Source of the DNA: Selaginella moellendorffii
Taxonomy: Eukaryota; Plantae; Lycopodiophyta
Assembly (NCBI RefSeq): GCF_000143415.4
Contig: NW_003314392.1
Coordinates: 220,390-284,389, forward strand
DNA length: 64,000 nucleotides
Direction of reading: 5' to 3'
Part shown: positions 1-64,000 of the stretch, in pieces
How positions within the stretch are numbered: the stretch's first letter is position 1
Layout of the letters: each line of letters begins with the position of its first letter
Position numbers and translations under genes: made by a program
Notes under the pieces: model-generated
What the model was told of the DNA's origin: nothing
The model's input: the letters and a program-made list of their open reading frames with translations, nothing else
The model's database searches: none

Positions 1-829
1 TTGCAAAGAAATTTAGAAGTTAGAGAGGTAAAAGCTGAGGCTTGTAATGTGATACCTGGGATGCAGAAGCATTTCTCTGCAGGCCAAGAGTTGCATATGG
101 GCATTCGCTAGCAGATGCTGCCGCCTCCTCTGCTTTCTTTGCATTGAAACAGCTCCCAAGGACGAGCTCGTAAAAGTCGTTTGCTGGTTCATACGCGTAT
201 TCCAAACTGGAAAGCAGATAGAGTCACGCAAACTCAAACTCTGGTTGCTTACTCGGATCGAGGAATCTGCCTCAAAGACGCGGATGCTTTAGCTCCACAT
301 TCTGCAACTTCCCTTGGCAGCAAAGGAAAGGACATGTCAGAGGCGATGGATTTAATCTACCACGTTTACCGGCAGAGGAAACGGATGGCTTTGGGAAGAG
401 CTTGGGCAGCATCTTCCTCGGATACCAAGGCTAGCTCCGCCACAGGAAGCCAGTCGTCCAGCTTCTTGCTCTGCGCGGAGCCCCTCTGCCTCAAGCAAAC
501 CACAAACTCTCGTATCTTGCGATCCGGGGAGAAATCGTCCAAGAGCCGGTCATAGAGCTGCTCCGACCTTCTGAGCAAAACGCTGGCACTTGATGCTGAA
601 GCCACGGTTCTCCAGATTAAAACCAGAGCCAAAGCCAATCAGTAGCCTTACCAGCGGTTTTCGGCGGCGCTCTTGCTCCAAATCCTAGGCCCGGCGCACG
701 AGCCGCCGCACTCTTGGCAGACTTGGCGCCACAGCGGACAATGGCCTTCTTGAGGGATCTTGCATTCTGTCCTTGGCGAGGCCTTGGCCAAAGCCTGGCA
801 ACGCCGTGGCACTGCCAGCAAGCCTCCAT
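1..829 (-). CDS. DnaJ/J-domain protein, probably plastid-targeted; multi-exon, runs off the left edge
   Basis: Exon peptides MEACWQ...IVRC...GFG (transit-peptide-like), EFVVCLRQ..DDWLPVAELAL, and CPYATLGLQRNASASQV (start of a J-domain); GT-AG introns. Confidence 0.7.
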
Positions 830-877
830 AGGGTTTATGGATTTATTCCCGCATATCATATGTACAATTGCGCAACG

Positions 878-3800
878 TCAACTGGGCTGCTGCTCTCTAG
901 TATCGACGCTCTCCCCGCAGTAGATTGTCACTATGGAGTCTGCCGCCGCAGCTGCAAGATGGACACTGTATGGATGAAACGAAAGGCAGCTCACCGCCCC
1001 AATCTTGACCGCCAAGAAGCTGTTGTAGTACCGAATCCTGCTCACCTCTTGCCCGCTCAGGTTGAACACACGAATGCCGTTGTTCATGGAGCCGGTTGCA
1101 ATCACCGGTGCATGGCGATGAACACTGAGGGCCGTCAAGTGCCCACGGCTGTGAGCACCAAACCCCCATGCCGCAGCCGATGGAAACCGGAGGTCGAGAA
1201 ACTTCACGTCTCCAGTCTGCGATGCTGATACAACCTGCACAACCCGACCCTTTTAACACGCGAGAAACAAAAACAGGGATGGGAAAGTCGACGACCGTCT
1301 GAGCGCTCGACGCGGACTGGAACTCCAATCCTATCACCCTGTGCGCGTGTGGCCTCATACCAGAGACGAGCCTGCCGGGACAACAGTTGAGAGAAATGCC
1401 ACGTCCAAAGAAGTATCAAAATCATCTTACGGGCTGTGAGATCGTATGTCGTAGATGCGAACAGCTCCGTCACAACAGCCTACAGCTAGAACCCCCGACG
1501 GAGATTGTGATGCAGACTGCAAAACCGAGAGATGATGGAACGCGTAGCTTTCACTCTACAGCAGCAACTCACCATGGCTGAAATGCCACTCTCTCCTGGA
1601 GCTTGTATGGTGCATGCCAGCAGCTCTCGGTCGAGATCCCAGACCACAATTGACGACGACTCCCCAGCTGATGCGTACTGCATGCATACACAAACTTAGT
1701 ATGCAGACCGACCCTCCACAAAGGACACACGTACCAGGTAACCCGTTGCTTGCTGCCAGTCGACGACAGCACTGGCAGCTCGGTTGCCCGGCCTGGGGCC
1801 TTGAAGTGCCTGCCACGACGTCGCTAGGCGCTGCTTTCCCTTTATAGCGTAGTCCTTCCAGACCCTTACACTGCCATCGCCTACACCACCATAGATACTC
1901 AGGACGAGGCAACAGCATAAAACAAAATGCCAGCTTACTTGAGGCCACCAGCAGCAAACTGTGCTCGAGCTCATTCACGAAACAGAGTTTTGAAACGCCG
2001 CGTTCAGGGAAGCTATGGTTGTCGAAAGAGTTCATTTCGCTTCCGTCCTTCTCCTCGTAGTTCCAGACCCTGTTCATGAACCAGACCAGCTCTCGATAAG
2101 GGAAACATACTACGTGAAGCTGATCGGCTTACTTGATAGTCTCCTTGTCATCAGCGGCGCAAATAAGGGGGTCAAATGGGTGAAGGACAACTGCTCTCGT
2201 ACAATTGTCCGATTGTCCATCCCAGATCGGATCACCTAGCTTGGTTACATCTGCAACGAGCCAACACAATTAGCACGGCTAAAAGCGAAAACACGAGAAA
2301 TGGATAGCCTACGTAAATGCTGGCACTTTGAAATCCCGTCGACTGCTTTCTTCTCGCGCGCTAATCTCAACGCAGGAGCGTCACCGTCTTCGTCCTGAGT
2401 TGGCTCAAGCAGTGGCCTTGAGAAGTGGCCGCAGCTCCAGTCGTAGAGGGAGGAGGCAGGCACGTCTTGCTGGGAAGTTTGGTTCGTAGCGGAAAGGATG
2501 GAGCCGGCTTCCGCAAATCCTGCCATGGAGTGGACCTTGGGAACTGTAGGAGTCAGGCCGCTGCTTGCTTCCCCCGGAATACGTGATGACAGTCTCGTCG
2601 ACTCACGTGCAGTTAAGGATGGGGAAAATTCAAGGGACGGCACCCTCCTCATTCCCATTGGGCTGACGCTTAGAAAGCTCGGCCTGGTAGGACTCGCGGA
2701 ACTTCTTAGAGGCGCGACCAGAGATGCTGCAAGAAAAAAAAATATAAACTTGGATGAGAAAAGGAAAAACTCCCTGGGCCTCACCTAGATTAGTTTCAAC
2801 CCACGACGTAGAGCGAGTCAGTCCGCCACCCGCGCCAAGATGAATGCTCGGAACAGACGAATTGCGGTGATGCCCCGGCTTGCCTGAGCCTTTCCATGAG
2901 TTGAGCAGGGAGCCAACGCCTATAATGTGCAAAACCTTCTGACCCAGCTCCGCTACTTGTGGCGACGTATCCCGAGCCAAAGCATAGGCAGTTGCAATGC
3001 AACGCAAGTACAAGCTGTTATTGTCCTCGGCGCGGGGTCTCCTGAGCTTCAAAGTGCCGTTGCCGTTGGAGCCGTTCACTACAAGCCTGGATCCATCCAG
3101 CGGCGACGATGCCCCGGACGAGGGGGCGGACGAGGGAGCTGACGACGAATTACTACCATCTTGCTTCTCACCGCCAGCTGCTGACACATCCGGTTGAGCT
3201 TTCTGGTCCAGGCTAAGTGACCGAACTACCAGTAGCACTTGAGACGGACAAATCAGGCTGCCTGTAGGACTCTTGCTGGAAGAGAGGTCCGCCAGCGCAG
3301 GGTTCGAAGGCGGCTTCAAATATGCAGCCGCCGCGGAATTCAGAAACTTATGATGGTTGGTAGCGAAGTGCGCAAAAGCTGCGAGAGAGAGGGAGCGTGA
3401 GAGGCCTGCAGTTAAAGTACGTTATGCCCATACCTATGGCAAGTTCAGCTCTGACCAGAGGACTCCCATCACCCACCGCTCGCAAAAGAACCTTTGCGAT
3501 GTCCTGCTCGATCACGAGTCTATCGTCTTCGTTATCATCCTCTGCCGCCGCATCATTCTTTGAGGAAGAGAGCAACGTCCCCAGGGCGAATACAGCCGAC
3601 GCTCGGACCTGACTTGGAACATGTCACACAAGCTAGGCTGGATCACCAAACATAAGCAACAGGACGAAGGTTACCTCGGGTTGCGGTTCACTCAAGAGTT
3701 GAGCCAAACTACTAATGGCATTCTCGCGGAAGGCACATGCCTGGGCTGCACTTGTACCATCCCAAAGCTTGCCGAGGCATAAGCACGCCCATTGCAGAAA

Positions 3801-6096
3801 GAGAGGCTCCGCTTGCGTTTCCAGTTCAGTGCCCGCTTGAACATGGCGTAGAAGGATTGAAACCACGCCCGCTTCGTGGCATGCAAGCTGCCCACGAGGA
3901 TACCCGTCAACAATGACGGAAAGAACGAAAGCAGCCATAGCTTGCTGTTCTGCCAGATAGTCCGGGCTGTCCAGAAACCTGATGAAGTACAAATGACCTT
4001 TGTCCTTTACCAGATCGACCTGGCATGACTGCAGGCGATAGAAGGAAATTAGAACAAACTAGAACAAGAACGAGAGGGAGTGACGCGCGTGTTACCTTGT
4101 CCAGGGCAAGGATCTTCGTCCATATAAATACCAATATCTGCCGAAGTTCTGTTGCCGTCGTTTGAAGTAGCTTGAGGACGTAGGGGAAGATACCGACGGA
4201 TAAAGCCTGAGAGCAGCTGCTGTTAAGACGAACACAAGAACCGCGAACATAAATAACGAACCAGATCGATTGCCCAAGGTCCCATATCCAGAAACCTCCC
4301 CAGTAGTACCAGAGCCCGAAACCGATGCGACTGGCTCAGTAAAACCTGAAGCACAATTGGTAACTGCTCCGGGGGCGGCTTCCTCTCTGATCCCGAGCTA
4401 AGCCACACCTCGAAAGCAGAAAGCTGCTGCGCAAAGAATGAACTTGGCTGCACAAAACATGGGAGGAAGAACAAAATAAAAAATAATGAGTCGTGCACGC
4501 TTACTTTGAATTCCGCATTCGGATCATCGAGCAGAGCCGGAAGCTGAGCCAAACAGAACTCTGCTGCCATATCCCAGGCGTCCCTGCATCAACTTTTATA
4601 TGTGAACAAGCTGTAAACGCAATAGGAGCGGGGAAAAAAGATACAGACCACATTGGATGCTGATGAGTGAGAGGCAGCCGCGGATAACATTGAGGTGCAC
4701 AGTTGGCAGACCTCATAATCCGCTCCGCAAGGAGAAAGTTTCGAAATAGACTTGCAACCAAAAGGTCTTGCCGGAACAAGCGCTGGAAAAGTTCTGCACA
4801 GGCTCATGTAAGACAGAGAGGAGAGAGGAGAGGTAAACACAGTACATACCCGGTGGAAGCACATTCCAGGCAATGGTGTCGGTGACGGCCGTGAATATCC
4901 AATTCAGTTCCCCGAGTGGAGTCTTTCGGTCAATCTGTCGGCCAGGAATCTTGTCAACGAGGTCCAAGCGGAGTGAATCCCGCAGCAACGATCTGGAGCA
5001 GAACCTGCAAAGTGCAGATTGAAAAGGCGATAAACAAAGTTGTGCTCACTCTCTCTCACCATCTCAAAGCAACTTTGATAGGCGTCGTCAGACACGCTGT
5101 GAACAAGTCCGCCGGAAACACGGGGTTCTGAGGAAGGAGCTCGTTTGCACCACAGGCAGCGAGTAAAATGCAATTTTTCGTTGCTGTGAAGTCTGGACGC
5201 TGGAAAAGTTGACAGGTAAGACAAGCAAGCGAATATTTTGTTTCTTTTGTTTCTTTTTTTTCTTTTTGGTCTACCTCGCAGAAGGCCTTGATGATTGCTC
5301 CGGCACCAGAACAATCAAAGACGTAAATGGATGGGGAGCCCAGCCACGAATCCAGCTCATACACGGAGAGGGGGATGTACTGCGTGTAGCTCTGCAAATG
5401 CATTGTTGGGAAGAAGAAATGAAGAAGCTCGCACCTGGTTGAAAAACCATATCTCCCCGCTTGCTGTTGGTTTCGGCACGCCATGCCCATTGTAATGGAA
5501 CAAGACCCTTTCCGACTTGGCCGTTTCCCTGCACTGCACGCACAGTTTCTTCACCTCGTCAACCGTGGAGTCGAGCCGAAGGTTGTACAGTGCCTACTGC
5601 CAAAAAAACCAGCAAGCTGAGAACCCGAGCCAAGCGCCTGTGGTGCGTTGCGGGCTATAGCTTCCTACCTTGGGTTGCCATCGCTTGTACTGCGACTGCA
5701 GCGTCTGCCCAATCACATCAATGGCCTTTGCCGACGGCTCTGGAAAGAAGAAAGAGTATAAGGCCTGACAGAGCTCTTCCGCGCTTCTTACCAATCCAGC
5801 ACTCCATCCGCGCACAAGGGCTGATCTTGATAACATCCGGCGGATCGATGCCGATGTTGAGGCACAGAACAAGCGCGACGCATCCCGTTTTCATCTGGCG
5901 GCGGCGAACAGTGAGCGTGCATTGGAGTGGGCAGCTACAGAAACCTTACCCGATCCTTCATTCTCCATTTGGACACAGCGGCGGTGGCGGCAGGGGGCGC
6001 CGCCGCCGCCGCCTCGTGGCGGAGGTCGCAGAGGTAGCAAGCGGGCGGGAGAAGCGCCGCAATGCCCCTGGTTGTCGCGTTCCCGCCCTCGTCCAT
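878..6096 (-). CDS. RAPTOR: Regulatory-associated protein of TOR (RAPTOR); ~20 short introns; start may extend to ~6281
   Basis: KWRMKDR|[87 protein letters not shown]-terminal WD40 repeats; stop TGA at 878. Confidence 0.97.
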
Positions 6097-6431
6097 GCCC
6101 ACGCAAATGCACCAAGAGCTCCTAGAGACGCGGCGCTGGCGCTCCAATCCCAGTGCCTAGTGTGCCCCCAGCGAAGGCGGTGCTGAGCTTCATCGCGGCC
6201 CTAAAATCTGGAAACCTCCTAAAGCCCTAACCTACCATCTCCCCCCGTGTGCACCGAAGAGCCAGCTGGGAGCTGTCCCATGCCCCTCGAGTGCCGACCA
6301 GGGCAGCTGCAGCGAATCGAACCCCCTTTCTTGTCTCTCGCCATTTCAGTGTGTGTGTGTGTGTGTTTGTATGTAATATAATATCTCTCTCTCTCCTTTA
6401 AGCTTAGGACTAAGTAGAACGAGCACGATGA

Positions 6432-7930
6432 TCATCCGCGCCTCATTTGCTTCTTCCACTTGTCCGCGCAGGCGATGGCGTTTGCGCGCTCTTGGGCGGG
6501 CAATTGCTGCACCAGCGCGTCGCGGATGTGTATGGCAGCTGTTTCCCCCGCCCGCGTCGCCAGCTCCAGGAACGCCAGGGCCAGGCCGCCGTCGCCCTCC
6601 TGCATGCAGAGCAGCAGTGAGAAACAAGAGCGCCACCCTTCCTCCCTACCGCGAACAGTGTCAAGCCGTGCTCGAACTGCGCCTTGCGGTGCCCCGCCAG
6701 CGCCGCACGCCGCATCCAATGCCGCGCGTGGTGATAGTTGCGAGCAAAGCCCTCTCCGGACAGGAAGCACAGGGCCGTGTTGTACATTGCTCTCGAGCTC
6801 CCGCCCTCGGCTGCTCGCAAGTACCATCGAGCCTGCCGCAAGCACACGTTGAAAAAACGAAAAGAGAGCCTCACAGACTTACAGCCTTGCCGGGATTGGG
6901 CTCGACACCGCGTCCCTGCTGCAAGCACAGGGCCAAGCTGTACTGCGCGCGGACATGGCCAGCGTCCGCGGCCGTCTGGAACCACTTGACGGCCTCACTG
7001 GCGTCCACCGGTTCTGCAAGCAGCCCACCAGCGTTTGTTGCTGAAAACAAAAAGCTGGAAACCACGGACGTACGTACCTTGCAGCAACGCCAGGCCGAGG
7101 TTGCACTGCCCGGCGACATCACCGAGCTCGGCAGCTTTCCTATACCATTGAATGCCTTCCTCCCTTCTCCCCTATATACCCAGAAACTTGATCAAGCGAG
7201 GATCCCCAAAGGAAGAAACAAACGCAAGCAACAAACAAGCCAAGCCAATCTCTACCTGTTCCCAAAGCAACAAGCCAGCATCGATCATGGCAGCTGCACA
7301 TCCCCGCGCAGCTCCCTTGAGGAACGAATCTAAAGCCATGCCTGTGTCCTGAGGCACACCACCCCGCCCATGCTTGTACATTTTCCCCCACTTGACAAAC
7401 GTTACTGCCTCGCGGAGAGACGAGAGCGCTTGGTACCACGACTTGCACACCATGCTCGCAGCCCACAGGTTCGGCAGCGAGAAGCCCCCAGAGATCCGCC
7501 GCAGGACGTCGAAGGGCAGCTGCGAGAAATCCACATCCTCCTGCCCCTGCTCGCGCGCTTGCTGCTTCACCAAGCTCGCACCTCTCGACGATGGCTGCTG
7601 CTGCGCTTGGAACGCAGCCGGCACTAGACTTATACTCCCACTCCCATGCCTGCGAGCGTCCACCCCGCCTTGCTTCCAGAACCTCCTCTCCAGATCGCCG
7701 GGCTCCTGCTGTTGCGGCTGCTGCTGCTGCTGCTGCTGCTGCGACCTACTGCTCCTGCCGTGGAAGCCATCCAGGCCGCCAATGTTGCTGAACAGAGTCA
7801 CGCTCTCGTGGCTCAGGTGCCTGTCCCGCTCCGAGGACGACGCGCTGTGCTGCTGCTCCTGCTGGCGGCGGGGATCCCGATCACGCACCTGCGCAGCTTG
7901 GCGGCTGGCTTTGAGCTTGAAAGATCCCAT
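6432..7930 (-). CDS. F-box protein with Sel1-like repeats (At1g70590-like), multi-exon
   Basis: FSQLPFDVLRRI...ASMVCKSW F-box; Sel1 repeats AADAGHVRAQYSLALCLQQGRGV and AAEGGSSRAMYNTALC. Confidence 0.9.
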
Positions 7931-8111
7931 TCTTCCCCTCTCCCGCGGATCTCTCCACCAGCTGCGAGCCTGCTGCTGCTACAGGGGGCAGCCCTAAACG
8001 CGGATCGCCATAGCCAAATCGTGTTTTTTTGAAACAGCATCTTCACCACGATCGCAGCCGTCGCTTTGGGTGAATATTCCGCCCTAATCTTCACTCTCGT
8101 CCTCCTCCTCC

Positions 8112-9377
8112 ATGAAGAGCAGCGGCAGCGGCAGTGGGAGCGGCGGCAATGCGCGGCGCGCAGCAGCTGCCGCGCCCCTCAGCAACTACGAGTTCGATTT
8201 CGGGAATCTAGGTCGCGGATCTGGCAACACCACGCTCAGCGGCCTCAAGCAGCAGGCCCCATCGCAGCCGCAACCACAGCAGCCACAGCAGCAGCAGGCC
8301 AAGAAAGCACAGCCACAGCCATGGACTCACAAGCCGGTCTCCAGCTTAACAGGTACGAGCTCCATGGTGGGAGACATCACCGGCAGGAGCTGGGTGCCAC
8401 TCGAGTCCAGTGCCACTGCGAAGAGCAGGCCGGCGAGCAGTGGAGTCGTGGGTGGAGTTGGCAACTCCAAAGCGGATCTCTTCAGCGATCTGCTCAAGAC
8501 GCCCATGACCGCGATGAAATCTGGATCTGGATCTACTGCGGCCCCCATGGCTGCGTCGCTCAACAGAGGGGCTCCCATGAAGGATGGTGGCAGATCTGCG
8601 GATGCTGGTGGTTTCGTGGGCATGTCCGCTCCACCGCCGCCGCCTTCAGCTGGTGGTGGTTTCGTGGGCATGTCCGCTCCACCACCGCAGGCAGCTGCCA
8701 TGGACAAGCTCTTTGAACCGGCTTCTTCAGGCAGAGCTCAGGATCCTCTGGATGATCTCTGGCGCAAGATACCACCACCGCAACCACAGGCTCCTCCACA
8801 GGCACAAGCTAGCGTGAGCAAGTCCAACGGGATTCATGGCCTCAACGAAGACGACTGGGACACGGGGTTTCAAGCCGCCGATGCTGCTCACCCGGCGCCG
8901 GCCACCACCGAGCTCGACGGACTACCACCTCCACCGGCTGGCGTTACGGGCAGCTTGGCCAAAGACAAAGGCGACGAGTTTCAAAAGCAAGGCCAGTTTG
9001 CCGATGCGATCAAGTGGCTGACTTGGGCCGTGGTGCTGCTGGACAAGTCCCCAGACAAGCTGACTGGAGTTCTTGCCACTCGAGCGGCGTGTTACAAAGA
9101 AGTCGGCGAGTACAAGAAAGCTGTTGGCGACTGTTCCAAGGTAGTAGGCTTTACTTTTCAATTTGGTCCGTCTTCGTCACACCCGGTTTCACTATTCCAG
9201 GTGTTGGAGATGGCCGGGCCGACTGCTGAGGTGCTCTTGCAACGGGCTTTCCTGTACGAGAGCATGGAGAAATACAAGCTGTGCGTGCAAGATCTGCGAG
9301 AGGCTTTGCAGAGAGACCCCTCCAACAGGATGGCCAGGAACACGCTGGCGAGGCTGGCTAGGATGGCTGACGAGTGA
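8112..9377 (+). CDS. TPR-repeat protein with low-complexity N-terminus; one intron at 9141-9200
   Basis: TPR motifs AKDKGDEFQKQGQFADAIKW, RAACYKEVGEYKKAVGDCSK, RAFLYESMEKYK; 60-nt GT..AG intron. Confidence 0.9.
   Translation: MKSSGSGSGSGGNARRAAAAAPLSNYEFDFGNLGRGSGNTTLSGLKQQAPSQPQPQQPQQQQAKKAQPQPWTHKPVSSLTGTSSMVGDITGRSWVPLESSATAKSRPASSGVVGGVGNSKADLFSDLLKTPMTAMKSGSGSTAAPMAASLNRGAPMKDGGRSADAGGFVGMSAPPPPPSAGGGFVGMSAPPPQAAAMDKLFEPASSGRAQDPLDDLWRKIPPPQPQAPPQAQASVSKSNGIHGLNEDDWDTGFQAADAAHPAPATTELDGLPPPPAGVTGSLAKDKGDEFQKQGQFADAIKWLTWAVVLLDKSPDKLTGVLATRAACYKEVGEYKKAVGDCSKVVGFTFQFGPSSSHPVSLFQVLEMAGPTAEVLLQRAFLYESMEKYKLCVQDLREALQRDPSNRMARNTLARLARMADE
8603..8688 (+). repeat. ~45-bp tandem duplication in the TPR gene (AGGFVGMSAPPP x2)
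   Basis: Two copies of GGTGGTTTCGTGGGCATGTCCGCTCCACC. Confidence 0.85.
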
Positions 9378-9424
9378 CAAATTGTATTCTTGGGTATTGT
9401 TTCTTTCCCATTTTTCCATCCCAA

Positions 9425-11361
9425 TCACTTCTTGTGCCGACTGCGAGGGTACAGGAGCTGGTGTAGCAAGAGCTGTGCAGTGTCGATGCATCTGGCCTGC
9501 AAGGCAGCACTTAAATAATCATCGGAATGGTATTCGTGTTTGCTCATCTTACTCGTCTAGCAAACGCGAAACGCATGGTTTTCAGTTCGATGCCGCGGCA
9601 TGCTCTCACGTCCACTCCGAGGCTGTCCACTCCGATCACCACCACCTCCTGTCGTAAAGCTCAGCACGTAAGAAAGGAGAGAGATCGGAAGGAATTGCAC
9701 CTCAAAATCTACACCGTGCTCCCTATGACACAGGCTCTTGAGGGCGCGTTTCACTTTCTTTCCACCCGAGTTTAAACGCTTGATTATGTCCGGGGCTGCA
9801 TGAGCCAAGACATCCGCCTCAGAGTATCTGAACTCCTTGACATCCACCGAGGCCTGCAAAAGCATAGTGAATACTAGTGGCTGATAAAGCTTGCAGAATG
9901 CTTACGTGAGCTCCAATATCAGATGCAAGTTGAATGCTTTGAATCTGAAACTTGTACAGCGATGTTTCAGACTCGCTGCTGTCTGACCACTCTTCTTCTT
10001 CGCTCTCGGATGATGAAGCTGCATATCAGGATGAAGCATATTGAAATCTATAATCCCCATTCTCCAGTTACACGTACCCTCTTGTGTTTCTTCTTCGTCT
10101 CCGCTGCTCTCGTCATCATCTTCCCAAAGGAACCGCTCCTCCCACATTTTACGAGCAGAAGCTGCTTCCTCCTCGGTCACACTGCTCACCACCCCTGTCA
10201 TGGCCAGCCGCATCGACGGCTTGAAGATCCCGGAAACGGGGTCCAGAGATGTAACCTGCAACAAGAATGCTCTGTTGACGTGAGCATAACAAAGCAGCAG
10301 AACGAAGTTTACCTTGGCAAGCTTAGATGCAAACACCATAGGATGGACACCGAGGGGCATGTCGCAGGTGTCCGAAACATCCTCAGATTCCGAAATGTCA
10401 CCGTCTTGGCTACTAATCTCGTCTTGGCTGCTATCGTCCTCAACAAAAGCCTCCACATCCTGCAAGCAAAGGTCAGTTTTCAAGCTCACAAACCTGGCCT
10501 CACCACCTGCAGTGTAGCAGGATCGTCTGCCAGATGGTTCTCATAAGTAGGCAGCAACTCGGTCGTCAGCAGCTCGTTGAGCTCGCCAAAGCCGATTATA
10601 AACTGTACGCAAGCCTAAGAGACATGAAGAACTGGAGAACTTGGGATGTTTACCGAGCACTGGGGATTCACGGCCAAGTTGTGCAAAACATCATTGTCAT
10701 CCGCTAGTTCAAAGTAGATATCTGCATAACACACACAACTCGATCGCACTGAGCCGGAAACCTTGTTTCTGTGCATACCTCCGTGCTCGTCCACAACGAA
10801 CATAACTTCGGTGCCGTACACGGCATTGCTTTGAGACAAGGCGGGAGCTAAAAGAATCGCGTTGCTGTTAACCTGCAAAAGGCGAGAAAGTTCCACCGAC
10901 GTCAACAGGAGGAAAGAGGAACCCAAACCTCGGCAATTGTGCGTGCAATCTCCCCGTCGTTGAGCTTGCTCGTGCGCACTCTCTCCAGCTGCTCTTTCTC
11001 CCCACTCGAGAGTTCTTCCAGAGGGTGAAACCCATTCCCGCTCTTCCACACATCAGGCCGCGAGTCCGAATTGTTGGCTGCCGCAGCCGCATTGCAGCAC
11101 CAAACTGTTGCCCTGTGCTGACCCCGGCTGCCGTTGCTGTTGCTGCTGCTGCTGCTCACACCAAAGTCAAGATTTTACTAGTCTGGATTAGTCTTCGCTT
11201 TGGAGAACCTGTAGCAGTAGCACTTCTTCACTGCTGCAATTCGGCTTCCACAGCAGACAGCGGCACCACCTGGAACAACAACAACACGGGCGCTTGAAAC
11301 CGGATGGAGGAACCAACCCAAGCTTACCAATGCAGACGAGGGCAGCAGCAGTGGCCGCCAT
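9425..11361 (-). CDS. At3g49140/At3g59300-like split-barrel protein (not a true PPR), multi-exon
   Basis: NGFHPLEEL..GEIARTIAEVNS, FVVDEHG.DIYFE, AEADVLAH, IGVDSLGVDVRACRG..TMRFAF, HQLLYPR; stop TGA at 9425. Confidence 0.8.
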
Positions 11362-11430
11362 AGCGCTCCAGCTCACTCATCCATTGCCCTGCCCTCTCTT
11401 TTTAACAAGGATTTGAGTAATTCGATGTTG

Positions 11431-13593
11431 TTAACCAGCCGCCGCAAGGATTCCCACGAACAAGACATCTTCTCCTCCGTCTAGCTCCTGCTCGTGTGGA
11501 ACGAACTCTGGGACTTTGGACACCGGGAGGCCCCGGCATGCGCTCAGCAAGCTGGTCCGAGAATCGGGGCCGGGAATGAAAGGCATGGCGTCCATCAACT
11601 CGTGAGCGTCTTCCAAGTTGCCGGCTCGGCCCAGGAGATCCACAACGCATGCATAGTGATCCAACCCCGGCTGGATCCCATAGTCGCCAACCATGGACAC
11701 AAAATGGCTCCACCCGAGCTCCACGCTCCCGGCATGGTTGCAAGCCGACAGAATGCTGATGAAACTGATGGAATCTGGCGTGAACCCGTTGAGCTCCATT
11801 CTCCAGAACGCGAGCCGAGCCAGGCTGCTGAATCCGTTCTGCGCGAGAGCCGCCACCATCGCAGTCCACGAAACAAGGTTCTTGCTGCTCATACCGTCGA
11901 AGGCAGCCACCGCCTCCCCGAGCGCTGCACACCTGCTGTACATGCTCACCAGTGCGGTCGCCACCTTTCCACCATCTTGCAGCGCCGGGTCGTCAGCAGC
12001 CACAATCTCGGCGTGGAGAATCCTCCCCTGTGCTAGATCCGAAGCCATGCCGCATGCCTCAAGCGCAGAGATGTAGCTCACTGCGTCCGGCTTGCACCCA
12101 TCCAGGTCCATGAGTCCGACGACGCTCGCGGCACTCTGGCACTTGCCACTGAGCAGGCGGGCCGATGCCAGCGCGCTCCACGACGCCGAGTCCTTCTCGG
12201 GCATGCGCTCAAAGAGCTGCTCGGCTCTCTGCGTAACACCTCCACAGGCATATGCATGCAGCATCGCATTCCACGACGCCTGTGACGTGAATGGCATCCT
12301 TCGGAAGCACTCCTCGACGAGCTCAAGCACAGCAGCATCCTCAGTCACGGTGAATGCTGGCAGCATCGTGTTCCAGGACACGACGTCGCGCTTGGCTGTG
12401 TCCGGCATCGCATCGAACAGCAGCTTGGCCTCTGCCACCCGTCCCGCACGAACGTAGCCCGCAACCATGGAGTTCCAAGATACGGTGTTCCTGTGGAGCA
12501 TCGCGTCAAACACCCGCCTCGCCTCTTCTACTTGTCCCTTCAGACCATAGGCACCGATGACGGAGTTTGTGGCGGCAAGGCTGAAGCAAACCAGCTGCTG
12601 GAGCAACCGTGCAGCACTGCCGGTCTCCCCGGCCAACCCATACGCGTGCACCATTGAGTTCCAGCTCACAATGTCGTGCTGCGGCATCCGCTCAAACGCC
12701 GCCACTGCGCCCTCCAACGCCAGCGCTCTCACCATGATGTTCCACGTCACCACGTCCCGGGCGGGAATGCCGTGGTGGAACATCTCGGTCGCCTCTCGCA
12801 CGCGGCGGCCGCTGGTGAGAGCCGCCATCACCATGTTCCATGCCGCCACGTCCCACCATGGCATCCTCCGCAGCGCATCCAACGCGTCGTCGGGACTTGA
12901 GCGTCGGGAGCAGGCACAGATGAGCGCATACCACGAGTACTTGTCCCGCTGCGGCATCCTCCCAAACATGGTTGCCGGTGACTCGCACCCGACGCCTTGG
13001 ATCACCGAGTTCCAAGCCGCCAAGCTCCACTGCGGCATCCGGTGGAAGGCCACTGCCGCTACGTCCGGCTGCGAGGCACGGCAAAACGCTTGCAGCAGCA
13101 AATTCCACGTCACGCTGCTCCTCCCGGGCATCTGGTTGAAGGCGACCAAAGCATCAGAAAGGTGCCCTTCACGGGCACACGCGGTGATTACTTCGTTCCA
13201 GCAGATCACGTCCCAGCACGGAAACCTCCAGAACACCGCTTGCATCTCCTCCAGCCTACCGTCGCGGGCACAGGAGTGCAGCATGCTCGTCCAGGAGATT
13301 AGCTCCCGGACAGGGAGCTTGTCGAACAGCTCCCCCACCTCGTCCCTGCTAGCTGTATGGGCGAATGCCGAGAGCATCGAGCTCCAAGAGAAACCATCCG
13401 TGGCAGGCATCTTGCCGAAAACCTCGCGAGCCTCAGATGTTGCACCGTGTCGGGAGTAAGCTCCCAGAATCGAGTTCCAAGATACCACGTCCCGATCGAA
13501 CATTGCATCAAAGAGGCTCTTGGCATTTTCCAGATGCCCGTTTCTGGCAAACCCCGAAATAATACGATTACACGAGAGCGTGCTGGAGGGCAT
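11431..13593 (-). CDS. Intronless PLS/SS-type pentatricopeptide-repeat protein with E domain
   Basis: 720-aa ORF of ~31-aa 'F.RMP.RDVVSWN.M..AY' repeats; HYACVVDLLGRAG..MPFIP motif. Confidence 0.92.
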   Translation of the reverse strand: MPSSTLSCNRIISGFARNGHLENAKSLFDAMFDRDVVSWNSILGAYSRHGATSEAREVFGKMPATDGFSWSSMLSAFAHTASRDEVGELFDKLPVRELISWTSMLHSCARDGRLEEMQAVFWRFPCWDVICWNEVITACAREGHLSDALVAFNQMPGRSSVTWNLLLQAFCRASQPDVAAVAFHRMPQWSLAAWNSVIQGVGCESPATMFGRMPQRDKYSWYALICACSRRSSPDDALDALRRMPWWDVAAWNMVMAALTSGRRVREATEMFHHGIPARDVVTWNIMVRALALEGAVAAFERMPQHDIVSWNSMVHAYGLAGETGSAARLLQQLVCFSLAATNSVIGAYGLKGQVEEARRVFDAMLHRNTVSWNSMVAGYVRAGRVAEAKLLFDAMPDTAKRDVVSWNTMLPAFTVTEDAAVLELVEECFRRMPFTSQASWNAMLHAYACGGVTQRAEQLFERMPEKDSASWSALASARLLSGKCQSAASVVGLMDLDGCKPDAVSYISALEACGMASDLAQGRILHAEIVAADDPALQDGGKVATALVSMYSRCAALGEAVAAFDGMSSKNLVSWTAMVAALAQNGFSSLARLAFWRMELNGFTPDSISFISILSACNHAGSVELGWSHFVSMVGDYGIQPGLDHYACVVDLLGRAGNLEDAHELMDAMPFIPGPDSRTSLLSACRGLPVSKVPEFVPHEQELDGGEDVLFVGILAAAG

Positions 13594-13704
13594 TAAGTAA
13601 GCATCGTAATTTTCTTAGGCCTGCCTGTAGAGGATCTCATCAACCTTTACATGCAACAAAATCAACTAGAGCTTTGTGTGCTATGATAAGTACTCGTTTT
13701 GCTG

Positions 13705-14474
13705 CTATCCTGACGAAGCTTTCTTGAGCCGCGTAATCAGATCACTCTGCGTGGAAGCAGCAAGCCCGTCACGTACGTATAAGAAACCCAAGTCGTAGGA
13801 TCGCTTACCTTCCTTCCCTTGACTGGCAGTCCTTTCTCTTTCAAAGCGGTCCTGAGCATCTCCACAGTGTAGCCTTCGTAGGAAGCGCTGCCGGATGCTG
13901 TATCCACTGAATTGCACACCATCGAATCAGCTCAAGTAACAAGGAATGTATAGAGAAGAAAGACATGGATTCGAGAGATACGTACCCTTCTTCTTCTTGC
14001 TCGACTTGCTACTCTCGGGCTTGTCAGCAGCAGCCCTGCACAAGACAAGAACTTGCCCGTCACAGGAGCGTCATTTCAATCGCAGCACAACCTTTTCTTC
14101 TTGGGGGCGTCGGCTTGCTTGGCCTTGTCCTGCGCCTCCTGCTCCTTGGGCTTCTTGAGCATCAAAGAGCGGATGAGAATGTTGGTCGAGTCCGTCTTGA
14201 CAACCTGGACGCCTGGAAGAGGAGACAACGGAGTCAGCGAGGCGAGAACCCGAAACTGGACAACCTGGTCGAGGATCACTATCGCAGACATAGACACGAA
14301 GGCCACCCTGATCATACAAGAAACAAAGAACCCTCTTGGAAACAACAAGTTGCGAGAACAAAGCGCTACCAGGCTTGACGATGGCACGACGGAGGTGAAG
14401 TTGCCCCTGGACGGGAGGCCCAGCAGCGATGGATTCCCTTGCGGAGAGGCTTCGGCGCTACATTCTCCCTCCAT
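13705..14474 (-). CDS. DDA1-like N-domain plus C-terminal SAP-domain protein (At5g63460-like), multi-exon
   Basis: GLPSRGNFTS, GGLRVYVC, VVKTDSTNILIRSL; SAP domain YTVEMLRTALKEKGLPVKGRK|SDLITRL. Confidence 0.85.
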
Positions 14475-14492
14475 AGCTTTCCCTCTCCTCGC

Positions 14493-14502
14493 CTAACCCT
14501 AG
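14493..14502. promoter_or_regulatory. Telo-box-like element followed by a TATA-like sequence in a 77-bp divergent intergenic region
   Basis: CTAACCCTAG then AATATAA between the ATGs at 14474(-) and 14552(+). Confidence 0.5.
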
Positions 14503-14551
14503 AATATAAGCCAGAGAGCTTTCATTCTGGAGCTGCCGCCGCCCCGCCGAG

Positions 14552-15008
14552 ATGGTCAAGGGCAAGGACAAGCGCGTGAATGAATTCCAAGCCCACAGGC
14601 GCAAGCGCAAGAGCAAGGCTGCGATCGCAGGGGGTGGGGTGAAGAAAAAGAAGGTTTGCAAGAACAAGGACAAGCAGGAGGAGGAGGAGGTTGCGGTGCT
14701 TCCAAAGTGGCATAAGAGACGTAATTCTCTTCTTCCTTGCTTGTCTTTCCTTGTGCTAAGTTTCTCGGCTCTTGCTTGCAGCGGAGAGCTCGCGAGTCCC
14801 TGATTTGCAATTGCCAACCAGCTCCAAGGCGCGTTGCCATCGTTCCGAAGCCGCGAAGAAAAATGCCCATCCAAAGTTTTACAAAATGTCGAGCCCCGTG
14901 ACCATCGACAGTGGCCATTCTGTTATCAAGGGCATGGACATGCACTCCGAAGGTTTCATCTCCACCTGGTAAGATCCTTATCTGTTTGTCAAACATGGCT
15001 TTGAGAAT

Positions 15009-15044
<36 letters not shown>

Positions 15045-16106
15045 GGCACAAGACGGAGGCATCAGGATCTGGAGGCTCAGAGGAACAAAGTACGTAAGAG
15101 AACTATCATCCATTCCATTCAGAGTTCTGAAAAATACCTCCTTTTTTTGGCCTTCCAGTGGTGCCATGACAAGCATTTGCAGCGCTCACTTACATGAGTG
15201 TCCTCAGGATATGGAGTGGCACCCGGATGGCAACAGACTGTTTGCAGCGTTCAAGAGCACCGGTCGGGCTCAAGTTGGATACTATGATCTATCCGACGAC
15301 GTAAGTGCTCTCGTTTGGCGTGCTGCTAATGCTTAACTTTCGCCTCGCCTAACAGAGATTCCGGCTCTTGCCAGGGGAGCCCCATTGTACGGGATTGCTT
15401 CGCAGCATCAAGTTCATGCCATGGCAGGTTTCTGGTGCTCCGTGTTTCGCAACGGGTGGCGACGACCACTCGGTTGTTCTTTGGAAGGAGTCGCAGGAGC
15501 ACTGGACCAGTCAGAAGCTTTACAACAGCCACAGCTCGTTTGTATACGGGGTAGCGGGTGCCGCGCACAAGTCCTTGATCGCTTCAGCCAGCGTGGACAA
15601 GCACCTCCGCATGGTGGATGTGGTCAGTGGCACCGACTACTTCTGTGGCAAGTTCGACAGCTCGTTGCTCAGTGTGGAGTTCAACCCCGTTGATCCCAAC
15701 CTCCTGCTGCTCACGGGATGGTGAGCTGCTTTTCTTTCTTTCTTTCTGCTCACTCCTGACAACAGACTTTTGCAGTGTCGAGAAGAAGCAGCTAATGCTC
15801 ATGGACTTGCGCTACCTTGATCCAGAATCGCTGGTCCATAGCTTTGGCTGGGAAATAGGCGAAAACCATCCCCGGGTAACCAGGCAGTTCCAGCAGTGCT
15901 GGTCTCCAGATGGATGGTACGTCTCGACGGGGAGCTGCGAGGACGGTTATGACATCTTCGACATCCGGTACAACAACTACTTGTCGACTCACTCGGTTCA
16001 CGGTACCAAGTCAGGCGTGGTGAAGACCCAGTGGCACCCGGTAGTGAACGATTTGCTCATTTCGGCTATAAGGGGGGGAAGGATCTGGCTGCAGCAGATC
16101 ATTTAA
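14552..16106 (+). CDS. WD40-repeat protein with basic (NLS-like) N-terminus, multi-exon
   Basis: FATGGDDHSVVLWK, IASASVDKHLRMVD, LLSVEFNPVDPNLLL, WSPDGWYVSTG, QWHP. Confidence 0.85.
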
Positions 16107-16195
16107 ACCCCCCAACTTGTTACGAGTATAAGATTACAGACAGGGAAGCAACACTTTGTCCAGGTAAGAGATTCCTTTTGTGTGTTTCAGGTGGA

Positions 16196-17270
<1,075 letters not shown>

Positions 17271-17494
17271 TTATAATTCGGTTCGTGGGTTGAAGTTTCA
17301 ACCACTCACTCCTTGTTGACAGCAACCATCACTAAGTCTGAGTGGATTTTTATAGAAAGAAGACAGCTTTCCTGATCTTTGGCCTTAGCCTAGGGCGAAA
17401 GCGGCGGCTCCACCCAAATGCGCAGGTTTGTGGTTGGATTCTTCTTCTCTCGTTCACTCGGTCCATTCTTTTGCTCAGGGTGCCAAGATCCGGC

Positions 17495-17878
17495 ATGAAG
17501 CGAAAGCAGCTAGTGCGGCTTGATCGCAGGGTGAAGGATCGAGCTATGCATGCAATGAGGACTGTTATATACAAGAAAAAGACGACGGTGGTGACCAAGA
17601 CGGTCACCACAACGGCATTCACGGGAAAGAAGGCCAAAGGTGACACTGATCCGGAGGACGAGGAAGAGCCGGTACACGAACCTTCGTCGGATGAAGAGTC
17701 ATCCGATTCAACCAGCTCTTCCTCCTCCGAGGAAGAGGAGCAGGAGGAGGAGGAGCAGTCAGGTGCCCTTTGCAAATGCATGGGTGGTGGCAGTATTACG
17801 AGCAACATTGAAGACGAGAATTCTGAAACCTCAGAGGAGGAAGATAATAGCAGCGGTGGAGCAGTGTGCTCGGAATGA
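17495..17878 (+). CDS. Small protein with basic N-half and acidic Ser/Glu-rich C-half, unknown function
   Basis: 127-codon ORF preceded by a plausible 5'UTR intron (GT ~17426, AG 17478); no recognisable domain. Confidence 0.5.
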   Translation: MKRKQLVRLDRRVKDRAMHAMRTVIYKKKTTVVTKTVTTTAFTGKKAKGDTDPEDEEEPVHEPSSDEESSDSTSSSSSEEEEQEEEEQSGALCKCMGGGSITSNIEDENSETSEEEDNSSGGAVCSE

Positions 17879-17935
17879 AACATTTCTCTCAAAGCTGCTC
17901 TAGCTAGACATCTCTAAATAAAAGTGGCCGTGAAC

Positions 17936-20179
17936 ATGGCCGCGGCAACGACGCCACCACCCTTGGTTTCTTTCTTCCACCAGAGGGAGGAGTATGTAAG
18001 ATTGTTGCTGGGCCGAGACAAGCAGCCAGCTCTGCCTCAACTCAGGGCTCTTCATGCAAGGATTGTCAAAAGTGGGCATGATAGAGAGACGTTTCTTAGA
18101 AATTTGCTGCTGGAAATGTATGGGCGGTGTGGCAGCCTGGGAGATGCACGTCGTGTTTTCGATGCAACTGATCACAAGAATCTTTTCACCTGGAACACGA
18201 TGATGGTTGCTCTCGTACGCAACGCCCAGCATTGTGCTGCCGCATCTCTTCTTCACGTCATGGACCTCGAAGGCGTCACCCCCGGCAGTCTCATCTTGGC
18301 CACCCTTCTATCTTCCTGCTCCATGTCGGGCAACCTGAAACTGGGCAATTGGATTGCTGTGCGAGCGGCTGCTACCGGCTGGTCTTCCAGCGTTTTGGTC
18401 AGTTGCGCAGCGATTTCCATGTACAGCAGCTGCGGTCGCCTCCACGAAGCTTGCCTGGTTTTTGAGACTGTCCAAGGCAGGTGCTCTGCGTCCTGGAATT
18501 CCATGATTGTCGCATATACCCAGCATGGGCATTTGCACAAGGCATTGCAGCTGTTGGAGGCAAACAGGTGTGACAAGCTTCCACCTTCACATGTACTGGT
18601 GGCTCTTCTCGGCGCTTGCTCTAAGACAGCGACAGAGGAATCGCTGCAAGTTGGCCGGAGGCTGCACTCTATCATAATCCACGGCACAAGTCCCAGTAGC
18701 GAGAACGATGCCATCGTCTACAATTCCCTGGTGGACATGTATGCCAAGTGTGGCAGTGTGGAGGAAGCCAAGGTGGTCTTTGAGAGGATGACATATCGAA
18801 GCCAAGTGTCCTGGAACGCCATGGCCTGTGCATATGCCCAGCACGGACACGAGACAGAAGCAATGCGGGTGTTTTGGGCAATGGATCTGGAGGGCGTCAA
18901 AGCGGATGCTTTCGTGTTCCCCAGTATCCTCTCTTGCTGCCGGACACTGTGCGAGTTCAGAGCCCTGCACGCCAGGATTATCGCCTGCGGCCATGAGTCT
19001 GATGTTGTGGTGCGGAATGCCCTCGTCCGTCTGTATAGTGAATTTGACAGCATTGACGATGCCCAGAACGTTTTCGACAGTCCCGCATTTAGGAGGACGA
19101 ACAACGTTGTGTCTTGGAGCTCCATGATTGCCGCATACGCTCGGTGTAAGCATGCGCCTCAAGCTGTGGCATGCATGAGGAGGATGGATCTGGAAGGCAT
19201 TACACCCAATTCTATCACATTCCTGTGCCTTGCGGAGGCTCTGCGTCAGCTAGGTGATTTTGGCTTGGTGAAACTGTTTCATGTAAGAGCAGCAGCCAGC
19301 GGTTGCATGACGAGCATGGTGGAGACGGCACTCATCCAAATGTATGCCAGTTGCGGAAGGATTGACCGCGCACAACACTTGTTCTGGCGGATGACTCGCA
19401 AGAGTCTGACAAGCTGGTCTGTTATCATCTTCGAGCTCGTGCAGGCGGGTCTTAATGCAGAAGCACTCGATCTCTTCTACAAAATGGCATCGTCCCGAGA
19501 GCCAGACATCGTCTGCCTGGTAAACGCTCTTGGTGCCTGCTGCGGCTCGTCGGCACTGGCAGACGGTAAAAGGATCCACAGACTCATCTCTGACCGGGGA
19601 TTCGAATGCGCTGCCTCGGCTTGTGTAGCACTGATCAACATGTATTCCAAGTGTGGCGGCTTGAGCAATGCTGCCACTGTTTTCACGGCTTGGCTGAGGC
19701 ATTCTAGTGGTTGCGCTAACGTAGCCTGCTGGACAGCAATGATAGCAGCGTATGCCCAACACGGGCGAACCGGTCTGGCTGTGGAATTGTTCAGAGAGAT
19801 GAACCTCGCGGGCGTTCGGGGAAATCAGATTACCTTTACTTGTTTGCTACATGCGTGCAGCCAGTGTGGACTTTTGGAACAGGGTAGGCTCCAGTTTATT
19901 TCTATTCTGGCAGAGCATGGGATGGTGCCTACACGGGATCATTATTCGTGCATGGCTGACCACCTTGCTAGAGCGGGAAAGATTGAGGAGGCACAAGATT
20001 TGATCCAAACGATGCCATTTCAGCCCGATGCTGCTGCATGGAGTAGCTTACTAGGAGCATGTAAATCAAGCGGAGATGTCAATAGAGCGGAAGTTGTGGC
20101 CTCAAAGAGCATGGTGGAACCCGGTGCCTATGTGCTATTGTCTGACACATTTGCATTGTCCTCTAAAGAGGTTCTTTAA
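17936..20179 (+). CDS. Intronless PLS-class PPR protein with E domain
   Basis: NLLLEMYGRCGSLGDARRVF, MYAKCGSVEEAKVVF, HYSCMADHLARAG, MPFQPDAAAWSSLLGAC. Confidence 0.93.
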   Translation: MAAATTPPPLVSFFHQREEYVRLLLGRDKQPALPQLRALHARIVKSGHDRETFLRNLLLEMYGRCGSLGDARRVFDATDHKNLFTWNTMMVALVRNAQHCAAASLLHVMDLEGVTPGSLILATLLSSCSMSGNLKLGNWIAVRAAATGWSSSVLVSCAAISMYSSCGRLHEACLVFETVQGRCSASWNSMIVAYTQHGHLHKALQLLEANRCDKLPPSHVLVALLGACSKTATEESLQVGRRLHSIIIHGTSPSSENDAIVYNSLVDMYAKCGSVEEAKVVFERMTYRSQVSWNAMACAYAQHGHETEAMRVFWAMDLEGVKADAFVFPSILSCCRTLCEFRALHARIIACGHESDVVVRNALVRLYSEFDSIDDAQNVFDSPAFRRTNNVVSWSSMIAAYARCKHAPQAVACMRRMDLEGITPNSITFLCLAEALRQLGDFGLVKLFHVRAAASGCMTSMVETALIQMYASCGRIDRAQHLFWRMTRKSLTSWSVIIFELVQAGLNAEALDLFYKMASSREPDIVCLVNALGACCGSSALADGKRIHRLISDRGFECAASACVALINMYSKCGGLSNAATVFTAWLRHSSGCANVACWTAMIAAYAQHGRTGLAVELFREMNLAGVRGNQITFTCLLHACSQCGLLEQGRLQFISILAEHGMVPTRDHYSCMADHLARAGKIEEAQDLIQTMPFQPDAAAWSSLLGACKSSGDVNRAEVVASKSMVEPGAYVLLSDTFALSSKEVL

Positions 20180-20365
20180 GAAAGCAACTTTTCGAAGGGA
20201 AAGTCTTCTTATGGTGGTCGATCTTACATAAAACTTGCCATACATAAAAGAACTAATCGTTCAAGCAAGTAGCTACAGATCGTGGAGGACACTGCAAAAA
20301 ATCCCGGATAGATTTTGGGTACACGCAAAGGGTATGGAGAGGTTTTTATTTCGGGATTGGTATTC

Positions 20366-22459
20366 TTACGAGCTGAATTGCTTGTCATGAGCAACTAAAT
20401 GAGTATGCTCCTGTACCACATACAAGAGTTGAATAAAAGAAGAAGAAATAAAGTCAGAACATTCGTACCTGGGTGCCAACCATTAGGCAGCCATCTGAAG
20501 GATGTGCTGCGACACTATAGACACCGTCTGCCATTTCAATCACAACTGGAGCGCAGCCATTGTTTCTCGAGCTAAAAGAGAGGTCAGGCGTTCGTCTAGC
20601 TACAAGGTCACACAGTTACCTGACGTGATGGCGCGATCCCGGACCAGAAAATTCGAGAAAACGAAGGTCCCCACTAGCTACAGCGACTACCTGTCAGCAA
20701 GAAAAGCATCAGCTGCAGTGTCAATCCAAGCAGCATTCACCGGAAGGCTCAAAAGCCAGGTGAGTTTTGTCGTGCTCAGCCAGCTCAGACTTCCCAGTTC
20801 CCTGACAAACCCAGACCATATTGTCAATGCCAATCAAAACGATCAACTTATATACCAGAGCGATGGAGGGCAATGAATGTGTGTTATCTCTTGAAAGTTG
20901 AGCATGTTGATTACACCGGACCTTCATCACACACAAACCACGTCCAGTGAGCCTCAAACATTTGCAAAGCACTGAGATGTTGAAACTACCAGCCTTTGTT
21001 GAGGCCGAAAGCAAGCTGATCACCTGACGAGTTTAGACGCACACATGTAACACTCAAATCTCCAGTGTACGTTTGAGACTGAAACAGCAAAATGATGGCA
21101 AGCATAAGAAGAAGAAGTAAGAAGTCTACCCGGAGATCTGGTATCTCTTGCAAGGCTGTAGACATGGAGATAATGCCCAAGGGATGTTGATCCACCTGCG
21201 CCTCAACCACTGTCAGCCTAGACTTCCATGATTTCTACAAACAAGCTATTAAGATAAACTTACATTGTTGGGCGAGGAAAAGGCAGAACAAGAAGAAGCC
21301 TTTCCGCCACGGATGTCCCATGCGAAAATATGACCGCTGCTGCTTCCAGCCAAAAGAACCTACAGCGAAATGGATGATGTGATTTGGAGACTCGATTGAT
21401 TGCAACCTGTTCGTCTGATGTGATGTCCAGAGACAGCATCGTTCCAGCAAAAGAAGGTGCCCGTAAAGTCGCAGTAGAAAGATTTCCTGCTCGCCTATCC
21501 CACACATACACGCCTCCGCTTGCACAAGCAAATATCCTGGAAGAAACCAGTCAAAAGCTTGGGTAGCTTTCAGAAACTCACTTCCAGCTTTTGCATTGCA
21601 CGTCGTAGAGGCCGCGATGGGTTTCCGTCCCCGGCTTTGTTCTAAAGACTTGCATTTTTTCGAGCGACTCGGGCTGCCTGTGTCGGACGTCGAAGATGAT
21701 GACGGAACCGACTGACTCGGCTACGCATGCCACCTGCTAGATTTTGGTGATCACATAAAGCCTGGAAACAAAATCACCTGAAGCTGGTCCAGGGGGTTCC
21801 ATCTCACGGCTTGAAGCTTTCCACAGAGGGAATAAGCAGCCACAGGAGGCATCCTCTTGCCTGTGTAGTTTCATGGTAATTGCAGCGAGACGAGACGAGA
21901 CGAGCTTACCAGACAGAATGGAATCGTAAGCATGGATGTTCATATACCCCGTGGACGTGGTGAAAGCCACGAGAGTACCCTGGACGAAGATCCTCAACAG
22001 GGTAGAACCAAGACCCGAGAAAACAAAGCACGCACCTCAGTGTTAAACTCGATGTCGGACACGTAACTCTGCCTGGAGAAGGTAGGAGAGACGACATGAA
22101 TCCTGAAAGCAAGCAAAGGCACACCTTGACATGGACGGAGGCAAATAGTTATCCTGTTCGAGACATTCAACCTGCGAAGCAAGACGAACAAGACGTGAAG
22201 AAAGACACCAGGTTGTTTATCGATGCCATACGAGAGCATACGACTTCATCACGCTGGTGGTGCAGAGGTGATGGAGGCGCTTGTGCATCCTGCCCGTCTG
22301 CTCATATTCCAAGACCACATTTTGCTCCTGCTGCTGCTGCCGCCGCTCACACCTACAAGTCACTGGATCGGCATCCATCTTCACTGCAAACCATCACCTG
22401 CTGCTCTCCTTGCTGGCATCGCTGATGGGCTTCGCCGCACTCTGGAGAAACCTCTCCAT
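20366..22459 (-). CDS. WD40-like protein (At5g12920-like), many short exons
   Basis: MERFL.., SDIEFNTE|GTLVAFTTSTGYMNIHAY, AVRWNPLDQLQVAC, VWDRR, HPSDGCLMVGTQ; stop TAA at 20366. Confidence 0.75.
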
Positions 22460-22534
22460 TCTTTGTTTGAAGCCCTACCTAGCCTAGTCGAGCGAGGCCA
22501 GAAGGAAGGAATGAATAAAAAAGAATGTTGGTTG

Positions 22535-23437
22535 TCAAGACAAGCGCGCGACTCCATCCCTGATGGCTTGCCGGAACACCTTGCCGTGCAGGAAGAACGA
22601 GGACACATGACCGCCAGTGACCCATCGGACCTCGGAGCCGGGCCACGCACGCTGCAGCTCCAGCATCGAGTTGCCTGGGATGTAGCCATCGTTCTACACA
22701 GCCGGGCACAGTCAAGCTTTCGTTTCCAAGGCAAAGAAAATGAGACTCACCGTGGCACCCACAAAGATGACGGCTCTGGGGTTCTTGGGGATTGGAAAGC
22801 GGGTCACGTCCGTGAGGGAGAGCACCGCTCGCATGCGCTCCCGGACTTGGTCCAGCGTCATGCTGCATGCCTCGTCCCGCATCAGCACCTCCCACGCGGT
22901 TCCATACTTCATGATCCCCTCGCAGAAGGCCACCGCGGCCGAGTGGGGTGAAAGCAGTGGCAAGACTGCAAGCGGCGTTGGATGGAGCGATCCAACCATG
23001 GCTGCATGCACTCCTCCTGCACAGAGACACCGGATGCGTTTCGAAGGAGAAGAAGCGACGAACTACGTACCCATGCTTAGGCCGCAAACGCCCAACTTGG
23101 AGAAGCCTGCTTGCTTGTCCAGCCAGTAGAGCAGCGTCCGTGCCTCCTCGATCGTTGCTCGGCCGAGAACAAGCAGGTCGCTGACGCACAGGAGCTTGGC
23201 CCCGCGCTGGAGCCTGGGCCGCCGATTGCCGTAGAAGGGGCTGTGATGATCATAGATGTGTATGAGCAGCGGGCATGGTTGTAGCTAAACAGACCTCTCG
23301 AGCACCAGCGTGGCGATGTTATCCTTGAGCAATGGTCCTCCCAGCCGCAAGCGCCTCTCGAAACCATGATCTCCAGTGCCTGCCGCGCTCACATTGATTG
23401 ATCTATGAAAATCACCAGCCTAAGAGAGGGAGAGAGA

Positions 23438-23471
<34 letters not shown>

Positions 23472-23903
23472 TCTAGAGCGCGCGCGAGAGAGAGAGGGGA
23501 GGCAAGAGATCTAACCTGCAAGGTGCACGACGCATGCCATCTTATGAGCCGGAACGCTGCGGGGCATGAGCAGGCGGACGCGCGCAATGTGGCTCTCGGG
23601 CGGCAAGCATTCCCTGACGAGCGGATCGCAGGGCGTGGGAAAGATCCCCTCTTGGAGCTTGGCCGCCTTGGATTCCCACACGGTCCGCCACACCGGATCG
23701 ATGGGTGGCGGCGGCCAGTACTTAAGCGAGAAATTGGCGAGGCCCTGCGAGATGAGCTGCCGCGTGAGCTGTTCCAGTAGCACTAACCTGGCGCCACCCC
23801 AGCCATTGGAGAAGAAGGGTGGCGAGAGCCTGAGCCTGTACATGAGAGCGCCATAGACGTGATCCAGCCAGTAGTGCGCCACCCGCAGATTCGAAACCAC
23901 CAT
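22535..23903 (-). CDS. ABHD18: Alpha/beta hydrolase, DUF2048 (ABHD18-like)
   Basis: PPFFSNGWGG, CVVHLAG|TGDH, nucleophile GLSMGG, NDGYIP..WPGSEVRWVTGGHVSS. Confidence 0.92.
23421..23500. repeat. Compound (GA)n/(GC)n microsatellite in ABHD18 intron 1
   Basis: Directly visible runs. Confidence 0.9.
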
Positions 23904-23983
23904 GGCTGGCTGCCCTCCCTCTTCTTCTTGCTCCTTTATTTGCCCTAAAATAATAGCGCCAGCGTGGCCAACAGCGAAGTTCC

Positions 23984-25414
23984 TCAGTACACACCAGACA
24001 CGAACTCGCCGCTGCTCTCCACGTCCGGGTCAATGTCGTTGTCCAGATCCATTTCCAATCCCATATCATCCAGCAGGTCCCCAGGAATCCCTCCAGTCTT
24101 TGCCTCCGCGATGATTCTCATGATGTCCTCCACGCTTTGCTGATTGGTGTCGTCGAATTCGTAGCTTGCGTCCGCTCCTTGCAACAGGTCGATTGGAAGG
24201 TTCTTAAGAAACCATGGGTGGCGCCTGATCTCAGGGATGGTGATTCTCTGTTTAACAGATGGAATTGTAGAAGCTTAGTTTGAGTAGTCTAGTACCTTGG
24301 ATGGATTTGCAACAAAGATGCGAGAGAGTAAATGCCGGCAGTCGCTGGAAATCCGCACATAATCTGGGATTGAATACTGCACGCTAAGAATTCTCTGCCA
24401 AAGGAAGAATACAGACCGAAAGAATGAAAACAATCACGACGCAATGGACTTACACCAATTGTCTTTCTGAAGTTGCGAGGATCCTCAGGATCCTCAAACG
24501 GATACGCTCCTACTAGCATCACGTACAGGGTTACACCACACGACCACACATCTGCAATCTGGGATCCAAGAGAGAAAACAACGGATTAAACAAAGACAGC
24601 AACTAATTTCGGGAACTTGCCTTGCCATCGTATTCTTTTCGAGACAACACCTCCGGAGCAATGTATGCAGGGGTTCCCACGGTTGACTTTGGTTGAGAAT
24701 GCAACACGGCTGACTGTAACGCAAGAAGAAGAGGTTGAAGCCGCTGCTCAAATCGACGTTACCTTCGAGTAGCCGAAATCACAGATCTTAAGACGTGGTG
24801 CGGGACTCCCATCGAGTAAGGTGTTTTCCAGCTTGAGATCTCGATGGCATATCTCCTGCTCATGAATTCATAGAGACAATGGGAAACACCACGAATTTAC
24901 ATACGTTTTGATGACAGTAGCTGACACCCGATATAAGTTGCTGGAAGAAAAACCTGGCCTGTTTACCAAGGAAAGTTGATCAGCAAAACAATTCAACACA
25001 AGATTTTCTACACCTCGTCTTCGCTAAATCTTCCCGCATTGCAAATGCGCTCAAAGAGCTCCCCGCCCGCCGCGTACTCCATAGCAATCGCCAAGTGTGT
25101 AGGAGTAAGCATAACCTGGAAGTAATTGTCTGGAAAAACAGAGAAGAAACGCGCATTTCGGTAAATTTTACCTCCTTGAAGCGAATAATGTTGGGATGTC
25201 TCAGTGACCGGTGATTTATGATCTCCCGCTGAACATTCTCATCAATCTGGATGGATCCAACTTTGACTCTCCATTTCCAGTTCTGGTAGATTACCTTCTC
25301 GCCACGCTCGATGAATTTGACAGCCACAAGCTCCCCTGTTTCCTTCTCACGCATTAGCCGTGCTATGCCGAAGTTTCCAGACCCTATATCTTGCACGAAT
25401 TCGAATCTATCCAT
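23984..25414 (-). CDS. SnRK2: SNF1-related kinase 2 with acidic ABA-box tail
   Basis: [82 protein letters not shown]. Confidence 0.97.
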
Positions 25415-25921
25415 TTTAACTCCACTCTTTCATTCCGAAGACCTAGCTCAGTGGAGTAGGCAAATTCTACAAGTACACATGGCCTTGCGTTGAAAGTTGC
25501 GCGTGGCGTACAAAATCAACTGCTAATGCTTTGTATAATACTGTGGAGATCTCTTTTATTATTTTAAGAGATCTTAACGGACTAGTATGCTTATAATATA
25601 AACCATCTAATTTACACTTTTTTGCCTTTCTTAAATAGATGGACACGGGGTTCCTACGAGCTTCTTTCTCAGTTTGTTTGCCTCGTCACAGATTCTGATC
25701 AGGTACGGTGAGCGGGGATCCCTGGGTGTTGGTCGACCTAGAAGCGGGCATCTGTGCCGCCGCTTCGCCTTGGGCTACGGCCGATGTACAGAAGCCTTGT
25801 CAAGCCCCAAGGCAAGGTGACTCCACTTCACGCACGTGGATCATGATGTGCCGTTGCTCGGATTGTGCACCAGGTAGATCGCGGTATAGGCCTCAGGGAA
25901 TTGATATCAAGCCACCAACGC

Positions 25922-26330
25922 CGTCCACCGGATTGTTGGAAAGCTACTGCTCGTCCAGGAACGTTCACTTTAGACACACGGCCAGGCTCATAGCGCCTTC
26001 ATTGCAGCAGGCAAGGAGTACGAGCTGCTGATTTTCCCGGATGAAAGACACATGCGCAGGGGGCTGCGGGACCGAATGTATGTGAGTTTTTGGACAGACA
26101 TTTCTCGAGAACTTGACTTGGCGCCTGTTCTCGCTCGGTGCATGACGGAGCTAAACTCGTAGCCTGCCTGGTTCATCGCCGGGGCTCCCATAAACTTCTC
26201 CGTGTAGAAGGTGTCTGTATCCATCCCAAGCCTGCACGCTGGTGACAACCTCTTGATCTTCTCTAGATATTTGATCGCTCCTTCGACCTTGACAACCGTG
26301 GGAGTGCTCGCCGAGGCCTTAAGCTGTTTC
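25922..26330. pseudogene. Rearranged duplicate of the DPP-IV last exon
   Basis: 25922-26102 is an inverted copy of 28137-28350; 26137-26232 is a direct copy of 28351-28444; 26291-26323 is an inverted copy of ~28650-28681; internal deletions. Confidence 0.9.
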
Positions 26331-26481
26331 GTTGGGCGTGCCGTACTTTACCAGTTGCTGTCTGCAGATGTTTTAGATCATGAGCATGACTTCAAGTTAT
26401 TTAAATAATTCTTCTTGGAGTATTAGACTTCTTCTTGGAGTAGAAGTGTTTATTCTCTCTATTGGCTTGGTATTGTGGACA

Positions 26482-27313
26482 ATGGAGCCACCAGAGAGTT
26501 ACGAGATAATGTTCTTCGTTCTCCATTCCATTTGTGATCAGGCAAACTGGGAATACTCAATATTCTAGCAAAGGCGAACAAGCCAATCCACGTTGATGAG
26601 ATCCGTGCCATTCTCCAAGCTGCAACAGGCCAGGCCCACAACCTAGAAATTGTGAAGGCTCATGCAATCTCTTTGCAGGAAGAACATATTTGATGAGCAG
26701 CCTGTGGGAGTCTTTGGGCACAACTCTCTATCTCGATGGCTCATACACGGTGCGCTCGCATCCTTATTGCTGTTGACAACCTCAGAGGCAGCGGAAGTTG
26801 CTTGGCACCATCTGCACGAACTGGCTTTGGATGTGACTTCGTCTTCAACTTCTGCATTTGCCAGGGCGCATGGGAAAAGCGTTTTTGAATTTGTTGCGAA
26901 CGACAATGGTTTTGCAGGTTTATGGTTGGCACTGGCCTAAAAGTGTCAAAATTGTGCAAGCCTTTCCACACATCATCCACAAACTATTGCAAGTGGCACT
27001 CCAAACATTCCCAGCTTCTCCCTCTCCAGCTCTCTCTTAATAGCTTTCTTGAATTGTTTGAGGGGATGCAACATACATGCAGGTGTGTGTATGCTCAAGA
27101 TAAAAGATGATAGATTCTAATAGCTTAAAATTTGCAAATGGTTCTACACAATTCGAACGACGAAAAGGTGGGATCATGGACCATATATTAGATCCACACC
27201 AGAAGGCACCCCTCGATCCAGAGAAAGAGCTGCTCGCATCGCAAGGCTTAAACGTCAATTTGAAATGTCTCCCTGCAATCAAGTTTGCAGCTGTCATCGA
27301 GGCCTACAAATAA
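26482..27313 (+). pseudogene. COMT-like O-methyltransferase pseudogene
   Basis: Collinear fragments VFGHNSLSRWL, AWHHLHE, AFARAHGKSVFEF, GTG..KIVQAFPHI, GIMDHIL, VIEAYK*, with frameshifts, stops and deletions. Confidence 0.8.
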
Positions 27314-28129
27314 GAAAAGTAGCTGGAATAAATCGTGTAGAGGTATTTGTCACCTTTTGTCAAAAAGTTGGTGGACGATGCTCATCGTCAACAACTCAAC
27401 CAAGAAAAATCTCTAAGAGCATCTTTAATAAGAATACTACTGAAGATATAAGGTAGTTATGACCGAGTATTGGACCGTCTCGGAGGGCGCGGCAACCCGA
27501 ACCCGGTTTGAGAGAAGAATATTCACTGAAAATGCGTCTTTTGTGCTGTTGCATGGCTTAATAGATGGAGATGTGTCCAATTGCAGTGAAAGCTTTAAGT
27601 TATGTGAGGAATGTGAAGGTGGCTTGTGTCACCTTTCAGGGACGATATAGAATGGAGAAGGTTCCTTCTCGTGATTCGTGACCTTCGTTTTGTCTCTAGT
27701 CGGTTATGGTACGTGGTGAGCGAGTGCCAGGCGCCCGGTTCAAGGTCGATCTGACCTCCACATCGGGCACCAGATCGACCTTAAACGGGGCGTCTGTGCC
27801 TCGGAGTTCCTTCAGCCCAAGGGTTGATAGAGGTCGTGGCTGCGTTGAATAGATTGTTCTTTCTCGTGATTCGCGAGCTTCGTTTTGTCTCTAGTCGGTC
27901 ATGGTACGCGGTGAGATCATCGACCATAACCTTGCAGCCCAGCCGAGCGGCCGGATCCAGGAGAACACCAAAGCCCACTGATCAGAATCTTCAACGAGAC
28001 AAAATCTCTTTCAACTCAAGTTCGCAGAGAAGAGCAAGGTGTGAGAGAGTTTGTCGTTGAGGTGCCACTTCCGGTAGAATGAAGCTTCGGATGTATAGAA
28101 TATATAAATCAATCTGTGGGAGAGTTTTT

Positions 28130-30875
28130 CTACGATAAATGTCTGTCCAAAAACTCACAAATGCGCTCCTCCATGTACATTCGGTCCCGCAGCCCCCTGG
28201 GCATGTGTCTTTCATCCGGGAAAATCAGCAGCTCGTACTCCTTGCCTGCTGCGATGAGGGCGTTGATGAGCCTGGCCGTGTGTCTAAAGTGAACGTTCTC
28301 GTCGATCATCCCATGGACAAGCAGTAGCTTTCCAACAATCCGGTGGACGTGGTGCATGACGGAGCTAAACTCGTAGCCTGCCTGGTTCGTTGCCGGGGAT
28401 CCCATAAACTTCTCCGTGTAGAAGGTATCGTATCCATCCCAAGCTGTCACGGGAGCCCCGGCTACTGCGCATCGAAACGTCTCAGGGCAGCGAGCCAGCG
28501 CCATGGCTGCCAAGTAGCCGCCGTAGCTCCACCCGTAGATTCCAATCTTGCCCGGCTTGGCCAGCCCCTGCCGGATTAGCCACTGCACGCCAGCCTCTTG
28601 ATCTTCGACGTCTACATGCCCCATGCTGTATTTGATAGCTCCTTCGAACTTAAGGCCTCGCCGAGCACTCCCACGGTTGTCAAGCTGTTTCAAGTCCATC
28701 ATATGTCAAGCAAGAAACGATCTGAAGACCAGAAGCAGCTCACCTTCCAGACCAGAATTCCTCTACTGCGGAGGTACTGCGCTCTCATGTCCACCGTGTT
28801 CGTCCATGAGCTGCAAACCGTCTGGACATTGGGGCCTCCATAGACGCTAACGACGGTCTTGTAAGGTGGCGGCCCAAACTCTTTCACGTCGGGCTTGTAC
28901 ATCGCGCCATGCAGGCTGGTGCCGTCGTTGGCGGTGATCTGGACGAGCTCTGGCGACGCCAGTCGCAGCTTCCGTGTCCAGGGCGTCAAAGCCGGCTGCT
29001 CGAAAATGGGAACTATTAGCCTGCCGTCGGCGAGCGAGCACAGCAGCACGCACGGCGGCCTCTCCAGCGAGTCGTGGATGTCCACAAAGTGCTGCATTTG
29101 GTGGTCGAGCACCACCAGATGCCTGCCTTCGCCTCTCGTCAGTCGCTTGACATGGCCACCGCCACTCGCCGCCGCCGGCAACAGGCGTGTGCTATACAAG
29201 TGTGTCTCCAGTGGACTGTCCAAGGTGGCGGTGAAGTAGACAACACCAGCTTCTTCATCCACACCCGCAATCTGCTCGACCATCCACTGCCCCTGCGTCA
29301 CCGCTCCCAAGCAGAAGCCAGTGCCGTCATACAGGTAGAGGTGCCGAAAGCCGCTTCTCTCACTGGCCCAGATGAATCCCCCGGCCAGGCGGCCGGTCCC
29401 CTTGTGGAGTGGAGTGAAGCAGTCGTGTAAGTTGATCCACACGTCGCTCGTCTCCTGGAGAAGAAGTGCCCGCCTGCCTGTCCTGGAATCAAACTTGAGC
29501 AGCTTGAGCTTGGAATGATCCCGGCTCAGCACCTGTACCGCGAGGGAGTTGTCGGGCATCCACATGACTCTGGCCAAGTATTCCTCCTCCTCGCTAGTCC
29601 CACACTCGAGGTCCATCCATGTAATCTGGCCAGCCGCCGCCGCCGCCCCCACCGCCGCCACGGGAACCACACCCAGGCGTAGCTTCACGTTGGACTGGCC
29701 AGCAAACGGGTATGCGTGATCTTCCTCCGCGTCACCTCCCACACTGGGCTTGCCTTGGTGCATTATCCTGAACGGGGGTATTGCGGATCCGTCCACTTCC
29801 GTGAAAGCAATGAACTTACTGTCCGAAGACCACCAAAAGCCATTCCTTCTGTCCATCTCCTCCTGCCAGCAGCGAGATTTTTTAAACTCTTGAGAAGACA
29901 GGAAGCCAAAGAGAGCGTGACACACACATACCTGAGCAATGTACTCCGCAAGTCCATGTGTCTGTCCCCAGGAAAAAACGTAAAGAATAGAATAAGCAAT
30001 GATAGTAAGAAAGAGAGAGAGAGATGGACTTATAGCCTACCTTCCCGGATGATCTCGCATTGTGAGTAATCCGCCTTGGCTCGGCGTAAGTAATGGGGAC
30101 AACGTGGATCTCGTCGTCCCGGACGTAAGCAATGGATAAACCATCGGGAGACAACTGAGGATCGATAATTGGAGACCACGAAGTGCTGGCCACCCTCAAT
30201 CTCAGCTCCGCTCCAAGCCCATCCTGCACGTAGATCTGGCCAAGAACAAAGCCAAGATGATGTGTGAGTGAATGAAATCATGGAGAGACACGAATGATAT
30301 ATGCTTACTCCGCCAGGAAGAGGAACCATGAGATGCGCAGTGGCGGCGCAAGCTCCAGCGCTCTTGGCCCACTCGTAGCGCGTCACTCCCAGCCCCCGCT
30401 CGCGCAGCCTCTCCCTGCGCAGCTTCTCGGGCGTGGAGAGATTGCACTCGTCGACGCCGCCATTGGGTGGCGACACGAGCAGCAGCTGCTGGCGCGTCTC
30501 GGGATCGAACGCAAAGATCTTCCTGCTCAGGGTGGCATCGGGGCTGAAGAGGAAGGAGACGAGCTTGTCATCGGGGCTGAACGCGACGGAGGAGGGAGCC
30601 ACGAATCCGGGCAGTGGATTCTGGACAATGTCTTCCACAGGGAACAAGCTCGCCGTAGCAATGTCGTCGGCGCTGCTGTGGCTGTCAGTGGCGGGCATAG
30701 TGGCGGAGGAAGGAATGGTGCAAGCCCTCTTGTTGGCACTGGATCCTTTACCTCCTCCTCCTCCTAGGCCATCCTCCTCTTCTTCTTCTTCCTCCTCCTG
30801 TGCTAGCTGCTTGGTCGCCTCGGTTGCTGGTGCTGCTCTGGGCGTGGCGGCTAGAGCGCATTCCCCAGAGTGCAT
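28130..30875 (-). CDS. DPP4: Dipeptidyl peptidase IV (family S9B); alternative start MPATDS at 30698
   Basis: GWSYGG nucleophile, [33 protein letters not shown]. Confidence 0.96.
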
Positions 30876-31199
30876 TCCACACAGATTTCCTATCTGACCT
30901 CTCTTCTCCCAACCCTAGATTGTCCCTGTCTGACCTAATGCCCCGTGTCCTCTTTATCTTTACCAGTGAGTGCCACTCCGCCATCCCGCCAGCAAACGGC
31001 CAACGGGGCTACACACCTCTAGCACATTGGAGTATAAAATTCAGATGTAAGTAGATTATTGGTTGTTAAACAGATTATTGTAACACAAACTATAAATATG
31101 TGAAACAAAGACTAACATATGCCAAGTTTAGTAAATTTGTGTTTGAACATTGACGTTAATATCATTAATAAACTTTAAATAACAAAAATGTCATTCTGT

Positions 31200-31580
31200 A
31201 TAATAAAATTTACAAGCATTTATTTCCTAAAATGAGAATTATATTAATTAAAAAACCCTAGCTTATATACAGGAGCAAGTGGTCCGGATTAAAACTAATC
31301 CAATATCTATCAAAATCTCATTATGCTAATATTAATATATAATTGTTAATATATAGTTGTTAATATTAGTATACGGCATTGTAACCATACACTTAGACTT
31401 TACATCATCCTTTATTCTTAAAAGGATGGAATGCAATCAAGGTTCTTTAGGTGATAATTTGGGATTTTCAGGAACATCAAGAGGAGGCATTAGTGGATTT
31501 ATAAATGGTATTAATTATTCATGATCCTTTTGTATGAAACACTTCAACTATTGTAAATGCATAATTTCTAGAGGATCTAA
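31200..31580 (-). mobile_element. Degenerate 3' end (pol tail, PPT, 3' LTR) of gypsy family X
   Basis: ~31505-31580 matches the reverse complement of ~63930-64000; 31251-31404 matches the X LTR at 57893-57971 plus 59081-59120; purine tract at 31405-31420. Confidence 0.75.
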
Positions 31581-31589
31581 AGATTCCTT

Positions 31590-32566
31590 ATTGCATGATA
31601 TAAACACGGATGAGTTACACTTCATTACCTAACCATCCCTTGAAGAAGAGAAAATGATTTTTGTAATTGATTCTTTATCCTTAATGACTCTTTTTAAACT
31701 TAACTTGACCAAACCTCAAATTTACATTTGCATTGCCTTTAGTTTAATCTAAAAACAGTTTATGAGAGAGCATAATAATGATTACTTGAACCAATAGATT
31801 AATCCCTATAGTCTTGATTGATCAACTTATAATTATGTATAAGAAGGATCTATTAGTGCTATGCTAAATAATTAAAAACCAACATATTTGCCACTTATAA
31901 CAAACCTAAGGGAGGTTTACTTTTACCAACAGTACATGGAACAACTCTCGGTAACCACATCTCAATCCATCATATGAGCCTAAGCCACAAGTTCATACAA
32001 TTTAGTAAAAAAAGGTAACCAAAATCCATACTCAAGAAACATATGCAAAGTTATAACACCCAAATATGTATCCACTCAGATCATTATTTTTATCTTTGCA
32101 TATGTAATAAGACTAGTTGCCCAATCTTATTAAATAATATTTGCTAGGTTTCATCCTCTGATACTAAATGTATGCATATGGTTTTCATTTTTTGTTCTAT
32201 AGTGATTTACCACAGGATAACCATGAAGTAGAACCAAAACCCTCCGTATGCCACATGTCATATGCCATATGCCTAAGGATAGTGGAGTAGAACTCAAGTT
32301 TCAAGCCTTGGGAGTAACATAGCAACAACCTTAGAGCATCCAACATCCTAATACCAGGACCAACACACAAAACAAAGCCAAATAAAGTTTGGCGCTATTT
32401 CAGTTTACCGGTGGCTTAATGCAAGGATATAAATACTTCACAAGCTAGCATGGAATGGAACTTGAACTTAAACGCAAGTAGGAGTTAGACTATGCCTCAG
32501 GTTAGTTGGCCATATCTGACCTAACCACTATCCCTATTATACATTTGGAACCCCCTATAACCCCCT
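31590..32566 (-). mobile_element. Family Y fragment: LTR (32169-32559), iMet-type PBS and 5' internal region
   Basis: Reverse-complement homology to ~42795-43960; degenerate PBS TAGTATCAGAGG. Confidence 0.8.
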
Positions 32567-34644
32567 TGTTAGACACCACATAATTAACATGGGTCAAAGT
32601 GAAGTTGAAAGATATATTAAGGCATGTTAAGGTAAAGAACTTAACCTACATTAGGGCTCACAATGGAGTGGTGGTGCAGGTGGTTGGGTGGTAAGGAATC
32701 TCAAGAAGAAGTGTAGTGTAGTTTAGGGAAATTAAATCTTTTGTTTTTTTGCACTGGGTTCTAACATTAGTATCAAAGGAAGTAGTTGCAATGGCCATCC
32801 AAGATGAACACTAGAATCCTATTTATCGATGATGGTGCTAATAAAGCTATAGAGGTTTAAACCATTCAAGATGTTATTCATAAGCTACAAGCCCTTAATA
32901 GAAATTAGTTAAAGATGCAAGATGAGATACATGGCATGATGAATACCATGTGTGGGCATGTTAAGGCACTCAAGGCTTGATGTGGTTGCGCTCCAAATAA
33001 GACTTCCTTAGTAGATCAATTCAAGATTCTAATTTTTTTTTGTGATGGTGGTATGATGGATTAGTGTCTAGCTTGGCTAAAAATTCTTAGCTGTTAAAGG
33101 AACTCCAGATCCAAAGGTTTTAAAGGCTATTCCAATGGTTTTACGTAATACGAGGAATTGGCTTGAGGAGTTTTGTGTTGTGGATAAAAAACCATTAGTA
33201 TCTATTATATATGAGTTTGAGGCTACTTTCTGTTCATGTTTTGCCCCTCACTATGATGTGGAAAATGCTTGCACAAAACTTTAACATTTCCAACAAGGGA
33301 AAATGACACTTGGGGACTATATTGAGAAGTTTACTTGCTTGATAAATGAAGGATCCATATCAGAATACGTTCTATTTCATTGATGACCTTTATAGTGAGA
33401 GCATGTGGCAACACTTACGTCATTCTCAGCCTACAAAGAGTTTAGAGGAGTTCTTTGATATGGCTCGTCAACTTGACAATGACAAGCACAAGTCTTACAA
33501 GAATTCGAGGAGTCCTTCTATTCAGAATCATAGTGATGATTGCCGTGGATACAAGGATAAGAACAAATATCCAAACTAGAGTTTTTGGTGACTACTTTGG
33601 ATACAAAGAAGTAATAGTTCTTTGTGAAGAATGATAGTCAAAGTTATTATCATTGCAGCGAGCTTAGACACTACAAAACTAATTATCCATAACTAAAGAA
33701 CAAGCAGTTGGGCAAAAATAAAGGGCAATCTTGTAGTGACAGTAAGTTAGATATTAAAAAGTTGCAAACTTTGCAACATGAGGATGATGAGAACAACCAT
33801 TTTGGTTGGAGGAAAAGGCTTTTGATCATTACTCGTCAGCTCAATTATATGTGGAACAAGATGGAGATTGAGGACCCTCGTGCATTAGTTTTAATGTTCT
33901 ATAGAGGTCTAATATAGATTTTACTAGATAGTGGAAGTGATAATAACTTTATTTCAGCAAAGTTTGTTAAAGAGCACAACTTAGTGATACAAGGAGTTTT
34001 TTCATATACAATGGAAAGTATAGTTACCCCTACTCAACATTTTAATGCTTATGTAAAGGGGCTAGAAGTGTTAGTTGGCAAAACCACACTTGTAAAGACT
34101 TTTTATCTCGCAGATATTTATTGTATGGATCTTTTTTTTGGGATGCCATAGTTAGTGACGGTTGATCTAGAGATAAAGTGGAGCATTAAGCCTATTTCAC
34201 TAGAGTATAGTGGTGTTAAAGATGTGTGGTTTGGAGAGGGAGTTTAACCTTTAGTTGTTATACTCTCTATTACATCTTTGAAGTGGGCTTGTTATAATGA
34301 AAAAACACTTTTGAATTACTTGTTGTTTACTTGTGACTTGAGAGACCAAAGCATGTGTAGAGGAGAAGCAACAATGTGGGTGTAAACCACAAATTTTTCC
34401 TTTCCAATTTGTCAATTTACCTCGTCTATCCGTCCAACACGAACTTGGTTTTTGGTAAGTTCCCTCACCAAGGTTCCCGCCTATGGTACCAACTCCTACT
34501 TGGTCCTACTTGGTTTCAGCTACTCACTGCATGAGCAACAGAGTGTTAACCATCCATCCACGGATTCCCAAATCTCTCCCAATCCCCCTCCCCAGGTTAG
34601 ATTAGTGATCCGACGGCCCTGATATACGATCCGCGGTAGCATTG

Positions 34645-34744
34645 NNNNNNNNNNNNNNNNNNNNNNNNNNNNNNNNNNNNNNNNNNNNNNNNNNNNNNNN
34701 NNNNNNNNNNNNNNNNNNNNNNNNNNNNNNNNNNNNNNNNNNNN
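34645..34744. other. Assembly gap (further gaps at 58092-58304 and 58813-58912)
   Basis: Runs of N. Confidence 1.
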
Positions 34745-35119
34745 CCCCCCCCCCGCTTCCATCCTGAAAGGAAGGTCCAAGCCCCTAGGAAGGGCGAGGA
34801 CCAATGAGCCGCATGGTACTCAAGTGGGGCACCACTCCACATGAGCTGGGAGCACCGCAGTCGGTTTCCCTTTCGGGAGTGGGAGTTGCTCTTGAGCACT
34901 TTCTTGGATGGCCCCTCCGGCACCAACCACGTCCATGCTCACTCCCACCCAAGGCCCCTCAGTCCCAGTCCTAACCTCAAGTCAGTTTGGAAGCCCCACT
35001 GGAGAGTTCCTTCAAAACTGGTTCCTGGACCTCACTATCCTTACTATACTTTTGGAACCCCCTACAGGCCCCCCCCCTTAGGAGACGCATGCTTTGGGCT
35101 TTCACCCCTTGACCCGTAT

Positions 35120-35415
35120 TAGTACTCGGACTTAGTCTCTGGCTCGATCTCGGACTCGATCTCGGATCTGACTTCAGATTTGGTCTCGGACTCGATCTCG
35201 GACTCAATCTCAGACCCGACCTCGGATTCGACCTTGGACTCGGTCTCGGACTCGATTTTGGATCTCGGACTCCGTCTTGAACTCGGTCTCGAACTCGATT
35301 TTGGATCTCGGACTCCGTCTTGAACTCGGTCTCCAAGTCGGCTTCGGACTCGATTCCGGACTCTATCTCGAACTCGGTCTCCGAGTCGGTCTTGGACTCG
35401 ATCTCAGACTCGGTC
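35120..35415. repeat. Degenerate 6/12-bp minisatellite (CTCGGACTCGAT) in the Z LTR; also at 41530-41780
   Basis: Directly visible. Confidence 0.9.
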
Positions 35416-35886
35416 CCATCTGATGAACTTTTTATCATTTTGGTCATGCTTTCGGGGATCCTTTAGCCTACGACACTTTGGGGAGTTGGTTCCTTACAAT
35501 TCCACCACCCATAGAAGAAGTTCGATGCCCACATCGAACGTCTCTTTTTTATCCTACAACTTGTTGACCATGTCTCCGAGGCATCCCCCCACTTAGCGGT
35601 ATGCCTAAGTTAACCTCCCCAGCCAAGAGCCTATGACAACAGAATATAGGTGTCCTTATACTCCTCACCTCACCACGCCCTAGTATGGGGTCGGGACTTG
35701 AACCCAACCTTGCTTTACTAAGGGGTTGGGACTCGAACCCAACCTTCGTAGAATACGTCTACGGGTTCGACATCCCCGCAGAGAGCTGGGTGTAGTTCCC
35801 TACGCCTGGTCAACCTAGCTAACCCATGCTAATTAGCTTACCTTCGGCGCGCCTTCGGGTCCCAACATATGCTATTGCCCAACTTC

Positions 35887-38800
35887 TCAAATTGATACTT
35901 TTAATTGAACTTTGCATAAGTACATAGAGTTCTGCCTTGCAGAAATTCCTCCACTAGATCTCGCGCGTTCGCTAGATTCTCCTCCGGCTCCCATGTTGCT
36001 TTGCAGTGTGGAAATCCTTTCCACTTCACATGGAATTCTCTCACCTCGCGTCCTTGTCACTTGCTCTTGCACGCATTGAGGATGGTCTCGACTTCGTATT
36101 CCTCTTCCCCTTGGATAACCTCAGGTAAAGGTCTTACTTGGTCCTTGTGAAGCGGATCCTCAAAATACAGCTTGAGTAAGTTCACGTGGAACTCGGGATG
36201 CATCTTCCCCATCTTTCGAGGAAGTCGGAGACGGTAAGTCACTTTACCGATTCGAGCCTCAATCTCGTAAGGCCGCGCGAACTTGCTTAAGGAACTCAAG
36301 ATCAATTCATTTATAGGAATACATGCATTTTTACCTTTGGGTCAACTTCCGGTTGATCCCACTTGGTAGCTTGAGGTTCTTGGTGTTCAGCCACACCTTC
36401 TCCCCAGCTTGGAACTCTACATTTTGGCGCTTCTGGTTCGCATACTTAGTTTGCCTTTGTTGTGCCCGTTCCAAAGAATCCCTCACTAGATTCCAAATGT
36501 TGAGTCTTTCCGCCGTGAATGCCTCCACTGCGGGTAACTCTCCATGATACTCGGCCACGCCGAGTTTCACAGGACCTTCAATAGCTCGCCCATTAATGAC
36601 TTCCCATGGACTCACCCCGATGCTCGAATGTGGTGAGTTGTTATAACACATTTCCGCAAGTCCCAAATGACTTACCCAATTGGTCTGATCTCCCGAGACA
36701 TAGCATCACAAATAATCCTCCAGCTACCTATTCACCCTTTCCGTTTGTCCATCTGTCAAGAAGTGTTAGTGCCATCAATCTTGACTTAATACCCATTACC
36801 TGTTTGCGGGTGATAGGCTGTGCTGAATTTCAACTTGGTGCGATACTGTTCTAGGAGTGTCCTCCAGAACCTACTGGTGAAGATCTTATCTCGATCTGAG
36901 ATAATCTCTTCCGGCCTTCCCCGCACTCGAACCACTTGTTCGAAGAACAGTTTCGCCACACCTTCCGCATCCACCTCTGTTGTGGTGGGTATGAAATGTG
37001 CCATCTTCGAAAATTGATCCACCACCACGAATATCGCATTGAACCCCTCGCTTGGGGGAAGTCCTGTGATGAAGTCCATTGTAAGACATTTCTACAGACG
37101 ATTTGGAATTGGGATGCTTTGTAACAAGCCCCCACTAGCCTTAGTCACGGCTTTGACCTACTGACATGTTGGACATGTCTTGACATAGTCTTGGACATCC
37201 TTAGCCATATCTGGCCAGTGGTACTTCCTCTTGAGTAAGCCCATTATCTTGGGCATTCCGCTGTGCCCCACAAGAGGTCCGTCATGACACTCTTCTAAGG
37301 CTACCTTCCTTAGTTCCCCTTCTGGAACATACACCCTCGTTTGCTTGTAATATATAAGTCCGTTGCATTCTGCATAGCCCGTTTTCTCTTCCGTTGGCAG
37401 CTCACCTCTCTGGTGAGCTTCCCGTGCCTCTAGATTTCTCAGCAACACTTCTTGTGCTAGACCATCATTCTCATATGCGGTTCGCACATCATCCCAAAAG
37501 GTTGCTGTCGCGCTAGATATCGCCAACTTCAAACTTGCTTTCTAACTTAGCGCATCTGCCACAATGTTGCTCTTCCCAGGCTTGTACAGAATCTCGCAAT
37601 CAAACTCAGCCAAAGCATTGGCCCACCGACCTTGTTTTCCCCTCAGATCGGGCTGTGACAAGAAGTGTTTTGTTGCCACATTGTCCGTGTAAACCTTGAA
37701 GTGTCTCCCAAGGTAGTGTCACCACTCCTTGAGTGCCTTGACCACCGCAAACAATTATTTCTCATGGGCAGGCCACTTCCGTTGAGCCTTGTCCAACTTG
37801 TTCGAGAAGAACGCTACTGGATGGTTGTCCTGCTTCAACATTGCGCCCAACGCAAAGTCCGAAGCATCCGTTTTTACCTCAAAGTCCTTACCAAAGTCTG
37901 GTAATGCCAGCACAGGAGCCTTCCTCAACTTCCCCTTGAGGTGGACAAATGCTACCTCGCATTCCACTGTCCATACCATCTTCTCTTTTCCCGTTTGGTC
38001 CGTTAAGGGCAGGGCTACTCTCGAATAGTATTTGATAAACTTTCAATAGTAGTTGCATAGCCCCAGAAATGCCCTTAACTCGTGTACATTTGATGGTCGC
38101 TCCCAATCCTGGATCGCTTGGACCTTCTCAGGGTCCACCTTGAGCCCGTCCTTGCCCACCACATGCCCAAGAAACTTTACTTCTTGTTGAGCAAATTCAC
38201 ATTTGCTCTCTTTAGCATACAGCTGGTGTTCCCTTAGTTTCTCAAACACTTTTGTCAAGTGTTTGGCATGCTTCTCTAGCGTTTCGCTATAGATCAGGAT
38301 GTCGTCAATATAGACGACCACAAAGTGATCCAAATAGGGTACAAAATATGGTTCATCAATGCTAAAAATGTTGCCGGCGCATTGCATAGCCCGAAGGGCA
38401 TCACCAGAAACTCGAAGCTCCCATACCTCATTCGACAGATTGTCTTTTCGACATCTTCCTTTGCTACCCTGATCTGGTAATATCCTGACCTTAGGTCAAT
38501 CCTCGAGAAGTATTTTGCCTTTCCCAACCTATCGAATAGGTCCTCAATCCCTAGCAAAGGGTACTTGTTCTTCTTTGTATATTTGTTGAGCAACCGATAG
38601 TCTATGCACATGTGCATAGATCCATCTTTCTTTTTCACAAATAGCACCAGCGCCCCATACGGCGACTTGCTCAACCTAACATACCTTTTGTCCACCAACT
38701 CCTCTAGTTGACACTTGAGCTCCGCAAGTTCTTTTTCGTTCAAACGATAGGGGGGACGAACCATCGCCTCAGCACCTTCGACCAGCTCAATCTTATGTTC

Positions 38801-40671
38801 TATCGGTCGTGCGGGGGGCAATCCCGCCGGTAGCTCCTCTAGCATGGTATCCTGGAATTGGTTCAACACCCGCTGGATCACTGAAGGTACTTCTTCTGTT
38901 CTAGTCTTTTTGTCACTTCTCATCGAGAGTAAGCACAAAAATGCAGCCTTGGTCCCTTTAGTGAGTTGTCCTCTTGTGGACACCAGGTTTAGGCACGAAT
39001 CTTTGGCCTTACATTGCCCTACCTTTAGATCCTAGGCCTCCACCCTGGATCTTCTTCCTTGGGCATTCGCCAGTACCACAAGGTTCCTACCTTGTCCATG
39101 TAGGGCTACCACAAACCGATTAAACCAATCCATCCTGAAGATCACGTCAAATCCCGCCATGTCCAACACGGTGAAGTCCATGTCTACTTTCCAAGTCCCT
39201 ACTTCGACTCTCGCTTGTCGAAGTACCTCATTGGTGCTTTGGCTACCTTGAACAAACTCTATAGTCCTTGGTTCGCCCAGCCGCTGCACCGTTAGTCCGG
39301 CTTGCCAGATTATGTCTGCAGCCACAAAATTATCCGAAGCACCCATGTCAATAAGGATCTTAACAAAGCTACCCCCGAGCTTCCCTCGGAGGGCTAGTAG
39401 ATGTCGCGAACGACTCTTTACCAAAGTTGCTCGTGTAATGAGTAACTTTGAGCTAGGGACTGGATCACATACCTCAGTTTGGACTTCACCCGACTTAATG
39501 GCCATATTGGCTTTGGCCTTCTTCGGGTAGGGACATTCCCTCAAAAAATATCCCGCTTCACCGCAGTTATAGCATATATTGTTTCCCACGCTGCTAAACG
39601 ACTTGACCTTCTTATCTATGGGTTTGTCTCTTTTTGCTTGACTCCCCCATGTACTTGCTCGCTGGCCACCGGATTTGCCCTTTCAGAACCCTGAGGACTC
39701 ATTCTTAGAGAAACTCTTCTTGAATTTCCCTTTGCTATAAGTTCCCCTTGGTTTGGCCCCTTTGCTAAACGTGGATCCCAACCCTATCGTGTTCCCCTTT
39801 CATAGGTTATCGTTGAAATGCACCTTGATGGCCGCATCCAACGGTTCCTTGTAGTTGATCGGGTTCCAGCGCATCACCTCACCGCGAGCCCAGGTTTGCA
39901 AACCTGATATGAAGCATGGAACGCATCCATATCCTCCATATCTGTGATAAGTATCCTCTTTGCTATGAACCCATTCACATACTCCTGGATGGTTCTAGTT
40001 TGCTTCAGCCTACTCAGCTCATCTCTTAGATGCAGAGTGGCATTCGGAGGAACATATGTTGCGCGGATCCTCGCCTTCATCATGTCCCAAGTGGCCACCG
40101 GTCCTTTGTTGGCCTCCGTCGTTCTCCACCAAGACTTGGCATTATCTGCCAAGTATGGTTTTGCACATGGGACCTTCTCCGAGCTCGGTAACCGCAATGC
40201 TTGAAAGTAGTCCTCCATATCGTAAAACCAATCCTCCACCACCTTATAGTCATTCACTCCCTTGAAGACCGGTGGGGGCTTTGGTTTGTACTTGGGCACT
40301 ACTTGTGGGACTGATTCCACTTCGGTCTGTTCAACCTTGTCTGGTTTTGCCTCAGTTCCTGCCGACGGGTCCGCACCTTCTGCGCTGCCAGCATCCGCAG
40401 TCTTTTGCCTTTTCTTCCGCTTCTCGTCACGCTTTAGCTTACGCACGAGAGTCTCTAGCAGGGCATTGGTCTGTGCCAATTGTCCTTCTAGAACGTCCAA
40501 TTGAGCCTTGGACGACCGAACCTCACCACCGGACTCCTGTTTGGAAGTTTCCTCACTAGAGTCCTCCTCATGCAAGGATTCCTCATCCATAACCTTTTGT
40601 TTGACCGAAGGCTCCAGCTTTGGAGGAGGTTCTGTCCCCGCCTTGGTTCGCTTCCACCCTGCCTTTGCCAA
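35887..40671 (-). pseudogene. Element Z gag-pol (gag, zinc knuckle, protease, RT, RNase H, integrase, chromodomain), frameshifted
   Basis: [96 protein letters not shown]. Confidence 0.95.
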
Positions 40672-43600
40672 CTCCCAATAATCTGCCTCTATCCTTCGCT
40701 AGAACTGAGGAAAAGGCTCCGATACCAAATTGTAAGCCACAAATTTTTCCTTTCCAATTTGCCAGCTTACCTCATCTATCCGTCCAACATGGCCTTGGCT
40801 TTTGCTAAGTTCCCTCACCAAGGTTCCCGCCTATGGTACCAGCTCCTACTTGGTCCTACTTGGTTTTAGCTACTCACTGCACGAGCAACGGAGTGTTAAC
40901 CATCCATCCACAGATTCCTAAATCTCTCATAATCCCCCTCCCCAGGTTAGAATGAACTTAAGGTTCGGCTACACTCCCCACAAGCACAAGCAGCCAAGCA
41001 CACCAAGCTTCAAGGTTCCTAACATCCCTTGGTACCACAAGACTTGATCATGGGACCCTCTAAATCCCAAATTTTGGGTGCAACACTTGCTTCGAGACGC
41101 CGGGGCGAAACACCGTGGCCTAACGGCCCGGTATGGGTACCTCTACCCCCGCCCCCCCCCCCGCTTCCATCTTGAAAGGAAGGTCCAAGCCCCTAGGAAG
41201 GGCGAGGACCAATGAGCCGCATGGTACTCAAGTGGGGCACCACTCCACATGAGCCGGGAGCACTACAGTTAGTTTCCCTTTCGGGAGTGGGAGCTGCTTT
41301 TGAGCACTTCCTTGGATGGCCCCTCCGGCACCAACCATGTCCATGCTCACTCCCACCCAAGGCCCCTCAGTCCTAGTCCTAACCTCAAGTCAGTTTGGAA
41401 GCCCCACTGGAGAGTTCCTTCAAAACTGGTTCCTGGACCTCATTATCCCTACTATACTTTTGGAACCCCCTGCAGCCCCCCCCCCCGGGAGACGCACGCT
41501 TTGGGCTTTCACCCCTTGACCCGTATTAATACTCGGACTCAGTCTCTGGCTCGATCTCGGACTCGATCTCGGATCCGACTTCGGATTCGGTCTCGGACTT
41601 GATCTCAGACTCGATCTCGGACCCGACCTCGGACTCGACCTCAGACTCGGTCTCGGACCCGATTTCGGATCTCGGACTCCATCTCGAACTTGGTTTCCGA
41701 GTCGGCTTCGGACTCGATTCCGGACTCTATCTTGAACTCGGTCTCCGAGTCGGTCTTGGACTCGATCTCAGACTCGGTCCCATCCGATAAACTCTTTATC
41801 ATTTTGGTCATGCTTTCGGGGATCCTTTAGCCTACGACACCTCAAGGAGTTGGTTCCTTACAGTGGGATGTACTCAAGGAGTTTTCCGAGGCTATGTGGA
41901 TGAATAAAAAGTTCAACAACAAGTCAAAAAGTTACTTGAGTTTAGAATTAATTAATTCTTTGTTTAGTGCCTCAATCTTTCTTATGCAAAAGAAGGATAC
42001 TTCAATATGGATATGTATTAACTACCATGCTATAAACAAAAAGATAATGAAAGATAAGATGCCGATGCTATATGTGGGTCATATTGGGCCAATTGACATA
42101 GTATAGGCAGTTGTTAGCTCTTTGGAAGAGTGTTAATACTTTTCACTTGGCTATAGTCTACTTGGAGAAAGTTTCTTCTAATTTTTGTTTGCTAGTGTCA
42201 TGAATATGACTTCGGGATTGAAAGTTACCTGTCGGCCAATCCTTATAGACACTTTTTTCTTACTGCCACGACAGCAAAAGGTCGGTATTGCTGGACCCTT
42301 TATCAATCCCTTTTGTGTTAGTGGAGTTAATTGGGCATTTCGAGTGTACTTAGACCGGACAAGCATAAGGACGGAATTTTTACGTACTATTAACTAAGCA
42401 TCCTTAGCTCGGTAAGGAGTTCCTATCTCGTTATATCTTGCACTGGCTAGTGACAAGAACCCTTGCGTATTGAGTTTAATCCCTCAATATCATTGGATGA
42501 TAGCTTACCATGTCTGCCAAACACCCTCGCTATCATGCCCTTTGTGTTAGTCTCATTCTAGTCCCAAATACTATTTATAGAAAGTGTCCAGATTTGCTCA
42601 TTTTGGCATATTTACGGAATGTAGAGATTGTCTTGAACACAATGGTGTTCGTCCTATGTCCAAATTCGTAATCTAGGAACATTCCATATTTAGTAAGTTT
42701 CAAGTTTATCCTAAAGACTAACTCCTGATACTAAGGGAGGCTTGGGGTGAAAGCCCAAAGCGTGTGTTTCTGAAGGGGAGGGGGGGGGGAGGGCTATAGG
42801 GGGTTTTAAATGTATAATAGGGATAATGGGTAGGTCGGGCATGGCCGACCAACTTAAGGCATAGTCTAGCTTTTACTTGCATGCTTGTCCTTGTTCTACG
42901 TCTGGCTTACTAAGCCCAAGTTCTACACCATGCTAGCTGATAGAGTACCCATATCCTTGCGTTAGGCCACCAGTATGCTAAAATAGCACTAAACTCTATT
43001 TGGCTCCATTTTGCATGTTGGTCATAATATTGGGATATTAGTTGCTTTAGGATTGTTCCAAGTCGCTCTTTACTCCTGCCCCTTTGCTCCTTGGGCTCCA
43101 TGCTTGGGAATTTGGCACCATTCCTTTGTTTAGTGGCCTAAGGTTTTGAAACTCGGGTTCCACTCCACTATCCTTTGGACATGTGGCATGTGACACATGG
43201 CATATAACACATGGCACATGGATGGTTTAGGTTCTGCTTCGTGGTTATCCTATGGTAAATCACTATAGGATAAAGGGTAAAAACCATGTGTGCTACATTT
43301 GGTATCAGAAGGATGAGTCTTGGCAAGTACTATCCAATGAGATTAGGCAATTAGTTTTGTTGCATACGCAAAGATGAAAACAATGATCCGAGTGGATACA
43401 CGTTTGGGTGCAAAGGCTTTGCAATTGTTCCTTGGATATGGATTTAGTTACTTTGTTATACCATATTATGTGAGCTTGCTCTTGGGCTCATAGGATGGAA
43501 TGAGATATTTTGTTTGCACAAATTTATGCTTGGGTGAGTGAGTGAGGCACATTAGTATGAGCTTATGCTTGGGCTCATGAATGAGGCACATTAGCAACTC

Positions 43601-43689
43601 AAGGTTACACTTTGAGTTGGCAGGATTAATATTAGCCTATCAGTGGTTCCATGAGTTGTTCCAGTGGTTACGTGAGTTTATCCATGTAC

Positions 43690-46600
43690 TATAGGAAAAA
43701 GTAAAAGGCATAATTACAAGTGGATCAACCAAGATTATAGGGATTAGTCTGTTGGTTCAAGTAATCATTACCGTGCTCTCTCATAAACTTTTCTTGAATC
43801 GAATTAAAGGTAGTGCAAAAGCAAGTTTGAGGTTTGGTCAAAGATGAGACCGAAAAGAGAATCGTTGGAGATGAAGGATCAAATACATAAATTATTATTT
43901 TTTTTTGGAGAGATGATTTGCAATGAAGTGTTAATTTATTGCTTGTGTTCACATCATGCAATTAAGAGTCCCTATCTTGATGCATGTTGGAGATAATGGT
44001 CTTACAAATGGCAAGTTGTGGGATGGATAGCGATGAAGTGCTATACCATTTTGTCTAGGCTTGCTATTGAAGATTTAGGTTGTAATGCTCAATTTTTTTC
44101 TAGAGAATCTTGCTATTGCTCTTCAAGTAGCTTGGTGTTAAATTAGTTTTGAGTTTGGTCGAAAAGAGAGTGGCATGAGCTTGTCCGTGTTGTGAATAAA
44201 AGTTAGTGGTGTTGGGTGTTGTAAATCTTTATCGGTGGAGTGTAGCATTTATGTTACATTTTGTCAAATCGAGTTAACACTTGATATTCACATAAACCTT
44301 TGAAGTAGTGACATGGGTATTGCTCATTATGTTGCTCAATTGATGATCAAGTCATTGTGATATTTATATCATATCTATGTGATAATAAGCAATGTGTTTG
44401 CGAAGTTGCTTGGTTAAATGATAATCAACCCCAAAATGGTTGATGGTGAAACTAGTTTACTTACATGTAGTAGCATTATAATAGTTTTGACTATATTCCC
44501 AATGGTTATCCATTATGTTAAGTTTAAGTTGTACCTTGTTTCCTTAAGTGTTTGCCCATTGAAGTGTTGGAAAGGGGTTATAGCATTCATTTGTTATAGC
44601 TTGTCAGTTGATCCATTAGCACTTAGAGTAAATTGTTGGATGGAGAAGGTATGTAGTTGAGGCATTGACATCGTTAGCATCTGTGTTAGTGGCAGTGGCA
44701 TTGTTATTTAGAGTGATGAGAAATTCTCCTTAGACCTTGATTTTCCATGTCATTTTTTTTGTTAGTGCTTTGGCTATACATTGGATCTTGAAGGTGATTG
44801 AAGAGGAGTGTTAATGCAATATGGATATCCGAAAATGTAGTCTTCACGATCAAGCTTTAGATGTTCATTTTGCATTTTACAAATGTCAATGTTGGAAGTT
44901 AGAGATATGGGCATGATGTTTAATGCTTAAGTATGCTATTGGGTCATGAGAATTGGTGTTGAGGTGAGCCTATGTGAAATTGTTAGTAGGAGGAAGTTGG
45001 TTGAGTCTTGAAAGTTTGTATTGTTAGACTGAGAGTCATTCTTTCTCTAGGATGGAAAATTTTTCCACAAATTTTTTAAAGCTTTTTCAATGGCTGATCT
45101 ATTATCACTTTAACCATTCTATTTTTATAAGTTAATACAAACTAGTGAAGGGGTTGGAGTTGACTTCGGTTAGCTTAGACCTTAGTAGGTGGTTTGTATA
45201 ATGCGATCTAAAAAAGATGCTAACTTTCAGTTGAGTTGAGTTGGATAGAGTTTGGAGTTAGTGTAAAAAAGTGGTCATTGCGCTTTTCTAAGAAGGGTGA
45301 CCCTTGTGCCTTTCTTCTATAGTGTTATGCTTGGTAGCAAATTGCACTTTGCATTTCGTTAAAACTCTATGAGAGTAGTGAACTCTCATTGATCTTGATT
45401 TGATATTAGTGGCCCTACGCCTTGGCTGAGGATGGTGATATTCAACTTAGTTGTTTAAGGTTCAGATGTTAGTATCCATACTATAGCTTTGTCTATGAAA
45501 GGTTGTGTACTAATATGAACCCATCTCATGGTCTTCATTTTAGTTTCGACTAAGTGTTAATCATGCATAGCTAGCATTTTCAAGGCATGCTCAGAGGTAT
45601 TGGCTAAATGCATTAGTGAGCTTATTATGGTTGAATTAGATTCAAGTGGTCATTTAATTTGTGTTTGTCTATAAATCTTTATCTCGTACCTAGGGTATTA
45701 TGTTCATGTTGGACAAGTATATAACTTGATGACATGAGTTTAGTGTTCAGGTCTTATGAAAGCAAGCTGAAGAGTGATTGTTAATTGTTTTATGATTAAT
45801 GATTGCTTGTAGACTTTATCAAGGATTGTTTGACACTTGCTTCCCTTGATGATCATTTAGCAATGATGAGCTTATTTTACCGAATGGTGTTGTGGAGGAT
45901 TGTGTCATTAGACTTACATGGTTTTTCCATGTTGGTATATCGATTCTATCTTTGTCGATATCATTTGGTTGCATTTAGTTTGTAATGTTAGATTTCATTA
46001 AGTCTTGGATGTGGTGAATCACTCCTTGATGATGTGTTATTTAAAATTGAGTATTGTTAAAAGATTAGTCTTGAATACTGAATAAAGTATCTTTGACATT
46101 GGTTAGCGTAGTTGCTAGAGAGTTTTGAGTGGTGATTCACTCTTGCTTTTTTATAACTTTGTTATGGTGTTGATGGCATTTAAATGATGTCTTGTTATTG
46201 ACATTGTTGATGTTGAGATTTGAGTGAAATGCGATATCTCTCCTTAAAGATTGATATTGAGTTTCATTAGTTTCAATGAAGATAGTGTTGATGATTTGGC
46301 TATAGCTTTGTGTTATTGGCATTCGTGCATTTGCTAGTTAGCAACTATATTAACGTTCAAATGAACTAAGTGGCAAGTTGAGTTAGTTGTGTTTTAGAAG
46401 AGATTGTTTAGTAGGGGTTAAGCTTTGAGCTTTCTTTGAAAAGTGATTTAGTCATGGACAATGCTAATTCTATGAGAGGATGAATTAGTGATCAATATTG
46501 AAAATGTTGAATTCTTTATATTGATCATTAATGATTTCTTTTGTGCTTGTTATAAAGTGAATTACGTCTTGCTATAAATGGATTCATGGAGGAGTGTTTA

Positions 46601-47730
46601 GTGATCACTTGTTAAGTATAGCTCCATTGTGCTTAACTTTTAGATTGATGCAGATATACTCTTTATTAGCTCTGGTATTATAAAGTTTGGCTTATGGATA
46701 TGTTAAGGAGGATATTGTGGGTTGCATTATGATTTCTTTTTTAGCATTGAAGTTAGTTCATGCAAAACTTATGATCATTATTAAGCAAGACTTAACTGTA
46801 TGCTTCTTCAAGCTTTTGGTTCTTTGAGTTTTATGTTTATTGTTTCATTTGTTAGAAGATGTTGGGGAAGGCATTTTGGCTTATTAATTTCGATGTTGAA
46901 GTTGGCTTTTCAATGTAGCAATCATTAGTTAATTATCCTTGTCAAAGGTTTTGCTTGATTATTATTGATATAAACTGAGTTGCCATTCTTTGGGATGGTA
47001 GATTCTTTCTTTAACAATGATTATGCATCTCTTCATTAATGGGACGATTGATGGTCTTTCATGATGGTTAATTGTTCTTTTGATGGCTTATGGCTTTTTG
47101 CATTATCACATGTTCTTTGTGGTTTGTTCTAGATTGATTTCTTGGGTTTGAGACATCAATAGGATGTTGTTAACACTTGTTTAAGCAACTTGAGTTCCTT
47201 TATATTGTTGATCAAGATCTATTCAGATTGGCTTTTATGATAGTTGGCATGAATGAGTGTTTGTTGGTCTTATTGCATTCATTTTATTCTGTTGATTATA
47301 GCTTAAATTAGTTTTGATAGGTTGGGATGTTATTTCTTTCAGGTGATACATTCGCAAACATTGTGCTTGTCAATCAATGATACTTTGTGTTCTTTGAGTT
47401 ATCTTTAGTAAGTTGTTTGGCATACTATCTGCCATCTTCGATAGTTAAGTTTCATCATTGAGTTTCCTTGATGATATACTTCTTAATGAATTTTGTTAGA
47501 TGGTGATTCCTATGTTTACCAATTATGAAGATCTTGGTGGACTCTAATACTAGTTTATCAGATGATAATTTATTTGGAATACTTTTTGTGTTCTCATCTA
47601 AGATATATTCACTGATAATTAAGTATCTAAAATATCATTGTCTATACCTTTGATATTGTTCAATTATTGATCATTGAGTTTGGGCCAGTATAGGCAAACT
47701 GGCTTCAGCACTTCATGTGCATGGTGAAAT
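43690..47730 (-). pseudogene. Highly eroded gag-pol-like relic, antisense to family Y
   Basis: Hand translation gives long frames broken mainly by TAA/TAG/TGA compatible with C->T; weak motif echoes in pol order (FNIFNIDH.FILS, MPISLTS at 44894-44914, HQLSNIMS, IP...MHQD...IIIYV). Confidence 0.5.
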
Positions 47731-50023
47731 CTTTAGTCATGGGGTAGCTATTGTCGACTGGTCACATCACCCACTTTTCTGTCGATGTTCCTTATTCCGT
47801 TAAAAGGGCGTGACGATATAAAAAACTCTAACTACTTGTTTACAGTAGTTTACCTAAACCTTACCGACAGGTTTAGTTTCTTTACTCATGAGGGTTGGGG
47901 CCCTTAGCTTCTCTCTCTATATCCCTGTACGCAGGGGCATATCACACTTTTGTAAGCTAGGTGACACCTAGAGCAGCATGGGTGGTTAACTCTATTGGTC
48001 ATTTCCTTGTCGGTGACAGCTGGAAGGTGTCTAAGTGGGTAGGGCATTTGCATTAGGCATAGAGGTTGCCTTATAACTCATTTAAGTTGGTGCATTTTTC
48101 ACATAATGTGAATACTGTGAACTATTTTTGGAGTTGTTTTCTTGGCAGTATTTTAGACTAGAGTATGCATTGACGAGGATGTCAATCTTCCCTGTCGCGA
48201 ATGTGATTTCGGGTATCGAAAGTTACATGTCGGCTAATCCTTATGGACACTCTTTTTTTATTGCCACGACAACTAGAGGTCAGTATTGTTAGACCCTTTA
48301 TCAATCCCTCTTGTGTTAGTGGAGTTAACTAGGCATTTCGAGTGTACGTAGACCGGACGAGCATAAGGATGGAATTTCTAAGTACTATTAGCTAAGCATA
48401 CTTAGCTTGGTAAGGAGTTCCCATCTCGTTATATCTTGCATTGCTTAATGATAAGAACCCTTGTGTATTGAATTTAATCCCTCAATATCGCTAGATGATA
48501 GCTTACCGTGTTTGCCAAACACCCTCGCTATCATGTCCTTTGTGTTAGTCTTATTCCGGTCACAAATGCTATTTATGGAAAGTGTCCAGATTTACTCATT
48601 TGGCATATTTACGGAATGTAGAGATTGTCCTGAACACAATGGTGTCGTCCTATGTCCAAATTCACAATCTAGAGACATTCTATATTTAGTAAGTTTTGAG
48701 CTTGTCCCAGAAACTAACTCCTGATACTAAGGGAGGCTTGGGGTGAAAGCCCAAAGCATGTGTTTCTCAGGGGGGGGTTATAGAGGGTTCCAAATGTATA
48801 ATAGGGATAATGAGGTATAATTTAGCTCTTACTTGTGTGCCTGTCTTTATTCTACGTTTGGTTTGGGTTTAAGCCCAAGTTCTACACCATGTTAGCTGGT
48901 GGAGTACTCATATCCTTGCATTAGACCACTAGTATGCTAAAATAGCACTAAACTCTATTTAGCTCCATTTTGTGTGCGGGTCCTAATATTGGGATGTTGG
49001 TTGCTCTAGGATTGTTCTAAATCACTCTTTACTCCTACCCCTTTGCTCCTTGGGCTCCATACTTGGGAATTTGGCACTATTCCTTTATTTAGTGGCCCAA
49101 GGTCCTGAAACACGGGTTTCACTCCACTGTCTTTTGGACATGTGGCATATGACACATGGCATATAACACGTGACACATGGATGGTTTACGTTCCGCTTCA
49201 TGGTTATCCTATGGTAAATCACTATAGGATAAAAGGTAAAAACCACATGTGCTACATTTGGTATCAAAAAGATGAGTCTCAGCAAGTACTATCCAATGAG
49301 ATTGGGCAATTAATTTTGTTGCATACGCAGAGATAAAAACAATGATCCGAGTGGGTACATGTTTGGGTGGAAAGGCTTTGCAATTGTTCCTTGGGTATGG
49401 ATTTAGTTACTTTGTTGTATCATATTATATGAGTTTGCTCTTGGGCTCATAGGATGGAATGACATGTTCCGTTTGCACAAATTTATGCTTGGGTGAGTGA
49501 GTGAGGCACATTAGTACAAGTTTGTGCTTGGGCTTGTGAATGAGGCGCATTAGCAACTCAAGGTTACACTTTGAGTTGGCAGGATTAATATTAGCCTATC
49601 AGTGGTTCCATGAGTTGTTCCAGTGGTTACGTGAGTTTATCCATGTACTATGGGAAAAAGTAAAAGGCATGATTACAAGTGGATCAACCAAGATTATAGG
49701 GATTAGTCTGTTGGTTCAAGTAATCATTACCGTGCTCTCTCATAAACTTTTCTTGAATCGAATTAAAGGTATTGTGAAAGCAAGCTTGAGGTTTGGTCAA
49801 ATATAAGACTGAAAAGAGAGTCGTTGGGGATGAAAGATCAAATACATAAATTTTTTTTTTTTTTTTGGAGAGATGATTTGCAATGAAGTGTTAATTTATT
49901 GCTTGTGTTCACATCATGTAATTAAGAGTCCCTACCTTGATGTATGTTGGAGATAATGGTCTTACAAATGGCAAGTTGTGGGATGGATAGCAATGAAGTG
50001 CTATACCATTTTGTCTAGGCTTG

Positions 50024-50798
50024 TGTAAGCAACCAAAGGGAACGATTCGAGAGACGATCCGTTGGGGTTCAAATATAGAGGGAAAGGGCCCATGAACAAG
50101 AGTGCACCCCCTTTTCCAATCGGTTAAGGGTCTTGGGATAGTTGGAGTTAAGCGTCCTTGGGTTTGAATAATACTGGGCTGGGTAACCTCCCGGGAAGTC
50201 CAAATTCAGGAGCTTACATTTGGTATCAGAGGAGTCTCAGGTCCAACTCTGTTGGTTGGCTAGGGGAATCACACCACATGTTGATTAACATCTGGCTGGT
50301 CCAGTTTGCTCCCACTGAGCTCGACCCGAGGGGTAGGGTGTCAAGAGAGCGGGGCTCTCGGGAGAGCTGCGGCTCTCAGCTTCCATTCACGAGGGCGTGA
50401 ACTTGCAGGGAAGCATGGTGGATTGTAAGCAACCAAAGGGAACGACTCAAGAGACGATCCGTTGGGGTTCAAATATAGAGGGAAAGGGCCTATGAACAAA
50501 AGTGCACCCCCTTTTCCAATCGGTTAAGGGAACGACTCAAGAGACGATCCGTTGGGGTTCAAATATAGAGGGAAAGGGCCTATGAACAAAAGTGCACCCC
50601 CTTTTCCAATCGGTTAAGGGAACGACTCGAGAGACGATCTGTTGGGGTTCAAATATAAAGGGAAAGGGCTTATGAACAAGAGTGCACCCCTTTTTCCAAT
50701 CAGTTAAGGGTCTTGGGATAGTTGGAGTTAAGCGTCTTTGGGTTTGAATAGTACTGGGTTGGGTGACCTCCTGGGAAGTCCAAATTCATAAGCTTACA
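50024..50798 (+). mobile_element. Cassandra-type TRIM with 5S-rRNA-derived segment in the LTRs
   Basis: LTRs 50024-50218 and 50424-50798; TSD GCTTG; PBS TGGTATCAGAGG at 50221; 5S A-box/C-box sequence AGTTAAGCG..GGGTGACCTCCTGGGAAGTCC; empty site at 44059-44063. Confidence 0.93.
50436..50705 (+). repeat. Three copies of a 90-bp tandem repeat in the Cassandra 3' LTR
   Basis: Unit starts at 50436, 50526 and 50616; single copy in the 5' LTR. Confidence 0.95.
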
Positions 50799-50829
50799 GC
50801 TTGCTATTGAAGATTTGGGTTGTAATGCT

Positions 50830-51040
50830 ATCCATTTGAGTTTGTGCCATTTAGTCTGATGGGGCCTTTTCCATGGTCAATAGCTAGCAATGAGTATGTC
50901 ATTATTACTTTTGACTACTTGACTCACTTGGTGAATGTTGATGCTCTTGTTAGTTGCAACTATTATTGGATATTTCCTCCTCAATTGAATAGTGTTCCAA
51001 CATTCCTGCCTAAAGCAGATTCTCTCAGATAATGGTCTTA
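50830..51040 (+). mobile_element. Degenerate integrase fragment of family X
   Basis: Aligns by eye to 63121-63335 (MGPFP.S..NEYVII..DYLT). Confidence 0.85.
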
Positions 51041-52468
51041 TTGACTGAAGTAAAAGTATACATTTATCTCATTAAAGTTTCTATAATTGGAATAGAAAGT
51101 TTGAAATTTTAAATTTAAAGAAAGGTTTTATTTGATATTTATAATATTCAAACATAATAAAAACCTTAACTAATTAAACACAAAGTTGATGCCTTTAGTT
51201 AAAGGAAAATGTTAAATGAACAATAGTTATTTAGTATTTTTTTATAACCAACTAAAGGTTAAAATTAAGAATGTGCACTATTATGATCAAATTATTTTAT
51301 AAATGTAAATAAATATATCAATCACCACATTTTTTAGAGTTTTAATAAGTAAGATAATTTTATGAGAAAGTAATTTTTAAAAATTATTTATTTCAAAAAT
51401 AAATATCTGATTTCTTTATTCTTGTTTTTTAATTTATGAACTATGATATATTTAATAAAAATTTCTATTCGATTTGTCTTAGAATCCCATGCTGATAATG
51501 GTGGATTACCATGCTTATATAAAACTAAGTTAAGATCATTTTCAAAAATCAATTAAGATAGTGATTGACAATGTTTACTTGAACAACCTATATGTAAATT
51601 TCAATTTTATTCATGTGAATGAATGAATATATATCCATTCATAACCAATGCAAGCTTGACAGAATACTTGTAAAAGGCCCTGCATGGTGGTAGATATCCT
51701 TGACTTCTTATGATTTGTTAATCCATATGGTCTGTGATGATAATCCCACATAGAAAACTGAACTCCTAAAATTAATCACACCAGAAAATTTCCTATATTA
51801 GCCCTTCCAAGGTGCTTGAAATTATATAATTTTAAATAAAAGGTAGATTGCCAAAAACCCAAAACTTGACTATGAAAGGACCACCATCATGAACCCATCT
51901 TGGTATGCATGAGGCATGAGATGAACCAATTTGAGTGCTTTCTAAAACTAGTAAGGGTCTTCTGATATACAAATATATCAGAAGTAGATAAACTAAATGC
52001 CTCTTTAAACATTAGCCTCAAAGTTAAATAGCAAAACAAATACAAGCCTCGTAGGATATAAGTGCATCTCCAAACTGAGGAGCCTCAAAGTAGCACCATG
52101 AGATAATATCTATCTAAGTCTCGTAGTGCCCGCCCATTGAGAAGCATGAGACATTATGAAATGCAGTTCAGTTTATTACTTTGTCAAATTCTCCACCTCC
52201 TCCTCACCTCTTCCTCCTGCTGCTCGCTCTATCTCCTCGGATTCTTTTGCAGTCTGGTGGTGTTTGTAGCCAAGTTGGCGCCCGAGAGTGTCCATCATGT
52301 GATCGATGTGCCTGCTCGTCAAACTACCCTGGCACCAAAAAAGTAGCCATTAATAATATATTTGGGACATGATTTTAGCACCTGAGATAAGCACAAAGTT
52401 TCACTTGTAAGAAAGAACAGGAGTGAATACTTATGTATCCAAGATAATTAATAATACATAAGTATAAG

Positions 52469-53923
52469 ATGCATTTTGATGGTTTCACATCCAACAGAAA
52501 GATGAGGTTTCCAGTAGCAGCCTATAATGGATCTCGTCCTAGCTTGGAGGTAGATCTCTTTGTTGCAAACAAGCTCATTGACATGTATGGAAGGTGTGGA
52601 AGCATAGGGGATGCACTGTCGGTCTTTCAAAGCCTCAAAGAACGGGACTTCTTCTCCTGGCACTTTCTGCTCTACGGGTATATCCACAACGGGTATATAG
52701 AGGAGGCTAAACTCCTTTTTACTCGAATGCCATACAGGGACATTGTCTCCTGGACTGCTATGTTAGCTGCGTATGCCAAGAGCAACCGTTTGGAGGAAGC
52801 CAAGGAGGTCTTTGACATGATGCCCCTGAGAAATCTCTTCTCTTGGACGTCGATGCTGGTTGCGTATGCCCGGAATGGGCATTTGCTTGACGCAAAACTT
52901 ATGTTTCTCGAGTCCCCTGAGACCGACATGGTATCTTGGACAGCGTTGCTCACGGCGTACGCGCAAAATGGCTCTGTTAAGAGCGCCATAAAAGTTTTTG
53001 AAGAGATGCCCGAACACGACATTGTTGCTTGGAACGCTATCCTAGCTGCCTGTGCCCAAAACGGGCATATAGAACTGGCTCTAGCAACTTTCTCCAGAAT
53101 GCCTGAGAGGAGTTTGACCTCGTGGAACACAATGCTGGCAGAAGGACCACAGCTGCATTCGTCTGACCAAGTATCTCAACTCTTCAAGGAAATGCCAGAG
53201 ACTAACCTTGTCTCCTGGACTTCTTTGCTAGCAGCTCACGCTCGGGACGGGCATCTGGAGTTATCAAAGTGTACCTTTGACTCCATGCCTGAGTGGAGCA
53301 CTGTGACCTGGAACGCACTTCTTTCGGTTTACAGCCGTGGAGATTCGACAGAGCAGACCGACAGCTTGTTTCGCAGAATACCAGAACCGGATCTCGTCTC
53401 TTGGAACGCACTCTTGGCATCATACGCTCGAAACAGCCACGTTTCTAATGTGATCGTCGTCTTCCACCAAATGCCGGCTCGAAACATTATCTCATGGACT
53501 ACGGCTTTGGGTGCCTTGATCCAAGACGGGAACCTGGAACTTGCTTCGAGGATGCTAGACCAAATGCCCGAGACCGATCTCATCTCAGTCAGCCAGCTTC
53601 TCTCTGCTTATGCTGTAAACGGACATATGCTTGAGGCATTTCAGATGTTCTTCGCAGCAAACCTCGTCTATGCTATCGACCAAGCTTGCTTTGTTTCGTT
53701 CCTGATCGCGTGCAGCCACGTTGGTTCGCTGGATCTCGCAAGGTCCTACTTTCTGTCGATGGCGGGCGACTTTGGGATCCAATCCACGAGGCAGCACTAT
53801 TGCTGTCTAGTCGATCTTCTAGCCAGGTCGGGCTACTTGGACGATGCCAGAGAGCTCATCCACACAATGCCATTTTTTCCCGGAACTTTGGAGTGGACGT
53901 GCTTGCACTCCGTCCGTGCGTGA
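52469..53923 (+). CDS. SS/PLS-type PPR protein with truncated E domain
   Basis: 484-aa ORF with repeats of MP..D.VSWT.LL.AYA.NG; HYCCLVDLLARSG; ends MPFFPGTLEWTCL. Confidence 0.85.
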   Translation: MHFDGFTSNRKMRFPVAAYNGSRPSLEVDLFVANKLIDMYGRCGSIGDALSVFQSLKERDFFSWHFLLYGYIHNGYIEEAKLLFTRMPYRDIVSWTAMLAAYAKSNRLEEAKEVFDMMPLRNLFSWTSMLVAYARNGHLLDAKLMFLESPETDMVSWTALLTAYAQNGSVKSAIKVFEEMPEHDIVAWNAILAACAQNGHIELALATFSRMPERSLTSWNTMLAEGPQLHSSDQVSQLFKEMPETNLVSWTSLLAAHARDGHLELSKCTFDSMPEWSTVTWNALLSVYSRGDSTEQTDSLFRRIPEPDLVSWNALLASYARNSHVSNVIVVFHQMPARNIISWTTALGALIQDGNLELASRMLDQMPETDLISVSQLLSAYAVNGHMLEAFQMFFAANLVYAIDQACFVSFLIACSHVGSLDLARSYFLSMAGDFGIQSTRQHYCCLVDLLARSGYLDDARELIHTMPFFPGTLEWTCLHSVRA

Positions 53924-55548
53924 TCAATCTTATTGCTAGTTTGCGAGAGAATTTTCCATGTTATATTATCAGCTTCGACAGGCATCTCTTCCATCATGAT
54001 CATGGCCTCGTCAAGCTCATCCGCCCTGGCAAGAAGATCAATGACACAATGGTAATGAGCCGTGCTTGGCCGGACTTCATACCAGGAAGACATGAGCTGC
54101 AACCAAAGCTTCCCCTCCTTGACGAGGCCGCAGTGGTTGCACACAGCGAGAATGGACAAGAAGGTTGCACTGTCTGGCTTCAATCCTGCATCTATCAGTT
54201 GATAAAACTCTTCAAACACGAGTGTGGAGTCTCCCTTTTGACTATAACCTTCCAGTAGCGCATTCCAGCTTACCAAGTTCCTCTTCAAGGACGTGGAGTC
54301 GAAAACATGCTGAGCGGCAGCCATGTTGCCACATTTGCCGTAGAGATCGAGCAAACAAGTGAGCAGGACACTGTCAGGCTCAAATCCACGCCTGTGAATC
54401 TCGCGGTGGATCGTTTTTCCAAGTTGCAATGAAGGAAGGATCGCACAGGCCTTGAGTGCACAGGAGCACGTCCAAAGATCTGGCCTGCATTGCAGATCAC
54501 CAGACACCATCTCCTGGTATAACTCTAGAGCCAAGTGGGCTTCACCACTTTCAACATACCCGAGAAGCATAGTGTTCCATGAAACACAGTCCCGGAGACG
54601 CTCTTGAATGTTGTCGAAGGCAGTGCGTGCGTCCACCAAGCTACCACACTTGGAATACATGTCAACCACACAATTGGCGACATAAACATCTGACACAAAC
54701 CTCCTCCTTGCAGCCTCTGAGTGCAGTGCCATGCCTTTCTCGAGACTTTTCACCTTGACAAGTTCTCCATCGCCGAGCTCACATCCATCTTCCTTTCTCG
54801 CAAGGTTTGAGCAAGCTTTCAGCGCTACAACGAAAGTCCGAGAGTTTGATGCTGCACACGAGGAAACGTGAGAGCTGGACTCGAGGGACTCAAACAGCTC
54901 CAGAGCAATCTCACCTTGATCGTTGTCAACATATCCCAGCATCAGTGTGTTCCATGAAACCACGTCGAGTGTTTCCATCTCTTCGAAGGCTCGCCTCGCA
55001 TCTTGCATGCTCCCACACTTGGAGTACATGTCGATGAGGCTGCTTCCAACGTAAAAATCCCTCAAGACGAGGTTTTGCATTCGAGATCGAGCGTGAATCG
55101 CCATTCCCCTCTCCAAGCTTGTCATCTTCCAGGGATTTGCTCCTTCTTCCTCAGCAAGGCTCGTGACGGCCTTAAGAACCGCGACGAAAGTGCGACCATT
55201 CGCCACGCATTCTGCTTCCATGGCAAGGAAAAGCTCCAGAGCTCTTTCGGAAAAATGCCCGCTCACAGCATATGCTCGAATGAGCGCATTCCATGCAATG
55301 GCGTCGCGGTGCTTCATCTTGTGGAACACTTTGCTGGCGTCCACGAGACTGCCACACCTGGAGTAGACGGTGACAAGGCTGCTAGCAACGTAGAGATCGT
55401 CTTCCAAACCATTGTCAATAACACTAGCATGGATTTTCCTTGCCTCGCCTATATCTCTACAGGACTTGAGCTGCGACAGCACGAGCGCGACACCTCTCAC
55501 ACTTGCATTGCTCGAGTGCTGGAATGAAGCCACCGGCCATGGCTGCAT
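53833..55548 (-). CDS. PLS-class PPR protein with truncated E domain
   Basis: 571-aa ORF; MYSKCGS..AR..F, VSWNTLMLGYV, HYHCVIDLLARA, MPVEADNITW. Confidence 0.85.
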   Translation of the reverse strand: MQPWPVASFQHSSNASVRGVALVLSQLKSCRDIGEARKIHASVIDNGLEDDLYVASSLVTVYSRCGSLVDASKVFHKMKHRDAIAWNALIRAYAVSGHFSERALELFLAMEAECVANGRTFVAVLKAVTSLAEEEGANPWKMTSLERGMAIHARSRMQNLVLRDFYVGSSLIDMYSKCGSMQDARRAFEEMETLDVVSWNTLMLGYVDNDQGEIALELFESLESSSHVSSCAASNSRTFVVALKACSNLARKEDGCELGDGELVKVKSLEKGMALHSEAARRRFVSDVYVANCVVDMYSKCGSLVDARTAFDNIQERLRDCVSWNTMLLGYVESGEAHLALELYQEMVSGDLQCRPDLWTCSCALKACAILPSLQLGKTIHREIHRRGFEPDSVLLTCLLDLYGKCGNMAAAQHVFDSTSLKRNLVSWNALLEGYSQKGDSTLVFEEFYQLIDAGLKPDSATFLSILAVCNHCGLVKEGKLWLQLMSSWYEVRPSTAHYHCVIDLLARADELDEAMIMMEEMPVEADNITWKILSQTSNKIDHARTECKHVHSKVPGKNGIVWMSSLASSK

Positions 55549-55639
55549 TGCCCAGCTGGAGATGTCAAGGACAGTTTTGCTATGGTGAAACAGGAGGTCA
55601 TTGTTCGTAACCTCTTAAGGATATTTTCTTTATGTTTCC

Positions 55640-55965
55640 CAAGGGGTACTTCGTTCGCAGATTGTTTCCTCTGCAAGAAAGGTCAGAATTGTCCAAGAAA
55701 CACTTGTGGAATCTATCCAAAGGTATGTGAATGCTGCTTGACTTCACTGGGACTGTTTCAGGGTGGATGCTGCAAGTTATGCGGCGAGGTCACTCATCTA
55801 GGCAGGGATTGCCCGACGAAAACCAAAGACACAAAAATAAGTGAGTACTGAGTGCGGTTTAGATCCAATCCAAACTCACCTTTTACGACTTTGCAGGCAA
55901 GGATGTGGCCCAAAGCGGCGAGAAGCGTATTGTTTATAAAAGCGGTGATGATCTAGAGGACGAGT
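55640..55965 (+). pseudogene. 3' fragment of a CCHC zinc-knuckle gene (ZCCHC9-like)
   Basis: FADCFLCKK[deletion]NCPRN..GIYPK|GGCCKLCGEVTHLGRDCP, SGDDLEDE; introns retained, 5' part absent. Confidence 0.7.
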
Positions 55966-56019
55966 GTAAGCATTCGTTCTTAAATATGTAGCAAGCTCCC
56001 AGATAACTAACTGGGAATT

Positions 56020-56461
56020 TCACGGATTGCATAAACATGTGAAATTGAAAAGGTAACACCCTCCAGCAGTGAATTTCGGATCACCCAAAGGGCTCTCCTG
56101 TTCCATGAAGCGAGAAGCGTGTCCCTTCTTCATGCCATAACGGGTGCTCAAGACGGACGAGCTGCCCCTGCGGAGCTCGGCCAAAGTCTTTCTAGTTGCC
56201 TCTAAGGCGTCTGCGTACTCAAAAAGCCCGTGACCATCTAAGAAAGCTCTTAGCTCCAAGGCATTCTGCAACGACATCTAGGCCAAGTAAAGTTTTGTTG
56301 ATGCGTGTACTTACCTGCTGCTGTTTAGTGAGCCCCAGAGATTTCATATCGTTCTTGGTCATGGACTTGAGTGAGTGGACGTCGTCGTAGCCATTTGTGG
56401 TGAAGATCTTACTGCTTCCCGCGAGAACACCGTTGCCAAGGTACTCCTCGAGAGTCTGCAT
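56020..56461 (-). pseudogene. Fragment of a conserved plant SAM-like-domain protein
   Basis: LEEYLGNGVL..GYDDVHSLK.M...QQQ|NALELRAFL..YADALE..YGMKKGHASRF; truncated. Confidence 0.6.
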
Positions 56462-56858
56462 TTTGTGCTTTTCCTAGGTAGGATCTGTGAACCTCCTGAC
56501 TCGTTTTTAAACTCAAATCTGACGCCTTGCAACAGTGTTTCATACTCTTCAAAGTCGCCATTTTTACTTGTTCCTTCACCTCTATCCTGATGAATTGTCC
56601 GCTCTTGTGGAGCCCCAAAATTGTCCAGACTCGAAAAATTTGAGAGTGACTGCTTAGCCGACCTTGAGATTTCTTAAGGTATTTGCGAGAACGATTCTAA
56701 GCACCTGTATCGGGATGATATCAGCTGCAAACAGGTAACGTTAATATTTTTATCAACCTTGGACTTACTTGCTCGTATCCCTCTCGATCCTTTGTAGCCT
56801 TCTAAAAAACTTTCACATTTTTTCGTTCCTTTTTAATTTTGAACAGGCCAAGTGAAAG

Positions 56859-57177
56859 CTAGTGACAGGATTTCCACAGTGGCACGAACTTAGTTACATT
56901 GACGCAGCCCTCCTGGAGCTCTTGGCTGCACAGACATGGCAGAGGAAATCGCAAGAGGCTCGAGCAGCACTCGTTCAACACGCCGCTTCTCAAGCTCCCG
57001 AAAACCTCTCGCTGGTTTTGGGACGAAAGCGAGCGCAATGTCTTGACAATCCTCTTGGAGCATCCAGAAGCCGTGGCTAAGACACTCTTACCATGAGCGA
57101 TCGTCACGGGCATACCCATAGCTTAGCAGTGCCGCAGCCACCACGAGAACTATCACCATCGTCCTCAACTTCATCAT
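56859..57177 (-). pseudogene. Secreted cysteine-rich prolamin/nsLTP-like gene with a frameshift near 57095
   Basis: Signal peptide MMKLRTMVIVLVVAAALLSYGYA in one frame; C..CC..CLC..C..C body in another. Confidence 0.6.
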
Positions 57178-57328
57178 CACTCTCTCTCTCTCTCTCTGTT
57201 TTGAACACTCACATTGTTTGTTCCTTTTCTATGGTGCTCAGTGTGACACATGTCTGAGAAAAACCATTACTTCATTTCACATTTTCTCTCACCTGTTGGC
57301 ATTGCATTGCAGTACCTAGAGTTTGGAG

Positions 57329-57661
57329 ATGAAGAGTGTGTTCTCCCTTCTTTTTGTCACAAGCTTGGCTGTTCTCCTCACGGATGCGCAAGGGAGGGAC
57401 TGCAACAAGGCGGAGATCGTCGACCTGGCAACACGGTGCTCCAATGGCTTACTTGGTGCGCTCGAGCCACTACCACGCATGATTGGTCCGACCACTGATC
57501 TGTGGCCCGCATTCCAGTTGGTTGGCCACCTTCTCCAGAGCTGCTGTGGCACTTTAGTGGTGAGTTACAACACGAGCTGCTTGTATTCTCCTAGTGTCTC
57601 TTCTGGCAATCACTGCATGGATGTGAAGAGCTTGGTAAATCTATGTGGGAGAGAATGTTAG
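57329..57661 (+). CDS. Secreted cysteine-rich prolamin/nsLTP-like protein
   Basis: Signal peptide MKSVFSLLFVTSLAVLLTDAQG; 8 Cys including a CC pair; intronless. Confidence 0.75.
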   Translation: MKSVFSLLFVTSLAVLLTDAQGRDCNKAEIVDLATRCSNGLLGALEPLPRMIGPTTDLWPAFQLVGHLLQSCCGTLVVSYNTSCLYSPSVSSGNHCMDVKSLVNLCGREC

Positions 57662-57971
57662 TTAGCTTGGAGCTATGGTGTGGCTCCATTTCAAGAAAGA
57701 TATATATATATAAAAAACACACACACACAAATTCACATGGAACAATGAGCTTGTAAACCAAACAAAGGTGATTGATTTGCTTGAGGTGATCTTTTACCAT
57801 AGTCTTGCTAGAAGAAAATTCCATTTGTAGGAGAATCAGTAACTCAAAGAATAATTAATAGAGCAAGTTTTTGTTTCTGTTATATTTTCATCTATGAGGG
57901 CCAAGTGTACAGCTACGATGCCGTATACTAATATTAGCGTAGTGGATTTTGGTAGCCGTCGGATTGGTTTC

Positions 57972-59075
57972 TGTAACACACGTGGTTTTGACCCTTTATC
58001 CTATGGTGATTTACCATAGGATAACACCACGAAGCGGAACCTAAACCCTCTTTGTGCCACGTGACAGATGCCACGTGTCCATGCCACGTGTNNNNNNNNN
58101 NNNNNNNNNNNNNNNNNNNNNNNNNNNNNNNNNNNNNNNNNNNNNNNNNNNNNNNNNNNNNNNNNNNNNNNNNNNNNNNNNNNNNNNNNNNNNNNNNNNN
58201 NNNNNNNNNNNNNNNNNNNNNNNNNNNNNNNNNNNNNNNNNNNNNNNNNNNNNNNNNNNNNNNNNNNNNNNNNNNNNNNNNNNNNNNNNNNNNNNNNNNN
58301 NNNNAATGGAGTCTGGCGCTATTTCGGCATACCGGTGGCCTAACGTGAGGATATGGGTACTCCACCAACTAGCATGGAATGGAACTTGGGCTTAGACCCA
58401 AGCCGGACGCAGAACAAGGACAGGCACGCAAGCGGGAGCTAAACTATGCCTCAGGTTGGTCGGCCATGCCCGACCTACCCACTATCCCTACTATACATTT
58501 GGAACCCCCCACAACCCCCCCCCCCCCCCCCGTAGAAAGTTAATAATTATGCAGTTGCGCTATCATGCCAAGTTGGAGACCGGATGAAAACCGTTGGGTG
58601 CAGGCCAACTCCTACATTCTGTAAATATGCCCAATGGGCCAATCTAGACACTTTTCCTAAAAAGCATTTGGGACTGAAATAGTCCTAACCCAAAGGGGCT
58701 GGTAGCAAGGGTGTTTAGCAAACACCGTAAGCTATCCTCTAGGGGTATTGAAGGGCCTAGCTTAATATTGGGGGGCTTCTGATATTAGCAAGTGCAAGCC
58801 CATGATTTAAGTNNNNNNNNNNNNNNNNNNNNNNNNNNNNNNNNNNNNNNNNNNNNNNNNNNNNNNNNNNNNNNNNNNNNNNNNNNNNNNNNNNNNNNNN
58901 NNNNNNNNNNNNCTTTGTTCAGTGGCCCAATGCCCTGAACCTCGGGTTCCTGTGGACACGTGGCATGGACACGTGGCATCTGTCACGTGGCACAAAGAGG
59001 GTTTAGGTTCCGCTTCGTGGTGTTATCCTATGGTAAATCACCATAGGATAAAGGGTCAAAACCACGTGCGCTATA
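57972..59075. mobile_element. Family Y insertion with inverted LTR ends: minus LTR 57972-58513 with PPT and 3' internal; plus LTR end 58913-59075; contains two assembly gaps
   Basis: 57972-58091 is the near-identical reverse complement of 58956-59075; GTTTC at both 57967-57971 and 59076-59080. Confidence 0.85.
58954..58991 (+). promoter_or_regulatory. Triple ABRE/G-box array in the Y LTR (mirrored at ~58056-58091)
   Basis: GGACACGTGGC x2 plus CACGTGGC. Confidence 0.6.
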
Positions 59076-59204
59076 GTTTCAATCCGGACCACTCGCTCCT
59101 GTATATAAGCTAGGGTTTTTGGGCTAATTGAGATGCACATTTCTGTATTCCCTTTTCATATTCCATGCACTCACATTGGTGGAGGTGAGGGGCACCTTTG
59201 ATTG

Positions 59205-59706
59205 TCCCTGGGGAGTGCTTGGATTTGGGATTTCGGTTTAGATCTAGCTTTTGCATTGTCTAGATCTAGCTTTTTCCATTTCCTTTCTTTTGTTCTTTCC
59301 TTTCAGGATTTTGGTTTAGATCTAGCTTTTTGCATTGTCTAGATCTACCATTTCTTTCCAGCTTTTTGTCATTTCTCTTCTTTTGCTCTTTCTTTTTCAT
59401 TCATTTTCATGGCCGATCCGCAATCTCCTCCTTTGACTCTAGAGCAGCAATTGGTTCCCTGGGGAGTGCTTGGATTTGGGATTTCGGTTTAGATCTAGCT
59501 TTTGCATTGTCTAGATCTAGCTTTTTCCATTTCCTTTCTTTTGTTCTTTCCTTTCAGGATTTTGGTTTAGATTTAGCTTTTTGCATTGTCTAGATCTACC
59601 ATTTCTTTCCAGCTTTTTGTCATTTCTCTTCTTTTGCTCTTTCTTTTTCATTCATTTTCATGGCCGATCCGCAATCTCCTCCTTTGACTCTAGAGCAGCA
59701 ATTGGT
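59205..59706 (+). repeat. 251-bp tandem duplication of the X leader and gag start
   Basis: ATGGCCGATCCGCAATC at 59409 and 59660. Confidence 0.95.
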
Positions 59707-60592
59707 TCAATTGCTTGATGCTATGCGCTTGCAATTGAACAACCAAACTCAGTTGATGGCGGCGTTCACGGCACATGGTACAACTCCTCCTGCTTTTGGT
59801 GGCAATCCTCGCGTTCGGCCGGAGTTCTTTCGTGGGAATCTTGGGGATGATGTGTACCATTGGTTCGATCACTTCACGGTGATTGCCACATATCATTCTT
59901 AAGATGACGCTCGACGTTTGCGTGAGTTCCCCACATGTCTCCAAGGGACGGCATTGCAGTGGTACAATGGATTGAGCGCAGCTACTCGTGGCGATTGGAG
60001 TGTTCTTCCGGACGTCTTCAAACGCGCCTTCGGACACGCCGACGATTGTGATGATGCCTTCCAACAATTGCATCGTCTTCGCCAAGGGCCATCTGAGTCG
60101 GTGATGCAATTTGGTGTTCGTTTCCGAAGTCTTTTGCTTCGTGCGGAGCCAAATATGTCGGAGCGGATCAAGCTAGGAATGCTGTGGCCAGCACTTCGTC
60201 AAGATCTTGTCGGACTTGTGCATGCACTTGCTCCTGCCACTCTTGACGATGCTCTTCGCTTGGCACAACGTTATGAGACGTCGCCTCTTCCACTTCTTGC
60301 TACACGTCCTTCAGCTCCACTTCCTATGAGTGATGGTCCTGTTCCCATGGAGGTTGATGCTGCTGCTACTCGAGTCCAAGGACAAGGGCGAGGACGTGGT
60401 CGTGGCCGTGATGTTCGTTGCTGGGCGTGTGATGAAGTTGGTCATACTTATTGGCGTTGTCGGCGCTTTCCAGATTGGCGACCTCCATTTCCTGGGTGGA
60501 GACCTTGGCGTCAGCAACGTCCCGTTGGTGCTACTGTGGTGGAAGGTTTGGATACCGAGGTGCATTCGGGAAACGAGGAGTCGCGCGAGTAA
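59660..60592 (+). pseudogene. Family X gag with one premature stop (59900-59902)
   Basis: PEFFRG..DVYHWF, LQGTALQWY, LRQGPSESVMQF, PVPMEVD, zinc knuckle CWACDEVGHTYWRC. Confidence 0.9.
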
Positions 60593-60631
60593 TGGAGGGA
60601 CCTTGCGCGAATAAGTTAGTGACCCCTCCAT
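60568..60631 (+). promoter_or_regulatory. -1 programmed ribosomal frameshift signal (slippery heptamer plus H-type pseudoknot)
   Basis: G_GGA_AAC in the gag frame; 6-nt spacer; stem 1 60581-60589/60602-60610; stem 2 60592-60599/60624-60631. Confidence 0.85.
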
Positions 60632-63600
60632 CTTTCTTTCGGGAGTATCATCAAGGGGTTCACTCGGCACCGGTTCATCCAGTGTTTACTTTTCAAGCTC
60701 GTTTTTATAACAAGAGGTCTCCTATTCTTCTCTCCGTGTTGGTTGATACAGGTTCGAATTTATCTTCTATTGCTCGACCTGTTGCCACACGTTGTCGTCT
60801 ACACTTGCGTCGTGCGGCAGATCCAGTTTTCATTCTTTATGGCAATGGCCGTACACGTGCATGTGCACGAGATGAGGCGGACCTGGTTGTACGTGTGGGT
60901 GATCTCGAGCTTGAGTTGCAGTCGTTGCGGGTGGTGCCGAGTCAAGCTTTTGACCTCATTCTTGGTATGGATTGGTTGCAGCACAATCATGCCAAGTGTG
61001 ACTTTGAGGCTTCTCCCCCTTGTCTCATACTTCCTTATGTTTCATCTATTCCTCTCACTTCCGTACCTCTTCGTCCCTCTATTTCTACCTCTGCTTCCAT
61101 TACTTTTGTTCCCCCACTATTTCCTCTTGTGTTTCCATCTTGTTCTGCTCTTCCCTTTTCCAATCCCTCCAATGATCTTTGTGTTGCAGCTGTTGACCAG
61201 CTCATGAAGGAGTATTCTGATCTCTTTGAATTTGACCTATCGTCTGGGGCCAAGATTGCCACACGTCATCCCATTCCAACTGGGGATGCTCGTCCAATCA
61301 AGGTTCCTGTTCGTCGTCGGTCACCCAAGGAAATCAAGATTTTACGTGCAAACGTTAAGGAGATGTTGGAGAAGGGTGTTATTCGGAAGTCGCGGAGTCC
61401 TTGGGCATGTGAACCTCATCTTGTGACAAAGCCTGATGGGAGTATTCGTTTCTGCATCGACTATCGTCCGTTAAATGAAGTGACGATCCCGGACGTGTAC
61501 CCTCTTCCTCACACTGCTGATCTCTTGGATCGTCTGGAGCGAAGTCGTTGGTTCACCAAGCTAGATCTTGCTTCTGGGTATTGGCAAGTACCGATGGCTG
61601 AAGAAGATATTCCTAAGACTGCTTTTCGTACACCATTTGGTTTGTACGAGTTTTTGGTGATGCCGTTTGGTTTGAACAATGCTCCAGCAACTTTTCAGCG
61701 GATGATGGACGAGGTTCTTTGCGATATGCCGGAGGTGACGGCTGACTTCATTGATGATGTTTTGATCCACTCGGAGGGGACCTGGGAGGAGCATGTTCGT
61801 GATGTTTGTAAAGTGTTGGATCGGCTACGCGACGTTGGTTTAAAGCTGAAGCGGTTGAAGTGCGTGTTTGGGTCCAAGGACACAACTTATCTTGGGTACC
61901 GTATTTCTCGTGAGGGTTTGCAAGTTGATCCTGACAAACTTGTGGCTGTTTTAAAGTTCCCTACTCCGAAGTGTGTGAATGATGTGCAGCGCTTTTTGGG
62001 GCGCTTTTTGGGTAAGGTGCAGTATCTCGGTCGTTTTGTGGATCATCTTTCCGATCGCACTACACCATTGCGAGCGTTGCTGAAGTCATCAACGTCATCT
62101 TTCATCTGGTCTCCTGATTGTGAGCGGGCATTCGTGAATCTCAAAGAGCTATTGACGACTCCTCCGGTTTTGGCATATCCTGACTACACTCGACCTTTTA
62201 TTTTGCGCGTGGATGCTTCTGACATTGGTCTTGGAGGTGTGTTGATGCAAGAGAGCTCGAGTGTGCCTGGTCAGCGCCATCCCATTGCATACATAAGCCG
62301 TACATTACAACAAGTGGAGATGAACTACTCCACGACGGAGAAGGAGTGTTTAGCAGCAGTCTGGGGTTTCGAGAAACTTCATGCATATCTATATGGTTCT
62401 TGGACGTTACTTGAAGGTGACCATGCTGCTGTTACTTCATTATTGAAACGGAAGAACCTGGTTGGTCGTACGGCTCGATGGGCTTTGAAGCTTCAGATAT
62501 ATGATTTCGATGTTGTTCATTGCCCAGGGAGTTCAATGGCTAATGCTGATGCCCTTTCTCGAGCTCCTCTTCCTTCTCCACTCCATTCTCATGTTTATGA
62601 CGAACCTGTTGTTCCAGCATCTGTGGATTTTCTAGATGAGGATTCTGTGCCGTCGGCGGTTGCTGTCCTTGACGTTCAGTGTCCACAGGGCGTAGAGCAA
62701 GATCTACCTTCTCTGGATGAGGTTCGCGAGGCTCAAAAGATTGAGCCGTGGATTCGAAGGCTTCGAGATGGGTTTGAGAATCCTGCATCACTTGCTGATG
62801 ACTTGCCTTTTCGGCATTTACATTCTCAATATCGCCTTGAAGATGGCCTTCTTTATTTTGTGGGGACGGATCCTGATGATCATTTACGGCTAGTGGTGCC
62901 TTCGGTGTTTATTCCGCGGTTTCTCCATGCCTACCATGATTCTCCTATTCTAGGTGGGCATATGGGACACCGTCGTGTCACCGAGAAGCTGCGCAGATCT
63001 TTCTATTGGCCAGAGATGCGACGTGATATTATCCGGTATGTGCGTAGCTGCGTTTGGTGTCAAGCTCGTAATACTCCCCCTTGTGCTGCGGAAGGATGGT
63101 TGGAGTCAATTGCAGTTTCTCGTCCGTTTGAGTTGGTGGCGTTTGATCTTATGGGACCTTTTCCGCGATCAACTGCTGGCAATGAGTATGTTATTATTGC
63201 TTCTGACTACTTGACTCGTTGGGTGGAAGTTGGTGCTCTTGCTAGTGCCTCTGCAATTGCTGTTGGATACTTCCTCCTCAATCGAGTGGTGTTCCAGCAT
63301 TCTTGTCCAGAGCGGATTCTTTCGGATAATGGTCCTGCATTTATGGCTGAGGTATTTCATGTTTTGACATCTCGGTTGGGGATACGCCACACTTTTACGA
63401 GTGCTTATCATCCACAATCAGACGATCTGGTGGAACGGCTCGTTCGGACATTCAAAGGGATGATTGCGAAGTATGTGAACTTTCAACATTCGGATTGGGA
63501 TGGTTATTTGCCGTCTCTTCAGTATGCTTATGTCACAGGGGTGCAGAGTTCTATTGGTGCTTCACCATATAAACTTCTATATGGTCATGATCCAATATTA

Positions 63601-63954
63601 CCAACAGAGCTGGGTTTACCTTTGCGATTGCCACGAGCTCCTGATGCTAGGTCATGGGATCAATATTTGACAAGCATTCTTCCACTTGTCCGAGCAGAGT
63701 CTGTTGAACACTTAAGCCGCGTACAAGTGGGACAACAACGGCACTACAATTCCCATCATCGTCCACCTGCGGAGTACAAAGTGGATGATTTGATGTTAGT
63801 CCGTTTTCCCCATCTTACGGTACGTGGTTTATCTAAGGGGCTCCTTGCGCAGTGGAAAGGACCGTATCGGGTGTTGCGGCAAGTTGGACCACAAGTTTAT
63901 GAGGTTCGGCATAACATTCAGCAGGCCGATCCTCCGGAGATTGTGCATGTGTAG
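60568..63954 (+). CDS. pol: Family X pol (protease, RT, RNase H, integrase) in the -1 frame relative to gag
   Basis: LVDTGS, LDLASGYWQ, MPFGLNNAPATFQ, DFIDD, VDASDIGLG, HDSPILGGH..CVWC, FDLMGP, LSDNG, LVER. Confidence 0.95.
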   Translation, partial: GKRGVARVMEGPCANKLVTPPSFFREYHQGVHSAPVHPVFTFQARFYNKRSPILLSVLVDTGSNLSSIARPVATRCRLHLRRAADPVFILYGNGRTRACARDEADLVVRVGDLELELQSLRVVPSQAFDLILGMDWLQHNHAKCDFEASPPCLILPYVSSIPLTSVPLRPSISTSASITFVPPLFPLVFPSCSALPFSNPSNDLCVAAVDQLMKEYSDLFEFDLSSGAKIATRHPIPTGDARPIKVPVRRRSPKEIKILRANVKEMLEKGVIRKSRSPWACEPHLVTKPDGSIRFCIDYRPLNEVTIPDVYPLPHTADLLDRLERSRWFTKLDLASGYWQVPMAEEDIPKTAFRTPFGLYEFLVMPFGLNNAPATFQRMMDEVLCDMPEVTADFIDDVLIHSEGTWEEHVRDVCKVLDRLRDVGLKLKRLKCVFGSKDTTYLGYRISREGLQVDPDKLVAVLKFPTPKCVNDVQRFLGRFLGKVQYLGRFVDHLSDRTTPLRALLKSSTSSFIWSPDCERAFVNLKELLTTPPVLAYPDYTRPFILRVDASDIGLGGVLMQESSSVPGQRHPIAYISRTLQQVEMNYSTTEKECLAAVWGFEKLHAYLYGSWTLLEGDHAAVTSLLKRKNLVGRTARWALKLQIYDFDVVHCPGSSMANADALSRAPLPSPLHSHVYDEPVVPASVDFLDEDSVPSAVAVLDVQCPQGVEQDLPSLDEVREAQKIEPWIRRLRDGFENPASLADDLPFRHLHSQYRLEDGLLYFVGTDPDDHLRLVVPSVFIPRFLHAYHDSPILGGHMGHRRVTEKLRRSFYWPEMRRDIIRYVRSCVWCQARNTPPCAAEGWLESIAVSRPFELVAFDLMGPFPRSTAGNEYVIIASDYLTRWVEVGALASASAIAVGYFLLNRVVFQHSCPERILSDNGPAFMAEVFHVLTSRLGIRHTFTSAYHPQSDDLVERLVRTFKGMIAKYVNFQHSDWDGYLPSLQYAYVTGVQSSIGASPYKLLYGHDPILPTELGLPLRLPRAPDARSWDQYLTSILPLVRAESVEHLSRVQVGQQRHYNSHHRPPAEYKVDDLMLVRFPHLTVRGLSKGLLAQWKGPYRVLRQVGPQVYEVRHNIQQADPPEIVHV

Positions 63955-64000
63955 CAGTTAAAACGCTTCATACAAAGGGATCAGGAGCAGTTAATACTGT

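What the first reader, a model, noticed from the sequence alone, without database searches (positions are those of the whole stretch)
57955..59095. One TSD, two identical LTR ends: inverted (U5-U5) family-Y insertion at a palindrome inside another retrotransposon's LTR
Seen: both junctions present the same 3' (U5) end of the Y LTR pointing outward (GTTTC|TGTAACAC.. and ..GCGCTATA|GTTTC), so one 5-bp duplication bounds inverted LTRs. Removing the insert restores the palindrome CGGATTG-GTTT-CAATCCG in the X LTR, and an uninterrupted paralogous site lies at ~31280-31300. Known: a normal LTR integrant has a U3 end at one junction and a U5 end at the other. Flipping the middle contig or recombining inverted LTRs does not change the outer ends. 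Inference: either Y integrates as a head-to-head dimer with inverted termini, or Y is sequence-specific for this palindrome and two X LTRs (or two haplotypes) hit in opposite orientations were joined across the gap. Either would be unusual.
Basis: partly seen in the sequence, partly recalled or inferred. Interest (0 to 1): 0.85.

Follow-up and report, generated by a model that had tools for sequence, protein, structure and literature searches.

The report
Retrotransposon insert with two U5 ends
In the clubmoss Selaginella moellendorffii, a piece of a retrotransposon's long terminal repeat sits inside another retrotransposon with the same (U5) end facing outward on both sides and one 5-bp target duplication. 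This suggests that integrase joined two like ends, which is known in the test tube but which I could not find described in a natural genome.

Summary
The Y-type insert is 57972-59075. GTTTC is duplicated at 57967-57971 and 59076-59080. Both outer ends are the U5 end of the Y LTR. Reference Y LTRs at 42196-43297 and 48193-49256 each end in that sequence and are followed by a tRNA-Met-type primer binding site.

The window is S. moellendorffii scaffold GL377696.1. The host element X is an intact Ty3/gypsy element with 172-bp LTRs. X plus its insert is absent from the matching scaffold GL377649.1, where the two outer flanks abut. The right-hand contig runs without a gap from the Y arm through X and its uninterrupted 3' LTR into that flank. 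Both junctions therefore belong to one X copy at one locus.

The interior is unresolved because of two gaps. As scaffolded it is about 1.1 kb: most of one LTR in minus orientation plus an inverted copy of the last ~175 bp or more. A full head-to-head dimer is not shown.

Best reading (0.55): one integrase event on a DNA with two U5 ends. Reads could not be obtained. The scan's first readers noted five similar cases in this genome, none checked.

The parts
57895..57971 (+). X (Ty3/gypsy) 5' LTR, first 77 nt, including the left TSD copy
   Evidence: Starts TGAGGG, exactly where colinearity with the other haplotype ends. Matches X's own 3' LTR.
57960..57966 (.). Left stem (CGGATTG) of the target palindrome. 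The loop GTTT is 57967-57970. The right stem is C (59080) plus AATCCG (59081-59086).
   Evidence: Stem 7, loop 4, found in the insert-free reconstruction. The diverged copy at 31.3 kb keeps the pairing through a change on both sides, read.
57967..57971 (.). Left copy of the target-site duplication GTTTC
   Evidence: Present once in the three uninterrupted X LTRs.
57972..58091 (-). Left arm: Y' LTR positions ~1102 to 983, U5 end outward (TGTAACAC...)
   Evidence: 86% identical to the reference Y LTR end 43297-43179.
58092..58304 (.). Assembly gap, 213 N
   Evidence: Colinear across the gap in minus orientation. About 178 bp is expected from the reference LTR.
58305..58812 (-). Middle contig: Y' LTR positions ~809 to ~243 in minus orientation as placed
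   Evidence: If flipped it would be colinear with the right arm instead.
58813..58912 (.). Assembly gap, 100 N. The orientation switch lies here as scaffolded.
   Evidence: 100 N may be a floor or a placeholder, since two of the four gaps seen are exactly 100.
58913..59075 (+). Right arm: Y' LTR positions ~929 to 1102, U5 end outward (...GCGCTATA)
   Evidence: Lies in one gap-free contig with X and X's far flank.
59076..59080 (.). Right copy of the target-site duplication GTTTC
59081..59175 (+). X 5' LTR, last 95 nt, with a TATA-like motif at 59102-59108. It is followed by a PBS-like TGGTGGAGG... at 59177-59192.
   Evidence: 172 nt in all, 3 differences from the 3' LTR.
59918..63954 (+). X gag (59918-60592) and pol (60451-63954) reading frames
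   Evidence: Pfam: Retrotrans_gag, then aspartyl protease, RVT_1, RNase H and integrase.
42196..43312 (+). Reference Y LTR (42196-43297) plus PBS (43300-43312), which defines the U5 end
48193..49271 (+). Second reference Y LTR (48193-49256) plus a degenerate PBS
31251..31394 (-). Diverged X-like LTR fragment with the site uninterrupted

Best explanation
A non-autonomous, gypsy-type LTR retrotransposon (here Y') produced a faulty DNA copy whose two termini were both U5 ends. That copy held most of one LTR plus an inverted copy of its last ~175-260 bp. An integrase supplied in trans by a coding element bound the two like ends and inserted them in one concerted reaction with a 5-bp stagger. The target was the loop of a 7-bp-stem palindrome 73-77 nt into the 172-bp 5' LTR of a Ty3/gypsy element present on one of the two matching scaffolds.

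Shown:
- Both ends are U5.
- There is one TSD.
- There is one locus and one X copy.
- The target is a palindrome.

Inferred:
- A single integrase event.
- The size of the interior.
- How the two-U5 substrate arose. Two routes fit. In the first, the nascent minus strand folds back and copies its own 5' end (copy-back). In the second, the U5 ends of two incomplete cDNAs are brought together and their inner ends are joined by host repair.
For: Junction anatomy:
- Each junction puts the exact LTR terminus next to a direct copy of GTTTC. This is the signature of integrase, not of recombination or replication slippage.
- The end is U5, because in two reference copies it is followed by a tRNA-Met-type PBS.

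One locus:
- X plus the insert (L001 1275-7653) is missing from GL377649.1, where the two flanks meet.
- The right contig is gap-free from the Y' arm to that flank, and X's 3' LTR is empty.

Target: the TSD centre is 0.5 nt from the palindrome centre, which holds for only 0.2% of positions by chance. A symmetric intasome on a symmetric or bent target is in line with reported palindromic target preferences of LTR elements (PMC6911290).

Biochemistry: Ty1 integrase carries out full-site concerted integration in vitro with donors that mimic only the U5 end (PMC8487063).

Precedent: faulty reverse-transcription products integrated as one unit have been proposed for plants (PMC1950507).

Age: the Y' arms keep CpGs that are TG/CA in the older Y copies, which fits a recent insertion.
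Against: - The interior is not sequenced (313 N). The inner junction that would show a copy-back or an end-joining scar is missing.
- No reads could be laid on the locus.
- The right end is TA, not the CA that integrase needs, so at least one later mutation must be assumed.
- The two arms differ at 3 of the outer 7 nt and at 0 of the inner 113 (P about 1e-4 if the differences fell at random). No model here explains this.
- The scaffolded length (1104 bp) is close to one Y LTR (1064-1102 bp). That would also fit a pre-existing family whose LTR carries long inverted ends.
Confidence: 0.55

Rival explanations
1. The ~1.1-kb unit existed before this insertion. Either it is a solo LTR of a Y' subfamily whose LTR start has been replaced by an inverted copy of its U5 end, or it is a multi-copy TIR-type unit built from LTR ends. 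In this reading the locus is an ordinary copy of an unusual family.
For: The scaffolded insert (1104 bp) is within about 40 bp of the Y LTR length. The segment to the right of the middle contig (263 bp with the gap) is about as long as the LTR start it would replace (~243 bp). The termini follow the TGTNR pattern shared by gypsy LTRs and Ginger transposons (PMC2836005). A related clubmoss has TIR elements with 100-150-bp TIRs and TA..TA or TG..CA ends (PMC6839031).
Against: None of the three older Y copies in the window has an inverted U5 sequence at its LTR start. No second copy of the unit exists in the 64-kb window or in the two fetched loci. LTRs with inverted ends longer than 100 bp are not known to me. 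The length match rests on a 100-N gap that may be a placeholder.
Confidence: 0.2
2. Two separate Y' insertions in opposite orientations hit the same five bases at this locus one after the other. The unsequenced centre would then hold two U3 ends around a third GTTTC.
For: The site is a palindrome, and LTR elements show some preference for palindromic targets (PMC6911290). Orientation is expected to be random at a symmetric site. The centre is unsequenced.
Against: This needs two hits on the same pentanucleotide of one X copy, although the reported palindrome preference is slight. The first insertion would also split the palindrome. Two uninterrupted copies of the same X LTR were seen. The scaffolded length leaves room for one LTR, not two.
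Confidence: 0.06
3. This is an assembly artefact. One junction contig is chimeric, or the scaffold joins pieces that are not neighbours in the plant.
For: Two gaps lie inside the insert. The middle piece is only 508 bp. The inner 113 nt of the arms are identical while the outer 7 differ three times, which might reflect pooled reads. X has at least one other copy at 97% identity.
Against: Both junctions lie inside contigs, and both contigs are tied to the same empty site in L002. A chimera would still need a real Y'(+)/X junction at the same base somewhere else. In the one testable case the gap size was accurate to 2 bp (182 N against 184 bp).
Confidence: 0.09

Closest known systems
Canonical LTR-retrotransposon integration (Ty3/gypsy and Ty1/copia type)
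   Same: 5-bp target-site duplication, TG/CA-type termini following TGTNR, insertion into another element's LTR, and a palindromic target context.
   Different: A normal integrant has a U3 end at one junction and a U5 end at the other, with LTRs in direct orientation. Here both junctions are U5 and the LTR pieces are inverted.
In-vitro concerted integration with like ends (for example, Ty1 integrase with U5-only donor oligonucleotides, PMC8487063)
   Same: Two U5 ends are inserted on opposite strands of one target in a single full-site reaction.
   Different: That system is a test-tube reaction with separate short donors. Here the product sits in a genome as one continuous insert, so the inner ends were either already joined or were joined afterwards.
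Complex LTR-retrotransposon insertions made by template switching during reverse transcription (Sabot and Schulman 2007, PMC1950507)
   Same: A faulty reverse-transcription product is integrated as one unit.
   Different: Those are described there as fusions of two parent elements that share an LTR. This one is inverted and shows the same end twice.
Ginger and GingerRoot DNA transposons (integrase-related transposase; PMC2836005, PMC6839031)
   Same: Terminal inverted repeats of about 40-270 bp, termini of the TG..CA or TA..TA (TGTNR) type, and short TSDs. GingerRoot was found in a Selaginella species.
   Different: Their TSDs are 4 or 6 bp (5 bp only in TDD-4 and TDD-5). They encode a transposase and are 2.6-13 kb long. 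Here the arms are homologous to a retrotransposon LTR with a PBS, the TSD is 5 bp, and the unit is about 1.1 kb with no room for a gene.
DIRS-type retrotransposons
   Same: Inverted terminal repeats on a retroelement (abstract of PMC3950715, listed).
   Different: DIRS elements use a tyrosine recombinase and, from my own knowledge, make no TSD. Here there is a clean 5-bp TSD and exact TG/CA-type ends.
Copy-back (snap-back) products of polymerases, such as copy-back defective viral genomes and hairpin self-priming by reverse transcriptase (own knowledge)
   Same: A long arm plus a short inverted copy of the molecule's own starting end, which gives two identical termini.
   Different: I know of no described case in which such a product of an LTR element has been integrated. 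The inner junction that would prove copy-back lies in the gap.

Membership tests
Canonical LTR-retrotransposon integrant (full element or solo LTR) | One junction is the U3 start and the other is the U5 end, with LTR sequence in one orientation | tested here: not met
   Both junctions align to LTR positions ~983-1102 of the reference Y LTRs, in opposite orientations.
Canonical LTR-retrotransposon integrant (full element or solo LTR) | Target-site duplication of 4-6 bp, usually 5 | tested here: met
   GTTTC on both sides, single in three uninterrupted X LTRs.
Canonical LTR-retrotransposon integrant (full element or solo LTR) | 5'-TG ... CA-3' termini | tested here: inconclusive
   The left end reads TG. 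The right end reads TA instead of CA, one transition away in a CAG context.
Y family is an LTR retrotransposon | Direct LTRs with TG..CA ends, followed by a primer binding site complementary to a tRNA 3' end | tested here: met
   LTRs at 42196-43297 and 48193-49256 run from TGTC... to ...CTACA and are followed by TT and then TGGTATCAGA. The match to the tRNA-iMet 3' end comes from my own knowledge.
Y family is an LTR retrotransposon | Internal gag-pol coding region (autonomous element) | tested here: not met
   No Pfam family at E<=0.01 in ten stop-free pieces of 55 aa or more from 43.3-48.2 kb, both strands. Y is therefore treated as non-autonomous.
GingerRoot / Ginger TIR transposons | TIRs of about 40-270 bp with TGTNR or TA termini | tested here: met
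   Arms of at least 120 nt starting TGTAA / TATAG (PMC2836005, PMC6839031).
GingerRoot / Ginger TIR transposons | TSD of 6 bp (GingerRoot), or 4 bp (Ginger1 and most Ginger2; 5 bp in TDD-4 and TDD-5) | tested here: not met
   The TSD is 5 bp. The bases outside it differ.
GingerRoot / Ginger TIR transposons | Integrase-related transposase gene, or many non-autonomous copies sharing the TIRs | not testable with these tools
   The ~1.1-kb interior is LTR sequence and gaps. No second copy is present in the window, L001 or L002. The rest of the genome could not be searched.
DIRS-like elements | Tyrosine recombinase and no target-site duplication | tested here: not met
   A clean 5-bp TSD is present. 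No coding capacity was found.
X is a Ty3/gypsy element | gag, then protease, RT, RNase H and integrase in that order, between direct LTRs with a TSD | tested here: met
   Pfam order. The 172-nt LTRs differ at 3 positions. The TSD is imperfect, CATCTA against CATCC.

The most novel reading that the evidence does not exclude
Integration through two like LTR ends (U5/U5, and by the scan's other notes U3/U3) is a recurrent natural pathway in S. moellendorffii. It turns faulty reverse transcripts into short units with terminal inverted repeats and a TSD. Such units would be natural intermediates between LTR retrotransposons and integrase-type TIR transposons of the Ginger/GingerRoot kind.
Probability: 0.25. 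Interest if true: 0.8.

Novelty: new variant of a known kind. Interest (0 to 1): 0.6.

Why it matters
Integrases of retroviruses and LTR elements are known to accept two copies of the same end in vitro. In the three literature searches I ran for it, I found no natural genomic product of that reaction. A locus where an empty allele ties both junctions to one insertion would show that like-end integration happens in vivo. It would give a handle on faulty reverse-transcription intermediates in plants. It would also show a simple route by which LTR ends can become the inverted repeats of a TIR-type element. The claim can be tested directly with one PCR or a few long reads.

Tried and rejected
Steps that gave nothing:
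One later pattern search (metagenome contigs, 0 hits) used 34 letters of the Y' arm. I ran it before asking whether the decline might concern the letters themselves. After that I sent no more letters of that stretch to collection searches.
- Sampling other X LTRs in the genome for Y insertions: a homologue search with X pol found nothing closer than 48% identity, so no further X copies could be fetched. Y's target specificity remains untested.
- An exact look-up of the 571-aa PPR reading frame found nothing. The annotated 551-aa models did work.
- Literature: three searches for natural inverted-LTR or like-end integrants found none. The genome paper for this species was not held under the id I recalled.
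- A search for inverted microhomologies in the reference LTRs that could seed a fold-back was uninformative. The only conserved pair lies outside the region allowed by the right arm.

Readings considered and rejected:
- Mirror-image (fold-back) duplication of the left junction. The right flank is X's downstream LTR with its TATA-like motif, not the reverse complement of the left flank.
- Replication template switch through the 7-bp palindrome stem. This predicts GAAAC next to the right arm, but GTTTC is observed.
- A DNA transposon whose TIR starts at CACGTGG. The bases just outside are not duplicated, and they match the LTR terminus of the reference copies.
- Y(-) in X's 5' LTR plus Y(+) in its 3' LTR. 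The 3' LTR is empty.
- Two haplotypes. The matching scaffold lacks X.

Gap sizes: one gap could be checked and was accurate (182 N against 184 bp). The 100-N gap in another LTR (34645-34744) could not be sized, because the 43 bp before it do not match the partner LTR.

Full report
**What is in the sequence.**
- At the left junction the X LTR sequence ends ...cggattgGTTTC and is followed by TGTAACACACGTGG. At the right junction ...CCACGTGCGCTATA is followed by GTTTCaatccgg.
- Counting bases, the insert is 57972-59075 and the duplicated GTTTC is at 57967-57971 and 59076-59080.
- The outer 120 nt on each side are inverted copies of each other (57972-58091 and 58956-59075). They differ only at positions 2, 5 and 7 from the outer end.

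**Which end of the LTR it is.**
- The window holds two older members of the same family in plus orientation, at 42196-43297 and 48193-49256. They are about 1.1 kb long and 85-89% alike.
- Both start TGTC... and end ...GTGCTACA. Both are followed by TT and then TGGTATCA.... From my own knowledge this is the usual primer binding site for initiator tRNA-Met.
- A third, partial copy lies at 31582-32563 on the minus strand.
- The stretch between the two reference LTRs gave no Pfam family at E<=0.01 in ten stop-free pieces. I treat Y as non-autonomous.
- The arms of the insert keep CpGs that are TG or CA in the older copies and never the reverse. The insert therefore belongs to a younger or less decayed subfamily, which I call Y'.

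**The gaps.**
- The left arm (LTR positions ~1102 to 983) and the 508-bp middle contig (positions ~809 to 243) are both in minus orientation. They are colinear across the 213-N gap, where the reference copy predicts about 178 bp.
- Across the 100-N gap the sequence is not colinear. The right arm is LTR positions ~929 to 1102 in plus orientation.
- If the middle contig were flipped, it would be colinear with the right arm instead (about 119 bp expected against 100 N). Its orientation rests on the assembler alone.
- Either way the outer ends stay U5.
- As scaffolded the insert is 1104 bp: a long arm of roughly 860-960 bp and a short inverted arm of at least 163 bp.

**Where the window comes from, and why that matters.**
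- A PPR gene 2.4 kb to the left of the insert identified the window as Selaginella moellendorffii, assembly GCA_000143415.2, scaffold GL377696.1. L001 is 100% identical to the window and has the same gaps.
- This assembly holds both haplotypes of one plant as separate scaffolds (PMC3095285).
- The gene's 90% cluster has exactly two loci. The second lies on GL377649.1 (L002).
- L002 is colinear with the window at 96% identity up to base 57892. It then continues directly with the sequence that, in L001, lies beyond X's 3' LTR.
- In L001 coordinates, 1275-7653 (6379 bp, X plus the insert) is simply absent from L002.

**X.**
- X is a Ty3/gypsy element with gag and a 1167-codon pol frame.
- Its LTRs are 172 nt long. 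The 5' LTR with the insert removed differs from the 3' LTR at 3 positions.
- X's own TSD is imperfect, CATCTA against CATCC.

**Consequence for the artefact readings.**
- The left contig carries the unique left flank, the first 77 nt of X's 5' LTR and the minus-oriented arm.
- The right contig has no gap from the plus-oriented arm through the rest of the 5' LTR, gag-pol and the 3' LTR into the unique right flank.
- Those two unique flanks abut in L002. Both junctions therefore belong to the same X copy at the same locus.
- The matching scaffold has no X, so it cannot have supplied one of the junctions.
- X's own 3' LTR reads through the site with a single GTTTC. So does the LTR of another X copy in L002.
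- A chimeric contig is still conceivable. It would need a real Y'(+) insertion at the same base of another X copy.

**The target.**
- With the insert removed, the site is CGGATTG, GTTT, CAATCCG. The TSD centre lies 0.5 nt from the palindrome centre.
- Only 0.2% of positions in the window lie that close to the centre of a palindrome with a stem of 7 or more.
- The diverged LTR fragment at 31251-31394 keeps the pairing through a change on both sides (GGATTA...TAATCC).
- Published surveys report only a slight general preference of plant LTR elements for palindromes, and a clear palindromic consensus for Tos17 (PMC6911290).

**Mechanisms that do not fit.**
- A mirror duplication of the left junction, or a template switch through the 7-bp stem, would put GAAAC next to the right arm. 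GTTTC is seen.
- Recombination between inverted LTRs leaves the outer ends unchanged.
- Exact LTR termini next to a direct 5-bp repeat are the mark of integrase at both ends.

**Best explanation.**
- One concerted integration of a DNA whose two ends were both U5.
- An LTR-element integrase can do this in vitro. Ty1 integrase gives full-site products with donors that mimic only the U5 end (PMC8487063).
- Plant elements are thought to integrate faulty reverse transcripts as single units (PMC1950507).
- Two routes to the substrate fit the long-arm and short-arm layout. Both are inference.
  - Copy-back: the growing minus strand, having copied U5, R and most of U3, folds back and copies its own 5' end.
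  - Two molecules: the U5 ends of two unfinished cDNAs are paired by integrase and their inner ends are joined by the host. From my own knowledge, the U5 end is the first double-stranded end made during reverse transcription.
- The inner junction that would decide between them lies in the 100-N gap.

**Rivals.**
- The main rival (0.20) is that the unit is older than this insertion. It would be a solo LTR or TIR-type unit of a family whose LTR start is an inverted copy of its U5 end. The physical structure is the same and only the history differs.
  - For it: the scaffolded length is close to one LTR.
  - Against it: no older Y copy has such a start, and no second copy was seen.
- Two successive hits on the same five bases (0.06) and an assembly artefact (0.09) remain possible.

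**Unexplained.**
- The three arm differences all lie in the outer 7 nt. All are C-to-T changes on the LTR plus strand. The inner 113 nt, with six CpGs, are identical (P about 1e-4).
- Arm-to-arm gene conversion that spares the edges, pooled reads, or damage to frayed cDNA ends could each produce this pattern. None was tested.
- The right end is TA rather than CA.

**Limits.**
- Gap sizes in this assembly can be accurate (182 N against 184 bp in L002). However, 100 N occurs twice among four gaps and may be a floor.
- The rest of the genome could not be searched for other Y' or X copies.

**Other notes of this scan.** First readers flagged three more two-U5 inserts and two two-U3 inserts with single TSDs in this genome. 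None has been checked. I count them as leads, not as support.

Noticed in passing
window 42196-44063 and 48193-50023: The two older Y copies share not only the LTR but also the PBS and about 770 bp of interior (89% over 1.87 kb). The arrangement is therefore LTR-interior-LTR-interior in tandem rather than one element with two LTRs. It may be a complex element of the kind ascribed to template switching or unequal recombination.
   Followed up: partly
window 57972-57978 and 59069-59075: All three differences between the inverted arms lie in the outer 7 nt and are C-to-T on the LTR plus strand (one CpG, one CHG, one CHH context). The inner 113 nt are identical.
   Followed up: partly
window 57890-57894 and L001 1270-1274: X's own target-site duplication is imperfect (CATCTA on the left, CATCC on the right; the empty site in L002 reads CATCC). 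X plus its insert is present on only one of the two matching scaffolds.
   Followed up: yes
window 59205-59706: A perfect tandem duplication of 251 bp lies in X's leader and gag start. It contains an ATG (59410) and shorter internal repeats of a tagatctagc motif.
   Followed up: no
window 34381-35498 and 40731-41862: These form the LTR pair (about 91% identical) of another element. The 43 bp before the 100-N gap at 34645 do not match the partner LTR, so something else may be inserted there.
   Followed up: partly
window 52469-53923 (+) and 53833-55548 (-); L001 1-1217; L002 5151-7607: Two intronless PPR genes converge and overlap by 91 bp. Partial PPR-like copies lie just beyond X on both matching scaffolds.
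   Followed up: no
L002 14986-19094: A second X copy (97% identical, minus strand) sits at a different site on the matching scaffold and is absent from the window's haplotype. Its 3' LTR abuts a long (TA)n run.
   Followed up: partly
window 31251-31394: A diverged X-like LTR fragment keeps the target palindrome through a paired change (GGATTA/TAATCC against GGATTG/CAATCC). This hints that the hairpin or a dyad binding site in U3 is conserved. It lies 190 bp from a minus-strand Y fragment.
   Followed up: no
window 42295-42304 and 43269-43278: The older Y LTRs carry a 10-11-nt inverted repeat (ACCCTTTATC / GATAAAGGGT) between U3 position ~100 and U5 position ~1075. The motif is also present in the arms of the insert.
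   Followed up: no
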